Source of the DNA: an uncultured Acidobacteriota bacterium
Lineage (GTDB): Bacteria > Actinomycetota > Acidimicrobiia > Spongiisociales > ZC4RG35
Direction of reading: 5' to 3'
Assembly: GCA_963789135.1 (NCBI GenBank)
Contig: CAWBJJ010000002.1
Coordinates: 87,736 to 151,735 of the forward strand
Length of the DNA stretch: 64,000 nucleotides
Below, piece by piece: positions 1 through 64,000 of this stretch. The position numbers and the translations under genes were made by a program. The number at the start of each line of letters is the position of its first letter. Within the stretch, counting starts at the first letter, position 1. The notes beneath the pieces were generated by a model. That model was not told the DNA's origin, did not search any database, and saw only the letters and a list, made by a program, of their open reading frames with translations.

Positions 1-80
1 CGAGGGTCGCAATGACCGAGGTTCCGGTCAGCGGATCGGGGGTGCGGACATGAGGTCGGCTGGCTCAAGTTGGTGACCCC

Positions 81-89
81 TGCGATAAT
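81..89 (+). promoter_or_regulatory. candidate extended -10 promoter element (TGcGATAAT) for tRNA-Arg
   Basis: TGCGATAAT at 81-89, ending 11 nt before the tRNA 5' end. It is an AT-rich hexamer in a GC-rich background. No convincing -35 seen. Confidence 0.3.
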
Positions 90-100
90 TGACGATTCCC

Positions 101-174
101 GCGCCCGTAGCTCAATTGGATAGAGCGTCTGACTACGGATCAGGAGGTTGGGTGTTCGAGTCGCCCCGGGCGCG
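101..174 (+). tRNA. tRNA-Arg (anticodon ACG)
   Basis: Hand-folded cloverleaf. Acceptor GCGCCCG/CGGGCGC, D stem GCTC/GAGC, anticodon stem TCTGA/TCAGG with loop CTACGGA (ACG at positions 34-36), T stem GGGTG/CGCCC with loop TTCGAGT. 74 nt; CCA not encoded. Confidence 0.9.
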
Positions 175-239
175 CAGCATCTTTCGATGAACGTTCAGCC
201 GAGCGCGAGTTCAAGCGTCAGGCCAGGCCGGGACACCGC

Positions 240-728
240 ATGAGGGCCCGACCGCCGTGCGCCGTCAACGGGTGTCGAGGCATGCCCCGCGATGGGACCT
301 GGGTGGTTGGCTCCCCGGCCGGCGTTCTGGAAGTCGCTGACCACTTCCAATTGACGGTCAACGATCGCGCAGCATTGGAGACGGCAGTCTTGGACGGGCA
401 TGCCCTGACTGCGGCGCGGACCCTCCCCATCTGCGACCTCCATACCCCAGTCGTCCCCCGGCTCCTTTTCGAGGTGGGCCCTGAATATCGAGGAGAGCCG
501 GAAGCCGACACGGGGGTCCCGCGTTACCTGGGTGGTCACGATGCGGAGAATCAGTCGGAGAGGACCGCGGCCACCTTCTCCGCCGTGCGAAGGGCGTGGA
601 AGAAGACGCGGCCGGGCCCGAGGCGAGTCCGGGTGCTGGGACACCTGGTCATGAGAAGCAGTTACTGGATTCGAGCCGAAGACGCAGATCGCGGGGAGGC
701 CGGAACAGGAGCAGGCGACTTGGTTTGA
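240..728 (+). CDS. hypothetical protein (weakly supported)
   Basis: 162-aa ORF between the tRNA and the arcB 3' end. Third codon positions are visibly G/C-enriched, but an antisense ORF (218..511) shares the same third positions. No recognisable motif. Confidence 0.25.
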   Translation: MRARPPCAVNGCRGMPRDGTWVVGSPAGVLEVADHFQLTVNDRAALETAVLDGHALTAARTLPICDLHTPVVPRLLFEVGPEYRGEPEADTGVPRYLGGHDAENQSERTAATFSAVRRAWKKTRPGPRRVRVLGHLVMRSSYWIRAEDADRGEAGTGAGDLV

Positions 729-730
729 GG

Positions 731-1729
731 TCAGGCCAGGGTTGCCACAAGGATCGCTTTGATGGTGTGCAGCCGGTTCTCGGCTTGCTGGAACACGACG
801 CTCGTCGGAGCCTCGAAGACCTCATTTGTGACCTCGAGGCCATCGGGCATGTTGGTGAGCTCCATGATCTCCCGCCCGACAGTGGTGTTTGTGTCGTGAA
901 ACGCGGGCAGGCAATGCATGAACCGGGTGTTCTTCCCGGCCGCTTTCATCAGCTTGCCGTTCACCTGGTAGGCCTTCAGTTCCTCGACCCGGCTGGTCCA
1001 GACCTCCTTGGCTTCACCCATCGAGACCCACACGTCGGTGTGGATGAAGTCGACCCCCTTCACACCCGCTGCCGGATCGTCGGTCACGGTGATCGTCGCC
1101 CCAGTGCGCTCTGCGATCTCATTCGCCGCATCGAGGACGTCCTTTGGCGGCCCCAACTCCTTGGGGCCCACCAGGCGAAGGTCGGCGCCCATCAGTGCTG
1201 CCATCACCGTGTGGGAGCGGCCCATGTTGAAGCGGAGGTCCCCAACGAAGGCATAGGAGAGCTCGTTGTAGGGCTTGCCGCTGGTCTCGTGCATGGTGAG
1301 GAAGTCGGCGAGCATCTGGGTGGGGTGCCACTCGTCGGTGAGCCCGTTGTAGATGGGGACTCCGGCAAACTCGGCCAGAGCCTCGACATCCGCCTGCTTG
1401 TTGCCCCGGTACTCGATGGCGTCATACATCCGGCCCAGGACCCGCGCCGTGTCGGCGATCGACTCCTTGTGCCCGATCTGGGATCCGGAGGGGGCGAAAT
1501 AGGTGACGTGCGCCCCCTGGTCGTAAGCGGCGACCTCGAAGCCGGCGAGGGTGCGGGTCGAGGTCTTTTCGAAGATGAGGGCGATTTCCTTCCCGGCCAG
1601 ACTCTTGGCCTCGGTTCCCGAGTACTTGGCGGTCTTCAGCGACTCCGAGAGATCGAGGAGATACTTCATCTCGTGAGGCTCGAAGTCGATCTCCTTGAGG
1701 AAGCTCCGGCCTTTCAGGTTGTATGACAT
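731..1729 (-). CDS. arcB: ornithine carbamoyltransferase (catabolic, ADI pathway)
   Basis: 332 aa with the OTCase signatures STRT, HPTQ and HCLPAFHD. Last gene of the arc cluster. Confidence 0.9.
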
Positions 1730-1760
1730 CTCTTGCTCCTTGTCAGCTTCTGTGTTCGAT

Positions 1761-3270
1761 TCATGCCATCAACGCCCCTACGCCGAGCACGATGATGGTG
1801 AGGATGGCCAGCATCAACAGCAACGGCCAAACCCATTTCAGGTAGCGCCCGTAGGGGACCCGGGCAATCGCCAGTCCTCCCATCACCACTGCCGAAGTGG
1901 GGATGAACAGGTTCATCAGACCAGATGCGCTCTGGAAGGCGGTCACCACCAATCGTTCCGGCACCTCGACGAACCCGGCGAGGGGGGCCATGATCGGCAT
2001 CGCCACCGTGGCCAGGCCCGAAGAGGAGGGGATCAGGAACGACAACGGGAGGAAGAAGATGTACATGACGATGGCGAAGGCCGCCTGACCCACATCTGCC
2101 AACGCCGTCTCGGCCCAGTTGAGCACGGTGTCCGTGATCTGCCCGTTGTTCATGATCACTGTTATCCCGCGGGCGATGCCGATGATCAATGCGACCCCGA
2201 GAAGCTCACCGGCGCCGGTGACGAAAGTCGAAGTCAGGTCTCCCTCTGACATCCGGGCGATGAGACCGATGATCACCGAGAACAGGAGGAATGACGCGGT
2301 CATTTCGGGGAACCACCACCACAGGGTGGGGAAGGGGACTCCCAGGTCCGCCCAGGGAATCACCGCATAGATCATGACCACGAAGGCGAGAGCGAACACC
2401 GCCAGGATCGCCTTCTGCTGCCCTGTCATCTCCGTGCTCTGATCGCCCGACTGGTCGGATTTGAAATGCGACTCGTTGTCGCTCTTCATGTCGTAGACGA
2501 GCGAGTGGGATGGGTCGGTCCTCACCTTGGCTGCGTACCGCATGACGAAGAAGATCCCGATCACCAACCCCACGATGAGGATCACGAGGCGCCCGATCAG
2601 GCCGTCGCTGATGGAGATCCCGGCGAACCCCGAGGCGATTCCGGTGGCGAACGGGTTGATCGTGGACCCCAGAGTGCCGATGCCGGCGCCGAGGAGAACT
2701 ACCGCGGCACCGGTCAGGGCGTCGTAGCCGGCGGCGATCAGACACCGTGATCACCAACGCGTAGAAGGCGAGGCTCTCCTCGGCCATGCCGTAGGTGGTG
2801 CCGCCGAGGGCAAACACTCCCATCAGCAACGGGATCATCCACTTCTCCCGACCCCGCATGCGAGCCACCAGCCTCCCGATCCCTGCCTGGATGGCCCCGG
2901 TCTTCATGGTCACCCCGAGGAAGCCCCCGATGACGATTATGAACAACGCCACGTCGATAGCCCCGAACAGGACGCCGCTGTTGTAGTAGTTGATGTTGCC
3001 GGTCTCGTCCTCGATCCCGTACAGGCCGTTGATCGGTGCGGTGAGGGAGTCGACCAGGATGCGCTGCGGGTTGGCTTCCACCTCGTGGTAGGTGCCGGGG
3101 ATCGGCTCGCCCTCCGGGGTGAGGTCATAGGCTCCTGCCGGGACAATCCAGGTGGCGATCGCGGCGAGCACGATCAGGGCGAAGAGGATGGTGTACGCCG
3201 AGGGGAGGGTGAATCCCTTCTTCTTCTCCCCGGTATCCCCTTCAGGCGCCGGTGACGATGCCGTAGTCAT
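1761..3270 (-). pseudogene. YfcC/DcuC-like (C4-dicarboxylate anaerobic carrier family) putative arginine/ornithine transporter, one frameshift
   Basis: ORF 2206..3291 reads well only as far as ...ESLAFYALVITV. The sequence continues in the frame of ORF 1761..2585 as IAAGYDALTGAAVVLLGAGIGTLGSTINPFATGIASGF.... This implies a single 1-nt indel near 2744. The likely start is the ATG at 3270 (MTTASS...). Confidence 0.7.
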
Positions 3271-3271
3271 G

Positions 3272-3415
3272 TCAGTCCTCCCTCGCGCCACTCATCGCCG
3301 ACAGTCCAATTGCCAAAGCCTCGACCGACCTCTCGGCCTCGTCCCCGCGGGCGTAAGCGATGAGAAGGATCACCAGCAGTCCAACGATCACGATCAGTAT
3401 CCAGCGCGTCGGCAC
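3272..3415 (-). CDS. small single-pass membrane protein (47 aa), unannotated frame
   Basis: GTG start at 3415. Translation is VPTRWILIVIVGLLVILLIAYARGDEAERSVEALAIGLSAMSGARED, with one hydrophobic helix. Its TGA lies 1 nt before the ATG of the transporter gene. It sits between arcA and the transporter in an otherwise unexplained 140-nt gap. Confidence 0.35.
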   Translation of the reverse strand: MPTRWILIVIVGLLVILLIAYARGDEAERSVEALAIGLSAMSGARED

Positions 3416-3433
3416 TCACCTGTTTTCCTCCGA

Positions 3434-4696
3434 TCAGATCGGGTCGCGGACCAGCGGACATGTCATGCAATGCCCACCACCACGTCCCTTGCCCAACTCG
3501 AAGCCCTCGATCGTCACCACCTCGACACCGGCCTGGCGCATGGCCTGGATGGTGTGAGTGTTCCGCTCATAGGCGACGACGACTCCTGGTTCCAGGGCGA
3601 CCACGTTGTTCCCGTCGTCCCACTGCTCGCGCTCCTGCTGGTAGCTGTCGCCGCCGGTCTCCACTACCTGGAGCTTGCCGACCCCGAGGGCGTCGCCCAC
3701 GGCCCCCAGAAAGCTGTCTTCTACGGTGACGTGGAAGTCTTTGCCGCCGGACCCGGGGCGAAGGCTGATCGCACGCACGTTGCCCATCACCTTTGGGTAG
3801 AGCGTGACCTTGTCCCTGTCGAGCATGGTGAACACCGTGTCGAGGTGCATATGGGCCCGGTCCTTGGTCATCACCACTGCGATCACCCGCTCGGCTGCCC
3901 CCTTGTCGAACAAGGCCTTGGCTATCTGCTCGATCATCCGAGCCTGAGTCCGCTCACTGAGGCCGATGAGCACCGTGCCATTGCCGATGGGTTGGACGTC
4001 GCCCCCTTCCAGGGAGGATCGGCCGAAGTCAGCGGCCTGGAACTTCCCATCGTCGCCGAGATGGGGGTACCAGTACTCGAAGTCGGCGTCGGCGAACATC
4101 GGGTGGAACCGATAGATGGTGGCGACGTTGTACCCCTCGAGGCGACGCGCCGGCCAGTACATGGGGTTGATCGACACCCCTCCGTAGATCCAGCACGAGG
4201 AGTCCCGGGTGAAGAGGGTGTTTGGGAGCGGGGGAAGGATGAAGGCGCTCGTGTCGTCGAGGGCCGCGCCGCCCAGTGACCATTCCTTCGCCTTGCCCAG
4301 GTCGATCCCCGACTCGGCCACGGTCAGGCCGCCGATCAGGTGCTTCCCCAGCTGATCGGGCTTCATCGCCTCGAGCAGCGAACGCACCTCATCGACCAGC
4401 GAGATCCCCACTGTGTACTCGGAGACAGTGAGCTCGATGAGCCGCTTTCGGCCCTCATCACTGGCGGCCAGCGCCTCGGCGAGGAGTTGCGAGAAGAGGA
4501 AGACTTCGACGCCCCGATCGCGCATCTTGGACACGAACTGGTCGTGCTCGAACTGGGCGCGCTCCACCCACAGGACGTCATCGAAGAGGAGGTCGTCGTG
4601 ATTGGACGGGGTCAACCGCTGCAGGCTGAGGTCCGGGCGATGGACCATGACCTTGTGCAGCTTCCCGACTTCCGAATGGACCCCGAACTCGCTCAT
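3434..4696 (-). CDS. arcA: arginine deiminase
   Basis: 420 aa. N-terminus ...[15 protein letters not shown] and C-terminal GGGHCMTCP (catalytic Cys region) are typical of ArcA. Confidence 0.9.
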
Positions 4697-4724
4697 GTCC
4701 CTTTTCGTCCTTTCCGACAGGTGG

Positions 4725-5639
4725 TCATCCCGGCACCACCTGGGTGCCAGCGGTGCCGGCCACTATTTGCTCGATCTCGGCGAGGCCTCCAATAGCTGCT
4801 CGCTTACCGGTCGATTCCACGAATTTGGCGGCGGCATCCACCTTGGGGCCCATCGACCCCGCCGCGAACTCCTGTGCCCGGAGCTCGGCTGCAGTGACAC
4901 GGTCCAGCTTCAGCTGATCGGGTGTGCCCCACCCGGTGTAGACCCCATCCACGTCGGTCACCATGACGAACACGTCGGCCTCGACTTCACGCGCCAACAA
5001 CTCGCTGGCGAGGTCCTTGTCGATCACCGCTTCCACACCCATCAGTCGCCTCTCCGCATCCGGATCGTACATGGTGGGCACTCCGCCGCCGCCGGCGCAG
5101 ATCACCACCACGTCGTGCTCCAGAAGCCAGCGGATGGGCCGGATCTCGAAGATGCGCTTCGGCAGGGGAGAGGGGACGACCCGTCGCCACTTCTCTCCGT
5201 CCTGCTTGAAGTCCCAACCCTTCTCCCCGCGCAGTTGGTCGGCCGTCTGCTGGTCGTAGACCGGGCCCACGAACTTGGTCGGGTTCTGGAAGGCAGGGTC
5301 GGTGCCGTCGACCTCCACCATCGTGAGGATCGTGGCCAGGGGCACCTCCATCGGAAGCAAGTTGCCCAGCTCCTGTTCCAGCATGTAGCCGATCATTCCC
5401 TCGGTCTGCGCTCCCAGGACATCGAGGGGATAGGCCTCCACCTCCTCGTAGGAGGCAGCCTGGAGCGCGAGCAGACCCACCTGGGGGCCGTTTCCGTGGG
5501 TGAGCACCAGTTGGTGCTCGGTGGCCACCGCGGCGAGAGCCGGCGCCGCCTGCTGCACGTTTCCCCTCTGATTGTCGGCCGTCATCGGCTCGCCCCGCTT
5601 GAGGAGAGCGTTCCCACCGAGAGCAACTACGACCCTCAT
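4725..5639 (-). CDS. arcC: carbamate kinase
   Basis: 304 aa starting [17 protein letters not shown], with a carbamate kinase fold signature. First gene of the arc cluster. Confidence 0.9.
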
Positions 5640-5684
5640 CGGACTTGCCCTGGCGTTGGTCTTTTCCCGCTCAAACGAATCCTC

Positions 5685-8426
5685 TCAGGCCGCCAGCGCC
5701 GGGGCGTTGGTCACTTCGTGTTGCGTAGCCGCGGTTCGCCTCCGCAGCACCAGCTTGATGACTTCCTCGATGACCAACAGGGACAGGGCGAAACCGAGGG
5801 CCAGACCCCATTGGGAGAGGGCGAGCTCGGTGGTTCCGACGATGCGCTGCAGCAATCCGATGGTGGTCACCAGGATGATGGCCAGCAGCGACAACCCGTA
5901 GCGCCGGAGCTGGACCCTCCCGGGGATGGCATCGCGGTCGAAGATCGTGTTGTGCTGGTCCCTGGCCATCAGCCCGGCAATCACGTGGTACAGGGAAAGC
6001 GTGGTGAGCAGCATCGTCGAGGCGATCAATGCCCCCTGATCCTCGACCAGCTTGTAGGCGAGGAGGGACCCGATCGTCATCACCAGACCCTGGATGCAGA
6101 GCCGCACCCAATTCCCCGCAGTGAGCACCGGAGCCCCCACAGGCCGCGGCGCCCGCTGCATCAACCCGCCGGTGGGCACGTCGAACCCGAGCGCGATCGC
6201 CAGCGGGATGTCGACGACCATGTTCAGCCACAGGATCTGAAGCGGGTTCAGAGGGACTCCACTGGCGATCCCGAAGAGCCCGGCCCCGATGAAGATGGCG
6301 ATGTAGGCCACCAGGGTCGACATCTGGAAGCGGAGATACTTGAGCAGGTTGTCGTAGAGCGAGCGCCCGTACTCGACCGCATTGACGATGGTGGCGAAGT
6401 TGTCGTCGGTGAGGATCATCACCGCTGCCTCTTTGGACACTTCGGTGCCGGTGATCCCCATGGCCACACCGATGTCGGCTGCCTTCAGCGCCGGGGCGTC
6501 ATTGACCCCGTCCCCGGTCATCGCCACCACGTTGCCGCTCTGCTGGAGCAGCCGGACCAGGCGGATCTTGTCCTCGGGGGCAACTCTGGCGATCACGCCG
6601 ATGTCGTCGAGTTGTGAGAGCAACTCCTCGTCGCTCATGCCCGAGAACTCGGCGCCGGTCATCGCTCGACCCTCGATTCCGAGCTCACCGGCGATCGCGG
6701 CCGCCGTGGTGGCATGGTCCCCGGTGATCATCCGCACCCGGATCCCGGCCTCATGGCACTCGGCGATGGCCGCCTTGGCCTCGGGGCGAGGCGGGTCCAC
6801 GATCCCGACCATGGCAAGCAGGGTGAGATCGGTGACGTCATCGATATGGGCTGCGCTCCGGTCGAAGGTGGCGTGGTCGAAGTCGCGTTGCGCAACCACC
6901 ATCACTCTTTCTCCTGCCGCTGCAAGGCGATCATTGGCGTCCAGCGCGAGGGAGCGATTCTGATCCGTGATCGGGAGCAGGGTCCCGTCCGGGTGGAGGT
7001 AATTGGTCCCCTTGGATATGAGTACGTCAGGGGCACCCTTCACGTAGCAGCGCACGACGCGCCTGCCGTCCCCGCCGGTCATCTCATGGAAGGTGGCCAT
7101 GAACTTGTAGTCTGAGTCGAAGGGGACCTCTGCGATCCGTGGATAGGCGGCTTTAGTGGCGTCCAGATCGAACCCGCCTTTGCCTGCCAGGACGATGAGC
7201 GCCCCTTCGGTCGGATCACCGATCAGGCTTTCCCCGTCGAGCACGGCATCGGCGCAGAGGGCCATGGGCAGGAGATAGGGGTCGAGGTCGAAGTTCTCCC
7301 CTCCGACATGGGTGATGTCCCCGGTCGTCGAATATCCCTCACCGGAGATCTTGTGGACGTTCTGGCCGGGTATCACCAACTCCCGGGAGGTCATCTTGTT
7401 CAGGGTCAGAGTGCCGGTCTTGTCCGAGCAGATCGCGGACGTCGAGCCAAGGGTCTCCACCGCGGGGAGGCGCTTCACGATCGCACCCCGGTTGGCGATC
7501 TCACGGGTCCCGATCGAAAGCAACGCGGTTACAACTGCGGGAAGGCCGGTCGGAATCGCAGCAACTGCCAGCGCCACCCCGGTGATGAACAACGTGTCGA
7601 AGGTCTGTCCCTGAGCCAATCCGAGCAGGATGACGAGGACCAGGGCGACGGCAGCGATGCCGGCGATGATCTTGGACAGCGCGTCGAGTTGCTTCTGGAG
7701 CGGAGTCTTGTCGGTCTCGGTGTTGGCCAGCAGGTCGGCGATGTGCCCGATCTCGGTTTCCATGCCGGTAGCGGTGACCAATATCTCCCCGCGCCCCCGG
7801 GTTACGGAGGTGTTCATGAACGCCATCGAAGTGCGGTCCCCGAGGGCGACTTCGCCGCCGGGCACAGCGCTGGCGCTCTTCCCCACGGGGAGGCTCTCTC
7901 CGGTGAGCGCAGCCTCTTCGATCTCCATCGTTGCCGCGACCACGATCCGTCCATCGGCGGGGACCCGGTTTCCGGCTTCCATGAGCACCATGTCCCCGGG
8001 CACCAAGCTCCTCGGCGGGAATCTCGAGCACGGTGCCGCCGCGTCGGACCCGCGCCACTGTCTTCATCATCGAGGCCAGTGCGGCCACGCTCTCTTCGGC
8101 CTTGGCTTCCTGACGGAGCCCGATCACCGCGTTGAACAGGGTGAGCCCGACCAGGACGACGGTGGTGCCGGTGTCGCCGGTGACCAACTGGTTCACCAGA
8201 CCCGCGGCGAGCAGGATGATCTGCATGAAGTCCTGGTACTGGCGGAGGAAGGCCTGAAACCCGGACTCCTTCTTCTTCTGCGAGAGCTGGTTGTGCCCGT
8301 ACTTCTGCAGCCGGGCCTGTACCTCGCATCGGAGAGGCCGGTGTCGACGTCGACTTCGAGCCGCTTCGCCGCCTCCGCGGCCTCGATTCCATGCCAGTCG
8401 GTGCGTGCTGCGACCTGGGTAGTCAT
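5685..8426 (-). pseudogene. cation-transporting P-type ATPase (P2-like), two frameshifts
   Basis: Carries DKTGTLT, TGDHATTA and MTGDGVNDAPALK motifs. The N-terminus is spread over three frames. MTTQVAARTDWHGIEAAEAAKRLEVDVDTGLSDA shifts near 8325 to EVQARLQKYGHNQLSQKKKESGF...TVARVRRGGTVLEIPAEEL. That shifts near 8003 to VPGDMVLMEAGNRVPADGRI.... Confidence 0.8.
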
Positions 8427-8518
8427 GCCTGCAATACAATCACACCGAAAGTCGGAAGCGTCGCGATCCACGAGCAGCGAGTCCCGTACGCTCATTCCTA
8501 CACTGTCCGAGGAGGCAA

Positions 8519-9033
8519 ATGGACCAGATCGTCCCCCGTTGGGAATGGCGCACGTTCGGCGAGCGAGTTCGGCTCTGCCGAAGAGGTCTTTGCCGCCATG
8601 GAGCCGGTGGGAGAGAGCACCTCCGAGGAGATCTACTTCCACCATGTCAACGGAGCGTCCATCGCCAAGATCCGGGACGGGCTGATGGATCTCAAGGTGC
8701 TCCGCGAGATCGACGCCGAGGGGTTGGAACAGTGGATTCCAGATGCTGAAGGAGGGCTTCCCGCTCGCCCGGGAGCATGTATCGACCGTCCTCGAGGCGA
8801 TGGGCATCGAATCGGCGAATCTGGAGCGCACCGAGCCTACACGCAGGAGCAGCTCATAGACGAGGTGATCGAGCCCCACCCTGAGCTGCGGGCGGTGCCG
8901 GTGACCAAGCATCGGGTCAGATACACCCTCGGGGGCTGCATGGCGGAGCTCAGCGATCTGGTGATCGGACAGCAGCCGATGCGGACCATCGCCGTCGAAT
9001 CAGAGGACCGAGAGGCCGTTCTGAGGGCGGTGC
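8519..9033 (+). pseudogene. CYTH-like (triphosphate tunnel) domain region, multiply frameshifted, possibly fused to the downstream Ppx/GppA
   Basis: GAGGAGG RBS before the ATG at 8519. Protein-like segments appear in alternating frames: MDQIVPRWEWRTFGE / FGSAEEVFAAMEPVGESTSEEIYFHHVNGASIAKIRDGLMDLKVLREIDAEGLEQW / MLKEGFPLAREHVSTVLEAMGIESANLERTE / YTQEQLIDEVIEPHPELRAVPVTKHRVRYTLGGCMAELSDLV...AVESED. Shifts lie near 8565, 8748 and 8835. The CYTH assignment is by resemblance only. Confidence 0.45.
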
Positions 9034-10021
9034 ATGCACCTGGGCCTGGCCGATCATCTGAACCACAACTATCTGCGGGCGATCACCGCCCTTCTCGACG
9101 ATCGGGCGGTCCGATTCGGGGTGATCGACGTCGGCACCAACTCGGTGAAGTTCCACATCGGGGAGCGAGCGGCCGACGGCACCTGGAGGGCAATCGTGGA
9201 TCGGGCCGAGGTCACCCGACTCGGAGAGGGGCAGGTGGGGGACGGGCCGATCCAGGGCCCGGCGATGGAGCGAACCGCCGACCGCCATCGAGGGCATGGT
9301 CTCCGAAGCACGGGAGGAGCGGGTCAAGGTGCTCGCAGCGGTGGCCACCGCGGCCATGCGCGCCGCTTCGAACCGGGATCGAGGTGGTCGAATTGATCCG
9401 AGAGCGGACCGGAGTCGGGATCGTGGTCATCTCCGGCGAGGAGGAGAGCCGGCTCGCCTATCTCGCAGTCAAGGCAGAACTCGGCCTCGAGGCCGGCTCG
9501 CTGGTGGTCTTCGACACCGGGGGCGGCAGCTCACAGTTCACCTTTGGCACCGTGGACAGGTGACGGAGCGCTTTAGCGTCCCGGTGGGGGCGGTGCGTTA
9601 CACGGAGGCCTTCGGGCTGGACGAGGTGGTGTCGGAGGAGATCCTGGGTGAGGCCCGGGCAGCTATCGCCGCCGATCTGAATTCGCTGGACGGTCGAGCT
9701 CATTCGGAGGCCTGGTGGGGATGGGTGGAGGCGATCACCAACCTGACCGCGGTATCCCTGGAGATGGGAAGCTACGACCCGGACCGGATCCAGGGGGCGG
9801 TCCTGGAGCTCGCCGAGGTCGAGCGCCAGATCGAGATGTATCGAACGACGCCCCTGGAGGACCGTCGCTCCATCGTCGGCCTGCAACCGAAGCGGGCCGA
9901 GGTCATCCTGGCGGGAGCGTGCATCGTGGCAACGGTGATGGAGAAGCTGCGGCATGACCGGCTCACCGTGAGTGATCGCGGCCTGCGCCACGGGTTGATC
10001 CGGGAGCGTTTCGACGCCTGA
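9034..10021 (+). pseudogene. Ppx/GppA-family phosphatase (exopolyphosphatase / pppGpp phosphohydrolase), multiply frameshifted
   Basis: RFGVIDVGTNSVKFHIGE is the ASKHA phosphate-1 motif, and VVFDTGGGSSQF is also present. Segments are in different frames with shifts near 9290, 9375 and 9555. The intact C-terminal part runs ...QVTERFSVPVGAVRYTEAFGL... to the stop at 10021. Confidence 0.7.
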
Positions 10022-10075
10022 ACGCGAGCTCGGGCGCGGCGTGGGCCGCGCCCGAATCAAACGCTCACCATGGCC

Positions 10076-10456
10076 TCAGCCGGCGAGCAGCACCTTCTTC
10101 TGGGCGGCGAACTCCTCTTCGGTGAGAACGCCCTTCTCCTTCAAGTCCGCCAGCTTGGCCAGCTCGTCAGCAGCTGACCCGGAACCGGCGACCTCCTGGA
10201 TGTACTGCCGGCTGGCCTTTTCCCGGTTCTTCATGTCTTCCATCGCCCGCTCCTGCATGGAGGAGCCGCGGGCGATCAGGTAGACAAAAGCACCGAGGAA
10301 GGGGAGGACGATTATGAAGAACGTCCAGCCTGCTTTGCCCCATCCCGAGAGGTCCGGGCTCCGGAAGATGTCCGAGAACAGGCTGATAAGGATCCAAATC
10401 CACAGAAAGAACAGGAAAAACCAGAGCATCGACCAGAACACGTCCATCAAAGGCAT
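10076..10456 (-). CDS. PLDc_N (phospholipase-D-nuclease N-terminal) membrane domain + SHOCT domain protein
   Basis: 126 aa. Two TM helices carry the W/F-rich PLDc_N pattern (WGKAGWTFFIIVLPFLGAFVYLIARG). The C-terminus LADLKEKGVLTEEEFAAQKKVLL is a SHOCT motif. Confidence 0.7.
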   Translation of the reverse strand: MPLMDVFWSMLWFFLFFLWIWILISLFSDIFRSPDLSGWGKAGWTFFIIVLPFLGAFVYLIARGSSMQERAMEDMKNREKASRQYIQEVAGSGSAADELAKLADLKEKGVLTEEEFAAQKKVLLAG

Positions 10457-10560
10457 CGTCTATGTCTCCTCATCTATGGCCCGAAGTGGCTTGTGTTCTG
10501 AGAGTAGCCCGACCCGCGCCAGGCAGATTCAGCGGAGTAGCGCCCAGGGTTTGATGGATG

Positions 10561-10848
10561 TCAGCCGGCGAGGATCTTCGCCTTCTGTGCCTCGAACTCG
10601 GCGTCGGTGAGGACTCCGGCCGTCTTGAGATCTCCGAGCTCCTTGAGCTGAGCCAGCTTGTCATCCGTGCTGGGTGCCGCTGGGGGTGCAGCCTGGGTGC
10701 TTGGGCTGCAGCCTCTGTCCTGGTAGGCCTCGGCTTCGGCCTGATCCGACCATTTGTTGGCTTGCCGGCGGGACACCCGATTAGACACTGCGGTCGCCGT
10801 GCCGGCGACCACTGCGGTCCGTGCCATCGTTCTCATCAGTCTTGGCAT
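10561..10848 (-). CDS. SHOCT domain protein
   Basis: 95 aa. The C-terminus LKELGDLKTAGVLTDAEFEAQKAKIL is a SHOCT motif. Confidence 0.6.
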   Translation of the reverse strand: MPRLMRTMARTAVVAGTATAVSNRVSRRQANKWSDQAEAEAYQDRGCSPSTQAAPPAAPSTDDKLAQLKELGDLKTAGVLTDAEFEAQKAKILAG

Positions 10849-10858
10849 GTCGATTCTC

Positions 10859-11312
10859 CTAACTGGCTTCGGCGGCTTCGAGCTCGTCCAGGGTCTGGAT
10901 CAAGTCGTTTATCGGGATCCGACCGTAGGCGACCAACCGGGCGCCGGTCTTGCGGAGAGCGGTGGCGAAGGGAGCGGCCCACGTGTTCTCGTAGACCAGG
11001 ATCGCGGCCGCGGTACCCGGCTCCATGATGCCGCCGGCTTCCTGCTTGTCCTCTTCATCGATCAGACCCGATGCGGCGCCTTCGAATATCGCCAGCTCCG
11101 GGTTGCCGTCCAAGTCGAAGTCGCCCAGCTCCATCGCGAGGACGTTGCCGTCCATGATCCTTCTCGACGAATGCCAGGTCGAGGATCCGGATCACACCGC
11201 GGTCCACGAGGTCGACGAGGTAGGGGAAGGCTTCCCCGGTGGGGGGCGAGCCGGCCGGCCACTCCACTACGAAGTAATCGACGGGGCCGACTTCTACGTC
11301 ATTCTCTGTCAC
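10859..11312 (-). pseudogene. conserved actinobacterial protein (DUF6325-like, from memory), one frameshift
   Basis: GTG start at 11312. VTENDVEVGPVDYFVVEWPAGSPPTGEAFPYLVDLVDRGVIRILDLAFVEKD shifts (1-nt indel near 11157) to MDGNVLAMELGDFDLDGN...AAAILVYENTWAAPFATALRKTGARLVAYGRIP.... The total length is not a multiple of 3. Confidence 0.5.
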
Positions 11313-11359
11313 ATGCGTCCTTTCGACAGCTCCATCGGGCAAACGCCCTGCGACGGATA

Positions 11360-12664
11360 CTACGCAGGCGGAACGACGGCCGTGCCGGCCCGGCGCCGCT
11401 TCCACCAGAAGTCCAGGATCGCGCTCAGGAGCAGGATCACCACCAGGGCCACTGCGGTTCCCGGCTCCTCGGGGAGAGTGGTGAAAATGAAGGTGAGGAG
11501 AACGACACCAGCGGTGAGCACTCCCAGTCCCAACATGATCGGATTGGCCCCGGTCTCGGAGCGAACCCGGAAGTGGCCGGCGGTGATCAGGGTGAAGACC
11601 AGGAGGGCGATGGCGCTTCCAATGGAGGCGATCGCATTCAGGTCGAAGCCGACCGCGAGGATCATCGCCAGAAGAGCGGTGCCCATGAGGCCGACCGGGA
11701 CCTTTTCGCCGAGCTTGCGGCCCATTGCGGGGGGGAACTCGCCGACGCTCGCCATTTCGGTGGACAGTCCCGCGGCGGGGAACAACCCGGCATTGGTCGC
11801 CCCCGCAGTTGCGAACAGAGCGGTGACCGACATCAGCCAGAAACCCGCTTGCCCGAGGACGGGCTCAGCGGCTACCGCAAGCGCGGTCCCACCGGACGCG
11901 ATCACCTCATCCACTGTCAGTGTCCCGTAGACCCCGATTGCCACCGCTACGTAGATCACGGAGGCGATCCCCAGCGCCAGGTAGAACGCCTTGGGCAGTT
12001 GCTTGGCTGGATTCGCCAGGTGGGAGGCGGTGAAGGTGATGACGCCGAATCCGAGGAAGGCAAAGAAGGTGAGGGCGACGCTGGCGACGATGTCACGGAA
12101 CGGCGGGTACCCGGATACGGCCAGCAGGTCCGGGTTCATGTTGGCGAGAGTGGTCACCGCGAACAGCGACAGGATCCCGATCACCACGTAGACGACCACG
12201 GTCTGGGCGTTGGCTACGGCTCCTGACCCGGCGATGTTGAGCAGCGTCATGGCGAGGATCACCAAGACCGCGAACCCCTTGACCCAGGCCTCGCTCCCAT
12301 CGGCGAAGGACTCGCTGGCGTAGCTCCCGAAGGAGACCGCGACCATGCCGGTGACAATGGCGTTGGTCGCATATATCAACCAGGCCAGGATCCCGGTGAC
12401 GTGGCCATGGCCGAAGGCCTGGATGACGTACTCGAGGAGCCCGCCCGCAGATGGATATCGGGCACCGAACTTGGCGAAGGAGTAGCCCTGGAGGATTGCC
12501 ACGGCTCCGGCGATGAGGAACGAGACCCAAACGGCCGCTCCTGCCAACTCTCCGGCGGCCCCGAGCAGGGCAAAGATCCCCGCCCCGACCATGGAGCCGA
12601 CGCCGATGAACGCAGCCTGACGTACAGAAAGCCGCCCTGGGACCACCTCGTCGTTCCAAGACAT
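11360..12664 (-). CDS. APC-family amino acid permease
   Basis: 434 aa, about 12 hydrophobic segments, APC-like N-terminal GVGSMVGAGIFALLG motif. Confidence 0.8.
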   Translation of the reverse strand: MSWNDEVVPGRLSVRQAAFIGVGSMVGAGIFALLGAAGELAGAAVWVSFLIAGAVAILQGYSFAKFGARYPSAGGLLEYVIQAFGHGHVTGILAWLIYATNAIVTGMVAVSFGSYASESFADGSEAWVKGFAVLVILAMTLLNIAGSGAVANAQTVVVYVVIGILSLFAVTTLANMNPDLLAVSGYPPFRDIVASVALTFFAFLGFGVITFTASHLANPAKQLPKAFYLALGIASVIYVAVAIGVYGTLTVDEVIASGGTALAVAAEPVLGQAGFWLMSVTALFATAGATNAGLFPAAGLSTEMASVGEFPPAMGRKLGEKVPVGLMGTALLAMILAVGFDLNAIASIGSAIALLVFTLITAGHFRVRSETGANPIMLGLGVLTAGVVLLTFIFTTLPEEPGTAVALVVILLLSAILDFWWKRRRAGTAVVPPA

Positions 12665-12712
12665 GGAGCGACTTTACGGACTCGGATCTCGGCGGTGTCG
12701 CTCTGGTGGGGG

Positions 12713-14344
12713 TCAGCCGCCGAGGAGGCCTTCGATGTCGGCCGATGGTGTCACATCTGGGAGCCGCATCATGCGGAATCCGTTGAAGAAGCCGACCAGT
12801 CCCGCGAGCAACGGCACGAGGAGAGCAACCTGGAGAGCGACCGGCCTCGCTTCCGTGTTGATGCGGATGATCTCGTCCTGGACTGTCTCCGGCTGCCCCT
12901 CGGTCACCTCCTCGAGTTGGGCAGTGCTCATCAACTGAGCGTCTTCCTCCAGTGCAGTGGCCACCTGCTCCTGCTGCTCGGGAGCGAGAACACTGCTCGA
13001 TTCGGCCATGCTCGTGAACGTGAAGGCGAGGGTGGCGAGCATGACTCCTCCGGCAAAGGCGAGGCCAAAGGAAAGGCCGAAGGATCCCGCAGCCGAGTTG
13101 ACGCCGGCCGCCTCGCTGATTCGCTCCTCGTCGATCGGGGCCAGGGCGTAGTTGTTGAGCTGAGACACCAGAAGTCCGAGCCCGACGCCCATGATGAACA
13201 GAGGGATGGTCAGCCACCACCCGGTGTCGGTCCGGGGGACGATCGGGATCATCACCAGCACCCCGATCGACAGAAACGCGAACCCGGCACGGATGACGGC
13301 CGCCGGCCGCCGTCGTCCCGCTCGCTTCCCGGCGAGCATGGCAACGAAGAACATCGTCAAGGACAGCGGGGCGATGGTGAGCCCGGTCTCCATAGCGTTG
13401 TAGCCGAGCACCATCTGGAGGAAAATCGGGACCACGATCATCGATCCGCCGAGCGCGATCTGCTGCAGCATCTGGCCGGTGATTCCCAAACGGAACATCT
13501 TCGACTTGAGCAGGTCAGGGTCGAGCAGGGTCACCTTGCCCTCCCGCTTGCGCCTCACCAGCCAGCGGGCAAGGAGCACCATGCCGACTACGCCCACCAC
13601 GATGAGGAGGCCGACGTAGGTGCCTCCCTCCTGCCAGACCAGGATCCCCATCACCAGGCCTCCCATGCCCAGGACCGAGAAGACGGCGCCGACCAGGTCG
13701 AGCCTGCGATCGCCGGTGTAGGGCACGTCCTTCACCAGGCCGATTCCGAGAAGGACGACAGCGATCACCACCACCTCGAGGGCGAATCCCACCCGCCAGG
13801 AGAGGTAGGTGGTGACGAAGCCTCCGAGCAGGGGCCCTACTGCGGCGGCTATCGCAGCCGAGGCCCCGACCAGGGCGTAGACCCGCTTCTGGGCGTCGCC
13901 GGCGAAGTTGCCGTGGATCAGCGACTGCATCGCGGGGAGAAGCAGCGAGGCACCGAGTCCTCCGAAGATGGCCCAGAAGATGATCATCGGGCCGATGCTG
14001 TCGGTGACCGTCATGGTGAGAGCCCCGATGGCATAGCCGAGGAGACCGAGCACATAGGCCCGTTTGCGGCCGATCAGGTCTCCGACCTTGCTGCTGATCA
14101 GGATGAATGCCGCCGAGACCAGGGCCTCGAGGGCGATAGCGGCCTGGACGTCACTGACCGTGGTCCCCAGGTCTTCGACCACCGCCGAGATGGAGACGTT
14201 CATAAGCGTGGTGTCGACGACGAGGACGAACATCGCCATCGCCAGCAGGATCGCCAGCCGGGGGTTCCACTCACCCTCCACCGCGGGGGCGGGGGTGCCC
14301 GGGGACAAGTCGCTCATTTTCCTCCTGATGCCCGCCGGAGACAC
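12713..14344 (-). CDS. MFS transporter, DHA2 (14-TMS drug/H+ antiporter) type
   Basis: 543 aa with many TM segments. The MFS motif A-like GDLIGRKRAY and the length fit EmrB/QacA-type proteins. Confidence 0.8.
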   Translation of the reverse strand: MSPAGIRRKMSDLSPGTPAPAVEGEWNPRLAILLAMAMFVLVVDTTLMNVSISAVVEDLGTTVSDVQAAIALEALVSAAFILISSKVGDLIGRKRAYVLGLLGYAIGALTMTVTDSIGPMIIFWAIFGGLGASLLLPAMQSLIHGNFAGDAQKRVYALVGASAAIAAAVGPLLGGFVTTYLSWRVGFALEVVVIAVVLLGIGLVKDVPYTGDRRLDLVGAVFSVLGMGGLVMGILVWQEGGTYVGLLIVVGVVGMVLLARWLVRRKREGKVTLLDPDLLKSKMFRLGITGQMLQQIALGGSMIVVPIFLQMVLGYNAMETGLTIAPLSLTMFFVAMLAGKRAGRRRPAAVIRAGFAFLSIGVLVMIPIVPRTDTGWWLTIPLFIMGVGLGLLVSQLNNYALAPIDEERISEAAGVNSAAGSFGLSFGLAFAGGVMLATLAFTFTSMAESSSVLAPEQQEQVATALEEDAQLMSTAQLEEVTEGQPETVQDEIIRINTEARPVALQVALLVPLLAGLVGFFNGFRMMRLPDVTPSADIEGLLGG

Positions 14345-14407
14345 CGGCGGCTCAGGTTGGAATCTAACGCTGTGCCATCTGCCAGGTTCGACTCTCGGGG
14401 CCGGTCA

Positions 14408-14899
14408 TCAATGGACCCTCGACTCCAGCGTGATCACCACGACGGCTATCAGGATGATCACCAACCCTGCGAAAAGGGCTCGGCCCCACGAGAGGCCGTC
14501 CCGGCGGCTGAGGGCGACCGCCAGTCCGAAGAGGAGCGCCATGGTCAGGCGAACGCTGAGCTGATATGCAGTCTCGAAGCCGATGGCGCCCCATCCAGCC
14601 AGAGCGAGCGGAGCAATGGGCACGACCGCGGACAGGAGCAGTGGCGTGTCGTGTGCCAGAGCCGCTAGGAGGTCGGCGCCCTGGAGGCGACCCGCCCGGG
14701 CTGCTTTGGGGACGAGCGCAGTGAACACGTGCGCCATGTACAACACCGTCGCGGTGGCCACCAGGGTGCTGATCGCGACCTGGGGCGGGGGTGAGGTGGT
14801 CTGGGAGGCGAGGGCGGACACCACGGTCAAGTAGATGATTGACCCGTAGAAGGTGAGAGTGACCTCTACGTCGTCGAGGCGCCGGCTCCGTTGGGCCAT
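14408..14899 (-). CDS. hypothetical polytopic membrane protein
   Basis: 163-aa ORF with 4-5 hydrophobic helices. No recognisable family. Confidence 0.5.
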   Translation of the reverse strand: MAQRSRRLDDVEVTLTFYGSIIYLTVVSALASQTTSPPPQVAISTLVATATVLYMAHVFTALVPKAARAGRLQGADLLAALAHDTPLLLSAVVPIAPLALAGWGAIGFETAYQLSVRLTMALLFGLAVALSRRDGLSWGRALFAGLVIILIAVVVITLESRVH

Positions 14900-14957
14900 G
14901 TCCGGCTGAGAGTAGATGGCTGACAGTCGGCGAGTTCAGACCGCCAAGGGGTCGAGT

Positions 14958-15260
14958 TCAACCCTCGGCGGGCCTGCGGTAGACGATTGCCCGAAGCTCG
15001 GGTCGCATTCGGCTTCTTTGGTGCTTGCTCGACTGAGATCTGATCTGCGCAGGCATGGGGCCTGATCCCGACCCATCCTGCTCCAGGTACTCGTAAGCGT
15101 GAGTGCCGCACGCGAGTCCCTTGGAGATGATGAACCTGGCGGGCTTGCCGCACTCTCTGCATCTCGGCTTGCCCGAGTTGTTCTTCTCCGGGTGAGTGTC
15201 CACACCTGTTGATCGGCATTTGGAGCCCCATCCGGCGAGCACTAGAAACGCAACGCACAA
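14958..15260 (-). CDS. hypothetical small Cys/His-containing protein (weak)
   Basis: 100-aa ORF containing CRECGKPARFIISKGLACGTHAYEY, a possible zinc-ribbon-like CxxC...CxxH. Start uncertain; no family recognised. Confidence 0.25.
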   Translation of the reverse strand: MCVAFLVLAGWGSKCRSTGVDTHPEKNNSGKPRCRECGKPARFIISKGLACGTHAYEYLEQDGSGSGPMPAQIRSQSSKHQRSRMRPELRAIVYRRPAEG

Positions 15261-15300
15261 AGTGACTAGTCATCAGGCGGGTCGGGTAAGTTCGTTATGG

Positions 15301-15735
15301 ATGACCGTTCAGAAGTCAGTGATGGCAGCCGGCAACAGATTCGCTTCCTGGCTCTACGGGCGATCGAACGGGAAGATCGGAGGCAGTGCCCGGGGAGTGC
15401 CGGTTCTGATTCTGACTGTGCCTGGCCGCAAGACGGGTGAGCCAAGGTCCGTCCCGGTCGCCTATTTCGACTACGACGACGGCTATTTGGTTGCTGCCAC
15501 CGCTGGTGGCTCACCGCGGGATCCAGAGTGGATCCACAACCTGAGGGCGGCTAGTCGGGCCCAGGTCCGCATCGGCGAGGCGAGTCACCAGGTCGAAGTC
15601 CGAGTGGTCGATGGCGACGGGGAACGGGACGAGTTGTGGAATGAGGTGGTCGTCGCCCGTGCCCCGGCGTTCGAGAAGTACGTGGACAAGTCGGGGCGCA
15701 AGATCCCGATCGCGATTCTGACCCCCGTGGGGTGA
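15301..15735 (+). CDS. deazaflavin (F420H2)-dependent nitroreductase family protein (DDN/DUF385-like)
   Basis: VLILTVPGRKTGEPRSVPVAYFDYDDGYLVAATAGGSPRDPEWIHNLRA and the 'IPIAILTP' ending are typical of the family. The in-frame ATG at 15301 is chosen over the longer ORF start at 15196. Confidence 0.75.
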   Translation: MTVQKSVMAAGNRFASWLYGRSNGKIGGSARGVPVLILTVPGRKTGEPRSVPVAYFDYDDGYLVAATAGGSPRDPEWIHNLRAASRAQVRIGEASHQVEVRVVDGDGERDELWNEVVVARAPAFEKYVDKSGRKIPIAILTPVG

Positions 15736-15751
15736 CCGGGTTGCCGGGCCG

Positions 15752-16867
15752 GTGCTGAAGGTCACCTCTGCCCAGGCGCTGTCTTGGCGGATGAAGCGAC
15801 ACTTTCTCGACCCTCTCGGCAAGCCCAGCATCGACCAGGTGGTGGATCGCCTGTGCGGGGTTCAGGCCCAGGTGGCGTCATCGGCCGAGCTCGCGATCCG
15901 GATTCGCCGACAGAAGTCGCGCTCAGGGGACGTCGGGAGCGCCCTCTCTTCGGGCCGCCTGATCAAGACCTGGGCGATGCGAGGGACACTTCACCTGCTC
16001 ACTCCCGAGCGCGCTCCAGCTTTCCTCTCCTTGATCGCCTCCGGTCGATCTTGGGAGCGCCCGAGCTGGCAAAAGTACTTCGGGGTGTCACCGTCACAGA
16101 TCGAGGCGTTGCGCAAGGCGGCGAGGTCGGCGTTGAAGGACGGGCCATTGACCCGTGAGGAGCTGATCGCCGCGGTCACACGGGTGCGCGGCCTGCGACA
16201 CGTGGGTGAAGCTCTCGGTTCCGGTTGGGGCACCCTGCTCAAGCCACTTGCCTGGCAGGGCGATCTGGTATTCGGTCCCAGTCGGGGCAATCGCGTCACG
16301 TTTACTCTCCCCGAGGTTGCGAGCCCGAGATGGCCGGGCATGCCGGAGCCGGATGAAGCCGCGCCGGAGGCGATCCTCAGCTACCTCGGAGCACACGGGC
16401 CGGCCACGGCCGACGCCTTCGGAAACTGGCTGGCCGGCGGATGGTTCGGCAAGCGCCGGCTCAATGCCTGGTTTGCCGATCTGGGTGACGCTCTGGCCGA
16501 GGTCGAGGTCGACGGCCATACAGCTTTCGTGCCCACCGCCTTGCTGGACGACCTTGCGACTACGAAGCCGACCAAGGCGCTCCGGCTCTTGGGCGGGTTC
16601 GACCAGTACGTCTTGGCGCCGGGCACCGGGGACGCCCGGGTGGTGGCGGTCGAGCGGCGCCCTCTGGTGAGCAAGCAGAGCGGGTGGATCTCGCCAGTCG
16701 TAGTGTCGGGTGGCGTGGTCTCCGGCACCTGGGAGACCAAAGACGACCACATCGTGGTCTCCTGGTTCAAGGAGAGACGACTATCCCGGCGGCTCCTCGA
16801 GGACGACGTGCGACGCCTTGGGTCGATCCTGGCGCGTCCCTTGGGCCTCGAGGTCGAGCGGGTCTAA
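15752..16867 (+). CDS. winged-helix DNA-binding protein of the HTH_42 / AlkZ-YcaQ (crosslink-repair DNA glycosylase) family
   Basis: 371 aa. The N-terminus ...AQALSWRMKRHFL...VVDRLCGVQAQVASSAELAIRIR resembles this family. Confidence 0.6.
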   Translation: MLKVTSAQALSWRMKRHFLDPLGKPSIDQVVDRLCGVQAQVASSAELAIRIRRQKSRSGDVGSALSSGRLIKTWAMRGTLHLLTPERAPAFLSLIASGRSWERPSWQKYFGVSPSQIEALRKAARSALKDGPLTREELIAAVTRVRGLRHVGEALGSGWGTLLKPLAWQGDLVFGPSRGNRVTFTLPEVASPRWPGMPEPDEAAPEAILSYLGAHGPATADAFGNWLAGGWFGKRRLNAWFADLGDALAEVEVDGHTAFVPTALLDDLATTKPTKALRLLGGFDQYVLAPGTGDARVVAVERRPLVSKQSGWISPVVVSGGVVSGTWETKDDHIVVSWFKERRLSRRLLEDDVRRLGSILARPLGLEVERV

Positions 16868-16886
16868 CGGTCGGCCGGCGCCCTAT

Positions 16887-18023
16887 TCAGTCCGAGCTGT
16901 TCCTGATCCAGACCGAGAGCTTCGTTGGCTGCACCGTCGCGACGACCACGCCGATCCAGCCCTGGACGATGCGATCGGTGTCCATCTCGTCCTGAACGGA
17001 TCTGGCGAACTCCGCGCCAACTCGTACCGCGTCGTAATGGGATCGATTGAATCGCCGGTCGACGACTCGTTGCACATTGCGGCGGACCGGGTTGAACAAC
17101 GCGGCAACAGCCAAAGTGGATGCCGCGACTCGTATTTCGCTGCCCGGCGGGAGCAGTGAAGTCAGCACGGTCACGACCAGGCCAAACACAGCTGCCAGGA
17201 GCGCGACCACTACCGAGTACGACACAGTTCGGGAGACGATGCGATCAATCTCGAAAAGCCGATAGCGGAGGATCGCGATCCCGAACCAGAGCGGAAAGGT
17301 GATCATCATCACGAAAACCGGGCCCCAGGCCGCATCCCCGGGGTCACCGGCACCGAGCGCGATCGATCCGAAGATGTAGGCGAAGGTCATGATGATGGCG
17401 CTCACCAGCAGGACGAAACCGAACACCACCCACGTGATCTGGGCCCGTTCCGCTCCGACTGCGCGGCGTCGCTTCACCACCAACGAGACCACACCGCCCA
17501 GCAGGATGGCTACCACGGTCATGAGCAGGGGAAACGAAAGCCAGCCGGGAAGGAACCCAATCGAGTTCTCGATGCCCGACTCCGAAACCGGGCCGCCGAG
17601 GGTCTCAGTGAGTGCGGTTGCGACCACGAGCAGCGGTAGCACACGGATTGCCAGTCGTCCGGAGCGGGCGGCCAGGCTTGGGCCTTTTGGCGGGTGCCCG
17701 GAGGGAAACGTCAGCGTCAGGATCCCGAACACGGCGAAGACCGCGGTCCAGATCCAGCTGCCGACCCAGTCGGCGAAGTTGTCGGGTGTCCCCGGGAAAT
17801 AGGGGGAGGCATCGGCGAACACCAGGAGCAGCCCGATCACGGACAGGAGCCATCCGGTCAGATGGCCATCGCGGCGGAAGACGATCATGCCCCCGGTAAC
17901 TGCATAGATCCCAAAGCCGAGGCCGGCCAGAAAGACGTCGGCGGCGGGTATTGCCCCCGCTAGCTGGACCCAAAGCAGCAGGGCGCCGGTGATGCAGATC
18001 AGGCCGAAAGCGAATCGCCGCAC
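16887..18023 (-). CDS. polytopic membrane sensor-module protein, sixth (dispersed) paralog of the 47.5-53.1 kb array (P0)
   Basis: 378 aa and multi-TM. It shares RRDGHLTGW, RRRAVGAERAQITW, LRYRLFEIDRIVSRTVSY, FNPVRRNVQRVVDRRFNRSHYDA and the tail ...VQPTKLSVWIR with P1-P5. No output domain. Confidence 0.8.
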   Translation of the reverse strand: MRRFAFGLICITGALLLWVQLAGAIPAADVFLAGLGFGIYAVTGGMIVFRRDGHLTGWLLSVIGLLLVFADASPYFPGTPDNFADWVGSWIWTAVFAVFGILTLTFPSGHPPKGPSLAARSGRLAIRVLPLLVVATALTETLGGPVSESGIENSIGFLPGWLSFPLLMTVVAILLGGVVSLVVKRRRAVGAERAQITWVVFGFVLLVSAIIMTFAYIFGSIALGAGDPGDAAWGPVFVMMITFPLWFGIAILRYRLFEIDRIVSRTVSYSVVVALLAAVFGLVVTVLTSLLPPGSEIRVAASTLAVAALFNPVRRNVQRVVDRRFNRSHYDAVRVGAEFARSVQDEMDTDRIVQGWIGVVVATVQPTKLSVWIRNSSD

Positions 18024-18083
18024 TTCCGGATTGTTGCAAACGGCGCGCTACGAAATCGTTACCGCTCCTAGCCTGACCGCGGC

Positions 18084-18539
18084 ATGGCGGTCACCATCGG
18101 CCCAGAGCCACCCGACACCGAGGACACCCGCGCCCTGATCGAGGAGCTCGAAGAGGAGCTCGGCGGAGGAATTTATCCCGACGAGAGCCAGCACGGATAC
18201 AGCATCGAGAAACTGATTGCTGAAGGTGTCGCCTTCTTCACAGTTCGTGTCGACGAGGCGGCGGTGGGATGCGGTGGCATCCAGATTCTTGGTGAATACG
18301 GCGAATTGAAGCGGATGTACATTCGCCCCGAGTTTCGAGGACGGGGGCTGGCAGGTCTTCTCGTCGAACAACTCGCCAATCACGCACGTGAGCACGGTGC
18401 CCGCTTGCTCCGGCTGGAGACCGGGATCTATCAGGCCGACGCGATCCGCTCGTACGAGGGAATGGGGTTCTACGAGATCCCTCCATTCGGCCCATACGTG
18501 CTTGATCCCAACAGCGTCTTCTACGAGCGGGAAGCCTGA
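18084..18539 (+). CDS. GNAT-family N-acetyltransferase
   Basis: 151 aa. LKRMYIRPEFRGRGLAGLLV is the acetyl-CoA-binding motif A (R/Q-x-x-G-x-G/A). Confidence 0.8.
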   Translation: MAVTIGPEPPDTEDTRALIEELEEELGGGIYPDESQHGYSIEKLIAEGVAFFTVRVDEAAVGCGGIQILGEYGELKRMYIRPEFRGRGLAGLLVEQLANHAREHGARLLRLETGIYQADAIRSYEGMGFYEIPPFGPYVLDPNSVFYEREA

Positions 18540-18609
18540 GCTCGTCTCGTCTCCGATCCTTCACGACTGGGAAACAGGCTTGAAACACTGAGCCGGTTGT
18601 CTTGCTGGG

Positions 18610-19152
18610 GTGGACGTCGAAGTCGCCCTGGTGCGGTGGCCCGAAGAGCGGGGCCGGCGGGAAGATCTGGATGGTGAGGCTCGGCCCGTCCTATTCATTG
18701 TCGAGTGGGGACCTCCTCCGGACCCACTGGCACTCGTCGAGGATTGGGTGAGGCCGCCGTTCACGGATGCCGACCTCGCGCTCAGAGTGGATGGGTTGCG
18801 CAATAGGTGGCGCCAGTTGGTCGACCTCGGCGTATTCGATGGCAGAGCGCCCATTCCGATCCTCGAAGAGACGGGAATTCTCCGATTCGGCGACGGCTGG
18901 GTGGCACTCTCACCTCTCGAGGCTCGGCTGGTGGAAGCGATGATCACCCGGCTGGGCTCGGTGGTCACGCGACAGGGCTTGACCGAGGCGGGATGGCCCC
19001 GAAGTCAGGGGAGCAGGCCGGATCCCCATCGAAACACACTTGACGCTCACATCCTCCGGCTCCGACAGCGATTGCCGGGGATAGGGCTGACCATCCGGAC
19101 CATACGCTCCAGGGGATACCTGCTCGAGCCCGCCTCACCTACCGGTCTGTAA
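18610..19152 (+). CDS. OmpR/PhoB-type winged-helix DNA-binding protein without a canonical receiver domain
   Basis: The C-terminus LSPLEARLVEAMITRLGSVVTRQGL...NTLDAHILRLRQRL...IRTIRSRGYLLE is a Trans_reg_C motif. The N-terminal ~85 aa are too short and divergent for a receiver domain. Start codon uncertain (non-ATG). Confidence 0.65.
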   Translation: MDVEVALVRWPEERGRREDLDGEARPVLFIVEWGPPPDPLALVEDWVRPPFTDADLALRVDGLRNRWRQLVDLGVFDGRAPIPILEETGILRFGDGWVALSPLEARLVEAMITRLGSVVTRQGLTEAGWPRSQGSRPDPHRNTLDAHILRLRQRLPGIGLTIRTIRSRGYLLEPASPTGL

Positions 19153-19250
19153 GAAACCCATCATCCAATTGATCGAGATCCGTAACACCGCGTTTCGAAT
19201 CGATTCACAGACCCCTCCCTAATTTCTTCAGACCAAGCCAGAGGGAGGAA

Positions 19251-20786
19251 ATGACCTTGAATACAGGCGCTCGGCACAGGAAGTCCGCGACTTTGGCGTC
19301 GCTGACGGTTTGCGCAACGCTGACTTCCGCCCTGCCTGCGATCGGGCAAGAGACGGATGCGAATGCAGCGATCACCCAGCCGCTGAACCTGCTTTGGATC
19401 GTGATAGGCGCGGTGCTGGTCATCTTCATGCAGGCCGGGTTCGCTCTGGTTGAAACCGGCTTCTCGCGTGCCAGGCACGCTGCACACGTGGTCTCCACCA
19501 ATTTCGCGATCTTCGGCCTCGGCTTCGTCGCGTTCTACTTGGTCGGGTACGCCTTCATGTTCGGAGGCTTCTCATATCTTCTCCCCGGGTTCGATTTCGG
19601 CTACGACGCTGCCCTCGGTGGCCCACTGATCGGGTCGGGTGACTGGGTCTTCCTTTGGGAAGGCGGGTTCCTGCTCCAGGGTCCAGGGATCACACCTGCG
19701 GTCCTCGGCTTCTTCCTTTACATGGCGGCCTTCATGGACACCACCGCCACCATCCCGACCGGGTCGATGGCGGAGCGGTGGAGATGGAAGAGCTTCGTTG
19801 GTTGGGGCTTGTTCTGTGGTGCCATCTACTACCCGCTGTTCGGCGCCTGGACCTGGGGCGGCGGTTGGCTCAACCGTCTGTGGAGCTCGATGGGCTGGGG
19901 TGTCGGGTACGCCGACTTCGCGGGGTCCGGCGTCGTGCACGCGATGGGCGGGGCAGCGGCCCTTGCGGGCGCTCTTGCCCTCGGGCCTCGTCTCGGGAAG
20001 TTCAGGGCTGACGGAACTCCCAACTCCATCCCAGGGCACCACATCCCGATGGCCGCTCTCGGGACGTTCATCCTGTTGTTCGGATGGTTTGGGTTCAATG
20101 CGGCCTCGACGTTTGCGGCGACGGATGTCCAGTTCGCAACGGTGGCCGCCAACACCGCAATCGCGGGGGCGTTCGGTGCGGTGACGTCGATGCTCTACTG
20201 CATGTACTTCAGGGGCCGCAAGCCGGACCCTGGGATGATGATGAACGGCATGCTCGGGGGCCTGGTCGCCATCACCGCCCCTTGTGCCTTCATTACGCCT
20301 GGATGGTCGGCAGTGATCGGGGTCATCGCAGGCGTGCTCGTCGTCGAGGCGATCAGGTTCGTCGAGCGTCGAGGGATTGACGATGTGGTGGGCGCGATCG
20401 CGGTGCATGGTGTTTGCGGCACGTTCGGTGTGCTCGCTGTGGGAATCTTCCCCGATGGCAGCTACGGCAATGGCTGGAATCTTGCTGTCGACTCGGCGGG
20501 GAACCCGATCGAGCTCAAAGGCCTGATCTACGGGGGCACTACACAGATCCTCGCTCAGCTCGCTGGATTGGTGGTGATCTGGACCGTGATGTTCGGACTG
20601 GCCTATGGCTTCTTCAGACTCCAAGACAGGATCACAAAGGGGGGGATTCGGCTCTCCGAGACTGCCGAGCGGCTCGGGATCGATCAGCCTGAGATGGGAG
20701 TGGTCGCCTACCCCGAGTTCATGGACATCGAGTTCGTCGATGTGAAGGTCGTGGACAAGGGCAAAGAGACCGCCGACATCAAGTGA
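19251..20786 (+). CDS. amt: ammonium transporter (Amt family) with signal peptide and C-terminal extension
   Basis: 511 aa with Amt signatures (FMQAGFALVETG, DFAGSGVVH, VHGVCGTFG). GAGGGAGGA RBS before the ATG. Confidence 0.9.
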   Translation: MTLNTGARHRKSATLASLTVCATLTSALPAIGQETDANAAITQPLNLLWIVIGAVLVIFMQAGFALVETGFSRARHAAHVVSTNFAIFGLGFVAFYLVGYAFMFGGFSYLLPGFDFGYDAALGGPLIGSGDWVFLWEGGFLLQGPGITPAVLGFFLYMAAFMDTTATIPTGSMAERWRWKSFVGWGLFCGAIYYPLFGAWTWGGGWLNRLWSSMGWGVGYADFAGSGVVHAMGGAAALAGALALGPRLGKFRADGTPNSIPGHHIPMAALGTFILLFGWFGFNAASTFAATDVQFATVAANTAIAGAFGAVTSMLYCMYFRGRKPDPGMMMNGMLGGLVAITAPCAFITPGWSAVIGVIAGVLVVEAIRFVERRGIDDVVGAIAVHGVCGTFGVLAVGIFPDGSYGNGWNLAVDSAGNPIELKGLIYGGTTQILAQLAGLVVIWTVMFGLAYGFFRLQDRITKGGIRLSETAERLGIDQPEMGVVAYPEFMDIEFVDVKVVDKGKETADIK

Positions 20787-20811
20787 CCTACAGACCCGGG
20801 CCGGGTCGGGA

Positions 20812-20844
20812 GCTGAGGGGCGGGAGCTAGTCCCGCCCCTCAGC
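20812..20844 (+). terminator. GC-rich hairpin downstream of amt (putative intrinsic terminator)
   Basis: GCTGAGGGGCGGGA (20812-20825) pairs with TCCCGCCCCTCAGC (20831-20844) around a 5-nt loop. It starts 26 nt after the amt stop. No U-tract. Confidence 0.45.
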
Positions 20845-20944
20845 CCTGTGTCAGCCCTCATGGGATGGCCCCAGCCACGAGTAAGGGTCGCCACGATCCC
20901 GTTCAGTCCCGGCCGTGGCCTGACCGGACCGGTAGCTTCCAGCC

Positions 20945-21535
20945 ATGAGTTTTCGGCAGTGGAGCGCTCTTGCGATCCCGTTGCTGTTGTCAACGGCGTG
21001 TGGGGTCACCGGATCCGGTGACATCGTCATCGAGCAGCGAGAGGTCGCCGATTTCGCACGAATCGAGGTGTCCGATGGGATCGCGCTTCGGGTCACCGTC
21101 GATCCGGAGGCCACCACCGATGTTGTCGTCAGCTACGACGACAACGTGATCGACCAGATCAAGACTGAGGTGGTTGGGGACACCCTCCGCATCTTCAGCG
21201 AAGGGATGTACAACACCTTCGGAGGTGAGGATCGGCACGTGGAGGTCTCGCTGAGTGAACTGGTCGGAATCGAAGCATCAGGGGGATCCGATGTCGTCGG
21301 ACAAGGGGAAACGGCGATGCTGGAATTGGAAGCCAGTGGCGGAGCCAATCTCGATCTGACGACTCTCAACGTGAACGAGATGACTCTTCAGGCATCCGGT
21401 GGTGCCAACGTGACCGTCAACGTCACCGAATCCATCACGGGCGACGCATCGGGAGGCGCCGACGTGACCGTGACTGGAGATCCGCCCCAACAGAGCATTG
21501 AGACCAGCGGTGGTGCCGAGGTGTCGTATGGGTGA
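20945..21535 (+). CDS. lipoprotein with DUF2807 / putative adhesin head (GIN) domain
   Basis: Lipobox LLLSTAC|G. Repetitive beta-strand segments ASGGSDV / ASGGANL / ASGGANVTV / ASGGADVTV / TSGGAEV are typical of DUF2807. Confidence 0.6.
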   Translation: MSFRQWSALAIPLLLSTACGVTGSGDIVIEQREVADFARIEVSDGIALRVTVDPEATTDVVVSYDDNVIDQIKTEVVGDTLRIFSEGMYNTFGGEDRHVEVSLSELVGIEASGGSDVVGQGETAMLELEASGGANLDLTTLNVNEMTLQASGGANVTVNVTESITGDASGGADVTVTGDPPQQSIETSGGAEVSYG

Positions 21536-22502
21536 TGAGGCGGACCCACTCCCTCACGCCCGGGCCCCGTCGACGGTATCCGCCGAATGGCAGGAGTTCA
21601 TCGGGGAGATCCTCGATCCCGCCGGCCAGCCTCGGTTGCCCGAGCCCACGGATCTCGATTCGTGGCGGGAGCGGAACCGGGTGCTCGAGGCTGAGCGCTT
21701 GGCGATGGGCTACGGCGACCCGGGACCGGGGGTCGAAGTGTCCGGGGCCGAGGTCGGTGGCGTCCCGGTGCTGGATGTCCGGCCCGAAGGCTGGGTCGAC
21801 GACGGTCGTACGGTGCTCTACGCCCACGGCGGCGGCTATGTCGCCTTCACCGCACGCTCCACCATCGGGAATGCGGCGCTGGTGGCCCGGGCTTCCGGCT
21901 TTCGCGTGCTCTCCATCGACTACACCGTGGCCCCGTTCGCCCATTGGGAGGCGATCATCGACCAGGTCCTTTCGGTCTCGGCCTCGGTGGTCGATTCCGG
22001 GACAAGCCTGGACCGGATCGCGATCTACGGCGAGTCGGCGGGCGGCTCACTGGTGGCCGGTTCGGTTTTGAAGATGCGCGACCTGGGCCGGGGCATGCCT
22101 GCTGCGGTCGTGATGTGGTCGCCGTGGTCAGACATCACGAATGCCGGAGACAGCTATCGGACCTTGGCCCCGATCGAGGGGAGCTACGTGTACGAGCTCC
22201 ACCTCCAGCCCGCAGCCAACGCATACGCAAATCCTTCGGACCAAACCCACCCCTACGTGTCACCGGTATACGCCGACTACACGAAAGGTTTTCCACCCAC
22301 CCTGATCCAGGGCGGCACCCGGGAGATCTTCCTCAGCAACTTCGTTCGCCACTTTCAGGCTCTCGACCAGGCCGGGGTCGAGGTCAAACTCGACCTCTAC
22401 GAGGGGATGCCCCACGTCTTCCAGAACAAGCTGCCCGAGTCGCCGGAGTCGCGGATCGCGGTCGCCAAGACCGCGGAGTGGATCAGAGACCGGATTGGCT
22501 GA
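21528..22502 (+). CDS. alpha/beta hydrolase (esterase/lipase, HSL-like)
   Basis: HGGGY oxyanion motif (YAHGGGYV) and GESAGG nucleophile elbow. The ATG at 21528 overlaps the end of the upstream gene. Confidence 0.8.
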   Translation: MGDEADPLPHARAPSTVSAEWQEFIGEILDPAGQPRLPEPTDLDSWRERNRVLEAERLAMGYGDPGPGVEVSGAEVGGVPVLDVRPEGWVDDGRTVLYAHGGGYVAFTARSTIGNAALVARASGFRVLSIDYTVAPFAHWEAIIDQVLSVSASVVDSGTSLDRIAIYGESAGGSLVAGSVLKMRDLGRGMPAAVVMWSPWSDITNAGDSYRTLAPIEGSYVYELHLQPAANAYANPSDQTHPYVSPVYADYTKGFPPTLIQGGTREIFLSNFVRHFQALDQAGVEVKLDLYEGMPHVFQNKLPESPESRIAVAKTAEWIRDRIG

Positions 22503-23226
22503 GGGCGGCGTCGGCGAACTCGGCCATGGAGAAGAACACCTGGTCGGGCTGGTGTGGCGCCTCGACCCGGGCAGTTGCTCCCCAATTCCCGCCTTCCGAC
22601 AGCCGCTGACGGTCGATCCAGGCGGTGGTCAGCCCCAGGTCGCGGGCGGGGACATGGTCGTGAAACAGGCTTTGGGCGACATGGAGAAGCTCTTCGGCCT
22701 CGATGTCGAGGTCGGCCCGGACGTGCTCGAGGAGGTACTCGAAATTGCGTCGGTCCGGCTTGTAGGAGCCGATGTCCTCTGCGGTGTAGATCGCGTCGAA
22801 CTCGGTTCCCAAGCGGCGGGCCGAGGCAGCGAATCCGGCTCGGTGGACGTTGGAGAGAATCACGAGGCGAAACCTGGTGGAAAGCGCTTGCAGAGCCGCG
22901 GCGCTGTCGTCGAAAGGAGGCCAGTCGGGCACCGATTCGCCAAAGGCCTCGTCCAACTCCATGGTCGTGCTCAGGCCGAACCGCCCGGCCAGCTGTCGAT
23001 GGACCAGGGACAGAATCCGGGGGTAGACAGTGGAGGGAGCCCTGGCTTGGGCGGCGCTTTCCACCTCGGCGAAGGCCTCGAGAATCCGGCGACGATCCAT
23101 GTCCGAGTGGTCGTTGTCGTGAAGCAACGGTTGAAGTGCCTCCCAGATGCCGCTCTCCCAATCGATCAGTGTCCCGTAACAGTCGAAGCTCAAGGCTCGG
23201 TAGTCGGAGAAGGGTCGCGAACTCAC
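22483..23226 (-). CDS. HAD-superfamily hydrolase (haloacid dehalogenase type II-like)
   Basis: 247 aa. The N-terminal motif I is FDCYGTLIDWE, and the length is typical. Confidence 0.7.
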   Translation of the reverse strand: MSSRPFSDYRALSFDCYGTLIDWESGIWEALQPLLHDNDHSDMDRRRILEAFAEVESAAQARAPSTVYPRILSLVHRQLAGRFGLSTTMELDEAFGESVPDWPPFDDSAAALQALSTRFRLVILSNVHRAGFAASARRLGTEFDAIYTAEDIGSYKPDRRNFEYLLEHVRADLDIEAEELLHVAQSLFHDHVPARDLGLTTAWIDRQRLSEGGNWGATARVEAPHQPDQVFFSMAEFADAALSQSGL

Positions 23227-23233
23227 ATCGGGT

Positions 23234-24422
23234 TCAAATGAGACGGCCGGCGTGCTCGTACAGCGGTGCGCCGTCGATGCAGCGCTGAGGTCCGAGGCGG
23301 CTCAGGTCGAGCTCGTGAGGCAGGTCGAGGATGCACTCGGCGAGATATCTCCCGACCGCCGGGCCCTGTTGCAAGCCGTGCCCGGAGAACCCGGAGGCGA
23401 CGAACAGGCCGGAGATCGTGGGCCACTCGCCGATGATCGCGTTGCCATCGAGAGTGTTCACGTCGTAGAGCCCTGCCCAGCTCCTCTCCACCCGAAGTTG
23501 GTCGAAGGCCGGGAGGTGGGTTACGAGCTCCGGCCATAGCAACTCCACGAAGCGGTCCTGGCTGGCGGGCGTGAAGTCGAATCCCACCGGATCTTCGGGT
23601 CGCGACCATCCGACCAACCAGGTGGTGTCCGACTCGGGTATGGCGTACACCCCGGACGGAAGGAACACCGATGGCATGCCCTTGGTTTCGACCGTCGTCG
23701 CTACCACGTACACCGTGCGCATCACCGGCTCCACGGGAAGGTCGGCTCCAATGGGGGCGGCCAGTGCCGGGGCCCATGCCCCGGTGCTGTTCAGGACGAT
23801 GGAGCCGGTGATTTGGGAGCCGTCGCTGAGACGGACCCCACGCATCTCACCATCGCTCGCCAGGAGCTCGACAACTTCCCCCTGGATCGGGACCGCCCCC
23901 AGCTCGATCGCCTTGGCCCGATACCCGCGGAGCATCGCCCCAGGATCAACTGAGCCATCCTGCATCCCCAAGGTTCCCCCGACCATGGTGCCGGTCCGAT
24001 AACCAGGGAATTTGGCCCCGATCTCAGCGATGTCCAGCCATTCCACGTCGCATCCCAGGCGTTCCTGGACATCCAGCCCGGCCAAGGCGGCGTCGCGAGT
24101 CGATTCGTCGGCGAGGAACAGGTTCCCCTGGTGTCGGGCGCCGACCTCAGGGCGGAAGGTGGCGGTGGACATGTCGTCGGCGAAGGTGTCGAGAACCGTC
24201 ATCGTGTGCTGGGAGATGCGGATGTTCTCCTCGAGGTTGAACTGGATCCGGACGTTGCCGTCAGAGAGGACCGTGGAGGCCCGGGAATAGCCGGGATCCA
24301 TCTCCACTATCGCCACCCGCTGCTCGGGTTCAGCACCGGAGCAGGTGGTACGCGGTCGAGCAGCCCATGATGCCGCCGCCGGCCACGATCACATCGAAGT
24401 GGTGCCCGTTCTGCGGTGGCAT
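23234..24422 (-). pseudogene. FAD-dependent oxidoreductase (DAO / sarcosine-oxidase-beta-like), one frameshift near the 5' end
   Basis: The dinucleotide-binding N-terminus MPPQNGHHFDVIVAGGGIMGCSTAYHLL (from the ATG at 24422) is in a different frame from the 360-aa body (EPEQRVAIVEMDPGYS...). Indel near 24340. Confidence 0.7.
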
Positions 24423-24443
24423 CGTTCGAGGGTAGGTGTCGGA

Positions 24444-26765
<2,322 letters not shown>

Positions 26766-26933
26766 GTCCTTTCGTTGCAGACGCGAATCAATCGAAGTCG
26801 ATATCGAAGCCCGTTGTGCCGGGCCGAAACGGGGTTTCCTGGAGCCTCCAACCTCACAACGGACGGCGAATCTACCCGTTCCGGATTCGGTGTAGGAAAT
26901 CCATCATGCCGTGCCCTGGCATGTCTCTCGAGC

Positions 26934-27620
26934 TCACAGGTGCAGGGCCAGGAGGGCAACAGCCAGCAGCGGGACGGTGATCGAGAGCAGCCGGAGCGGG
27001 CGCTCCCAGGTACCGAGAAGCTCTGCGGGCTCCCAGTCGGGTTGGCTCGATGATCCGGTGCGGCGCATATGGCGCGCCGGGGTGCTCAACTCGCGTTGCA
27101 CCTTGCTCAACATCGTGGCGACCGCAGCCATCAGCACCGCGGCCCAGGACAGGGCCTCGGTCTGGGACCAGTAGCCCACCAGGACCGGGAACGCCCCCCA
27201 GGAGACCGCGAAACCCCAGTCTGAGTGGATGAGGGGTGACCATTCCAGGGCGTACCCGGTGGCGAGGACGACTCCGATGGTGACCCATATGAGCAGGGCC
27301 GGGCCGATGACGTACGCACCGGCAACACCGAGGGCAGCCCCGGCGGCGAGGCCTCCGATGCCGAGGGCCCACAGGGTGCGGTCGCTGAGCCCAGTGCGCA
27401 AAGGCCGGTCGTGGGCCTCGTCGAGGGCGTGGGCTCCGATGCCGAGCCCGAAGAAGAACGCGAGAAGGGCGCCGGCCAGAATCACCCAGTCGATGTCGGG
27501 CGCCAGGGCTGCCCCGATCACCAGGTACGAGAGGTGCCACAGCGTGTACGGGGGATGAAGCAGGGTGATCAGATCGCGTCCCGGAGATCCCGACCGGGCG
27601 TAGAAAGCCCGCTCAGTCAC
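26934..27620 (-). CDS. polytopic membrane protein, function unknown
   Basis: 228 aa, about 7 hydrophobic helices, one acidic motif HALDEAHD. Its start overlaps the 3' end of the upstream methyltransferase gene by 8 nt. Confidence 0.55.
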   Translation of the reverse strand: MTERAFYARSGSPGRDLITLLHPPYTLWHLSYLVIGAALAPDIDWVILAGALLAFFFGLGIGAHALDEAHDRPLRTGLSDRTLWALGIGGLAAGAALGVAGAYVIGPALLIWVTIGVVLATGYALEWSPLIHSDWGFAVSWGAFPVLVGYWSQTEALSWAAVLMAAVATMLSKVQRELSTPARHMRRTGSSSQPDWEPAELLGTWERPLRLLSITVPLLAVALLALHL

Positions 27621-28296
27621 CGCGGATGCCCCAGATCAGGAACCCGCCACCCAACGACATCGAGCGCCAGCGAACCTGCCCGATACCCGCATCCGCCCAA
27701 AGCCGCGCCAGTTCCTGGGGGGTCCGGCCGGCCCAGAAGCGGTCGATACTCGGCCCGAGGAATCGGCCGACCTCCGCCCAACCCTCACCGATCACAAGTC
27801 CGGCGACCGGCAGCCCCACTCTGGTGTAGAGCCACCAAAGCGGGCCCCACGGGCCGTGGGGGCGTCCAAACTCGAGGGCGGCGATGACGCCGCCGGGGCG
27901 CACTACCCGCGCCAGCTCCGTCAAGGCCGCGGGCAGGTCCTCCACGTAGCGAAGGAGATATCCGAAGGTAACCCCGTCGACCGAACCGGAGGCCAGAGGG
28001 AGCTTCTCACCGGTCGCCAGGATTCTGGGGACCGCGGGGTTGCCGAGCATGGCGAGCATCTCCGGGCTCTGGTCGAGGGCCACCACCCGTAAGCCGGCCT
28101 TGGTCAAAGAGCGGGTGATCGACCCGGTGCCGGCCGCGACGTCGAGGACCAAGGACCCAGAAGGGAGGCCGATGCCTTCCACCAGCGACTCCCTCCACCT
28201 TCGGTCCTGGCCCAGGCTGAGGATCGCCGCCCACCGCTCGTAGCTGGCGGCTATCGGATGGAAGAGTTGGGTGGCGACCTCGGGAGGGGATGTCAC
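27613..28296 (-). CDS. class I SAM-dependent methyltransferase (UbiE/MenG/COQ5-like)
   Basis: VLDVAAGTGSITRSL is SAM motif I, followed by ALDQSPEML and FGYLLRYVEDL. 227 aa. Confidence 0.75.
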   Translation of the reverse strand: MTSPPEVATQLFHPIAASYERWAAILSLGQDRRWRESLVEGIGLPSGSLVLDVAAGTGSITRSLTKAGLRVVALDQSPEMLAMLGNPAVPRILATGEKLPLASGSVDGVTFGYLLRYVEDLPAALTELARVVRPGGVIAALEFGRPHGPWGPLWWLYTRVGLPVAGLVIGEGWAEVGRFLGPSIDRFWAGRTPQELARLWADAGIGQVRWRSMSLGGGFLIWGIRGD

Positions 28297-28341
28297 CAGG
28301 CGAAGGTACCGATGAAGACCAGCGCGTGCCTCGGCGGTCGA

Positions 28342-28704
28342 TCAGGTCACCGTGACTGTGGCGAACATTCCCTCTTCGTAATGGTCGATGACGTTCCCAT
28401 CGTCGTCCTGGCCGACGATGCGACAGGTGAACGAGTACTCGCCGGGGGCGAGGTCGACGGACAGGTTGGTGCTCTCCCCCGATCCGATCACTTCACCTGC
28501 CGACACCACGTGTCCCCCGGCATCTGTGATCACCAGCGTGTGTGAGTATTCGCCGGTGTTGTTGATCGAGAGGTCGACAGGTCCGGATGCGAGGGCGGTG
28601 ACTCCGGGGTCGATGCCGAACTCGAAGAGCTCCACCTCGGTCGCCGATGCTGACGGTGCCTGACAGGCGACGACAGCGACCAGGAGGAAGGCGAGCCGTC
28701 TCAT
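28342..28704 (-). CDS. secreted cupredoxin-like protein
   Basis: Signal peptide MRRLAFLLVAVVAC. The candidate type-1 copper ligand pattern is H (YSHTL) ... C (FTCRIV) ... H (IDHY) ... M (EEGM). Its ATG overlaps the stop of the upstream kinase gene (ATGA). Confidence 0.55.
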   Translation of the reverse strand: MRRLAFLLVAVVACQAPSASATEVELFEFGIDPGVTALASGPVDLSINNTGEYSHTLVITDAGGHVVSAGEVIGSGESTNLSVDLAPGEYSFTCRIVGQDDDGNVIDHYEEGMFATVTVT

Positions 28705-30176
28705 GCCACACCCACTGCCGCATCGATGCGGGCGACAGGAAGGGCGATCGTGATGGTGGTTCCCTCCGACGAGGTCCAGACGAGGAGCGAGGCGCTCATG
28801 GCCTCGGCCATCAACTTTGCCATGTAGAGGCCCAGCCCGGTGCCCGAGCTTCGGCTGTCCTTCTCGAACTTCTCGAAGGCGCGGGGCAGGAACTCTTCCC
28901 GGATCCCGGGGCCGTCATCGGAAACCGAGATGAAGACTGCCGGGTCGGGCGTCGCGTCCAACCACGATTTGCGGCTGATGGATCTCCTCGGCGCTGCAAT
29001 GGATCCGCACATTGCGTGCCCCGTGCGTGAAGGCATTGTCGGCCAGAGATGAGCACAGGTTGCGCAAGGTCTGAAGGTCCGTCATCACCATCGGATCATC
29101 GCCTTCACGGTGGCAGTCCGGGGCGTGACTGGAGATGACCCGGGAGTGGGACATGGCGACCGCGTCGCACACCTTCGAGAAGGGGACCGGTTCCGGGGTG
29201 TATGAAAGACCACGATTCTCGACCCGGGCGACTGCCAGAAGCTGATCGATCATCGTTTGCAGGCGCCGTCCATCGTGGACCAGCGCCTCGAGGATCTCGT
29301 CCCGGTCCGGGCTGTCGGGCTCACTCATCATCAGCAGCTCGGCTCCCGTGACCACGCTGGTCAGGGGGGTCCGCAGCTCGTGATTGATCATCAACACGAA
29401 CTCGGCTCGGATCCGGTTCTTCTCCTCGGCGAGAGCGAGTGCCGCCTCGGCCTTGCGTCGCGAGCCGTCCAGCTCGACGTTGTGGGTCTGCAGGGACTCG
29501 GACTCTTTGCGCAGAAACGCCGATTCGAGAGCTATCTCGCGGTACCTCTGGATCGATCGCGCTCTGCCGATCACCATCAGGAGGGCGGCCAGGGCGACGA
29601 CCATCGCGGCCACTGCCAACTGGACGGTCGGCGCCTGGATCCCAAGAGCACCTGCCCGCCGAGCAAGGAGAGCCGATATGTCGTAGTAGAGGAGGAGCGA
29701 GCGGCCCTCGCTGCCGGGTAGCACCGCCATGTAGAGGGCGTCGCCGGCCTCCCACGCTGTGACACTGTCGATCTCGAGGGCCTGGTCGAGAGGGGAGGCG
29801 ACTGCGGCGAAGCTCGCCGAGCTGAGGGCGTATTGGATGACGGGGTTATCGATGCTGGACCCGATCATGGGGTCTGAGGTCGAGGCAATGACCGTCCCAT
29901 CGTCGTCGAGGAGAGCCACGCCTTCGATGTCGAGCGAGTTACGCAGTTGCCGAACTGCCTCCTGATCGGTGGTACCGGCTGCCACCCAGGAGTCCATTGG
30001 GCGAGGCCCGAGCGTGCCTCGTCATAGAAGAGCTGTCCTTCTCCGATGGGCTTGGTCGCCTGGCGCTGATACGCGATTGCGGCAACTGCGAACGCGATCG
30101 AAAAGACCGCGAACAGTGCGGTCAGCGCGATCCACCAATGTGAGGGCCGCGTCCCATGCGAGCTACGGGGCGCCAT
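28701..30176 (-). pseudogene. membrane sensor histidine kinase with periplasmic domain, two frameshifts
   Basis: The first segment is MAPRSS...HWWIALTALFAVFSIAFAVAAIAY (TM1), with a shift near 29997. The second is MDSWVAAG...periplasmic region...TM2...H-box MINHELRTPLT...N-box, with a shift near 28985. The third carries the G-boxes VSDDGPGI and GTGLGLYMAK. Confidence 0.75.
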
Positions 30177-30226
30177 GTGGAAGAAAATCGGCGTCGTAAC
30201 GGCATCCCTTGAGCCGTGAAGCCTGG

Positions 30227-32038
30227 TCAGGCCGACTTGGAGGTGTGCCAATCGACGAAGCGGCCCATCCGACGGTAGAAGTCGAGCTGTGGCTCACGAT
30301 GGAGGAGCCCGTGAGCCTCGGTGGGGTAACTCACGAACTCGAACTGCTTGTGATTGGCCTCCAAGGCCTGCAGCAGCTCCTCGGCTTGTTTGTAGTGGGT
30401 CCTCGGGTCCTTCTCGCCATGGATGAACAGCAGGGGAGCCTCGATCTGGGCCACCGACTCGATCGGAGAGGCGGCCCGGTAGGCCTCCGCATTCAGGTCA
30501 GGGGGGCCGAGCAAGCGGAGGAACTCGTCGTGGCCGACTACGTCGGTCTGCTCCCAGGAGGTGAACATGTTGTAGTCGCCGTACTTGGCGACTCCGCAGG
30601 CAAATGGGCTGTCGGGGCGACCGAGAGCGGCGACCGTGAGATATGCCCCGTACGACGCTCCGAAGATCACGATCCTGTCGGAGTCGACCCAATCGACTCC
30701 GGCGAGGAAGCCCGCCGCTGCCACGCAGTCATCGGTGTCGCCGACCCCGAGATCGCCGTGGTTCGCCCTCTCGAACGCGAGACCGTATCCGGTCGAGCCC
30801 CGAAAGTTGATCCCCATCCATCCGTAGCCCTTTTCGATGAAGTGCTGTGCGTGCCCATCCCAGTCCTCCCCGTAGTAGTCCGTGGGCCCACCGTGGGCAT
30901 AGAGGATGACCGGTGCGCGATCGGCGAGGTCGGCAGGTCTCGAGAGGAATCCCTCGATCTCGAACCCACCCGACGACTGGAAGGTGACTCGTTCCATCCC
31001 GGCGGGTTTGGCCGCCTGGATGGCGGGTGGCGCTTGGTCGAACAGGGTCCGCCGCTCCCCGTCATTTCCCACGTAGATCAGACGCGGGTAGGTCTCCCAC
31101 GACTCATGGGTGGCGACGATCCCCCTCTCGACGACGACCGGCGCTCCCCACAGCCCGCCCCGATCCAAAATCGTGACTTTGCCGTCGAGGTCCACTCGAA
31201 CCAGGTCGGACCGACCCCGGTTGGAGGCGGTGGCGAAGATGAACGAGCCATCCCGGGACCAGACCGGTGACGCGATGTCGAACTCACCCTCGGCGAGGAG
31301 GCTCCTGTCACCTCCGGTGAAGTCGCAGGTATAGAGGCCGAACCGCTCCTCCGGTTCCTGGGTGAAGACGATCTGATCCCCATAGGCCCGGGCCCAAAGG
31401 GCACGCCGATCAGGGAGCCCGACGATGGTCGACCAAGCTTCCCCGGGCACGACCCGGATGATGTCGGAACGATTGAGGTCGGAGCCCGGGTAGTAGGTGG
31501 CGACGATGCTTCCGTCGTCTGCGACCACCGGGTCGGTGACCTGACCTCCATCAGGTCCGATCATCTCCGGTTGCGGGTCGGAGACTGAGACCACCGCGAG
31601 TTGGGATCTCATGTCGACCTCGACCACTACGACCATGCGCTCGTCGTCGATCCAGGCTCCTGAGGATGCATTGATCACCTTTTTGTCCGTGCCGGAGCCG
31701 AGGTCGATCACCCGGACCCAGCCGTCGTCGTCGTAGGCGATCCTCGACCCATTGGGTGAGAAACTGGGAGGGGAGTCGTCCCAGTATGCGACGGGTGAGC
31801 GACTCGTGGTCAGCCTGGACGCATTCCCGCCCAGATCGACCGTCCATATGTCATAGGTGCCATCGAGATCGAGGACGAAGGCCACGGTTCTGCCGTCCGG
31901 AGAGGCCGTCGGATCGTGAGGCCGGGCTGTCGACCAAATGTCTTCCAGGCGCCAGTGCCCGGGGTCGATGGCTCCTGGCATGAAGCGGCTCGGCTCCCCG
32001 CCGACCACTTCGCGCCCAATCCAGTTCTGTTCTGTCAC
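30227..32038 (-). CDS. S9-family serine peptidase (prolyl oligopeptidase / acylaminoacyl-peptidase-like) with N-terminal beta-propeller
   Basis: 603 aa. TolB/propeller-like repeats (SPDG.., SPNG..) and a C-terminal alpha/beta domain with GASYGAY (GxSxG). Confidence 0.8.
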   Translation of the reverse strand: MTEQNWIGREVVGGEPSRFMPGAIDPGHWRLEDIWSTARPHDPTASPDGRTVAFVLDLDGTYDIWTVDLGGNASRLTTSRSPVAYWDDSPPSFSPNGSRIAYDDDGWVRVIDLGSGTDKKVINASSGAWIDDERMVVVVEVDMRSQLAVVSVSDPQPEMIGPDGGQVTDPVVADDGSIVATYYPGSDLNRSDIIRVVPGEAWSTIVGLPDRRALWARAYGDQIVFTQEPEERFGLYTCDFTGGDRSLLAEGEFDIASPVWSRDGSFIFATASNRGRSDLVRVDLDGKVTILDRGGLWGAPVVVERGIVATHESWETYPRLIYVGNDGERRTLFDQAPPAIQAAKPAGMERVTFQSSGGFEIEGFLSRPADLADRAPVILYAHGGPTDYYGEDWDGHAQHFIEKGYGWMGINFRGSTGYGLAFERANHGDLGVGDTDDCVAAAGFLAGVDWVDSDRIVIFGASYGAYLTVAALGRPDSPFACGVAKYGDYNMFTSWEQTDVVGHDEFLRLLGPPDLNAEAYRAASPIESVAQIEAPLLFIHGEKDPRTHYKQAEELLQALEANHKQFEFVSYPTEAHGLLHREPQLDFYRRMGRFVDWHTSKSA

Positions 32039-32048
32039 CTGCCCCTCC

Positions 32049-33107
32049 TCAGGTAGCGAACGCGGCCAAGATAGCTACGACGTCGCTACCCAGGGAAGCA
32101 AGGTGGTAACCACCCTCCTGGATCAAAACCGTTGGCAGGCCGAGGCTCTCGATCTGGCGCCCGGCCGACCTGAAGCCCTCATTCGTCACCCGGAGCGGGC
32201 TCTCGGGATCGGCGGCACCGGCATCGACTCCCAGCGAGACCACCAGGACTTCTGGCGCGAATCGGCTCATCCAATCGCAGGCTTCTCCGAGCCGGGCCTC
32301 GAACTCGGGGTCGCCCGAGCCAGGAGCCATGGGGAGGTTGAGGTTGGTGCCACTTCCATCGCCGGCGCCGGACTCGTCCGCGAAGCCGCACCAATGGGGA
32401 AACCATCCCTCACCGGGGTCGACATGAGTCGACACATACCCGACGTCGGCTCGCTCGTAGAAGATCTCCTGGGTGCCGTTGCCGTGGTGGGCGTCGATGT
32501 CGAGGACGGCGACTTTGCTCGCTCCAGAGCGAGCCAACCACTCTGCCGCCACGGCGGCGCTATTCAGATAGCAAGAGCCGCCGAAGTAGCTGCTTCCCGC
32601 GTGATGCCCAGGTGGGCGCACCGGGGCATAGGCAGCAGCGGCCCCATCCAGGACCAGGCCGGCCGCGGTTAGCGCTCCGTCTACCGCAGCCCGGGCTCCT
32701 GCATAGGTGCCAGGGCCGATCACCGTGGCGGTGTCCATGCAATAGACGCCGGCCATGGCTGCCCGGCTCGTCGGTTCTCGAGCCGGGTATTTCCCGAAAG
32801 CCGCGGGGTGGGGGAATGCGTAGGCCACGACCCGGTCGACACCAGGGTCATCTGCATATCCGGCTTCCATCCATCGCGTGTGCGCCGACTCCAGATAGTC
32901 GATCATCGCCGGCTCATGGACCGCCTCGATGTGGCTTCTGTCGTGCGTCTCGGACGCGACGATCGGGATCCCGGCTTGCTCCAGTGCGTCCTTGAGGATC
33001 AGAGCCCGGTCCGCCTCCTCATCGCCCGGGAGGCGGGCCCCAACCCACACCAGCCAGTTGGCATCGTGAGTGAGATAGCCCTCCGACCACACCGCGGTGA
33101 GAGTCAT
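32049..33107 (-). CDS. histone-deacetylase-family amidohydrolase (acetylpolyamine/acetoin-utilisation type)
   Basis: RPPGHHAG and DIDAHHGNGTQEIF motifs. 352 aa. Confidence 0.8.
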   Translation of the reverse strand: MTLTAVWSEGYLTHDANWLVWVGARLPGDEEADRALILKDALEQAGIPIVASETHDRSHIEAVHEPAMIDYLESAHTRWMEAGYADDPGVDRVVAYAFPHPAAFGKYPAREPTSRAAMAGVYCMDTATVIGPGTYAGARAAVDGALTAAGLVLDGAAAAYAPVRPPGHHAGSSYFGGSCYLNSAAVAAEWLARSGASKVAVLDIDAHHGNGTQEIFYERADVGYVSTHVDPGEGWFPHWCGFADESGAGDGSGTNLNLPMAPGSGDPEFEARLGEACDWMSRFAPEVLVVSLGVDAGAADPESPLRVTNEGFRSAGRQIESLGLPTVLIQEGGYHLASLGSDVVAILAAFAT

Positions 33108-34411
33108 TGCAGGCTCCCCACGGTCATGGAGAGGCGGTCGACGATGAGGTCGACCTCATCGTCGAGGATGGTCAACGGCGGTCCGATGAGCAGGAAGTCT
33201 CCGTTCTCGCCATCGGCGTTGCCGGTCGAGGGATAGAGGAGCAATCCGGCCTCCTTTGCCGTCGCCACCATTCGCTCGGCCACTCTGGCGGACCTTGCGA
33301 AGGGCTTTCTTGCCTCCCGATCCTCGACGAGCTCGATACACGCGAACAGCCCGACGCCCCGGATGTCCCCGACCCGCGGATGAGCTCCGAGAGCCGCCTG
33401 CAACCCGGCGATCAGGCGCTCTCCCTGGGTCCGTGACCGGTCGATCAGGCGGAGCTCTTGGATCCTTTCGAGCACGGCGAGCCCGACCGCCGCTCCTATG
33501 GGGTGATGGGACCAAGTGAATCCATGGGTCAGGCCGCCGCCACCGGCGATACCGTCGTGAACCTGGCCCGACGCGATGGCCAGCCCCAACGGCCAATAGC
33601 CGCTGGAGGCCCCTTTGGCGGCGACCACCAGATCGGGCCGTAAACCGAAATGGTCACTGGCGAACCACTCGCCCGTTCTCCCGAATCCGGTCATCACCTC
33701 GTCGGCGATGATCAGGACCCCGTATCGGCGGCAAACGTCTCCGATCAGTGGCCAGTAGCCGTCGGGCGGGACGGCGGCCCCGCTGGCGGCGCCCCCGATC
33801 GGCTCGGCGACGAAGGCCGCTACGCGCTCCGGACCGGCGGTTTCAATCGCCGACTCGAGTTGCAATGCGTGCCAGGCGGCGCAGCCCCTCGGGTGGTCCG
33901 GGTTGGGGCACCGGTACTCCCCGACGGCGGGCACCCGCACCGTCTGCCCCAGCCAGGGCTCGTAGGGAAGGCGCAGGGATTCACGTCCCGAGAGGTCGAG
34001 AGCCCCCCTTGTGTTGCCGTGATAGGAGTGGCCCCGGGCGATGAACACGGACCGCTCCGCGCCGCCCGTCGCCACGTGGTAGGCGCGCGCCATCTTCAGA
34101 GCGGTCTCCATGGCCTCGGACCCACCCGATACCGGGAACACCCGGGCCCCCTCCATGGGCAGCAGCTGGGCAAGACGTGTCGCGTAGGCCTCCCCGACCT
34201 CCGTCGTGAATGCCGAGGCGTGGACGTAGGACAGCGTCGCCGCCTGGGCTGCCATCACCTCGGCCACTCGGGCGTCACCGTGGCCGATCCCGACGGCAAT
34301 GGCTCCCCCCGCCGCGTCCAGGTACTGCTTGCCGTCGCTGTCGGTGATCCATGCCCCGCTGCCGCTGACCGCGGTGGGGAGGGCCGAGCCGCGGGCAAAG
34401 ACCGCGCTCAT
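33104..34411 (-). CDS. class-III PLP-dependent aminotransferase (omega-aminotransferase family)
   Basis: Typical N-terminus MSAVFARG...GAWITDSDGKQYLDAAGG, then FIARGHSYHGNT and IADEVMTGFGRTG. The ORF extends to 34495, but the ATG at 34411 gives the family-typical N-terminus. Confidence 0.8.
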   Translation of the reverse strand: MSAVFARGSALPTAVSGSGAWITDSDGKQYLDAAGGAIAVGIGHGDARVAEVMAAQAATLSYVHASAFTTEVGEAYATRLAQLLPMEGARVFPVSGGSEAMETALKMARAYHVATGGAERSVFIARGHSYHGNTRGALDLSGRESLRLPYEPWLGQTVRVPAVGEYRCPNPDHPRGCAAWHALQLESAIETAGPERVAAFVAEPIGGAASGAAVPPDGYWPLIGDVCRRYGVLIIADEVMTGFGRTGEWFASDHFGLRPDLVVAAKGASSGYWPLGLAIASGQVHDGIAGGGGLTHGFTWSHHPIGAAVGLAVLERIQELRLIDRSRTQGERLIAGLQAALGAHPRVGDIRGVGLFACIELVEDREARKPFARSARVAERMVATAKEAGLLLYPSTGNADGENGDFLLIGPPLTILDDEVDLIVDRLSMTVGSLQ

Positions 34412-34485
34412 CGAGGATGGGAGGGGCTCATCGGGGACGACACGATACGCCCGGGGGCTAGCGTGCCGGTCCGAAAGGCGGTGAT

Positions 34486-35568
34486 GTGAGGGCAAGGTTG
34501 CGGGATATCGACGAGGGTATTGGCACCCTCCGCCCTGGCCCCGCCAATGCGATCACCGACGTGCCCGGAGGTGCTGGTCGGTCACGCGACAGTCATCCGC
34601 GACCAGCCCGCGGTGGTCCGCAGTGGGGTGACCATGGTCGTGCCCCGTGACGGGGCCATCTGGAAGGACTACGCCTACGCCGGCTCTTTCGTCTTCAACG
34701 GCAACGGGGAGATGACTGGCCTCCCCTGGGTCGAAGAGTCGGGGATGCTCGGGTCGCCAGTGGGCATCACCAGCACCTTCCAGGTCGGGTTGGTTCGGGA
34801 CTTTCTTGCCAAAGAGTCGGTGCGTGTCGGTGTGGTCGAAGACTTCATGCTTCCCGTCGTAGGGGAGACCTGGGACGGTTGGCTCAGCGATGGGACGACG
34901 TTTCCCCTCACCGATGACGATGCAGAGGCTGCTTTGCGGGCCGCTGTCGGGTGGCGAGGTCACCGAGGGTGCCGTCGGCGGAGGCACCGGGATGATCTGC
35001 CATGAGTTCAAGTCGGGGATCGGGACCTCGTCCAGGGTCGTCGAGGTCCTGGGCGCCGACTACACGGTTGGGGTCCTCGTGCAGTCCAACTACGGGGCGC
35101 GCGAGGACCTGCGCATCTCGGGAGTCCCCTGCGGTCCCCTGATCGACACCACCACGGTCCCCTCGCCCTGGGACGAGGCTCCCAACGGCGGCTCGATCAT
35201 CGTGATCGTCGCGACCGATGCTCCGATCCTTCCCGGCCAATGCAAGCGACTGGCGAGGCGAGCGACTGTCGGCGTGGCCCGTGTCGGCGGCTACGGCCAC
35301 GATTCGAGCGGTGACCTATTCCTCGCGTTCTCGACCGGGAATCACCTCGAGGAGAGGCCCGGGACGATTGCGAGAGGTGGCGTCACTGCCCAACGAGGCG
35401 ATGGATCCGTTGTTTCACGCGGTGGCCGATGCGACCGAGGAGTCGATCGTCAACGCACTGTTCGCTGCGGAGACCATGACCGGGCACCTGGGCCGGGTCG
35501 CCCACGAGCTTCCACTCGACCGGGTCAGCGAGATCCTGGATCGGCAGCGGGCGGCACCCACCGACTGA
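34486..35568 (+). pseudogene. DmpA / P1-family (L-aminopeptidase D-esterase-like) peptidase, three frameshifts
   Basis: VRARLRDIDEGIGTLRPGPANAITDVPG shifts near 34573 to VLVGHATVIRD...[10 protein letters not shown]...AALRAAV. That shifts near 34950 to [27 protein letters not shown]...[11 protein letters not shown]. That shifts near 35368 to [30 protein letters not shown].... Confidence 0.7.
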
Positions 35569-36972
35569 GAGTCATTCGCTCGATTCTCCGACCGGTCGGC
35601 GGGGTGGAGAGCTGGAGCGGGAGTCGGGCCCGAAACGTGGTGCCGTCAGGGCCGGTCAGGAAGTCGAGTTGACCCCCATGGCGGGCGACGATCGAGTGAA
35701 CGGTCGCCAGCCCGAGGCCGGTCCCCTGCCCTGGCTCCTTCGTCGTGAAGAACGGGTCGAAGATCCTCGCAGCAACGTCATCGGGGATCCCGGTGCCGGT
35801 AGTCTCCGATGGCGACCTCCACCCCGTCCTCGGTGCTCTGGGCGCGGATAGTCAACGTGCCCTATCCCGTCCATGGCGAAGATCGCGTTGTCGATCAGGT
35901 TGGTCCAGACCTGGCTCAACTCCGCCCCGTAGGCCTCGATTTCGGGGAGGTCCGGCTCGTAGTCCTTCTCCACCTTGACGCCCGTTTTGAGACGGTGCTT
36001 GAGCAACACCAGGGCGTTGTCGATGGATGCCCGCACGTCGACCGATTGCACCGATCCCTGGTCGAGATACGAAAACTCCTTCACTGCGCGGATCAACTCG
36101 GAGACCCGGTCCGCTCCGGCCTTGACCTCTTCGATGAGTTGCTTGCCGAGGAGGCGCAGCCCGAGCCACGCCAGGATGTCCGCCCGGCTTTCAGGGCTCG
36201 TTGCACTCGCCGCGACCTGCTCGAGACTCTCGGTGGTCCAACCCGCGTCGAGCAGGGGAGGCGCCAGCTCCCACGGGTCCTCGACGCCCTGGCGTGACAG
36301 CCACTCGCCGAGCTCGTCCTCGGCGTCGGACTGGGCGACGGCGCTCAGCTCTACGTCCGGCTTCGTCGGTGGGTGCTCCTCGGGGAACGGGACGCCGCTT
36401 GCCGAGACCCTGCGGGCCGTGTCGCCGATGCGCTCGATGAGCGCCCCGCTGGCATTAGTGCCATGGCGCACCGCCGCCATCGGATTGTTCAGCTCGTGCA
36501 TCAGGCCCGCTGCCATCCTTCCCAGGCCGGCCATCCGCTCTTCGCTCCTCACCAAAGCCTCGGTCTCTCGCAGCCGGGAGGTGACCATCCGCAGCATCCT
36601 GAGGACAAGGGTCGGGTTCTCGAGCAGCTCGCCAAAGGTCTGCGAGGGCACCTTTATGTACTCGACCTCGGTGAGCGCGGTGACGCTGGCAATCCGGGGA
36701 ACGTCATCGAGGAGAGAGATCTCACCGAGCACCTCGCCCGCGCCGACCCGCGCCACGGTGATCACCCGCCCTCCGCTCAACTTGGTGACTTCGAGCTCCC
36801 CGTCGGTCACCACGTAGAGGCCGTCGCTCTGTGACCCTTCCTCGATGATGATCTCACCTGGAACGGCGTGGAGCTGTTCGGAGGCCGTGCAGACTCTCAG
36901 CAGCAGTCGCTCTGGCAGGTCGGCGAAGTAGGGCAGCCTCTTCAGCTGGTCGAAAATCGAGACCTCGCTCAA
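35525..36972 (-). pseudogene. soluble sensor histidine kinase with N-terminal cyclic-nucleotide-binding domain; C-terminal ATPase domain frameshifted twice
   Basis: The cNMP-binding fold is GEIIIEEGSQSDGLYVVTDGELEV...GAGEVLGEISLLD, and the H-box is GLMHELNNPMAAV. After [12 protein letters not shown] the G-box region lies in other frames: [18 protein letters not shown], then [38 protein letters not shown]. Shifts lie near 35862 and 35812. The 3' end is uncertain (ORF-track stop 35656; stop in the restored frame 35525). Confidence 0.7.
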
Positions 36973-38621
36973 AGGGCTGCCAGGTGCTCGTGGATGAAGC
37001 GGACGGCCATGGCTCCCTCACCGGTGGACGAGGCGACTCGCTTCACAGAACCATGGCGGACGTCGCCGGCGACGAAGATCCCGGGCACAGAGGTTTCGAA
37101 TGGCAATGGAGACCTGGCGAGATTCCAGCCCTTGGGATGGGGGCCACAGTCGGAGCCGGACAGGATGAAGCCCCGGTCGTCACGGTCCACGTCGTCGCCA
37201 ACCCAATCGGTCCGCGCCGATTGGCCGATGAAGATGAAAACGGCTCCGGCCGGCACGACCTCCGACTCGTCCGTGTCCAGGTCGCGCAACACGAGCTCTT
37301 CGAGGTGAGTGTCACCCCGGGCCTCGACGAGCTGAGACCTGTAGCGGACGAAGATGTTCTCCTCGGCCGAGATCGCATCGATCAGGTATTGCGACATGAA
37401 CTCGGTGAGGGAGTCGCCCCTGACCATGATGGTGACACTGGAGCCGAACCGACTGAGGAACATGGCCGCCTGTCCCGCTGAGTTCCCGGCCCCGATGATG
37501 TACATGGGCTCGTCGCGATGGGCAGCGCCCTCGATGCGTGAGGTGCCGTAGTACACGCCTGCCCCGGTGAGGTCTTCAACGCCGGGAGAGTCGAGTCTGG
37601 TGTAGGACACCCCGGTAGTGATGAGGAGAGCCTTGGTACTCACTTCGGAGCCGTCGCTGAACCCGACGGTGCGGAATGGATCATTCCTGGTAACCGAGAC
37701 CACCTCGGCCGGAGTGAGGATCTCGGCACCGAATCGCGTCGCCTGGGTCACCGCCCTTCGTGCCAGGTCGCTGCCGCTCACGCCCTTGGGAAAGCCGAGG
37801 TAATTCTCGATCCGCGAGCTCTGGCCGGCCTGCCCTCCGGGGGCCTCACTCTCGACCAACAGCGTGGCCAGACCTTCCGAGGCGCCGTAGACCGCGGCGG
37901 CCAGGCCGGCGGGGCCGGCCCCGACGATCACCAGGTCGTATGAGGGTTGGGCCGGTTGGGTCTGCAGCCCGATCGCCGTTGCGATGTCGGAGAGCGAAGG
38001 CTGGATCAAGGTGGACCCGTCGGGCATCAGGACGACGGGAAGCAGGGCCGAGTCGCCGCCGGCGTCTGCGAGGAGGAGCTCTGCCTCGTCGTCCGTCCCC
38101 AGATCGAGCGACCGGTACGGGACCTGATTGCGAGCCAGGAACGCCCTTGCCTCATGGGTGGCCCGGCCCCAGCGGTTTCCGATCACGGTGATTCCCTCGA
38201 AACGGGGCACGAATCCGGCCCACCAGTCTTCGAGTAGATCGTCGATGATCGGATAGAGCCGCTCCTCGGGCGGGTCCCAGGGCTTCATGATGTAGTGGTC
38301 GAGCGAGACCTCGTTGATGGCCGCGATGGCCGCCTCGGTGTCGGCGTAGGCGGTGAGAAGTGCTCTCTTGGCGTCGGGAACCCGCTCCATGGTCTGGGCG
38401 AGGAACTGGATCCCGGTCATCTCCGGCATTCTCTGGTCGACCAGAAGCAGGGCGATCGGCTCGTTTCGGAGGTTCAGCTCCCGAACCGCCTCCAGTCCCT
38501 CGGCGCCCGAGCTCGCGGCGACTATCCGGTAGTCCTCGCCGTATTGGCGCCGGAGGTCGCGCTGAACGGCGCGCAGGACTTCCTGGTCGTCATCGACGGT
38601 GAGGATTACGGGCTTGGGCAT
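36969..38621 (-). CDS. fused response-regulator receiver / glutaredoxin-like / thioredoxin-reductase-like flavoprotein
   Basis: 550 aa. The REC domain is ILTVDDD...LLLVDQRMPEMTG...YIMKPW. A Trx-fold-like linker follows, then the FAD motif DLVIVGAGPAGLAAAVY and NAD(P) motif IIGAGNSAGQAA. Its stop overlaps the start of the kinase gene by 4 nt. Confidence 0.8.
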   Translation of the reverse strand: MPKPVILTVDDDQEVLRAVQRDLRRQYGEDYRIVAASSGAEGLEAVRELNLRNEPIALLLVDQRMPEMTGIQFLAQTMERVPDAKRALLTAYADTEAAIAAINEVSLDHYIMKPWDPPEERLYPIIDDLLEDWWAGFVPRFEGITVIGNRWGRATHEARAFLARNQVPYRSLDLGTDDEAELLLADAGGDSALLPVVLMPDGSTLIQPSLSDIATAIGLQTQPAQPSYDLVIVGAGPAGLAAAVYGASEGLATLLVESEAPGGQAGQSSRIENYLGFPKGVSGSDLARRAVTQATRFGAEILTPAEVVSVTRNDPFRTVGFSDGSEVSTKALLITTGVSYTRLDSPGVEDLTGAGVYYGTSRIEGAAHRDEPMYIIGAGNSAGQAAMFLSRFGSSVTIMVRGDSLTEFMSQYLIDAISAEENIFVRYRSQLVEARGDTHLEELVLRDLDTDESEVVPAGAVFIFIGQSARTDWVGDDVDRDDRGFILSGSDCGPHPKGWNLARSPLPFETSVPGIFVAGDVRHGSVKRVASSTGEGAMAVRFIHEHLAAL

Positions 38622-38624
38622 CTG

Positions 38625-38897
38625 TCAGACGAAACGCGAGTCCGGGTAACACCATCTCCAGGTCTCACCGGGCTCGAAACTGCGCACGATGGCGTGTTCT
38701 GTCGTGCCGGCGTGCTTGCGGGCGTGGGTGTTCTTCGATTGGTCGCAGCAGCCCACGTTTCCACATACCAGGCACAACCGAAGGTGGACCCACGTGTCTC
38801 CAACAGCGAGACATTCGCCACAGCCCTCCGTGGCTGGGCTCACCTCCTGGATCATGTCGATGTGCTCGCATGGGGGCTGCTCGCTCTGCGAGGACAT
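38625..38897 (-). CDS. UBP-type zinc-finger (zf-UBP) protein
   Basis: 90 aa. CEH...CGEC...WVHLRLCLVCGNVGCCDQSKNTHARKH matches the zf-UBP Cys/His pattern. It ends 3 nt upstream of the REC-TrxR-like gene. Confidence 0.75.
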   Translation of the reverse strand: MSSQSEQPPCEHIDMIQEVSPATEGCGECLAVGDTWVHLRLCLVCGNVGCCDQSKNTHARKHAGTTEHAIVRSFEPGETWRWCYPDSRFV

Positions 38898-38992
38898 GAT
38901 TTCAGAAACCTCCCTGGACCGACGACTGGGGGCAATCTAGGCCGACTGACCAGCTGCGGGCGCCGCTGCCGGGCCGCTCCTATTCTCTGGGC

Positions 38993-39970
38993 ATGGCGGC
39001 GATTCTCGGGTTCGGTGGTTATGTCCCGGAAAGGGTGATGACCAACGACGAGTGGGCCGACTTGGTCGACACCTCCGACGAGTGGATCACCCAGAGGACA
39101 GGGATCAAGCGGCGTCGGGTGGCGGCACCCGACGAGACCACTCTCACCCTCGCGGCGAACGCCGCCGAGTCCGCGATAAAGGACGCCGGCCTGATCCCGG
39201 GCGACATCGGGGAGATCATCGTCGCCACCGATACCCCCGAGTTGTACACCCCGGATACTGCGGCGCTGCTCCAAGACCGCCTTGGCTGCGACCACATCCC
39301 GGCGTACGACCTGGGTGGGAGCGGGTGCGCCGGTTTCGTGCAAGCTCTCGATATAGCTCGGGCGCGTATCGCATTTTCCCCCCGGAACACGTTGGTGGTG
39401 GGTGTCGAGTTGATCACCCGGCTCATCGATTGGACCGATCGGGCGACCGCGGTCCTGTTCGGCGACGGCGCGGGCGCCGTTGTGCTCGGGCCGGAGCGGG
39501 GGCGGGCCGAGCTACTCGACGTGGTCTCCGGGACCGACGGGTCCCAGGCGGAGATCCTCACGCTGGCCACCGGTGGAACGAGGAATCCTTTCAACGAGGA
39601 AGCACTGGCCACGGGCGCTCACAAGCGGCTGGTGATGGATGGGCGGAAGGTCTTCGTGGAAGCCGTTCAGAGGATGGGCTCGTCGGTCGAGGAATTGCTG
39701 GCCCGGATCGACCGGAGCACCGAGGAGGTCGCACTCGTGATCCCACATCAGGCGAACCTGAGGATCATCGAGGCGATTCGCAAGCGACTCGACCTCCGCG
39801 ACGAGCAGGTCTACGTCAACATCCACGAATACGGCAACACCGGATCGGCCACCGTGCCTTTCGCACTCTCCGAGGCCGTCGGCGAGGGGCGGATAAGCGA
39901 GGGTGACCTGGTGGTGCTCACCGCCTTCGGCGCGGGCTTGCACTGGGCCTCGGCGGCACTCCAGTTCTAG
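38993..39970 (+). CDS. fabH: beta-ketoacyl-ACP synthase III
   Basis: 325 aa. GFGGYVPERVMTNDEW...SDEWITQRTGIKRRR, active-site region GGSGCAGF, HQANLRI, and GNTGSAT. Confidence 0.9.
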   Translation: MAAILGFGGYVPERVMTNDEWADLVDTSDEWITQRTGIKRRRVAAPDETTLTLAANAAESAIKDAGLIPGDIGEIIVATDTPELYTPDTAALLQDRLGCDHIPAYDLGGSGCAGFVQALDIARARIAFSPRNTLVVGVELITRLIDWTDRATAVLFGDGAGAVVLGPERGRAELLDVVSGTDGSQAEILTLATGGTRNPFNEEALATGAHKRLVMDGRKVFVEAVQRMGSSVEELLARIDRSTEEVALVIPHQANLRIIEAIRKRLDLRDEQVYVNIHEYGNTGSATVPFALSEAVGEGRISEGDLVVLTAFGAGLHWASAALQF

Positions 39971-39999
39971 CTATCGCAACGGCAAACAAGCGGGTGTGG

Positions 40000-41508
40000 T
40001 CAGCGGAAGAGTTCGGGTTCGAATGGATTCAATCCTCCCCCCGGAGGTGGGTTCCCTCTCAGCGCAGCGGGCAGGGCGTCGTCGGGGATGAGGATTCCCG
40101 AAAGTTGCACCAAGGACCAGTTTCCCCCGGCCGTGAAAGTGCCTGGCTCTCCTGGATGAAAGACCGTGGTCGTGCCGCCCTTGCGCCACCACGTGGCCTG
40201 GAGCCAGGTCGCCTTGAACCTGAGGACGTGGCGCCATGAGTTCCCCGACCCGAAGGTGTTCTCCCAGAACTGAGGCACATAGCCGAATCTTGGCGACTCG
40301 TTGAGGGTCTCGAGGAAGAGCGATGCGGTGTGGCCCCCGGCTACGAACTGGGTGAGGCAAGCGCTCAGGTGTTCCCAGGAGTTCGGCTCGTCCATCGCAC
40401 CGTCGAGATCCCAATCTTGCTTGGGGTTGGTGGGGAACGGGTCGAACGAGTCCCGTTCGCAGATCGAAGGGAGGTCATCCGACGGGGAGTTCGACACGCT
40501 GAGGGAGGGGTCGATGTACTCCCAAAGTGGCCTGTCGTCGAGAGGGCTTCCGTACACGTTTCGCTTCGCGTTCCCCCCCTGCTGCAGGCGGGGACTGGCG
40601 ATTCCCCCGGGGACGGGTCCGGTGGCGAGGCCTTGTTGGACGCCGTTGGAGAGACCGGTGAATGTGTTCATGGTGTCCGGCGCCAGACCGTTGTCCATGT
40701 TGCTGCAGGTGTCTCGCACCTCGTTGGCCACGATCCCGTCCGGGTCGGGGATCACCCGGTGGTCGATCCCATAAGCGATGTTGACCGCGATGACATCTGA
40801 CTTGGGGCTCCCATTGCAGTTCTGGCTCGGACCGTCGGGTTGGGTGCCGTAGTGGGGCGACTCGAGAGCGCCGAAGTTGCCGGCGTCGGGGCCATCGCAC
40901 GGCTCCTCGGCATGGCCGCCGGAGGCGTCTCGAAGACAGGCATGCTGACCCTCTCCGGCGGTGCTGAGCAGGCCGAAGGGAAGGATCCCCCCTCCGCCAC
41001 GATTGCCCATCTTCGCGATGGCGTCGGCGTTGGCCTCTAGCTCGGCCACCCCGAGAAGCTGGCCGAAGGTCGTCTCGAAGGGCAGGTCTGGAAGATTCAC
41101 CCGGACGAATCCGCCGCCGTCGAAGGAAATGCAATCGAGCTTGCCCGTGGCGGTGGTCCAGCCGGCCGGGGCGACGATGGGCTGGAAGCTGAAGCCGCTC
41201 GCGTTCAGGTCGGTCCGCTCGGGATCCTCGCATGCTTCCCACAGAGCTTGCCACTCGGCGGCGGAGTAGTCGGCGATGACGTTGCGTTTGGTGAAGTCCA
41301 GGATGAGATCACGAATCGTGGTGTTGGGGCCCAGGGTCTCAATCGCTCCGGCCATGACCCCGATGTCGGCTGCGGTCTGATCCTGGCGCCGCTGGTTGAA
41401 TCCGAGGCTCAGGTCGATGGCGAGAGCAGCGAAGCCAAGCAGGACCAGCAGTGACATCGCGATGATGACCGCGCTGGCCCCACGCTCCGACTCCATCCGC
41501 GTCAGCAT
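40000..41508 (-). CDS. TadG-like (Tad/Flp pilus-assembly TadE/G-like N-terminal domain) protein with large C-terminal domain
   Basis: The N-terminus ERGASAVIIAMSLLVLLGFAALAIDLSLGF...DQTAADIGVMAGA is the pseudopilin-like Tad motif. 502 aa. Confidence 0.65.
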   Translation of the reverse strand: MLTRMESERGASAVIIAMSLLVLLGFAALAIDLSLGFNQRRQDQTAADIGVMAGAIETLGPNTTIRDLILDFTKRNVIADYSAAEWQALWEACEDPERTDLNASGFSFQPIVAPAGWTTATGKLDCISFDGGGFVRVNLPDLPFETTFGQLLGVAELEANADAIAKMGNRGGGGILPFGLLSTAGEGQHACLRDASGGHAEEPCDGPDAGNFGALESPHYGTQPDGPSQNCNGSPKSDVIAVNIAYGIDHRVIPDPDGIVANEVRDTCSNMDNGLAPDTMNTFTGLSNGVQQGLATGPVPGGIASPRLQQGGNAKRNVYGSPLDDRPLWEYIDPSLSVSNSPSDDLPSICERDSFDPFPTNPKQDWDLDGAMDEPNSWEHLSACLTQFVAGGHTASLFLETLNESPRFGYVPQFWENTFGSGNSWRHVLRFKATWLQATWWRKGGTTTVFHPGEPGTFTAGGNWSLVQLSGILIPDDALPAALRGNPPPGGGLNPFEPELFR

Positions 41509-41939
41509 GGAGCAGGCGAGGCGTCCGTGGACCAGTCAGTCGAATCTTGCTCGAGGCGAAACTCGACAGTGGATTGGAGATCGTCGGGCAGAAAGATCTC
41601 GATCAAGCCGAGCCCGGAGAGGGAACCTGGCGTCGCCGCGATCTGGACGCTGGCGGTCTCACCGATGTCCCCACTCGGACTGTCTGTGAACCGAACCGTC
41701 ACACCGGACGTGAGGTCCATCGAGTCACATGTGAGGTCGTGAAGGAAGCTGTTGTCCCCTGCATTCACAGCGGCAGCACGGGCCGCCTCCCGAGCCCCAT
41801 GTCGCACATCGTTGAACTCCCCGATGAAGTATCCGAACTCGATGATTCCGAAAAGCAGGAGGATCAGGAAGGGCGCGAGTAGGGCGAACTCGACCAGGCT
41901 TGCCCCCTGGTCCTCAGACCGACGATTCATCCTTCTCAC
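41502..41939 (-). CDS. TadE-like protein
   Basis: The N-terminus EDQGASLVEFALLAPFLILLLFGIIEFG is the TadE motif. 145 aa. It overlaps the TadG-like gene by 7 nt. Confidence 0.7.
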   Translation of the reverse strand: MRRMNRRSEDQGASLVEFALLAPFLILLLFGIIEFGYFIGEFNDVRHGAREAARAAAVNAGDNSFLHDLTCDSMDLTSGVTVRFTDSPSGDIGETASVQIAATPGSLSGLGLIEIFLPDDLQSTVEFRLEQDSTDWSTDASPAPC

Positions 41940-42164
41940 CTAAACCCCGAAATGGGGCCCCCCAACGACACGCCACCTACGTAATCGCCGAAGACCCGTA
42001 TTGGGTTACTCTCAACGTCCTTGGCGCGACGGAGACGCCTCCTGTCGGACGGACGCGAGGCGGGACCGATGGAGATGCCCATCCTGTCGGATTCCGTGCC
42101 ACAAGGGTCCACGCCGCAACCAGCGCCGACATTACTTCTCCAGCTTCCGCCAGTCGAGGGAAGG

Positions 42165-42818
42165 TCAGCGCCGCTCGTCGTCGGGCCTGACGTAGCCCTC
42201 TTCGTAGGCGAGCGCGGTCAACTCGTGGCGCGAAGCGACGCTCAGCTTCTCGAAGATATGGGCCATGTGGTTCTCCAGTGTCTTGACCCGGATCCCCATC
42301 CTCGATGCCGTCTCCCGATAGGTGTACCCGCGGGCGATGAGGTTGACCACCTCCCGTTCCCGTGGTGTGAGTCTCGAGATCGACGACTCGGCCACGATGT
42401 CCTCGTCGATGTCGAGCAGGTAGCCGGCGACGTCCGGTGATACCGGGCGGGCGCCCTCGTATGTCTGATGGATCAGTGCGGGGAGGTCGGTCCCCAAAGT
42501 GGTTTTGGTGATGTAGCCGTCGACCCCGGCATCCATGAGACGGGCGACGTCCTCGCGGGAAGTCGAAACGGTCAGTGCCATGAATCGGACGTCTGGCTGA
42601 CCCGGCCGAACGGCGTCGATGACCGAGGCTCCGCCCCCGCCGGGGAGCTTGACGTCGAGGACGACCAATTGCGGTGCCCGTTCCCGGATCAACTCGATGG
42701 CGCTGTCGACGTTGTCAGCCTCGCCGACGATGTCGAACGAGGTGTCGAGCAGCGCCCGCATCCCGGCCCGGACCACATCGTGGTCGTCGACGAGGAGGAT
42801 GCGCAGTTGGTCGCTCAA
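42165..42818 (-). CDS. NarL/LuxR-family response regulator
   Basis: The REC domain is RILLVDDHDVVRAG...VVLDVKLPGG, and the C-terminal LuxR HTH is LTPREREVVNLIARGYTYRETASRMGIRVKTLENHM. I place the start at TTG 42818, 1 nt after the kinase stop; the longer ORF-track start at 42989 overlaps the kinase gene. Confidence 0.8.
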   Translation of the reverse strand: MSDQLRILLVDDHDVVRAGMRALLDTSFDIVGEADNVDSAIELIRERAPQLVVLDVKLPGGGGASVIDAVRPGQPDVRFMALTVSTSREDVARLMDAGVDGYITKTTLGTDLPALIHQTYEGARPVSPDVAGYLLDIDEDIVAESSISRLTPREREVVNLIARGYTYRETASRMGIRVKTLENHMAHIFEKLSVASRHELTALAYEEGYVRPDDERR

Positions 42819-42819
42819 C

Positions 42820-43968
42820 TCAGACCTCGACGGTGATCTTGATCTCGGTCCCGGCCTCGTGGTTGGAGTCGATGTCCACGACCCCGCCGACACTCTCCAC
42901 TCTCTTGGCGAGGCGCTCGTGAACCCGGGTTCGCATCCCGTCGTCGACGAATCCCGATCCCCGATCCCGGACGTGGATGTGGGCATCACCGTTGCTGAAC
43001 TCTGAATAGAGGGCGATGTTGGGAGACCCGGAGTGTTTGGCAGCGTTGGCCAGGGCCTCGCGGGCTGCCTCGATTGCGGCGGCGAGGCTCGGGCTGAGCT
43101 GTGCGTCGTCGCGGATCACTGCTTCGATCTCAACGCGATGTGTGTCCTCGATTTCGTCACGCACCGCCAACAGAGACGCCCGGAAGCTGTTGGGAAATTC
43201 CGAGCGCCATTCTTCGATGTTGCGCCGAAGCTCCCGCTCCTGGCGGCGAGCCAGGTACCTCGACTGGGCCGGGTCGTCGGCGCCCATCCGGATCGCGTGG
43301 AGCGTCTGCAGCACCGAGTCGTGGAGCCGGTCGGCGAGCACCGCCCGCTGCTCGTGCAGCAGAACAACCGCCTGCTCTTCGGCGAGCCGGGCCTGGGCCT
43401 CCTGACGAGCCAAGTCGTAGTCGCGAAGCTTGTCGAATGTCCAACCAACGATCGCGCCGACCACGAAGAAGATCACGCTGCCTGCGGCCCGTACCGCCCC
43501 GAGGTCTGCGATCACGTGGACCAGGAACTGCTCCACTCCGAGCGCCAGGGCAGCTATCAGTGATCCCGGCAGCCCGCCCACCAGGGCGCCGGTGAAGACC
43601 AGGGAGAGGGGCAGGCCACCGTGGAACAGCTCCTCGGCACCGGAGGCGATCGAGGCCGCGCCGATGGCGAGCATGGCGATGGTGTCTAGGAAGAACCAGC
43701 CAACGGTGGACATCGCCTTGGGATGGGCCGCTGCCATGTACCAGGTGAGCAGAGTCCAGACCACGGCTAGGACCACCGAGGCGTAGACGATCCACATCGT
43801 CGGTGGGGGATCCACGGCGATGGTGATCGCGACGAGGATCAGCATCCAGATCAGTCCGAGGAACCGGAAGATCACCACCATGCGGCGCAGGGTGTTCTCC
43901 AGTTCGGCGCTGCCGCGTTTGTTGAAGCTGGCGGCGATCATCGGGTTCGAAGCTAGCGATTCGGACAT
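42820..43968 (-). CDS. membrane sensor histidine kinase, HisKA_3 (NarX/DesK-like) type
   Basis: 382 aa with about 5 N-terminal TM helices. The H-box is DRLHDSVLQTLHAI and the C-terminus is an HATPase_c domain (NAAKHSG...VRDRGSGF). Confidence 0.8.
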   Translation of the reverse strand: MSESLASNPMIAASFNKRGSAELENTLRRMVVIFRFLGLIWMLILVAITIAVDPPPTMWIVYASVVLAVVWTLLTWYMAAAHPKAMSTVGWFFLDTIAMLAIGAASIASGAEELFHGGLPLSLVFTGALVGGLPGSLIAALALGVEQFLVHVIADLGAVRAAGSVIFFVVGAIVGWTFDKLRDYDLARQEAQARLAEEQAVVLLHEQRAVLADRLHDSVLQTLHAIRMGADDPAQSRYLARRQERELRRNIEEWRSEFPNSFRASLLAVRDEIEDTHRVEIEAVIRDDAQLSPSLAAAIEAAREALANAAKHSGSPNIALYSEFSNGDAHIHVRDRGSGFVDDGMRTRVHERLAKRVESVGGVVDIDSNHEAGTEIKITVEV

Positions 43969-44180
43969 TGGGGCGGCCTTTGGGGCTTCCGGGTTGACGC
44001 GGGTCCCTCGGCCCTCGCCCCGACATGAAGGCCGAGGGGGACCGCCGAGGCGGTCCCCCTACGGGTCCCCATTGTCGCTTCGAGGGACGTGGTTTCCCTG
44101 AAGTCCCTCCGGCATCATCGCCCGAGCGGGGGAAGCTGCCTATGGGGGATGTTCCCCACGCCAATCGGGTCGAAACGGAA

Positions 44181-44207
44181 CACGGCCACCGTTAGCCGGT
44201 GGCCGTG
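44181..44207 (-). terminator. hairpin downstream of the small membrane protein gene (putative intrinsic terminator)
   Basis: CACGGCCACCG (44181-44191) pairs with CGGTGGCCGTG (44197-44207) around a 5-nt loop. On the minus strand it is followed by TTCCGTTTCG. It lies about 40 nt after the stop at 44248. Confidence 0.45.
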
Positions 44208-44247
44208 TCTGTCAGCTTCGGGCCCTTGGAGCCCGTCGCAAGAAGAT

Positions 44248-44517
44248 TCAGATGATTTGGCCGATGACCGGGATCGCCACCATGACGGCGCCGAGAGTCG
44301 CCAGTCGGATGACCGACGGCCGCATGGCGGCACGGATCGAAGTGGCGGCCATCGCCACCCCGAGCAGTACGAAGATCCAGAGCCCTTCGGTCCCCATGCT
44401 CGCCAGGAGCAGGACCAAAGTGGCCAGCATCAGACCGATGATGGCGACGAGGGCACGGGTGACTTTGCCGATCGGGTGGGAAGCCCAGTCATTGACGAAT
44501 GCGTTCGCAGTGGTCAT
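44248..44517 (-). CDS. small membrane protein (89 aa), hypothetical
   Basis: Three hydrophobic helices. No recognisable family. Confidence 0.5.
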   Translation of the reverse strand: MTTANAFVNDWASHPIGKVTRALVAIIGLMLATLVLLLASMGTEGLWIFVLLGVAMAATSIRAAMRPSVIRLATLGAVMVAIPVIGQII

Positions 44518-44568
44518 AACGCATCGGTTATCGGCCCTGGAACGCGATTTCTTGATGGGGCGGGCGAC

Positions 44569-47304
44569 CTACCAGCGGCTGAGCAGCCAAACCTCGGGTT
44601 GCCAGTCACCGGTGCCGATCCCGGAGAAGAGGGTTACCGCCTTGGTCAGTTCGAGATTGGCTTCATCGTCACGCCCCGCCCGGTGGTGGATGTCCGCGAG
44701 ATGGTTGTGCAGGGCGGCCTCCCGATGGCGATTGCCGGTCCGCTCTGCGATGACAACGGCCTCGGTCACCATCCTCGCCGCCGAGTCGAGGTCGCCAGAC
44801 TCGGCCAGGAGGTGGGCCCGATTGTTGAGCCCCGCAAGTCGGAGCAGGTCGTCGTCGCCGGCTAGTTCCAGAGCCCTGTCGAGGTGTTGGGCCGCGCTTG
44901 CCGGATCCGCGGCAGACGACTCCGATGATGTTGTGGACCCGGGAGAGTTGAGCCGGCTCGGCATCGGCCCCCAACAGCTCCATCGACTTCGATGCCAATT
45001 CGTCGGCGCCCGCCGACGTCCCCGAGCCGGTGCCTGAGCAGGGCCCAGTCGGCATACAGGTCATAAGCGTGATTGGCGTCGGCCGACCTCGAGAAATGTT
45101 CCTCGGCCAACTCGAACTTGCCCAGCAGTCTTTGCACCTCGCCGAGCCGATGCTCCGCGACCGCGAGCAGCGGACCGTCTGCCCTCGCCGCCGCAATGCT
45201 GAGCTCGGTCAGCGCCTCGTCGTAGTCACCGACCACCATCGCCACTTCACCGAGGGCGAGATGGATCGATGCCGGGTCGTCGTGTCCCAATCCGAGAGCC
45301 TTGCGGTACATCTCTCGGGCCTCGGCGTGGGCGTAGACCTGGCGGGCCAGGTCACCGGCACGCCGATACCAGTCGGCCGCGGACTCGGAGCCGGCTCCCT
45401 CGTGCTGGGCCGCGATCGCGGCGACCAGCCGCGGATCGGAACCGGCCCCCGGCCGTTGTGCGAGCGCCGAGGCAGCGCGTCGATGGAGCAAGCGGCGCCT
45501 GGTCAGCGAAGTCGACTCGTACGCCAGACGCTCCAGTGCCTCCAGGGTGAAGCGAAGGCCATCGCCTTCGGCAACTTCATGGAGAAGGCCCGCAGCCACC
45601 AATTCCTCGACAGCGTCGACGACCTCCTCCTCGGTGCGGCCACTGGTCTCTCTGAGAAGCCCGGAGTCGCAGGAGCCATCGAGCACCGCGGCCGCCGTGA
45701 CCACCTGGCGGCCGAGATCACTCAGGTCCCGCAGCCTCGCCTCCATGTAGCGGACCATGCCCTTGGCTTCGATGCCGACCCCTGCCAAGTCATCGGTCAC
45801 CAGCAGGGGGATCCCACCGGTGCGCTGATGGAGGTCGATCGCGGCTTCCCGGGACCCGGCGGCTGACATCAACTGATCGACCGTCAACGGCTCCAGCTCG
45901 ATTCGGTGGCCGACACTGCTCACGAGACCTTCGATGACAGCGGACACCGGATCTCCTGACCGAATCGCTGCCACCAGCAGAAGGCTCGTCTGGTCGACGC
46001 GCACGAGCCAGATATGAGATCAGTCCCGCCGAGGCCGGGTCCAGCCACTGCGCATCGTCGATCATCAGGACCATCGGCTTCGCCTTCGAAAGCTCTCGCA
46101 GCAGTGTGAAAGCGCCATCGAAGAGCCGCAGCTCACCGAAAGGGTCGGTCAACTCCTGCGTCGGCTGCTGGCGGTTGATCTCCGGGACCAGCCTCCCCAC
46201 CTCGACGATGCGCCCACGCCGAGAGCCGCTCTCGTTCCGCTTCGATCAGATCGCGGGCCGGCGCGGAGCAATTGGGTCGCGACACCGAAGGGAAGGCTTT
46301 GTTCCATGCGGATAGGCCCGTCCGATGAGTGTCGAGTAGCCCGGCGTCGGCCCGCGACAGCCTCGAGTTCCTCGAGCAAACGGGTCTTCCCCATCCACGG
46401 AGGGCCGGTGATCGAGACTGTCTCGCCACCATTGCCAAGCCGGTCCAACGCGGACCCCAGCAGTCCAAGCTCGTCGACGCGGTCGATGAGGTCGCTGCTC
46501 TCCGGAGCCGACGGCGGGCTGCGCCCGGACTCGCTTCCTCGTCCCCGGCGCCGGCGGCAGGTCCTCGTCGAGGATCGCCTCGTAGAGCTCGGTTGTCTCC
46601 TCGAGCGGCGGGACTCCGAGCTCCTGATCGAGCACCGCGGTGCAGCGGCGGTATGCCTCGACGGCTCCGGGCCGATCTCCCGCCCAGGCGTTGAGGAGCA
46701 TCAGCGAGCGATGGGCAGGCTCGTGTAGCTGGTCGAGGTCGATCCACCGAGCCACTGCGTCGATGGCTGCCTGGTAGTCACCTTCGGCTGCCAGCGCCGT
46801 CGCCAGACCGGTCGAAGGCCTCGCCGACCCTGATCCGGGTCGACTCGGCGACACTCCTCGCCCAGTCGTCGAACTCTGCCGAGGCCTGGACGGAGAAGCC
46901 TGCAAGGAAGTCGCCCCGGAAGAGCTCGACGGCTCGGGACAGATGGGGAATGCAGCGGGTGCAAACGTCATGAGGGTCGTGGCCGTGTCGGTCGTCGCCT
47001 TCAACTCGCGGGTCGAAGAGATCGATGTCGGAGGTGACGTCACCGACCAGCGTCACCATGGTTGCGGTCGGCCTCGATCAGGTCACTGCCAGCGGCACCG
47101 CGCAGCGTCGACAGGGTGCGACGCAAGCGTCGCCCGGGCCCGGTCCTGTGGTGAGTCCGCCCACAAGAGACCGGCCAGGGTGTCCCTGGTCGCCGACCGT
47201 TCCACGACCAGGTAGGCGAGTAGCGGCGATCGCCTTGCGGGTGTCCACCTCGACGGGTGCCGTTGGCGAGACACGCGGGGGCCGAGCAGTTCCACGTTGA
47301 GCAT
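44569..47304 (-). pseudogene. SARP/AfsR-like regulator (winged-helix + BTAD + AAA/NB-ARC-like ATPase + TPR), heavily frameshifted
   Basis: Family-typical segments sit in at least nine different frame blocks. They include MLNVELLGP, PVEVDTRKAIAA, LLAYLVVERSATRDTLAGLLWADSPQDRARATL, RRTLSTLRGAAGSDLIEADRN and VTLVGDVTSDIDLF...LFRGDFLAGF. Further blocks are ...YQAAIDAVARWIDLDQLHEPAHRSLMLLNAWAGDRPGAVEAYRRCTAVLDQELGVPPLEETTELYEAI, VSITGPPWMGKTRLLEEL (Walker A), PMVLMIDDAQWLD (Walker B), a long helical/TPR region, and a C-terminal TPR block. Confidence 0.75.
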
Positions 47305-47558
47305 GTTGGTGTCGGGGGCGGAGGTGAAGATAGACCCGCGTTACGAGATATGACCGATCGCTGCTCCCGGAACGCGAGCGAGTCTCCGTTTCACTTACGT
47401 AACGGTTCGATACCAATCTCCCTACCATGAGGGAATCGGTGGGTGGGGTCGAGAGGCGCGGTGTCCGCGGCCGCATTGGCTGTTGTCGGTCTTGAGCCTT
47501 GTGCTGTTCGGCAGCTTTTCTGCGGGTGGCGTGGTCGGCTGGTGGCCAGTGCAGACGG

Positions 47559-48620
47559 ATGTCGACGTCTTTCGTGAACCTGGGAATGATGCTTCTCTTC
47601 CTCGTCCTCGGCCCCATGATCTTGTGGAAGGCCAACGGAAATCGGGTGGGTTGGGCCTTCTCCGCCATCGGTCTTTTTCTCCTGTGTGCGGCCATTGCCG
47701 GAGGAATGGCAGACCGGGGGATGCTGGTTGGAGGTGCGATCGGCGGGGCGTTCTGGCTCTCTTGGATCATCGGCCTGGGGCTTCTCGTCCTCTGGTTCCC
47801 TACCGGTCAGGTACCGACGCCGCGGTGGAGGTGGCTCGAGTGGCTCGGCTTCTCTCTCGTGGCCATGACCTTCATCACCTACACCTTTGCCGATCAGCTC
47901 TGTGTCGAATCCGACGGGGCGTGCTTGGAATGGGTGGACAATCCGATCGGTATACCGGGGATGCCCAACCCCGAATACGGATGGCTCTCAATTCCGCTGT
48001 TTTCCCTCTACCCGGTCTTCATGGGAGCGGTCGTTTTCTCTCTGTTCCTCCGGTTCCGCCGTGCGCGGTCTGTGGAGAGGCTGCAGCTGAAGTGGTTCCT
48101 CTTCGCCTGTGGCTCCGCGGTCGTCGCCCTAATCACGGAGTTCGTCTTCGAGAGTGTGGGGATCGGCGAGCCGCCCTGGTGGTTGGACGCATGGATCAGT
48201 CTCTCCTTCCTGGCAATACCGATCGCCGCCACCCTCGCCATTCTCCGCTATCGGCTGTATGAGATCGATCGGATCATCTCTCGCACGGTCTCCTATGCCC
48301 TGGTGGTGGCGCTGCTGGCAGCGGTGTATCTGGGAGCCCTGACCTGGCTCACCACCCTGCTCCCTGACCAGTCCCAGTTGGTGGTCGCCGCTGCCACCCT
48401 TGGAGTTGCCTTCCTGTTCAACCCGCTACGGCGTCGGGTGCAATCTGCGGTCGATCGCCGTTTCAACCGATCGCGATATGACTCCCAGCGAGTGATGGAT
48501 GGCTTCGCCGAGTCGCTGCGTGATGAGGTGGACAGCGATCAGGTGATGAGCGGCTGGGTAGGCGTTGTCGCCGAGACCATGCAACCGTCCTCGGTCGCGG
48601 TCTGGGTCAGGGACCGATGA
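47559..48620 (+). CDS. polytopic membrane sensor-module protein, array paralog P1
   Basis: Shares KANGNRVGW, FRRARSVERLQLKW, LRYRLYEIDRIISRTVSY, FNPLRRRVQSAVDRRFNRSRYDSQRVMDGFAESL and the tail ETMQPSSVAVWVRDR. An additional TM-like segment (LSLVLFGSFSAGGVVGWW) lies upstream in another frame from 47483/47492, so the 5' end may be frameshifted or truncated. Confidence 0.75.
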   Translation: MSTSFVNLGMMLLFLVLGPMILWKANGNRVGWAFSAIGLFLLCAAIAGGMADRGMLVGGAIGGAFWLSWIIGLGLLVLWFPTGQVPTPRWRWLEWLGFSLVAMTFITYTFADQLCVESDGACLEWVDNPIGIPGMPNPEYGWLSIPLFSLYPVFMGAVVFSLFLRFRRARSVERLQLKWFLFACGSAVVALITEFVFESVGIGEPPWWLDAWISLSFLAIPIAATLAILRYRLYEIDRIISRTVSYALVVALLAAVYLGALTWLTTLLPDQSQLVVAAATLGVAFLFNPLRRRVQSAVDRRFNRSRYDSQRVMDGFAESLRDEVDSDQVMSGWVGVVAETMQPSSVAVWVRDR

Positions 48621-49741
48621 TCCGGCGGCTCCTCCTGATCCCTCGCACTGATCGTCTCGGTTGGTGGGATCGTCGCTGCGGCCATGAGCCCGGCACTGGC
48701 GGGCGGTGATGCGATGTGGCCGGTCGCGTGGTTGCCCTGGGCGCCCGTCGGCTATTTGATACTGCTCAAACGCCCCGGAAACAACGTAGGTTCGGCCTTG
48801 CTTACCATTGGGCTCTCGTGGGGTGCCGGCTTCCTGTGTCTGGCCCTCGCCAATCGGGTCACCTCTCCGGTTGCGGGAGCTTGGATCGAGTTGACCAACT
48901 CGATCTTCGGTGTCCTTCCCTGGATGGGGATCGTTTGGCTGCTTCTCATCTTCCCCAGTGGGCGTCTCGAGGGGCGGGCCGAGAGGGTCATTGCCACGCT
49001 CGTGGCGCTGGCCACCTTCGTCATGGTGACCGCGTTCGCGGTGAGCTCGGTGCCCATGGAAGAGACTGGGCTCACCAGCCCGTTGGCGGTGCCCGCTCTG
49101 GCGACCATCGCGGCAGCACTCGTCGAGGACAGCTCCTTCTTCGCCGTGATTGTCCTTGCCGCAGCGGCGCTCGTTGTCACGCTTCGCCGCTGGTTCCGGA
49201 GCAGTGGCGTCGAGCGCCTTCAGTACCGGTGGCTGATCCTGGGGGCAACGGCGTATGTGGTGATCGCGGTCGCCGGACAGCTGATGCCTGATGACAGCCC
49301 TTTCGATTTTCTCTGGCTGGCAGGGGGCTGGCGATTCCGATCTCGATCGGGATCGCCATCCTCCGATATCGCCTCTACGAGATCGACAGGATCATCTCCC
49401 GCTCCGTCACTTACGCAATGGTGGTGGGGCTGCTGGCGGTGGTGTACATGGGGGCCCTCACCTGGCTCACGACCCTGCTCCCTGACCAATCCCAACTGGT
49501 GGTCGCCGCAGTCACCCTGGGAGTGGCCTTCTTGTTCAACCCGTGCGACGGAAAGTCCAGGCAGGCGTCGACCACCGGTTCAATCGGTCCCGCTACGACG
49601 CGCAACGGGTGATGGATGGGTTCGCCGAGCTCACTGCGGGACCAGGTCGACGGGAGGGACATGATGACCGGCTGGGTGGGGGTGGTCTCGGAGACCATGC
49701 AACCGTCCTCGGTCGGGGTCTGGGTCAGGGAGAGCGCTTGA
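48617..49741 (+). pseudogene. array paralog P2, three to four frameshifts
   Basis: The ATG at 48617 overlaps the P1 stop (ATGA). Segments run MIRRLLLI / LALIVSVGG...KRPGNNVGS...RRWFRSSGVERLQYRW...FLWLAGG. They continue AIPISIGIAILRYRLYEIDRIISRSVTYAMVV...FLFNP / RRKVQAGVDHRFNRSRYDAQRVMDGFAE / LRDQVDGRDMMTGWVGVVSETMQPSSVGVWVRESA. Shifts lie near 48640(?), 49325, 49548 and 49632. Confidence 0.75.
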
Positions 49742-50835
49742 GCATTCGCCCCAGACTCTTGCTGGTCGGCGCGGTGGGCTCGTACACCATCGCCACCCTG
49801 TTGGTTGGACTGTTCAGGGATGGGATGACCGGGGGAGGTTTCGTGTTCGCCGTGGGGAGCCTGGCCTTCTACTCGGTCGCCGCGGTGCTGGTGATGAAGG
49901 TCCCGGATAACCGGCTCTCGTGGCTTCTGATCCTCGTGTCCTTCGGCCTCGCCGTGCTGGGTCACCTGGACGGGAGCCCGGAAGGCTCTCTGCGGGAAGT
50001 GGTGGGCGGTCTTGCCTTGTTCGCGGTCGTCCTCCCCGGCATCGGTGTCTTCATCCCGCTCTGGTTCCCTACCGGCACGAGTCCCACTCCCCGCTGGCGT
50101 TGGGTGGGGTGGATGGCCTCTCTAGGTGTGCTCGGCATCGTGCTCGGGTTCACCTTGGTCGTTTATGTCGACGGAGGCGGAAGCGACATCAATTCCTGTG
50201 CCTCGGTTGGGTCCTGTTCCAGCATCGTTGGCCTGATTCTGACTCTCGGATCAATTGTCGGCGGCATCGCAGCTCTGATCATCCGCTGGATCCGTTCCGA
50301 GGGAGTGGAGCGACTGCAGATGAAATGGCTGGTGCTTGCTTTCGTGGTGTTCGGGATCGGGGCTTACGCCGAGTTCGGGGGCTTCCAGTATTCCGTTGTC
50401 GCCAACGTCTTCTTTCCCGCCGGGGTCGCCCTGATCCCGATCTCGATCGGGACCGCCTTGCTCCGCTACCGCTTGTACGAGATCGATCGGATCCTGTCCA
50501 GGACGGTGTCTTACACGATGGTCGTCGCTCTGCTCGCCGGCGTCTTCTTCGGTGCCGTGACCTTGCTCACCTCGATTCTCTCCACGGAAAGCGACTTGGT
50601 CACCGCGGCCGCCACGCTATTGGTGGCCGGCATGTTCAATCCGATGCGAAAGCGGATCCAAGGGTGGGTCGACCGCCGCTTCAACCGGTCGCGGTACGAC
50701 GCGCAGCGGGTGATGGACGGGTTTGCCGACTCATTGCGGGACGGGGCGGACGGCATCGAGGTGACCCAGGGCTGGATCGAAGTGGTTTCCGAGACCATGC
50801 AGCCATCGGCGGTCGGCATCTGGGTGAGATCTTGA
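49738..50835 (+). CDS. array paralog P3
   Basis: The TTG start overlaps the P2 stop (TTGA). Carries KVPDNRLSW, IRWIRSEGVERLQMKW, LRYRLYEIDRILSRTVSY, FNPMRKRIQGWVDRRFNRSRYDAQRVMDGFADSL and the tail ETMQPSAVGIWVRS. Exact start codon not proven. Confidence 0.75.
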   Translation: MSIRPRLLLVGAVGSYTIATLLVGLFRDGMTGGGFVFAVGSLAFYSVAAVLVMKVPDNRLSWLLILVSFGLAVLGHLDGSPEGSLREVVGGLALFAVVLPGIGVFIPLWFPTGTSPTPRWRWVGWMASLGVLGIVLGFTLVVYVDGGGSDINSCASVGSCSSIVGLILTLGSIVGGIAALIIRWIRSEGVERLQMKWLVLAFVVFGIGAYAEFGGFQYSVVANVFFPAGVALIPISIGTALLRYRLYEIDRILSRTVSYTMVVALLAGVFFGAVTLLTSILSTESDLVTAAATLLVAGMFNPMRKRIQGWVDRRFNRSRYDAQRVMDGFADSLRDGADGIEVTQGWIEVVSETMQPSAVGIWVRS

Positions 50836-51881
50836 GCCGAGCTGCGGCCGCGATCGTCGTGGTGGGAATCCTTGTCGGGGCGGGTCTGACAGCTGTTGCA
50901 GAGGTGTCGTTTGCGGTCGTGATCCTGGCATTCGGCGCCACCGGCCTGATCATGGCGCTACGAGTCCCAGGAAACGTGATCGGGCGCGTCTTCCTGATGG
51001 CAACTGCCTGTTGGGCAGTGGCCGGGTCGGCCGAGCTCCTGTTCGTCGAGCCCCTCAGCTCGGTGGTTTTCACAATGACTTTCTTTCCCGGCCTGGCGCT
51101 TGCGGTTGTCGCTCTGTTGGCGTTGTTCCCCTCCGGGCGAGTTCTTTCGTCCGGCTGGCGTTGGTTGATCTGGGCGGCAGTGGCATTCGGAGCCATGGGC
51201 GGCCTGGGCAACCTGCTGGTGGAGATCGACGTCGGACGAACAGCGGGCGAACTGATGGTCGGCCTTGCCGGGATTTCGCTGATAGCCGGAGTCGGTGGGG
51301 GCATCGCGTCTCTCGTGATCCGATACCGGAGAGGCAGTGATGTCGAGCGCCAACAGTTGAAGTGGTTCCTGGTGGCCTCATTCGCCGTCCCTGTTTCGCT
51401 GATCGCGGGGGAGCTCTTCATCGATCACCCCTACCTCCAGAGCGTCATCGTCTCGGCCGGTTTGATTCCACTTCCCGTCGCGGTCGCCATAGCCGTCCTT
51501 CGCTATCGGCTTTATGAAATCGACCGGATCCTCTCGCGCACCGTGTCCTACACCCTGGTCGTGGGCTCCCTGGCCGCGGTGTTCTTCGGGACGGTGACCT
51601 TGCTCACGTCGATTCTCTCCACTTCCAGCGATCTGGTGACTGCGGCGGCCACCCTTCTCGTGGCAGGACTCTTCAACCCGGTGCGTCGAAGGGTCCAGGC
51701 ATGGGTGGACCGTCGATTCAACCGCTCCCGATACGACGCGCAGATGGTGATGGATCAGTTCTCTGAGTCGCTACGCGACATGGTGGATCCAAACGCCGTT
51801 GTTAGAGGATGGCTTGGAGTGGTGTCGGAGACCATGCAACCAGTGGCCATGACGGTGTGGGTGTCGGAGACCAGAGCATGA
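50832..51881 (+). CDS. array paralog P4
   Basis: The TTG start overlaps the P3 stop (TTGA). Carries RVPGNVIGR, IRYRRGSDVERQQLKW, LRYRLYEIDRILSRTVSY, FNPVRRRVQAWVDRRFNRSRYDAQMVMDQFSESL and the tail ETMQPVAMTVWVSETRA. The ORF-track entry 49920..51881 is longer only because the frame stays open across P3. Confidence 0.75.
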   Translation: MSRAAAAIVVVGILVGAGLTAVAEVSFAVVILAFGATGLIMALRVPGNVIGRVFLMATACWAVAGSAELLFVEPLSSVVFTMTFFPGLALAVVALLALFPSGRVLSSGWRWLIWAAVAFGAMGGLGNLLVEIDVGRTAGELMVGLAGISLIAGVGGGIASLVIRYRRGSDVERQQLKWFLVASFAVPVSLIAGELFIDHPYLQSVIVSAGLIPLPVAVAIAVLRYRLYEIDRILSRTVSYTLVVGSLAAVFFGTVTLLTSILSTSSDLVTAAATLLVAGLFNPVRRRVQAWVDRRFNRSRYDAQMVMDQFSESLRDMVDPNAVVRGWLGVVSETMQPVAMTVWVSETRA

Positions 51882-53110
51882 CCCGGCGACGGGCCACGTT
51901 CCTGAGTTGGTCGATGTGGGTGCTGGGGGTCGCCGCGATGGTCGCGGGCGCGGTGATCACGAGTCGCAACCCGGCAATTCTGACCACGGAACCCGAGGAG
52001 AGTCTGCTCGAGAACTTGATCTGGCTTTCGTCGTTCGTCGGTTTTGGCTTGGTCGGCGCCTTGGTCGTCTCCAAGCGCCCCTCCAACAGAATCGGCTGGA
52101 TTCTCTCCGGGATCACCCTCTCGGTCGGAGTCATGGTGTTGGCCCCGGCGTACGCCCGGTATGCGTTGGTGACGGCACCAGGGACAATTCCATTGGGACA
52201 CTTGGCGGCCTGGGTTTCGACCTGGGCGGTGGTAGTGCCGGCGACTCTCGCTATCGCCCTCGTCCTTCTCTACCCGGCCGGGTCGATCACGACCAGGACA
52301 GGGAGAGTCGTCCTGTTCCTGCTTCTATCTCTGGCGGCCCTGGACGTAGTCGCATTCGCATTACGGCCGGGCCCGGTCGAGGGAGACACCCCGCCCATGA
52401 ATCCCCTCGGCATCTCTGGTGCAGACGGGGTCCTGAACTCGGTCATTTCCACGAGCGGGTCGCTGATGGCCCTACTCCTCGTTATCGGGGTCGTCGATCT
52501 GTTTGTTCGCTTCCGTAAGTCCTCCGGCGTGGAACGCCTGCAGTTTCGATGGTTCCTCCTGTCCTTCGCCGCGTTCCCGGTCCTCTTCCTGCTTTCGACC
52601 TTCCTCGAGGAGGAAGTCATCGGGGTTGGAGGATTCGACCCGACATTGATCGTGTTTCCACTTTGGGGGCTCGGAACCGCCACTGCCCTGGCAGTCGCCA
52701 TCACCCGTCATGGCCTTTACGAGATCAATCGCATCGTTTCCCGCACCGTCACCTACACCCTGGTGGTGGGCGCTCTGGCTGCAGTGTTCTTCGTCGCGGT
52801 CACCGCCCTGACCGCCCTGCTCGACGCGGAGAGCGATGTGGTCGTCGCTGGCTCGACGTTGGCTGTAGCAGCCCTTTTCACCCCGGTGCGCCGGAGAGTT
52901 CAGGGCTGGGTCGATCGCCGCTTCAACCGCTCCCGGTACAACGCTCAGACCGTGATGGACGGGTTCGCAGACACGCTCCGGAACGAAGTCGACCCGGCGG
53001 AGGTAGCCGAAGGCTGGGTATCGGTGGTGTCATCGACGATGAAGCCCAAGGTCGTCGGAGTTTGGATAAGCCAGGAATCCCGTAACGATTTCGGGACGGT
53101 CGGAGGATAG
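51878..53110 (+). CDS. array paralog P5
   Basis: The ATG overlaps the P4 stop (ATGA). Carries KRPSNRIGW, VRFRKSSGVERLQFRW, TRHGLYEINRIVSRTVTY, FTPVRRRVQGWVDRRFNRSRYNAQTVMDGFADTL and the tail STMKPKVVGVWISQ.... It is the most divergent array member. Confidence 0.8.
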   Translation: MTRRRATFLSWSMWVLGVAAMVAGAVITSRNPAILTTEPEESLLENLIWLSSFVGFGLVGALVVSKRPSNRIGWILSGITLSVGVMVLAPAYARYALVTAPGTIPLGHLAAWVSTWAVVVPATLAIALVLLYPAGSITTRTGRVVLFLLLSLAALDVVAFALRPGPVEGDTPPMNPLGISGADGVLNSVISTSGSLMALLLVIGVVDLFVRFRKSSGVERLQFRWFLLSFAAFPVLFLLSTFLEEEVIGVGGFDPTLIVFPLWGLGTATALAVAITRHGLYEINRIVSRTVTYTLVVGALAAVFFVAVTALTALLDAESDVVVAGSTLAVAALFTPVRRRVQGWVDRRFNRSRYNAQTVMDGFADTLRNEVDPAEVAEGWVSVVSSTMKPKVVGVWISQESRNDFGTVGG

Positions 53111-53121
53111 AAAGCACACAT

Positions 53122-54714
53122 ATGGTTCAACTGATGAGACGTCGCAAGACGGAAGAGGAAGAGGCGACGGCCAGCCCGGTCCCTGCCGAGCCCAACAGCC
53201 GGCTCATCGACGCGGTACCGATCCCTCCAGGCGACCCGCTCGAGACCGTCCTGCTCTCGCATGGAGGGCCTCTCGAGCTGGCTTCGTTGGAGCTGGAGTC
53301 GGAGACTCTCGAGTCCATCAAGGAGCAAGGTGTTGAGTTGGTCGTGCCCCTCATCGGCCAGGGTGAGCTGCTCGGCGCCCTCTACCTCGGTGCCAGGCTC
53401 TCCGACCAGCCATATTCGACCGACGACCGAAGGCTCCTCGGCAGCCTGGCGTCCCAGGTGGCACCGGCGATGAAGGTTGCCCAACTGGTCCGAGAGCAAC
53501 AGGCCGAGGCCAAGGAACGCCAGCGGATCCAACAGGAGATGCAGGTCGCCGCGCTGATCCAGCAGACCCTTCTTCCCCGCGATCTGCCCTCCATCTCGGG
53601 GTGGGGCATCGATGCCTTCTACCGCCCTGCTCGGGCGGTTGGTGGCGACTTCTACGACTTCATCCATCTCGACGACGGCCGGCTCGGCGTCGTGATCGGG
53701 GACGTGACCGACAAGGGTGTGCCCGCGGCACTCGTAATGGCGACCTGCCGTTCGATGTTGCGCTCGGCCGCCCACAACCACCGCGATCCGGGCTTGGTGC
53801 TCGCCGAGGTCAACGATGCCCTGGTATCCGAGATACCGCCCGCGATGTTCGTCACCTGTCTTTACGCGATCGTTGACACCCACAGCGGGGACGTGATCTT
53901 CGCCAACGCGGGGCACAACCTGCCGTATGTCCGCGATGACTCAGGTGTCGTCGAGCTGCGCGCCACGGGGATGCCCTTGGGCCTGATGCCCGGGATGACA
54001 TATGACGAGCACAAGCACCGGCTCGCAGCGGGCGATGTGATGGTTCTGACCAGCGACGGGATCACCGAGGCCCACGACCCGGACGGCGAGATGTACGGCT
54101 TCCCCAGGCTCATGGGAAGAGTTGCCGTCAAGCCCCAGGACGGTGACGTTGTCTCGGCTCTCGTCGGAGACCTCGAGAAGTTCACCGGACCTGACGCCGA
54201 GCAGGAAGACGACATAACCCTGGTCGTCGTGAAGCGCACCGCCTACGCCCAGGACAGTGCAGGAGCGTTCGACGACCTGTCCACCACCACTCTGCTCGAC
54301 AGTTTCAGCGTTGCCAGCGAAGAAGGCAACGAGCGTGCCGCGATCGAACAGGTGGCGGCTGCCGTCGCTGATCTGGCCCTGGAACCGGCCCAACTCGAGC
54401 GCCTGAAGACGGCGGTCGGAGAGACAGTGATGAATGCCATCGAGCACGGGAACGAGAACCGGCCCGAGTTGATGGTGGACGTGGCAGTCATGGCCACGGA
54501 TCACGCGATCAAGGTGAGGGTCACCGATCACGGCGGCGGGAAGCCGATCCCCGACGTGGTCACGCCGGACATCGATGCCAAGCTGGCCGGCGAGCAGACA
54601 CCACGTGGGTGGGGACTCTTCCTGATCGGCCAGATGGTCGACGAAGTCCGCACCGAGAGCGTCGATGGGACCCACACAGTGGAGCTCGTCATGAACAGAA
54701 AGGGCCAGGGCTGA
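53122..54714 (+). CDS. soluble SpoIIE/PP2C-type phosphatase fused to an RsbW-like HATPase_c (anti-sigma kinase) domain, with a short GAF-like N-terminal segment
   Basis: 530 aa with no TM helix. The GAF-C-terminal-like segment is VELVVPLIGQGELLGALYLGARLSDQPYSTDDRRLLGSLASQVAPAMKVAQL. The PP2C/SpoIIE motifs are AVGGDFYDF, GDVTDKGVPAAL and LTSDGITEA. The HATPase segment is GETVMNAIEHGN...VRVTDHGGG...GWGLFLI. A GGAGGA RBS overlaps the P5 3' end. Confidence 0.8.
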   Translation: MVQLMRRRKTEEEEATASPVPAEPNSRLIDAVPIPPGDPLETVLLSHGGPLELASLELESETLESIKEQGVELVVPLIGQGELLGALYLGARLSDQPYSTDDRRLLGSLASQVAPAMKVAQLVREQQAEAKERQRIQQEMQVAALIQQTLLPRDLPSISGWGIDAFYRPARAVGGDFYDFIHLDDGRLGVVIGDVTDKGVPAALVMATCRSMLRSAAHNHRDPGLVLAEVNDALVSEIPPAMFVTCLYAIVDTHSGDVIFANAGHNLPYVRDDSGVVELRATGMPLGLMPGMTYDEHKHRLAAGDVMVLTSDGITEAHDPDGEMYGFPRLMGRVAVKPQDGDVVSALVGDLEKFTGPDAEQEDDITLVVVKRTAYAQDSAGAFDDLSTTTLLDSFSVASEEGNERAAIEQVAAAVADLALEPAQLERLKTAVGETVMNAIEHGNENRPELMVDVAVMATDHAIKVRVTDHGGGKPIPDVVTPDIDAKLAGEQTPRGWGLFLIGQMVDEVRTESVDGTHTVELVMNRKGQG

Positions 54715-55055
54715 TGCCAGAGGATGCCTTCGAGGTCGAAGTGGTGGAGAGAGACGACGGACATGTCATCGAACTCCGGGGCACGGTGAACCGGGCGGCC
54801 AAAGAAGCCATGGAGGCGGCCTATGAGGGCACGGGCTCGGGCCGGGTCCTGCTCGACTTCACCCGCGTCGACTACATCAACTCAACCGGTATCGCGGTGA
54901 TCGTTGGCCTGTTGGCAATGGCCAGGGCCGAGGATCGCCAGGTGGGCGCCTTCGGGCTGACCGATCACTATCGCGAGGTGTTCCAAATCACCCGCCTTGC
55001 CGACTTCATGACCATTTACGACGACGAGTCCGCCGCGGTGACGGCGGGGATTTGA
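54714..55055 (+). CDS. STAS-domain protein (anti-sigma-factor antagonist family) 1
   Basis: 113 aa. LLDFTRVDYINSTGIAVIVGLL carries the conserved Ser/Thr position. The ATG overlaps the upstream TGA (TGATG). Confidence 0.75.
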   Translation: MPEDAFEVEVVERDDGHVIELRGTVNRAAKEAMEAAYEGTGSGRVLLDFTRVDYINSTGIAVIVGLLAMARAEDRQVGAFGLTDHYREVFQITRLADFMTIYDDESAAVTAGI

Positions 55056-55067
55056 GGAGAGGGAATC

Positions 55068-55418
55068 GTGCCTACTGCCAACCTGACGATGACAGTCCGT
55101 GAACTGAGCGAATCGGTCCGTGTGATCGACATCGAAGGCGAGATCACATCTTTTTCGGAGCCGGAGATCTCGGCTGCCCACGAGAAGGCCGCCGCCGGCG
55201 GGGTCGATGCCGTGATCCTCAACTTCGAGGGGCTGCAGTACATGAACAGTGGCGGGATCGGGATCCTGGTCACCACCCTGATCCGGGCCCAGCGCTCGGG
55301 CCACCGCTTACTGGCGTTCGGCCTCACCGACCACTACCGCCAGATCTTTGCCCTGACCAGGCTCGACGAGGCCATCGAGATCTTCGACGACGAAGCGTCG
55401 GCAGTCGCCGCCACCTGA
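55068..55418 (+). CDS. STAS-domain protein (anti-sigma-factor antagonist family) 2
   Basis: 116 aa. ILNFEGLQYMNSGGIGILVTTL carries the conserved Ser. GTG start preceded by GAGGAGAGGG. Confidence 0.75.
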   Translation: MPTANLTMTVRELSESVRVIDIEGEITSFSEPEISAAHEKAAAGGVDAVILNFEGLQYMNSGGIGILVTTLIRAQRSGHRLLAFGLTDHYRQIFALTRLDEAIEIFDDEASAVAAT

Positions 55419-55424
55419 GGCGGA

Positions 55425-56819
55425 TCAGCCGCTGAGCGCGGCGCGGGCGGCGTAGAAGCCGCACATCCCATGAACCCCGGCGCCGGGTGGGGTGGCTGAC
55501 GAGCAGAGATAGAGGCCGTCACCGATCCGGTAAGGCCCGGTGGCCCCCAATTGGAACACCTTGCGGGGCCCGAAGCCACCACCGGCGATGTCGCCCCCTA
55601 TGTAGTTGGGGTTGTGAGCCTCGAAACCCCCGGCGTCGAGTGTGTTCCGGCCGATCACCAGATCCTTGAACCCGGGGGCGAAGCGCTCGATCTGGGATTC
55701 GATGGCATCGGTCATGTCGACTGTTGAGCCGTTCGGGACGTGGGTGTAGGCCCAGGCTGTGTGTTTGCCCTCGGGAGCCCGGCTCGGGTCGAAGACCGAA
55801 GGTTGGGAGAGGAGGACGAACGGGCGCTCGGGATGGCCTCCGCGGTGGACCGTGTCCTCGGCTGCCATCACCTCCTCCCAGGTGCCGCCAATGTGCACCG
55901 TCCCCGCGTCAGGGCTGGTCCCGTCCTGCCACGGGATTGGCGCGTTCAGCGCCCAGTCCACCTTGAACACCGCGGGCCCGCTCTTCCATGCCGCGAACTT
56001 GCGCCGGTGACGCATGTCGACCCTGGTCCCGGCGATGCGGACGGCCGAGCGGGGCATTACATCCAGGATGACGATCGGGGTCTCCGGAAGGTCGGCCAGC
56101 GACGAGACCGAACGGCCGGTCTCGATGTTCCCACCCCCATCCGTCACCACCTTGGCGAGGGCGTCCGCCACTCGCTGCGAGCCTCCGGCGACCAGCGGCC
56201 AACCGTAGGCGTGGCCGGTTAGGCCGAAGAGAAGAGCCACACCGCCGGTCAACGGTGAGTTGAACGGGGCAATGGCGTGTCCGGCCAGGCCGGCGAAGAC
56301 GGCACGTGCCTCCTGCGACGAGAAACCGGAAGCAATGGTGGAGGCCGGGAGAGCACCCCTGGTGGCAAGCCTTATGAAGCTCGAGGGGTTCTTGGGTATC
56401 GGCGACATCGGGCCCAGGTAGTCCTCGATGACCTGGTCCGCCGAGTCGACAAGGGGCCGCATGATCCGCCGATAGCGGTCGGCGTCAGGACCAAAACCTC
56501 TGGCCGTTTGCTCGAGGTCTCGCCAGAGGGCACCAGAGCGGTCGCCGCCGAGCGGGTGAGATAGCGGCAGGCCCGGCTGTATCCACTCCAGGTCCAGCCC
56601 GATGTCCCTGAAGAAGGGGGAGGCGACTCCCAGGGGGTGGATTGCCGAGCAGACGTCGTGGAGGAAGCCGGGAAGGGTCAGCGATTCGGTCCGGGTCCCA
56701 CCGCCGATCATCGGCCCCTGCTCCACCACCAGTGCCTTCCGCCCGGCGCGGGTCATTTCGGCCGCGGCAGCCAGGCCGTTGGGGCCGGCGCCCACCACCA
56801 CCACGTCGTATTCGGGCAT
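55425..56819 (-). CDS. NAD(P)/FAD-dependent oxidoreductase of the phytoene-desaturase (CrtI-like) family
   Basis: The start is placed at MPEYDVVVVGAGPNGLAAA (Rossmann GxGxxG). The ORF-track extension to 57194 is Arg/Pro-rich and overlaps the divergent neighbour. Confidence 0.75.
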   Translation of the reverse strand: MPEYDVVVVGAGPNGLAAAAEMTRAGRKALVVEQGPMIGGGTRTESLTLPGFLHDVCSAIHPLGVASPFFRDIGLDLEWIQPGLPLSHPLGGDRSGALWRDLEQTARGFGPDADRYRRIMRPLVDSADQVIEDYLGPMSPIPKNPSSFIRLATRGALPASTIASGFSSQEARAVFAGLAGHAIAPFNSPLTGGVALLFGLTGHAYGWPLVAGGSQRVADALAKVVTDGGGNIETGRSVSSLADLPETPIVILDVMPRSAVRIAGTRVDMRHRRKFAAWKSGPAVFKVDWALNAPIPWQDGTSPDAGTVHIGGTWEEVMAAEDTVHRGGHPERPFVLLSQPSVFDPSRAPEGKHTAWAYTHVPNGSTVDMTDAIESQIERFAPGFKDLVIGRNTLDAGGFEAHNPNYIGGDIAGGGFGPRKVFQLGATGPYRIGDGLYLCSSATPPGAGVHGMCGFYAARAALSG

Positions 56820-56926
56820 TGGAGTCGATTGTGGCGCGGTCGCGTTACGAAATGGTGATCGGGATCCACAGGAGCCGGCCGATTCCCCGTAACGGTGGCG
56901 GAACGCTTCGATGGTCTGCTGTGGCC

Positions 56927-57637
56927 ATGGAGAAAGGACCCGAATTGACCGAACCGACCAACGCAGAGAACTGGGCAAAGCCGGTCGACGCCTTTCACGT
57001 CGGCGAGGTGGCCGAGGGGGCGCACAAGGGGAATGTCGAGGGCCGGCGCCCCACAGGTCCGCTCCAGGGCTTCGGCCAGCTCTGGCAGAAATGGTACGAG
57101 GTGGGCGTTCCCGGGCCCACTCCCGAGGAATTGATCGCAACCTGGAAGGCCAACTTCGGGGAGTTCTGGTACCCGACCAACAAGTTCTACGCACCTGCAG
57201 GCGGCATCAGCCCCGGTGAGATCGCGGTCATCGGCGGCGGCAAAGGCCCGACCAAGGTCACTTCTGGCGTCCGGGTCATCTACGCCGACGATCGGTCTTG
57301 GTCCTATATGACCCCGGAAGGCCACCCCTGGGCGGCGATCATCACCTTCAGCGCATATGAGGACGACCAAGACGTGACCCGGGCGCGGATCCACCTCCTG
57401 GTCCGGGCCAACGACCCTCTGTATGAAGCGAGCTTCAAGGCTTACACCTCCCGCCTCGAGGACAAGATGTGGAAGTACACGCTGGGCCAGGTGGCGGAGC
57501 ATTACGACGTAGCGGAGCCCGAGGTGACCATGGAAACCACCCTGGTCGACAAGCGGCGGCAATGGGATCAGATGGGCAACATCTGGAAGAACTCGGCGAT
57601 CAGGACCCTGCTACGCCAGGACCGAAAAATCGGCTGA
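56927..57637 (+). CDS. hypothetical soluble protein
   Basis: 236 aa from the ATG at 56927 (MEKGPELTEP...). The composition looks well-behaved. No family recognised. Confidence 0.55.
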   Translation: MEKGPELTEPTNAENWAKPVDAFHVGEVAEGAHKGNVEGRRPTGPLQGFGQLWQKWYEVGVPGPTPEELIATWKANFGEFWYPTNKFYAPAGGISPGEIAVIGGGKGPTKVTSGVRVIYADDRSWSYMTPEGHPWAAIITFSAYEDDQDVTRARIHLLVRANDPLYEASFKAYTSRLEDKMWKYTLGQVAEHYDVAEPEVTMETTLVDKRRQWDQMGNIWKNSAIRTLLRQDRKIG

Positions 57638-57667
57638 TAGGCGTGTCCCGCCACTGCTAGAAAACCG

Positions 57668-58015
57668 GTGGTGAGCGGAGTCAACGAGCCAGACCTCTAC
57701 GTCCGTCTCCGAGGAGACCTGACCGAAGCGCTCAAGAATCGAGACCGTGTCGCGGTTTCGGCCTTGAGGGTCGCTGTCGCTGCCATCGACAACGCCGGCG
57801 CCGTTGAACCAGGCCCGGCGATGCCCGAGGATCAGACCCCTGCCGACGTGCCACGCCGTCGCGTCTCTCGGGAAGAGATGGCCGGGCTGGTCGGGAGAGA
57901 GGTCGCCGAGCTCGCCGCCGCCGTCGAGAGTTACGAGGGGCTCGGCCAATTGGGCGCCGCCGAGGAGGCTCGAGCCCGCCTCGCTGTTCTGGAGCGGTAT
58001 TTGCCGCCGGGCTGA
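57668..58015 (+). CDS. GatB/YqeY-domain protein
   Basis: 115 aa. LRGDLTEALKNRDRVAVSALRVAVAAIDNA resembles the YqeY N-terminal helix pattern. Confidence 0.6.
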   Translation: MVSGVNEPDLYVRLRGDLTEALKNRDRVAVSALRVAVAAIDNAGAVEPGPAMPEDQTPADVPRRRVSREEMAGLVGREVAELAAAVESYEGLGQLGAAEEARARLAVLERYLPPG

Positions 58016-58050
58016 CTCCGGGAGACCTCCCTCTGCTACAACCGCAGACG

Positions 58051-58830
58051 ATGAGGCTCAAAGACCGGGTGATCGTCGTGACCGGTGCTTCCGGAATCGC
58101 TGCGGCCGGGGCACACCTGTTCGCCGTCGAGGGAGCAACTGTCTTCGTCATCGCGGCGGACGAGGGGCAGACAGTCGGCCTGGTGGGCTCGCTGACGTCA
58201 ACCGGTGCCAACGCCGACCATGCGGTTGCCGATCTCACCGTCGAATCCGAGACCGAAGCGGCCTTCCAGTCCTGCCTGGGTCGATTCGGGAGGCTCGACG
58301 GGGTCTTCGCAGTGGCCGGTGCCAGCGGCCGCCAGTTCGGAGACGGACCGGCAACGGACATCCCTCTATCCGGATGGGAGCAAACCATCCAGGCCAACCT
58401 GGTCCCGCCCTTCCTGGCCGCCCGCCAGGCGGTGCGGGCAATGGCCTCCGATCATGGAGGCTCGGTCGTGCTGGTGGGAAGCGTTCTCGCCACCCACCCG
58501 TCAGAGCTGTTCCAGACCCATGCCTACGCCACCGCCAAGGGCGCCATCGTGGCATTGAGCAGAGCGCTCGCGTCGACGTATGCGAAAGACGGGATCCGGG
58601 TCAACGTGATCGCGCCCGGCCTGGTCCGCACTCCGATGTCGGAGCGGGCGGCCAAGGATCCCGAGTCGGTGGCTTACGCGGAGCGCAAGCAGCCCCTGTC
58701 CCGCGGCTTCCTGGATCCCGAAGCAATCGGGCATGCCGCCGTTTTCCTGCTCTCGGATGAGTCATCGACTGTGACCGGTCAGGTCCTGGAGGTCGATGGC
58801 GGCTGGGGCGTCACCGAGGCCAGAGCTTGA
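58051..58830 (+). CDS. SDR-family oxidoreductase
   Basis: TGASGIAAA (TGxxxGxG) and the catalytic YATAKGA (YxxxK). 259 aa. Confidence 0.85.
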   Translation: MRLKDRVIVVTGASGIAAAGAHLFAVEGATVFVIAADEGQTVGLVGSLTSTGANADHAVADLTVESETEAAFQSCLGRFGRLDGVFAVAGASGRQFGDGPATDIPLSGWEQTIQANLVPPFLAARQAVRAMASDHGGSVVLVGSVLATHPSELFQTHAYATAKGAIVALSRALASTYAKDGIRVNVIAPGLVRTPMSERAAKDPESVAYAERKQPLSRGFLDPEAIGHAAVFLLSDESSTVTGQVLEVDGGWGVTEARA

Positions 58831-59438
58831 CCAGGTTGGCCCTGCCCCAAGTCCTAGCGATCGAGCAAGTGATACCCGTGGCCAGGCGCCAGGACCCGGT
58901 CACGGTCCGCTCCCTCGCTGAGGCACTGATGCAGGGCGGGTTGCACTCGATCGAGATAACGGTCGAGGGGCCGACCGGGATCGAGGCCATCGCCGCCGTA
59001 TCGGGCTCCGAGCTGGTCGTCGGCGCCGGGACCGTCACCTCGGTCGAGCAGGCCTCGGCCGCGGTCGAAGCCGGCGCAGCATTCCTCATCTCCCCGCACT
59101 GCGATCCAACACTGATCGGATGGTCATTGGGACGGGGGATCCCCTTCATCCCGGGCGCCATGACTCCAACCGAAGTCCTCGCCGCGTGGAGCGCCGGCGC
59201 TTCGGCCGTCAAGGTCTTCCCGGCCTCGGTCGGGGGACCCGCTTTCATCAAATCGCTGCAGGCCCCGTTTCCCGAGATCCCCCTGATTCCAACCGGTGGG
59301 ATCACCGCCGAGAATGCTGCGGCGTACCTCGAGGCGGGAGCCATGGCGGTCGGCGTTGGAGATTGGTTGACCGGTGCCTCCATCTCCGAGGTCGCCGAGC
59401 GTGCCCGACGCCTGACGGACGCGCTCCAACTTGTCTAG
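58827..59438 (+). CDS. eda: KDPG / 4-hydroxy-2-oxoglutarate aldolase
   Basis: 203 aa with VGAGTV, AGAAFLISP, VKVFPA and IPTGGI motifs. The TTG start overlaps the SDR stop (TTGA). Confidence 0.8.
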   Translation: MTRLALPQVLAIEQVIPVARRQDPVTVRSLAEALMQGGLHSIEITVEGPTGIEAIAAVSGSELVVGAGTVTSVEQASAAVEAGAAFLISPHCDPTLIGWSLGRGIPFIPGAMTPTEVLAAWSAGASAVKVFPASVGGPAFIKSLQAPFPEIPLIPTGGITAENAAAYLEAGAMAVGVGDWLTGASISEVAERARRLTDALQLV

Positions 59439-59471
59439 ACATTTGCCGACACCCTGACCACACTTTCGCCC

Positions 59472-60176
59472 ATGGAGCCAATCTCTCTCACTGCCGCCGA
59501 CGTCACCTATGAGCAGCTGGCCGGGACCATCGACCACTCGTTGTTGAAGCCGCAGTTGACGTTGGGCGAAGTGAGCGCAGGCTGCGAGCTCGCAGCGAAG
59601 TACCAAGTGGTTTCGGTATGTGTCCGACCCGCAGATGTCGCTCTGGCTGCGAAGGAGCTCGCGGGCACCGGGGTGGCGGTCGGCACGGTGGTGGCGTTCC
59701 CCCACGGTGACAGCGCAACCCTGACCAAGGTGTTCGAGGCACGTCAGGCCATCGATGACGGCGCCGTCGAGCTCGACATGGTGCTCAACATCGGGTGGCT
59801 CCTCTCCGGTTCTCACGACGATGTCGAGTCGGACATCAGGGCTGTCGTGGAGGAGGCCGGTGAGGACGTCATCGTCAAGGTGATCCTCGAGAACGCTTAC
59901 CTCGACGACGAGCAGAAGGTCACCGCGTGCCGGCTGGTGGAAGTGGCCGGCGCCGACTACGTGAAGACGTCGACCGGCTACGCCCCGACCGGGGCCACTC
60001 TCGACGACCTGCGCCTAATGCGCGCCACGGTGGGTCCGCAAGTGAAGGTGAAAGCGGCACACGGGGTGCGGACGTTGGATGCGCTCCTGGCCGTGATCGA
60101 GGCGGGCGCCGACCGTTGCGGTGCCACTGCGACCGCCACCATCCTCGACGACTACCGGAGTCGGGTCACTCGCTGA
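59472..60176 (+). CDS. deoC: deoxyribose-phosphate aldolase
   Basis: 234 aa. IDHSLLKP, the VCV.P segment and the Schiff-base Lys context DYVKTSTGY. Confidence 0.85.
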   Translation: MEPISLTAADVTYEQLAGTIDHSLLKPQLTLGEVSAGCELAAKYQVVSVCVRPADVALAAKELAGTGVAVGTVVAFPHGDSATLTKVFEARQAIDDGAVELDMVLNIGWLLSGSHDDVESDIRAVVEEAGEDVIVKVILENAYLDDEQKVTACRLVEVAGADYVKTSTGYAPTGATLDDLRLMRATVGPQVKVKAAHGVRTLDALLAVIEAGADRCGATATATILDDYRSRVTR

Positions 60177-61065
60177 GCGCACCCGCCAACGCCGCACCGA
60201 TGGCTCCTGCCGAAGAGCCAAGTGCCGCGGGAACAACCTCGACCTTGTCCGTTGGGACCAGGGTGACCCGTTCTCGAACCGCGCGCCGGATCGGGTCGAG
60301 AACCAGCTCACCGGCGTCGGCTATCCCGCCTCCGATGATGATCCGATCCGGGCCGAGCAGAGCGACGACGTTGGCAAGCCCGATCCCGAGGTTGGTGGCC
60401 ACCTGTTGGATCGCAGATGCACACCGTTCGTCGCCGGCTTGCGCGGCCGAATAGACCTCTTCGACGGTCGCACGTCCGGCGATCGCGGTGAGGACATCGG
60501 CCCGGGTCAGCGCCTCTACGCACCCCCGGTTGCCGCAGCCACACAGCGGGCCCTCGGGATCGATCGTCTGATGCCCCAGCTCACCCGCGACTCCGAACGC
60601 CCCGGTGTGGAGTCGCCCGCCGATCATGATCCCCCCGCCGACGCCTGTTCCCAGCGTGACGCAAACCACGGTATGGCAGCCGGCCCCGGCGCCGATGGTC
60701 CCCTCTGCGAGGGTGAAGGCGCGGGCATCGTTGATCATCGCTACGGGACGTTCCAATGCGGATTGGACCCGGTCTCGGAGCGGAAAGCCGGGCCAGTTGC
60801 CGGGGAGGTTGGGAAAGAGCTCGATCACACCGGTGTCAGCCGCGAACAGCCCGGGCACCCCGAGCCCGATCGAGTCGATCGGCCCGTGCGCCTCCAGGAT
60901 CTCGCGTGCCGTCGCCGACAGGTTCGTCGCCACCGCCTCCGGGCCGGCCCCGGCACCCGTGTCTCTCTTTCCCTGGGTCACCGGTCGGAACGCTTGGCCG
61001 TCGGCCTCGAGGACGACGTGTTTGATGAATGTGCCGCCGAGATCGAGGCCTAGGTGCCGGGTCAT
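60166..61065 (-). CDS. ROK-family sugar kinase (glucokinase-like)
   Basis: 299 aa. The N-terminus is LGLDLGGT and the ROK zinc motif is GELGH...CGCGNRGCVE. Confidence 0.8.
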   Translation of the reverse strand: MTRHLGLDLGGTFIKHVVLEADGQAFRPVTQGKRDTGAGAGPEAVATNLSATAREILEAHGPIDSIGLGVPGLFAADTGVIELFPNLPGNWPGFPLRDRVQSALERPVAMINDARAFTLAEGTIGAGAGCHTVVCVTLGTGVGGGIMIGGRLHTGAFGVAGELGHQTIDPEGPLCGCGNRGCVEALTRADVLTAIAGRATVEEVYSAAQAGDERCASAIQQVATNLGIGLANVVALLGPDRIIIGGGIADAGELVLDPIRRAVRERVTLVPTDKVEVVPAALGSSAGAIGAALAGALSE

Positions 61066-61811
61066 TGCCCGGTCCCGTCGTCACGCAACAAGACGGCGCG
61101 GAACGTGTACCTGCTGGAGGCGTAGAAGGTCTCAGTGCGCTCCAATGGCAGTCCGTCCTGGTCGGTGATGGTGCGCGACTCGCAGAGGATGATCCCGGAT
61201 GCCCGGAGGTCGAGCAGGTCGCGCTGCCTTTTGCTCGGATGACGCGCCGATACCTCGGACAGGGCCTTGGTCGGAACGCGCCCCAGGCGCTCGAAGGCAG
61301 CGTGGAGCGAGCCATGCTCGAGGTCTCCCTCGAGGCTATCGGCAAGGGAGACGGTCATCACAGCTCTCTCTATGGCCATCGGGATCCCGTCGGCCAGCCG
61401 GAGACGTTCGAGCACTTTTGCCTTCTCACCCTCTTCGAGGCCCAGAGCCTGTCGTTCGACCGTCGTCGGGCTGATTCGAGCGAAACGAAGAGTGCGCGAT
61501 GAGGCAGCCATTCCCCGGCGCCGCATCGACTCGGTGAACGACAGTGGGGACCCGAGCTCGCGGGGGACGGCCTGAGGTCGGACGAACGTGCCCGCGCCCC
61601 TCCGTCGGTCGATCAGGCCATCGGTCGCCACCAACTGCACGGCCTGGCGGGCCGTCATCCGGCTCACCCCGTAGCGGTCGCACAACTCCGCATCGGAAGG
61701 AAGTCGGTCGCCCGGTTTGGACGAAGCGATCAGGGCTCGAAGATCGGCAGCGATCTCCTCGTATCGGGCAGGCTTCTTGCTCACGAGTGGGCGCCGAGTA
61801 AAGCAGCGCAC
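61062..61811 (-). CDS. GntR-family (HutC/UTRA subfamily) transcriptional regulator
   Basis: The wHTH is LPSDAELCDRYGVSRMTARQAVQLL-like, followed by a C-terminal UTRA-like region. GTG start; an alternative GTG at 61784 is possible. It overlaps the kinase gene by 4 nt. Confidence 0.75.
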   Translation of the reverse strand: MRCFTRRPLVSKKPARYEEIAADLRALIASSKPGDRLPSDAELCDRYGVSRMTARQAVQLVATDGLIDRRRGAGTFVRPQAVPRELGSPLSFTESMRRRGMAASSRTLRFARISPTTVERQALGLEEGEKAKVLERLRLADGIPMAIERAVMTVSLADSLEGDLEHGSLHAAFERLGRVPTKALSEVSARHPSKRQRDLLDLRASGIILCESRTITDQDGLPLERTETFYASSRYTFRAVLLRDDGTGQ

Positions 61812-61827
61812 CCACGGCCTTCCTAAG

Positions 61828-61839
61828 ATGTATATACAT
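61828..61839. promoter_or_regulatory. perfect 12-bp AT-rich palindrome ATGTATATACAT, candidate GntR operator in the divergent promoter region
   Basis: It lies in the 39-nt gap between the GntR start (61811, minus strand) and the SIS gene start (61851, plus strand). It contains the GT-N-AC core typical of GntR-family operators. It is strikingly AT-rich for this sequence. Confidence 0.5.
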
Positions 61840-61850
61840 TTGAGAGGCGC

Positions 61851-62681
61851 ATGACCAACAGTTCAAACGACTCGCACCAGATGGGTTGGATCGAGGAGGC
61901 TCGCAAGCTCCTCGATCACATCGAGTCGACTCAGATTCAGGCCATCGACACCGCGGCCGGCTGGTGTGCCCAGGCCATCGGCGGTGGCGGCCTTGTCCAT
62001 CTGTTCGGCTCCGGGCACTCGCGGATTCCCCTCGAGGAAATGTTCCCCAGGTATGGGTCTTTTCCAGGGTTCCATCCAATGGCCGAGCTGTCGATGACGT
62101 TTCACACCGAAGTCGTGGGCACCAATGGCCAGCGTCAGGCGATGTTCATCGAGCAGACCGAGGGCCTGGCCGAAGTGATCCTGTCCAACTTCGAATTTGG
62201 CGACCTGGACGTGATGATCGTGTTCAGTGCCAGCGGGAGGTCGGCGGTACCCATCGAGGTAGCCGTCGGCGCCAGGAACAGAGGGCTCCGGGTGATCGCC
62301 GTGACCTCGGTGCGGGAGTCGATGGCCGCGCCGGCGCATCATTCCTCTGGAACCCGTCTCTTGGACAATGCCGATCTGGTGATCGACATCGGGACCCCAC
62401 CCGGGGACGCCCTTGTGTCTGTGGCCGGCCTGGAGACTCCGGTGGGGCCGGGCTCCACACTGGCCAACACCGCGGTCGTCAACGAGATCAAGGTTCGGGT
62501 GGCGCGCCTTCTCGTCGAGCAAGGAGTGATGCCCCCGGTGCTCACCAGCGCCACCCTCGTGGGGGCGGAGCGCTCGGCGCAACTCTTCGACGCCGCCTAT
62601 GCGGAGCACGGTCGGCGGTTGGCCCGGGTGCTGGGCCGACGTGAAGAAGCCAACGGAGAACCGCCCGCAACGGACGCATAA
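61851..62681 (+). CDS. SIS (sugar isomerase) domain protein
   Basis: 276 aa. VHLFGSGHS and VFSASGRSAVPIE are typical of the SIS-domain UPF0309-like family. Confidence 0.65.
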   Translation: MTNSSNDSHQMGWIEEARKLLDHIESTQIQAIDTAAGWCAQAIGGGGLVHLFGSGHSRIPLEEMFPRYGSFPGFHPMAELSMTFHTEVVGTNGQRQAMFIEQTEGLAEVILSNFEFGDLDVMIVFSASGRSAVPIEVAVGARNRGLRVIAVTSVRESMAAPAHHSSGTRLLDNADLVIDIGTPPGDALVSVAGLETPVGPGSTLANTAVVNEIKVRVARLLVEQGVMPPVLTSATLVGAERSAQLFDAAYAEHGRRLARVLGRREEANGEPPATDA

Positions 62682-62736
62682 GTTGTCGACTTTTGCGCTT
62701 GACACGGTCGAAAGTCTCTGGCATGGTGGAAAAACT

Positions 62737-63924
62737 GTGGGCGAATCGATCCGGGTCACATCGGAATCAGACTCACCGGGGGACCTTCTCACTTTGATTC
62801 GCTCGGGTCGGGCACGCACCAGAGGCGAGTTGGGCGAGGCGACCGGGCTCGCTCGCTCCACCATCGCACAGCGGGTCGACGCGTTGATCAATGCGGGCCT
62901 CGTCGTCGAGGTCGGCGATGCGCCATCGACAGGAGGGCGGCCCCCGTCCCTGCTCGGATTCAACGGAGATTCAGGGCTGGTCCTCGCCGCCGACCTGGGA
63001 GCGACCCACTCCCGCGTGGCCGTTTGCAATCTCCACGCCGAGGTACTCGCAGAATTGGCCGAGGACATCGAGATCGACCTCGGGCCCAGCCACGTCCTCG
63101 AATGGCTCGAGGAGAAGTTCGACAAGCTCCTGTCCGAAGTAGGCCGCACGCCTGGAGAGGTGAGAGGCGTCGGGATCGGCGTGCCGGGCCCGGTGGACTT
63201 CGCCCATGGCATGGCGGTGAACCCCCCGATCATGGCCGGTTGGCACCGGTATCGAGTCGCTGACCATTTCGAGCAGCGTTACGGCGTTCCGGTTCTCGTC
63301 GACAACGACGTCAACATCATGGCGCTCGGGGAGTACTGGTCGATGGCACCCGACATCGACGACTTCATCCTGGTCAAGGTGGGCACTGGAATCGGCTCCG
63401 GGTTGATCATGGGTGGCCACCTGCACCGTGGAGCAAATGGCGCTGCCGGCGACATCGGGCACGTGCGCGCCACATCGGACGACGTCAAGTGCCGCTGTGG
63501 CAACAGTGGGTGTTTGGAAGCGGTGGCCGGCGGTGCGGCTCTCGCATCCCGGTTGCGGGAAATGGGCCACGAAGCAGTTGGCAGCCGCGAGGTGGTCCAA
63601 CTGCTCCAGAGTGGGAACAAGGACGCGACCAGATTGGTGCGCGACGCCGGGCGGCTCATCGGCCAGGTCCTGGCCTCGATGGTCAACCTTCTCAACCCGG
63701 CTCTCATCATGATCGGCGGGGACATGGCCAGGGCAGATCAGCCGCTACTCGCCGGGATCAGGGAAGTGGTCTACCAACGCTCAACGACCCTGAGCACTAC
63801 GGACCTTCGGATCACCGCTTCGAGCCTGGGAGACCGGGCCGGGGTGATCGGGGCCGCGGCCCTCGTCCTCGACCACGTCCTCACTCCGAAGGCGGTGGAC
63901 AGGGCGCTTGCTGAAGCGAAATAG
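62737..63924 (+). CDS. ROK-family transcriptional regulator (NagC/XylR-like)
   Basis: The N-terminal wHTH is RTRGELGEATGLARSTIAQRVDALINAGLV. The ROK body carries GDIGH...CRCGNSGCLE. The GTG at 62737, preceded by GGTGGA, is chosen; the ORF-track start at 62599 overlaps the SIS gene. Confidence 0.8.
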   Translation: MGESIRVTSESDSPGDLLTLIRSGRARTRGELGEATGLARSTIAQRVDALINAGLVVEVGDAPSTGGRPPSLLGFNGDSGLVLAADLGATHSRVAVCNLHAEVLAELAEDIEIDLGPSHVLEWLEEKFDKLLSEVGRTPGEVRGVGIGVPGPVDFAHGMAVNPPIMAGWHRYRVADHFEQRYGVPVLVDNDVNIMALGEYWSMAPDIDDFILVKVGTGIGSGLIMGGHLHRGANGAAGDIGHVRATSDDVKCRCGNSGCLEAVAGGAALASRLREMGHEAVGSREVVQLLQSGNKDATRLVRDAGRLIGQVLASMVNLLNPALIMIGGDMARADQPLLAGIREVVYQRSTTLSTTDLRITASSLGDRAGVIGAAALVLDHVLTPKAVDRALAEAK

Positions 63925-64000
63925 ACAAAGTCTTCTCGCGTCGATACGCGAGATGAACGGGCAATATGCCGCTAGGAGCGGCAGTTGAAAGAAAGAGGAG

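Follow-up and report, generated by a model that had tools for sequence, protein, structure and literature searches.

In B. subtilis, the phosphatase RsbU is activated by a separate protein that binds its N-terminal region and linker (PMC12143880). Rv1364c of Mycobacterium tuberculosis (PDB 3ke6), a multidomain regulator composed of PAS, an RsbU-like PP2C, an RsbW-like kinase and STAS, has been discussed as a phosphatase of the general stress response whose linker is a coiled coil, and C. difficile RsbZ and S. coelicolor OsaC are GAF-PP2C phosphatases with a helical linker (PMC12143880). The locus described here lies in a 64,000 nt stretch of DNA (the window) from an uncultured bacterium and resembles these systems in different respects. 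As in Rv1364c, PP2C and an RsbW-like HATPase kinase are located in one chain that is predicted to act on STAS proteins; however, Rv1364c is cytoplasmic, senses through PAS and carries STAS in the same chain, whereas here a GAF domain appears to be split over two genes, several copies of the membrane part are present and each STAS protein has its own gene. As in RsbZ and OsaC, GAF is joined to PP2C via a long helix (residues 172-222 in the phosphatase model), but the GAF domain of those proteins is complete and resides in the same chain. We know of no multiplied membrane partner of phosphatases of the RsbZ/OsaC type. The arrangement also recalls B. subtilis RsbT/RsbU and the stressosome, in which several paralogous sensors (RsbR) converge on one PP2C phosphatase controlling a STAS antagonist; the locus, however, has neither an RsbT-like kinase nor an RsbR/RsbS scaffold, and its coupling would proceed by completion of a split domain and not by a released activator. 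A prior description of a split-GAF sensor with an amplified membrane half was not found in the literature.

The features of the locus are listed in Table 1. P1, P3, P4 and P5 are intact paralogous proteins of about ten transmembrane (TM) helices encoded on the same strand, as the initial annotation had proposed, and the ATGA, TTGA, TTGA and ATGA junctions as well as the common ordered motifs that it described were recovered in full. Also in line with that annotation, the N-terminal halves are divergent, with approximately 23% identity between copies compared with 61-66% for the C-terminal module, and Pfam and NCBIfam scans returned no output domain and no family match for the P proteins. A solved structural relative was not found either. 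According to hydropathy and the P4 model, the outside loops are very short. P2, previously taken for an intact reading frame as well, turned out to be disrupted: the frame that begins at the ATGA overlap runs for 30 codons before a stop, and the protein can be read only with frame switches near 49320, 49543 and 49630, plus one near 48640 if the start at 48617 is retained, giving three or four frameshifts depending on the start chosen (an alternative ATG lies at 48684, 63 nt past P1). The DNA alignment of P2 with P1 (87% over 438 columns) contains one deletion and one insertion, each of 1 nt, and intact P2 orthologues exist elsewhere (L001_P3 at 58% and L003_P6 at 57%). The orthologues of P1 are L003_P1 (65%) and L001_P1 (55%), those of P3 are L003_P5 (58%) and L001_P4 (55%). 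The solitary P6, which is encoded on the minus strand and had not been mentioned before, is 58% identical to L003_P9, a gene just past the STAS genes of its own locus.

Table 1 Features of the locus and of its surroundings in the window.
Feature	Description	Position	Strand	Basis
Regulator	divergent BTAD/AAA_16/TPR (AfsR/SARP-like) regulator, broken by ~six frameshifts	44572..47304	-	tblastn, Pfam
P1	polytopic membrane protein, ~9 TM, conserved C-terminal module and GAF-N tail	47559..48620	+	intact ORF, alignment, hydropathy
P2	paralogue with a disrupted frame: pseudogene or local assembly indels	48617..49741	+	three-frame translation, DNA alignment
P3	~10-TM membrane protein with GAF-N tail	49738..50835	+	intact ORF, TTGA overlap
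P4	~10-TM membrane protein with GAF-N tail	50832..51881	+	intact ORF
P5	copy proximal to the phosphatase gene, extra C-terminal RNDFGTVGG extension	51878..53110	+	intact ORF
Phosphatase-kinase	soluble phosphatase-kinase	53122..54714	+	Pfam, Foldseek, motifs
STAS protein 1	anti-sigma-factor antagonist type	54714..55055	+	Pfam STAS 3.6e-10, NCBIfam ant_ant_sig
STAS protein 2	STAS protein	55068..55418	+	Pfam STAS 1.1e-13
P6	solitary sixth paralogue, complete tail, 30 kb from the array	16887..18023	-	ORF and translation

The AlphaFold2 model of P4 (mean pLDDT 84.6), for which the public gene call begins at GTG 50859, contains ten TM helices, of which TM10 runs on into the cytoplasm and stays helical up to residue 317; a further helix spans residues 320-334, and the final 15 residues (MQPVAMTVWVSETRA) are without structure. 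A GGAGGA Shine-Dalgarno-like sequence for the phosphatase gene sits within the last codons of P5. An extension of the type RND(F/S)xT is found on the copy directly adjoining the phosphatase gene in loci of Acidimicrobiia, Kribbella and Solirubrobacteraceae, and a related RNVFRT takes its place in an Aeromicrobium locus.

Eleven nucleotides past P5, as initially annotated, begins the gene for a protein with SpoIIE and HATPase_c_2 domains, followed by two STAS genes. This phosphatase-kinase opens with a disordered N-terminus of basic/acidic character, which is followed by the C-terminal two thirds of GAF, the long linker helix, PP2C (SpoIIE) and an RsbW-like HATPase_c_2 domain. The Pfam match to SpoIIE (E 7.2e-52) covers profile positions 1-191, and the kinase region is matched by HATPase_c_2 (E 7.6e-19) and by NCBIfam spIIAB (1.1e-14). 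The best Foldseek match of the model was 3ke6_B, the RsbU and RsbW domains of Rv1364c (E 1.6e-20), and the SpoIIAB entries 1l0o and 1th8 were matched as well. The sequence contains GGDFYD, GDVTDKG, TSDG and EDDIT, which we take to be the catalytic metal-binding Asp motifs of PP2C, and the kinase motifs NAIEHG, DHGGG and RGWGL; Pfam gave no PAS match.

The GAF match of the phosphatase-kinase (PF01590 / PF13185) is restricted to profile positions 41-132, a truncation that had been overlooked. A complete GAF fold is therefore not contained in this polypeptide, and a P tail by itself gives no Pfam GAF match. When a P tail was prepended to the phosphatase, the match extended to profile positions 11-22, with a gain of approximately 2 bits. 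In an AlphaFold2 chimera of the P4 tail and the phosphatase-kinase, computed from an unpaired alignment with nearly no depth over the tail, the tail remained undocked (pLDDT ~50) and formed no strand, and PDB profile alignments across the junction were not significant (E 0.36). Judged from the sequences, the P tail corresponds to the initial third of GAF and the phosphatase-kinase carries the remaining two thirds.

This assignment is matched by single-chain homologues. In a search with a chimera spanning the junction, natural proteins aligned over both parts, among them P0256, P0274, P0346, P0301, P0264, P0369, P0382 and P0389. The N-termini of the fused proteins score as much as 249 bits against the P-family HMM, and Pfam recognizes SpoIIE and a complete GAF domain (profile positions 1 or 3 to 133), which was seen only in such fusions; P0389 additionally has HATPase_c_2, and P0382 ends in a matching kinase region, as read by eye. 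At the point where the window has a stop, a gap and a start, the fused proteins have a loop of approximately 10-24 residues in the alignment. The gene for P0389 is directly followed by a STAS gene, and a P array is absent. P0256, P0274, P0346, P0382 and P0389 share with the locus the TM module, its motifs, GAF and PP2C, in some cases also the kinase, and differ in that a single gene encodes a single sensor together with its output; all five come from metagenomes and are uncharacterised, so that the comparison is one of homology. The alignments show both window pieces to be collinear with the single-chain homologues, with the cut in a short loop past the first GAF strand, and this collinearity, together with the partial GAF, points to gene fission inside the GAF domain and amplification of the N-terminal piece. 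The position of the cut had escaped the initial annotation.

The initial annotation proposed that a membrane input module had been separated from a PP2C output and multiplied, so that several copies could feed a single partner-switching output; this part of its model was strengthened by the GAF-PP2C fusions, some with HATPase_c_2, and by the conserved split operon, with the exception that P2 is not intact. Its further assumption that the module is normally fused did not hold: fusions made up approximately 20 of the best 150 matches and stand-alone homologues of 210-400 aa number in the thousands, so that stand-alone proteins outnumber fused ones. Nor did the expected histidine-kinase fusions appear, as no P module joined to HisKA/HATPase_c was present among the matches listed in the homologue searches. 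HisKA_7TM (PF16927), the N-terminal 7TM region of histidine kinases and likewise a polytopic membrane sensor region, weakly matched 11 of 109 P-family members (best 1.2e-6), but P1, P3, P4 and P5 gave no Pfam match to it at E 0.1 or better.

The P array, the partial-GAF/PP2C/RsbW-like kinase gene and usually two STAS genes were present together in approximately 75 of 85 related loci, ranging over Acidimicrobiia, Thermoleophilia, Nocardioidaceae, cultured Kribbella and Chloroflexota and including the loci L001-L005. The split operon is conserved across classes, with 1-8 or more P copies per locus and a gene order that varies between genomes; its translational coupling and the tail sequence are conserved as well. 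A start overlapping the preceding stop (NTGA) occurs at 92% of the internal P-P junctions (173/189), and two STAS genes follow the phosphatase gene in 65 of 83 loci. In many loci of Thermoleophilia and Nocardioidaceae, a gene of ~150 aa (SRPBCC/START-like by eye, where a clean ORF was read) separates the phosphatase gene from the last P, so the tight adjacency of the two is not universal, and some loci have their P genes on the opposite strand or have none nearby.

In the window, STAS protein 1 shares 1 nt of its start with the phosphatase stop (TGATG), and the serine motifs YINSTG and YMNSGG of STAS proteins 1 and 2, respectively, which fit the D/N-S-x-G pattern around the phosphorylatable Ser of such antagonists, were matched by eye to SpoIIAA Ser58. 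The elements of an RsbU/RsbW/RsbV-type module are present in the sequence, namely PP2C, an RsbW/SpoIIAB-like kinase with N and G boxes, and single-domain STAS antagonists. A sigma factor or other partner-switch target was found neither among the scanned operon neighbours nor in the window, and the target may be encoded elsewhere in the genome. The regulator gene upstream of the array occupies the same position in L001-L005; tblastn with the intact orthologues of 892-913 aa from L001 and L003 yielded collinear pieces in frames -2, -3, -1, -2, -3, -1 and -2, and Pfam matched BTAD and TPR in the fragments. Its disruption by frameshifts had previously gone unnoticed.

From these data we consider it reasonably probable that the genes of the locus specify a partner-switching unit for signalling, its sensor being split inside GAF, with the P tails completing the domain in trans and controlling the phosphatase-kinase. 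Of all observations, the location of the cut inside GAF argues most strongly that the pieces have to function jointly. In such a unit, the last of the approximately ten TM helices of a P protein would continue into a cytoplasmic tail consisting of a long helix, a short helix and one beta-strand (...ETMQPxxVxVWVR), the predicted first third of GAF. The partial GAF of the phosphatase-kinase would receive the helices and the strand from this tail, which would complete the fold and tether the enzyme to the membrane. The unstructured terminal strand segment of P4 and the conserved phosphatase residues 1-38, which are of low confidence in the model, agree with stretches that become ordered upon binding a partner, and the N-terminal region of the phosphatase is 75-94% identical over >100 homologues. 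The state of the TM bundle of the bound P protein would be transmitted via the helical linker to PP2C, and it is likely, by analogy with other GAF-PP2C phosphatases, that the sensor state reaches the phosphatase switch through this linker (PMC12143880). Conservation of the tail is as high among paralogues (61-83%) as among orthologues (48-82%), and only among orthologues is the TM bundle conserved. Since the TM bundles of the paralogues are very different (~23%) and their tails nearly the same, the paralogues may compete with or substitute for one another as inputs to a shared output; the single back half would probably accept all of the multiplied, differing membrane halves. The output would lie in how far the two STAS proteins are phosphorylated, the fused kinase adding phosphate and the phosphatase removing it, with a sigma factor as a possible target of the switch.

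The same fission evidence would suit a simpler reading, in which the P tails hold the phosphatase-kinase at the membrane, active or inactive, without transmitting a signal, and regulation comes, for example, from a ligand of the GAF remnant, from P abundance or from the SRPBCC protein of other lineages. The short outside loops, which offer no obvious ligand-binding input domain, and the SRPBCC/START-like gene of many loci are consistent with this; however, the TM bundles persist as distinct orthologous lineages, with 44-69% identity between orthologues versus 23% between paralogues, arguing for a selected function of each bundle and not for an interchangeable anchor, and we regard mere tethering as unlikely. 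Still less probable is an independent function of the P proteins, such as in transport or in the envelope, with a vestigial GAF-like tail and a merely historical phosphatase neighbourhood. It would accommodate the lack of known families and structural relatives, solitary copies such as P6 and the loci whose P genes are on the opposite strand or not nearby, but in every copy, P6 included, conservation is highest in the tail, and a vestigial segment should be the first to decay; this reading is also contradicted by the synteny and the start/stop overlaps shared across classes and by the fused homologues linking the module to GAF-PP2C.

The repeated DNA itself, five copies of an approximately 400-nt 3' module spaced 1037-1205 nt apart and 61-81% identical, could alternatively serve recombination, by which P genes are shuffled, deleted or duplicated so that a population varies in the sensor adjoining or fused to the phosphatase. 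The high P1/P2 identity, the variable copy number and gene order, and a within-genome tail identity in L001 (83%) exceeding that between orthologues, which hints at some gene conversion, would agree with such cassettes. We nevertheless consider them very improbable, because the locus has no inverted repeats and no recombinase, a separate stop and an overlapping start are kept by each copy, the 3' module is missing from the phosphatase gene, which prevents recombination from making fusions, and the identities are too low for frequent exchange. They are also far below the near-identity expected of an assembly duplication. Indel errors do occur in such assemblies, as the several frameshifts in P2 and the upstream regulator and the broken genes of the sister assembly L005, compared with L003 and L004, illustrate. 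For the array as a whole, a mis-assembled tandem repeat was rejected with near certainty, given that the N-terminal halves are just 23% identical, that each copy has a distinct orthologue elsewhere and that the array recurs in dozens of independent assemblies, among them complete genomes of cultured Kribbella. If the split-GAF signalling unit is correct, one switch would listen to several membrane sensors.

By comparison with homologous single-chain proteins, the P genes taken together with the phosphatase-kinase gene that follows them very probably match a single-chain protein, either their ancestor or an alternative form, with the gene fission lying inside its GAF domain. The conserved C-terminal tail of the P proteins resembles the way a GAF domain begins, with its N-terminal helices and its first strand. 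Exactly this part is absent from the phosphatase, where the Pfam GAF match ahead of SpoIIE covers profile positions 41-132 only. When the tail was prepended to the phosphatase, the start of the GAF match moved from position 41-50 to 11-22, with a gain of ~2 bits. A junction-centred query composed of the last 36 residues of P4 and phosphatase residues 24-135 was used in an exhaustive search of 1.84 billion representative proteins, and natural proteins were found whose match to the query is a single alignment over its full length, such as P0256 (758 aa; residues 369-508 aligned with query 10-147) and P0274 (748 aa; residues 355-506 aligned with query 1-147), together with P0346, P0301, P0264, P0348, P0369, P0380, P0382, P0389 and others. 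The N-terminal 300-430 residues of these fused proteins gave matches of up to 249 bits to the P-family HMM, and Pfam assigned to them a complete GAF domain (positions 1 or 3 to 133) and SpoIIE, plus HATPase_c_2 in P0389; the matching kinase region was read by eye at the end of P0382. Across the junction, P0256 reads ...TMQPTSFSLWLQ-PLGPDAEPAG-IQIPPGDPL... in the alignment, and the window reads ...TMQPVAMTVWVS, followed by a stop, a gap, a start, ~30 residues and ...AVPIPPGDPL; the corresponding loop in other fused proteins has roughly 10-24 residues. By these alignments the break is placed just after the first GAF strand. The fused gene of P0389 is directly followed by a STAS gene and is accompanied by no P array. 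The fusions were recovered solely by the exhaustive representative search with this shorter query; a word-indexed search with a chimera of tail, GAF and PP2C start returned only ~529-aa phosphatase orthologues and no fusions. Among other proteins, we also noticed giant ones of 1200-3950 aa (P0241, P0245, P0253 and others) with 6-19 repeated stretches matching query 80-147, which are arrays of GAF-like repeats related to the C-terminal part of the phosphatase GAF.

The initial annotation had regarded the membrane module as normally fused to histidine-kinase or PP2C outputs. However, stand-alone forms dominate every list of matches, and histidine-kinase fusions were absent from the matches listed. 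This also holds for a search that used the C-terminal module of a fused protein as its query, in which the matches listed were all domain-less stand-alone proteins of 210-350 aa (P0391-P0510), mostly from Chloroflexota and many of them on short contigs, of which some may be truncated. Many such Chloroflexota proteins (Ktedonobacterales, Anaerolineae) carry the module of TM9-10 and tail as their only domain. Across Actinomycetota and Chloroflexota, the split form appears to be commoner than the fused one.

In the window, every gene between 47559 and 55418 is on the plus strand. The overlapping stop/start tetramers between the P genes (ATGA, TTGA, TTGA, ATGA) are as originally described, and the ordered motifs reported for the five array copies were found by alignment to be common to all six, including the solitary P6. 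P2 had been read as intact, but its frame from ATG 48617 closes after 30 codons, and the readable protein occupies frame 0 from ~48640 (or ATG 48684) to ~49320, frame 2 as far as ~49543, frame 1 as far as ~49630 and then frame 2 again until the stop at 49741. The DNA alignment with P1 revealed a 1-nt deletion and a 1-nt insertion with ~90 nt between them, and a GGGGG run near 49322 lies beside one of the frameshifts.

Genes of the P array, the downstream phosphatase-kinase and their neighbours in the window
Feature	Coordinates	Strand	Description
AlkZ-like DNA glycosylase	15752-16867		adjoins P6
P6	16887-18023	-	solitary sixth P paralogue, complete tail
372-aa neighbour	42823-43938	-	conserved; weak C-terminal HATPase_c match
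BTAD/AAA_16/TPR regulator	44572-47304	-	divergent, upstream; orthologue of a 892-913 aa protein
P1	47559-48620	+	intact ORF
P2	48617-49741	+	disrupted, three or four frameshifts
P3	49738-50835	+	intact ORF
P4	50832-51881	+	intact ORF
P5	51878-53110	+	intact ORF
Phosphatase-kinase	53122-54714	+	530 aa; SpoIIE/PP2C E 7e-52; HATPase_c_2 E 8e-19
FAD-dependent oxidoreductase	55425-57194	-	convergent, phytoene-desaturase-like
229-aa protein	56942-57637	+	no family match

An array of this kind might be a collapsed or expanded assembly repeat, but the five 3′ modules share only 61-81% DNA identity at a spacing of 1037-1205 nt, which rules this out; a shufflon-like cassette system was considered and rejected as well. 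The broken frames are a separate matter. Besides P2, the BTAD regulator gene is in ~seven frame pieces (about six frameshifts), and long uninterrupted ORFs are numerous in the window outside these two genes, the longest having 819 codons, so the damage is local. It may be gene decay towards pseudogenes or the result of local indel errors in the consensus or assembly. Breaks similar to those in the window were found in a sister assembly (L005) relative to L003 and L004, the three being near-identical contigs from sister samples, and two P genes in L005 are shortened and its phosphatase is split into 467 + 77 aa, indicating that indel errors do occur in this type of assembly.

Several neighbouring genes are conserved along with the operon. 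The FAD-dependent oxidoreductase and the 229-aa protein are syntenic with it in loci L001-L005, and the P6 orthologue in L003 is located immediately after the STAS genes (L003 16857-18053). The 372-aa neighbour shares 87% identity with its counterpart in L001, where a Response_reg/GerE regulator comes next, so that it is possibly the small histidine kinase of a two-component pair. A promoter and terminator scan gave nothing exceeding shuffled expectation, and no sigma factor is encoded among the scanned neighbours of the operon.

Hydropathy and the AlphaFold2 model of P4 (mean pLDDT 84.6, >90 through the TM bundle) predict ~ten TM helices, joined on the outside by very short loops. The conserved basic motifs are all on one side, with KxPxN after TM2, FPSGR after TM4, RxRxxGVERLQxKW after TM6 and LRYRLYEIDRI after TM8, and this side is taken to be cytoplasmic by the positive-inside rule. 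TM10 extends into a long helix that reaches residue 317, another helix spans 320-334, and the last 15 residues (MQPVAMTVWVSETRA) are unstructured in this model of P4 in isolation. The window copies matched no Pfam or NCBIfam family, and weak HisKA_7TM matches were obtained for 11 of 109 P-family members. A Foldseek comparison of the P4 model with PDB entries yielded generic 7-TM bundles only (best E 0.07, TM-score about 0.35-0.4) and no significant solved structural relative. Within a genome, the TM bundles are ~23% identical, TM9-10 63-78% and the tails 61-83%, whereas each copy has a clear orthologue in other genomes, with 44-69% identity in the bundle and 48-82% in the tail. These values indicate that the paralogues are old and individually maintained and that the tail is near-constant in all copies. 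The order of orthologues along the array varies among genomes.

The P copy adjacent to the phosphatase carries an extra conserved C-terminal motif, RNDFGTxxG in Acidimicrobiia, including P5, and RNDSRT in Kribbella and Solirubrobacteraceae, with the related RNVFRT in the Aeromicrobium locus L077; examples of this RND(F/S)xT-type extension are window 53066-53110, L003 P8, L055 P5, L072 P7 and L077 P3 (RNVFRT). The final codons of P5, GGA GGA TAG, form a Shine-Dalgarno-like GGAGGA 12 nt ahead of the phosphatase start codon. The phosphatase-kinase possesses the usual PP2C and kinase motifs, and the best structural match of its model is 3ke6, the RsbU and RsbW domains of Rv1364c (E 1.6e-20). Next come two STAS proteins (113 and 116 aa), both with a serine at the N-S-x-G position, and the start of the first STAS gene shares one base with the phosphatase stop (TGATG).

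More than 3600 P4 relatives were present among the candidates scored, nearly all of them stand-alone proteins of 340-400 aa, and many bear consecutive locus tags in MAGs of Acidimicrobiia. Contigs with two P relatives turned out to contain the same operon, with six or eight P genes after a divergent BTAD regulator, then a ~529-aa GAF(weak)/SpoIIE/HATPase_c_2 gene, two STAS genes and a convergent FAD oxidoreductase. A phosphatase-seeded scan of one genome per species yielded 80 loci from Acidimicrobiia, Thermoleophilia, Nocardioidaceae, five cultured Kribbella and a Caldilineaceae. P genes are located upstream on the same strand in ~75 of 85 loci (1-8 or more each, counted within the 10-kb flank; about 260 pairs of a P protein and a phosphatase-kinase in all), the end of the P module is the end of the ORF in every case, and in 173 of 189 internal P-P junctions the start codon overlaps a TGA stop. 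The phosphatase is followed by two STAS genes in 65 of 83 loci and by one in 17. The last P gene and the phosphatase are separated by a further gene of ~150-180 aa, not present in the window, in numerous loci of Thermoleophilia and Nocardioidaceae and in some of Acidimicrobiia (for example L033 9403-9855, L065 9382-9831 and L016 9403-9942); where a clean ORF could be read, the product of this further gene looked SRPBCC/START-like by eye.

In the GAF fold, the first strand is internal to the sheet, against which the first helix packs, and a GAF domain without both should be unstable alone. Residues 1-38 of the phosphatase were modeled with low confidence despite the invariant IPxGDPLE residues, and its N-terminal region is unusually conserved (75-94% identity across >100 homologues), which, together with the unstructured P4 end, is consistent with such an incomplete domain. 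The P tail would complete the phosphatase GAF in trans and thereby tether the phosphatase-kinase to the membrane, a given TM bundle would be coupled via the helical linker to the PP2C domain, and the five to eight bundles, which differ from one another but share the tail, would serve as alternative inputs. We consider trans-completion by the tail the somewhat more probable working mechanism. In an AlphaFold2 model of a chimera of P4 tail and phosphatase the tail was undocked, the alignment having depth for the phosphatase part only and none for the tail. For PP2C phosphatases linked to GAF, PAS or RsbU-N domains, such control through the linker is a published proposal (PMC12143880). More tentatively, the natural split GAF may act as plug and socket, in which the P family provides the plug (first helices and strand) and one soluble phosphatase-kinase the socket, so that alternative sensor-output complexes could be assembled post-translationally, possibly with mixed dimers integrating two membrane inputs.

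Both partner-switching phosphatases and sensors of the GAF type are familiar, and the parts of this operon are of known kinds (GAF-PP2C, RsbW-like kinase, STAS); what sets it apart is the split and amplified sensor. Searches of literature full text gave no description of the operon, the P family or a natural split GAF. A sensor domain distributed across two genes, one half of which has been multiplied into alternative membrane proteins, is not similarly familiar. The presence of the operon in cultured Kribbella, for example as locus L058 of Kribbella sp. NBC_00889 (NZ_CP108783.1, about 2.562-2.584 Mb), makes direct testing possible. Should trans-completion by the tails hold, this would be natural protein-fragment complementation used for signal wiring, would offer a concrete mechanism by which many inputs are integrated into one output with neither additional kinases nor scaffolds, and would provide a role for thousands of unannotated membrane proteins of soil and sediment Actinomycetota and Chloroflexota. 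If the plug-and-socket reading is true, fragment complementation of sensor domains would be a widespread and so far unrecognised natural signalling strategy.

Follow-up and report, generated by a model that had tools for sequence, protein, structure and literature searches.

The window, by which we mean the whole stretch of 64,000 nucleotides that was analysed, contains five tandem genes for paralogous membrane proteins, P1 to P5, with the gene of a PP2C phosphatase next to them (Table 1). P1, P3, and P4 stop 44–47 aa past the motif RRFNRSRYD, and their tails share the consensus ...GFAxSLRxxVDxxxVxxGWxxVVSETMQPxxVxVWVR; the tail of P2 is the same and becomes visible once its three frameshifts are corrected, and P5 is a variant with RYN replacing RYD and 13 additional residues (SQESRNDFGTVGG). 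The initial annotation had described such tails about 45 aa after the motif and a 5' half that had multiplied, and both descriptions were borne out, the second by the five tandem copies here and by up to 8 copies in related loci.

Table 1. Features of the locus, in positions of the window.
Feature	Position	Strand	Description	Basis
Orphan sixth P paralog	16887..18023	-	same C-terminal module; no partial-GAF gene adjoining	
P1	47559..48620	+	polytopic membrane protein, PrsK-type N-terminal sensor domain, predicted GAF α1-β1 at its end	ORF and translation; local PrsK model
P2	48684..49741	+	paralog with three frameshifts: pseudogene or long-read assembly errors	three-frame translation
P3	49738..50835	+	paralog; start overlaps P2 stop	
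P4	50832..51881	+	paralog; start overlaps P3 stop	
P5	51878..53110	+	last paralog, directly 5' of the phosphatase gene	
P5 tail after RRFNRSRYN	52943..53071	+	predicted GAF α1 (PAEVAEGWVSVVSSTM) and β1 (VVGVWI)	composite AF2 model, PrsK alignment
Conserved DNA element CGTAACGnTTnCnGGACG-N9-TAGAAAG	53081..53114	+	overlaps last P5 codons and stop	
Phosphatase-kinase fusion	53122..54714	+	partial GAF, PP2C (SpoIIE family), RsbW-like HATPase_c_2	Pfam; PDB sequence matches
Partial GAF	53194..53490	+	phosphatase residues 25-123, β2 (SRLIDAV) to α5	Pfam, hhalign, composite model
PP2C catalytic domain PF07228	53671..54237	+	residues 184-372	Pfam, E = 7e-52
RsbW/SpoIIAB-like kinase domain PF13581	54322..54687	+	residues 401-522	Pfam, NCBIfam, PDB matches
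STAS anti-sigma-factor antagonist 1	54714..55055	+		Pfam, NCBIfam
STAS anti-sigma-factor antagonist 2	55068..55418	+		Pfam, NCBIfam

The distance from the motif to the stop is 43–69 aa in 232 of the 241 motif occurrences found in the window and 81 related loci, with a mode of 46, and the length of the tail, together with its pattern of W, P, and hydrophobic residues, is kept across classes. Identity between the paralogs is 26% in the sensor and rises to 68%, 80%, and 50% over the C-terminal module, taken in its three parts; given this divergence of the sensing part and the conservation of the module, several sensors could share one phosphatase. Homologs of P5 belong to no Pfam family and occur as free-standing proteins of about 400 aa, and the tail family is very large, comprising 9172 clusters (at 50% identity) at E ≤ 0.001. 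An AF2 model of P5 alone has about 10 membrane helices with pLDDT > 90; no significant structural relative of the P membrane domain was found in the PDB, and the P tail by itself has no Pfam or NCBIfam match. Since the orphan P copy lies 35 kb away, adjacency of P and phosphatase genes is not obligatory.

The phosphatase has a full-length match to PF07228 well above the gathering score (176.6 bits vs. a cut-off of 25, profile positions 1–191 of 192) and one to PF13581 (68.4 bits vs. a gathering score of 27.4), and its sequence matches in the PDB are PP2C domains, Rv1364c, and an anti-sigma F factor. Among the top 120 matches, its homologs are 75–94% identical and 500–560 aa in size, with the single exception of one of 384 aa. 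Of 78 loci, 77 have a STAS gene 3' of the phosphatase and 69 have two such genes; the STAS proteins of the window carry the motifs NSTG and NSGG, as read from the translations. A PP2C phosphatase, an RsbW-like kinase, and STAS antagonists are thus encoded together, as in a partner-switching module; in the examined parts of the window, we saw no gene for a sigma factor. The N-terminal sequence quoted in the initial annotation is indeed that of the phosphatase, and Pfam assigns it to the C-terminal part of a GAF domain, but the estimate of about 125 aa before the PP2C domain needs correction, because the Pfam SpoIIE match begins only at residue 184 and residues ~118–183 form a long linker helix. 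All the Pfam GAF matches on the phosphatase are to C-terminal parts of the profiles (PF01590 positions 41–132 of 133, PF13492 48–127 of 129, and PF13185 91–135 of 136), so that neither polypeptide has a whole-profile match to PF01590, PF13185, or PF13492, the phosphatase covering positions 36/41–132 only. An in-frame stop 12 codons 5' of the phosphatase ATG means that there is no hidden N-terminal part of this protein.

The pieces are found together in PrsK, the histidine kinase of the XrtA/PEP-CTERM system (NCBIfam TIGR02916; Haft et al. 2006, PMC1569441). In these kinases, a single chain carries the same membrane domain, a juxtamembrane KYDYRxEW, and a whole GAF domain, and the comparators that we used are genuine members, scoring 841 and 772 bits against the TIGR02916 cut-off of 300. 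In hhalign comparisons, the P family matched PrsK from its N-terminus through the GAF domain with 99.4% probability (E = 4e-20, 368 columns, PrsK columns 1–383), and phosphatase residues 28–135 matched PrsK columns 371–484 with 96.5% probability (E = 9e-10), so that the two segments are collinear on PrsK with near-zero overlap. RRFNRSRYD is aligned to PrsK HFFxYKYDYR, and the P5 tail to the PrsK segment '...spggalwl'. With a local PrsK model, P1 joined to the phosphatase aligned in one piece to positions 18–281, at 53.6 bits, where P1 alone gave 21.4 bits at positions 18–157, up to its last residue, and the phosphatase alone 27.0 bits at positions 218–281. With TIGR02916, concatenates from two related loci (L035 and L048) gave single stretches, 285–471 and 280–467, and a reversed-tail control matched 408–471 only, with nothing added by the tail. 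Natural concatenates matched PrsK at E ≤ 0.001 in 26 of 30 cases; P homologs alone did so at E ≤ 0.1 in 24 of 101. These profile comparisons make the P proteins homologous to the PrsK-type N-terminal polytopic membrane sensor domain, with which they share a KYDYR-type juxtamembrane helix. They are not PrsK equivalogs: the best concatenates reach 31.2 and 31.7 bits against the cut-off of 300 of this 679-position profile, and in place of a HisKA plus HATPase_c output, P ends after GAF β1 and the phosphatase has SpoIIE plus HATPase_c_2.

In the PrsK comparators, the complete Pfam GAF begins 21–27 aa past KYDYR, and the break point of our locus falls inside this domain, about 26 positions in, at the β1-β2 turn, with no intervening region missing. 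On the evidence of these alignments, P stops directly after the first helix and strand of a GAF domain, and the phosphatase starts with the remainder, β2 to α5; this was the assignment initially proposed for the P tail, and it is upheld by the collinear PrsK alignment and by the composite AF2 model described below, while both halves tile the fused homolog with single alignments across the junction. GAF profile positions 2–13 are reached only by tail-phosphatase concatenates, and the Pfam GAF score gained by adding the tail is merely 0–3 bits. As to the proposal that the ancestral gene encoded a single polypeptide, the fusion of sensor and GAF stands, as seen in PrsK, but its extension to the PP2C output is unproven, because the PrsK output is a histidine kinase and no fusion with a PP2C output was found. 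A fusion of P with the phosphatase was absent from 80 loci, from the 120 best matches in each of the two protein searches, and from the 150 best representatives of the tail family, where the tail is C-terminal in all but P-P fusions and one PDZ-P protein; no ORF matched both the P and the phosphatase models in 82 sources, and a protein search with the concatenate as query returned stand-alone phosphatases only.

The split arrangement occurs in Acidimicrobiia, Thermoleophilia, several families of Actinomycetes, and one Chloroflexota genome; it is ancient, and no recent break. Among the 72 loci with 3 kb or more of sequence upstream, 65 have a P gene 5' of the phosphatase on the same strand, 3 have one on the opposite strand only, and 4 have none in the available flanks, with the number of P copies per locus ranging from 0 to 8 within 10 kb. 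No further partial-GAF output proteins were found in the loci. The DNA element at the P5-phosphatase junction lies 5' of the phosphatase in 75 of 82 sources; an RNA element at this site was considered and rejected, with no Rfam match and no consensus RNA structure.

The structure of the joined pieces was predicted with AF2 from the P5 tail and the phosphatase N-terminus as a single joined chain, using an alignment of the five tails of the window, which is shallow for the tail, and 119 phosphatase homologs. In this composite, the tail forms a helix (38–53) and a strand (57–62) with pLDDT 80–90, the linker is below 50, and the phosphatase partial-GAF region is at about 90; the mean pLDDT of the five models goes from 72.6 to 54.6. 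Foldseek with the composite model gave top matches that are all GAF domains, with 175–200 columns and target-normalised TM-scores of 0.59–0.65 for single-domain targets, values obtained for an artificially joined chain, and just 0.44 for alignments of about 93 columns. In the PDB, a sequence search with the concatenate profile found weak full-span matches only (6uv8 at E = 0.29 and 6oap at E = 0.8). A complemented GAF fold is therefore what the joined single chain predicts, and in the P5-alone model, the same tail strand is unpaired coil, with pLDDT down to 73 and then 45. We consider it probable, though well short of certain, that the two pieces reassemble non-covalently as one GAF domain and that the P sensors thereby regulate the phosphatase; we infer this reassembly from a single-chain model with a shallow tail alignment.

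The main competitor, which we judge unlikely though it deserves serious attention, is that both pieces descend from one PrsK-type GAF by fission but have no common fold now, the P tail having a role within P, such as dimerisation or association with the membrane, and the phosphatase GAF-like domain being reduced and self-sufficient, with any coupling made via other surfaces. The very small gain in Pfam GAF score on concatenation, the orphan P copies, the phosphatase loci without an adjacent P gene, and the sheer size of the tail family all fit such a relic. Against it stand the tail strand, predicted unpaired in P alone and confident in the composite, the conservation of tail length and residue pattern across classes, and the strong synteny. 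Moreover, β1 lies in the interior of the β-sheet in the GAF fold, so a GAF domain without it should be unstable. That the resemblance is due to chance, the tail and the phosphatase N-terminus being independent complete small domains, agrees with the lack of a Pfam or NCBIfam family for the tail, but it is very improbable in view of the adjacent end points of the two pieces on PrsK, the reversed tail that adds nothing, and a Pfam match on the phosphatase that starts only from GAF position 36–41. Slightly less credible still is that P5 and the phosphatase are made as one fused protein, the P5 stop being either a mistake of the assembly or a codon passed by programmed frameshifting or read-through: the window does hold other frameshifted genes (P2 and perhaps also the BTAD and TPR regulator ORFs further upstream, which resemble pieces of one gene), and the frame of the phosphatase is already open 22 nt ahead of the P5 stop, but the genes are separate in 80 of 80 species loci, including Kribbella isolate genomes, an SRPBCC gene lies between them in some lineages, and recoding is rejected because both spacing (gaps of -1 to several hundred nt) and frame (three offsets in 11, 8, and 5 loci) vary.

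If the P tail and the phosphatase N-terminus do form one GAF fold non-covalently, this assembly would tether the phosphatase at the membrane, with the P juxtamembrane helix and α1 packed on α5, the helix leading into the PP2C regulatory region, so that a conformational change of the membrane sensor could control the phosphatase. Its predicted substrates are the two STAS proteins, which, once dephosphorylated, would bind the RsbW-like kinase domain in a partner switch presumably ending with the release of a sigma factor. One phosphatase might be contested by several sensors, or be occupied by them in turn, and several signals could be integrated in this way. A broader proposal, which we regard with belief and doubt in about equal measure, is that fold complementation works as a signalling connector, where PrsK-type sensors, up to eight or more of them, would each donate α1-β1 to a single PP2C/kinase protein and the occupant would set phosphatase activity, as a widespread plug-in input for partner switching in Actinomycetota.

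If true, this would be a natural sensory domain built from two gene products and a new coupling of membrane sensors to a cytoplasmic effector, with one output common to several sensors; in the literature, we found no natural split GAF domain, only truncated or engineered GAF constructs. It would also provide the first functional lead for a very large "hypothetical" actinobacterial membrane family without a Pfam or NCBIfam model or a PDB relative, it ties the P proteins to the equally uncharacterised PrsK sensor domain, and it suggests a design principle of exchangeable inputs for synthetic signalling. Since the locus is present in cultured Kribbella strains, among them Kribbella sp. NBC_00889 (NZ_CP108783.1, positions 2,562,374–2,583,891), the idea is directly testable.

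Among known systems, paralogous sensors feed one PP2C phosphatase in the Bacillus stressosome (RsbR paralogs, RsbS, RsbT, and RsbU) and in RsbQ-RsbP, where partner switching involves removal of phosphate from a STAS antagonist by the phosphatase, and the regulator acts on the phosphatase N-terminal domain and linker helix. However, these sensors are cytoplasmic and signal via the RsbT kinase, which binds a complete RsbU N-terminal domain, and these systems have neither a domain split between two polypeptides nor a membrane sensor. Rv1364c of Mycobacterium tuberculosis (PDB 3ke6, matching phosphatase residues 156–474) likewise combines PP2C and an RsbW-like kinase in one partner-switching protein, but its sensor is a complete PAS domain, a STAS domain is fused into the same chain, and it has neither a membrane partner nor a split domain. 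Bacillus SpoIIE has a PP2C domain of the same Pfam family and a STAS protein as its target at the membrane; in contrast, its membrane domain is in the same polypeptide, and it has no GAF. In the donor-strand complementation of chaperone-usher pili and in split PH domains, one chain gives a missing strand to the fold of another; those cases, however, concern structural assembly or eukaryotic scaffolding, not bacterial sensor-to-effector coupling, and they have no array of alternative donors. A further likeness is to PrsK, with its homologous membrane sensor, (K/R)YD(Y/A)(R/Q) in a basic helix, and a GAF domain directly after. PrsK, however, is one chain with a HisKA plus HATPase output and PrsR as its partner response regulator, whereas at this locus the chain is cut after GAF β1, its first part is multiplied up to eightfold, and the output consists of a PP2C phosphatase, an RsbW-like kinase, and STAS proteins.

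The tails of the membrane paralogs P1–P5 (the C-terminal piece after the RRFNRSRYD motif) and the N-terminus of the phosphatase encoded just downstream of P5 are the two pieces of a GAF domain of the PrsK type, carried on separate genes, and the first of these pieces has been multiplied. PrsK (NCBIfam TIGR02916) is a histidine kinase having a membrane sensor and a complete GAF domain in one chain. In an NCBIfam scan, the phosphatase N-terminus weakly matched TIGR02916 at profile positions 409–471; once the C-terminal module of P1 was added, the score rose to 31.2 bits, the P segment matching positions 219–348. The Solirubrobacteraceae and Caldilineaceae concatenates (P tail joined to phosphatase N-terminus) gave single stretches, 285–471 and 280–467, and a reversed-tail control matched 408–471 only, without raising the score. 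PrsK was matched at E ≤ 0.001 by 26 of 30 natural concatenates, and at E ≤ 0.1 by 24 of 101 full-length P homologs alone.

With the back-translated motif KYDYRxEW, PrsK genes were collected from metagenomes (120 loci, 67 near-complete ORFs), two of the proteins scoring 841 and 772 bits on TIGR02916, whose cut-off is 300. The PrsK GAF domain is complete (Pfam profile 5–10 to 130–135), begins 21–27 aa past the KYDYRxEW motif, and is followed by HATPase_c, with weak HisKA matches in two of three proteins tested. Judged by their residues, the juxtamembrane-to-tail stretches of PrsK (...RARLRVFLSKHFFxYKYDYREEWLRFIRTLS...ERAIxALAQIVDSPGGALWLRR...) and of P (...RRRVQxWVDRRFNRSRYDAQRVMDGFAESLR...GWVGVVSETMQPxxVxVWVR) are visibly the same module. 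Against a local model of the PrsK mid-region, P1 plus phosphatase gave one continuous alignment (53.6 bits, positions 18–281 of the model); P1 alone covered positions 18–157, reaching its last residue (21.4 bits), and the phosphatase alone 218–281 (27.0 bits). In profile-profile comparisons, the P family matched PrsK columns 1–383 (99.4% probability, E = 4e-20, 368 columns) and phosphatase residues 28–135 matched columns 371–484 (96.5%, E = 9e-10); therefore, the two halves tile the PrsK sensor-GAF region. Relative to the PrsK GAF domain, the break comes after some 26 positions, at the β1-β2 turn, and thus inside the domain as the initial annotation had proposed, and no intervening region is missing because phosphatase residues 26–32 (SRLIDAV) take the place of β2.

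The phosphatase N-terminus is indeed a partial GAF domain, which Pfam GAF models match from profile position 36–48 onward only, and a longer N-terminus is excluded, since a stop in the same frame precedes the ATG by 12 codons. Downstream are a SpoIIE-type PP2C domain (residues 184–372, E = 7e-52, Pfam) and an RsbW-like HATPase_c_2 domain (401–522); the stretch before PP2C, initially put at some 125 aa, is about 183 aa, the GAF-like part ending near residue 120 and a long helix following. The best 120 database relatives are 75–94% identical and all 500–560 aa long, except one 384-aa entry. At the extreme N-terminus (window 53122–53150), a basic motif, MVQLMRRRK, is kept, being (F/L)RRR(F/L) in the other clade, with one arginine nearly invariant; it falls in the disordered linker of the composite model, and it might contact the membrane or P.

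Every intact P protein carries the tail as first quoted, ending 44–57 aa past RRFNRSRY(D/N), and across the window and 81 related loci the motif-to-stop distance is 43–69 aa in 232 of 241 occurrences (mode 46), the other nine including out-of-frame read-throughs. No Pfam or NCBIfam family matched the P proteins, and identity among the window paralogs is 26% in the N-terminal membrane part, 68% in the last membrane helices, 80% in the juxtamembrane helix, and 50% in the tail. A 70-aa tail query gave a family of 9172 clusters at 50% identity (E ≤ 0.001), and in the best 150 of these the tail stands at the C-terminus or at the end of a P unit in P-P fusions. Three representatives (P0241, P0270, and P0309; 929–961 aa) have two tail matches each and are tandem P-P fusions without a Pfam domain in the P parts, P0309 also having a PDZ domain at its N-terminus, ahead of the fusion; in some distant P homologs the C-terminus extends further and closes with a conserved ...VTVPERxRE(T/K)xG motif.

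A composite in which the C-terminal 75 aa of P5 lead into phosphatase residues 1–150 was modeled as a single chain from an alignment of five window tails and 119 phosphatase homologs, and the complemented fold anticipated earlier was predicted in this joined form. In the best model, the tail forms a helix (38–53) and a strand (57–62, VVGVWI) at pLDDT 80–90, the phosphatase part scores close to 90, and the natural linker between them is disordered; the mean pLDDT goes from 72.6 down to 54.6 across five models. The top Foldseek matches were GAF domains only, single-domain targets (150–175 aa) giving 175–200 aligned columns and target-normalised TM-scores of 0.59–0.65, and shorter alignments (about 93 columns, consistent with the phosphatase part by itself) giving 0.44. 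From this model, we infer that the P5 tail occupies the GAF α1 and β1 positions. P5 modeled alone (101 sequences) showed about ten confident membrane helices, a long last-membrane-helix/juxtamembrane helix (320–370), a tail helix at pLDDT 70–76, and a strand segment without secondary structure; a structural search of the PDB gave nothing significant for its membrane domain.

The P tail and the phosphatase N-terminus could also be relics that no longer pair, but we rate this lower because β1 lies inside the GAF sheet, constraint on the tail is clear, and the models with and without the partner differ as expected. Rather, the two pieces would reassemble non-covalently into one GAF domain, tethering the phosphatase at the membrane and coupling the last helix of the sensor, through α1, to α5 and the PP2C regulatory region. 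One phosphatase would in this way serve different P sensors, and it may control a STAS/RsbW-type partner switch. As for the single ancestral polypeptide suggested by the initial annotation, there is good support for an ancestor whose membrane sensor and GAF formed a single chain; no fusion with PP2C was found among the 80 loci, the top 120 hits of either protein search, or the top 150 tail-family representatives.

The split between P and phosphatase is old and conserved. When one genome per species was scanned, 80 phosphatase loci were obtained, assigned by record title to Acidimicrobiia, Thermoleophilia (Solirubrobacteraceae, Thermoleophilaceae), Nocardioidaceae, Kribbella isolates, Frankiaceae, and one Caldilineaceae genome, with a few metagenome-assembled genomes labelled as other phyla. 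Of the 72 loci whose upstream flank reaches 3 kb or more, 65 have at least one same-strand P gene upstream, the copy number within 10 kb being 0–8, and STAS genes are found downstream in 77 of 78 loci. No ORF in the window or the related loci matches both the P and phosphatase models, the gap after the last P is anything between −1 and several hundred nt, with all three frame offsets represented, and some Actinomycetota lineages have an SRPBCC (Polyketide_cyc2) gene, coding for about 150 aa, in between. Given this kept synteny, the lack of a joint ORF, the variable gaps and frames, and the SRPBCC inserts, the split is ancient and real, and an assembly error or recoding site is rejected, the genes being separate throughout.

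Coordinates of the split-GAF genes and associated features (window positions unless a related locus is named)
Feature	Position	Strand	Remark
P1	47559–48620	+	
P2	48684–49741	+	readable only across three frameshifts
P3	49738–50835	+	start overlaps preceding stop codon
P4	50832–51881	+	start overlaps preceding stop codon
P5	51878–53110	+	start overlaps preceding stop codon
DNA element cCGTAACGnTTnCnGGACG-N9-TAGAAAgg	53081–53114		overlaps last P5 codons
Phosphatase	53122–54714	+	530 aa
STAS gene 1	54714–55055	+	
STAS gene 2	55068–55418	+	
Sixth P copy, orphan	16887–18023	−	C-terminal module intact; 35 kb from cluster
SRPBCC insert, L029	9340–9852		
SRPBCC insert, L061	9373–9828		

The P, phosphatase, and STAS genes of the window form a tightly packed row on the plus strand (47.5–55.4 kb), and no partial-GAF gene adjoins the orphan P copy. 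Several other long-read metagenome assemblies (L001, L002, L037, L057, L076) also have a P gene frameshifted at the spot of P2, directly after the RYD motif, and these could be shared pseudogenes or a systematic base-calling error. On the minus strand, a BTAD-domain ORF (46246–47043) and a TPR-repeat ORF (44862–46004), with two overlapping ORFs between, look like frameshifted pieces of a single SARP/AfsR-type regulator (44862–47043 overall), and L001 has a similar fragmented BTAD/TPR set upstream.

In 75 of 82 sources, from different classes, the DNA element lies 6–9 nt ahead of the phosphatase start codon, and its overlap with P5 explains the odd conserved C-terminal extension RNDFGT, whose encoding DNA is elsewhere read in other frames or intergenic. 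A second copy with 2 mismatches (56888–56905) stands 39 nt upstream of ATG 56927, which opens a 236-aa protein matching no known family, and in lineages with the SRPBCC insert the element precedes both that gene and the phosphatase gene. The element gave no consensus RNA structure or Rfam match, and it may be a putative promoter or operator of a regulon.

PrsK has been presented as a transmembrane kinase whose specificity domain is "entirely novel" (PMC1569441), and our literature search gave no account of the P family, of how it relates to PrsK, or of a naturally split GAF domain. The parts are of known kinds, namely a partner-switching PP2C, a GAF domain, and the PrsK sensor; what is new is the way in which these parts are connected.
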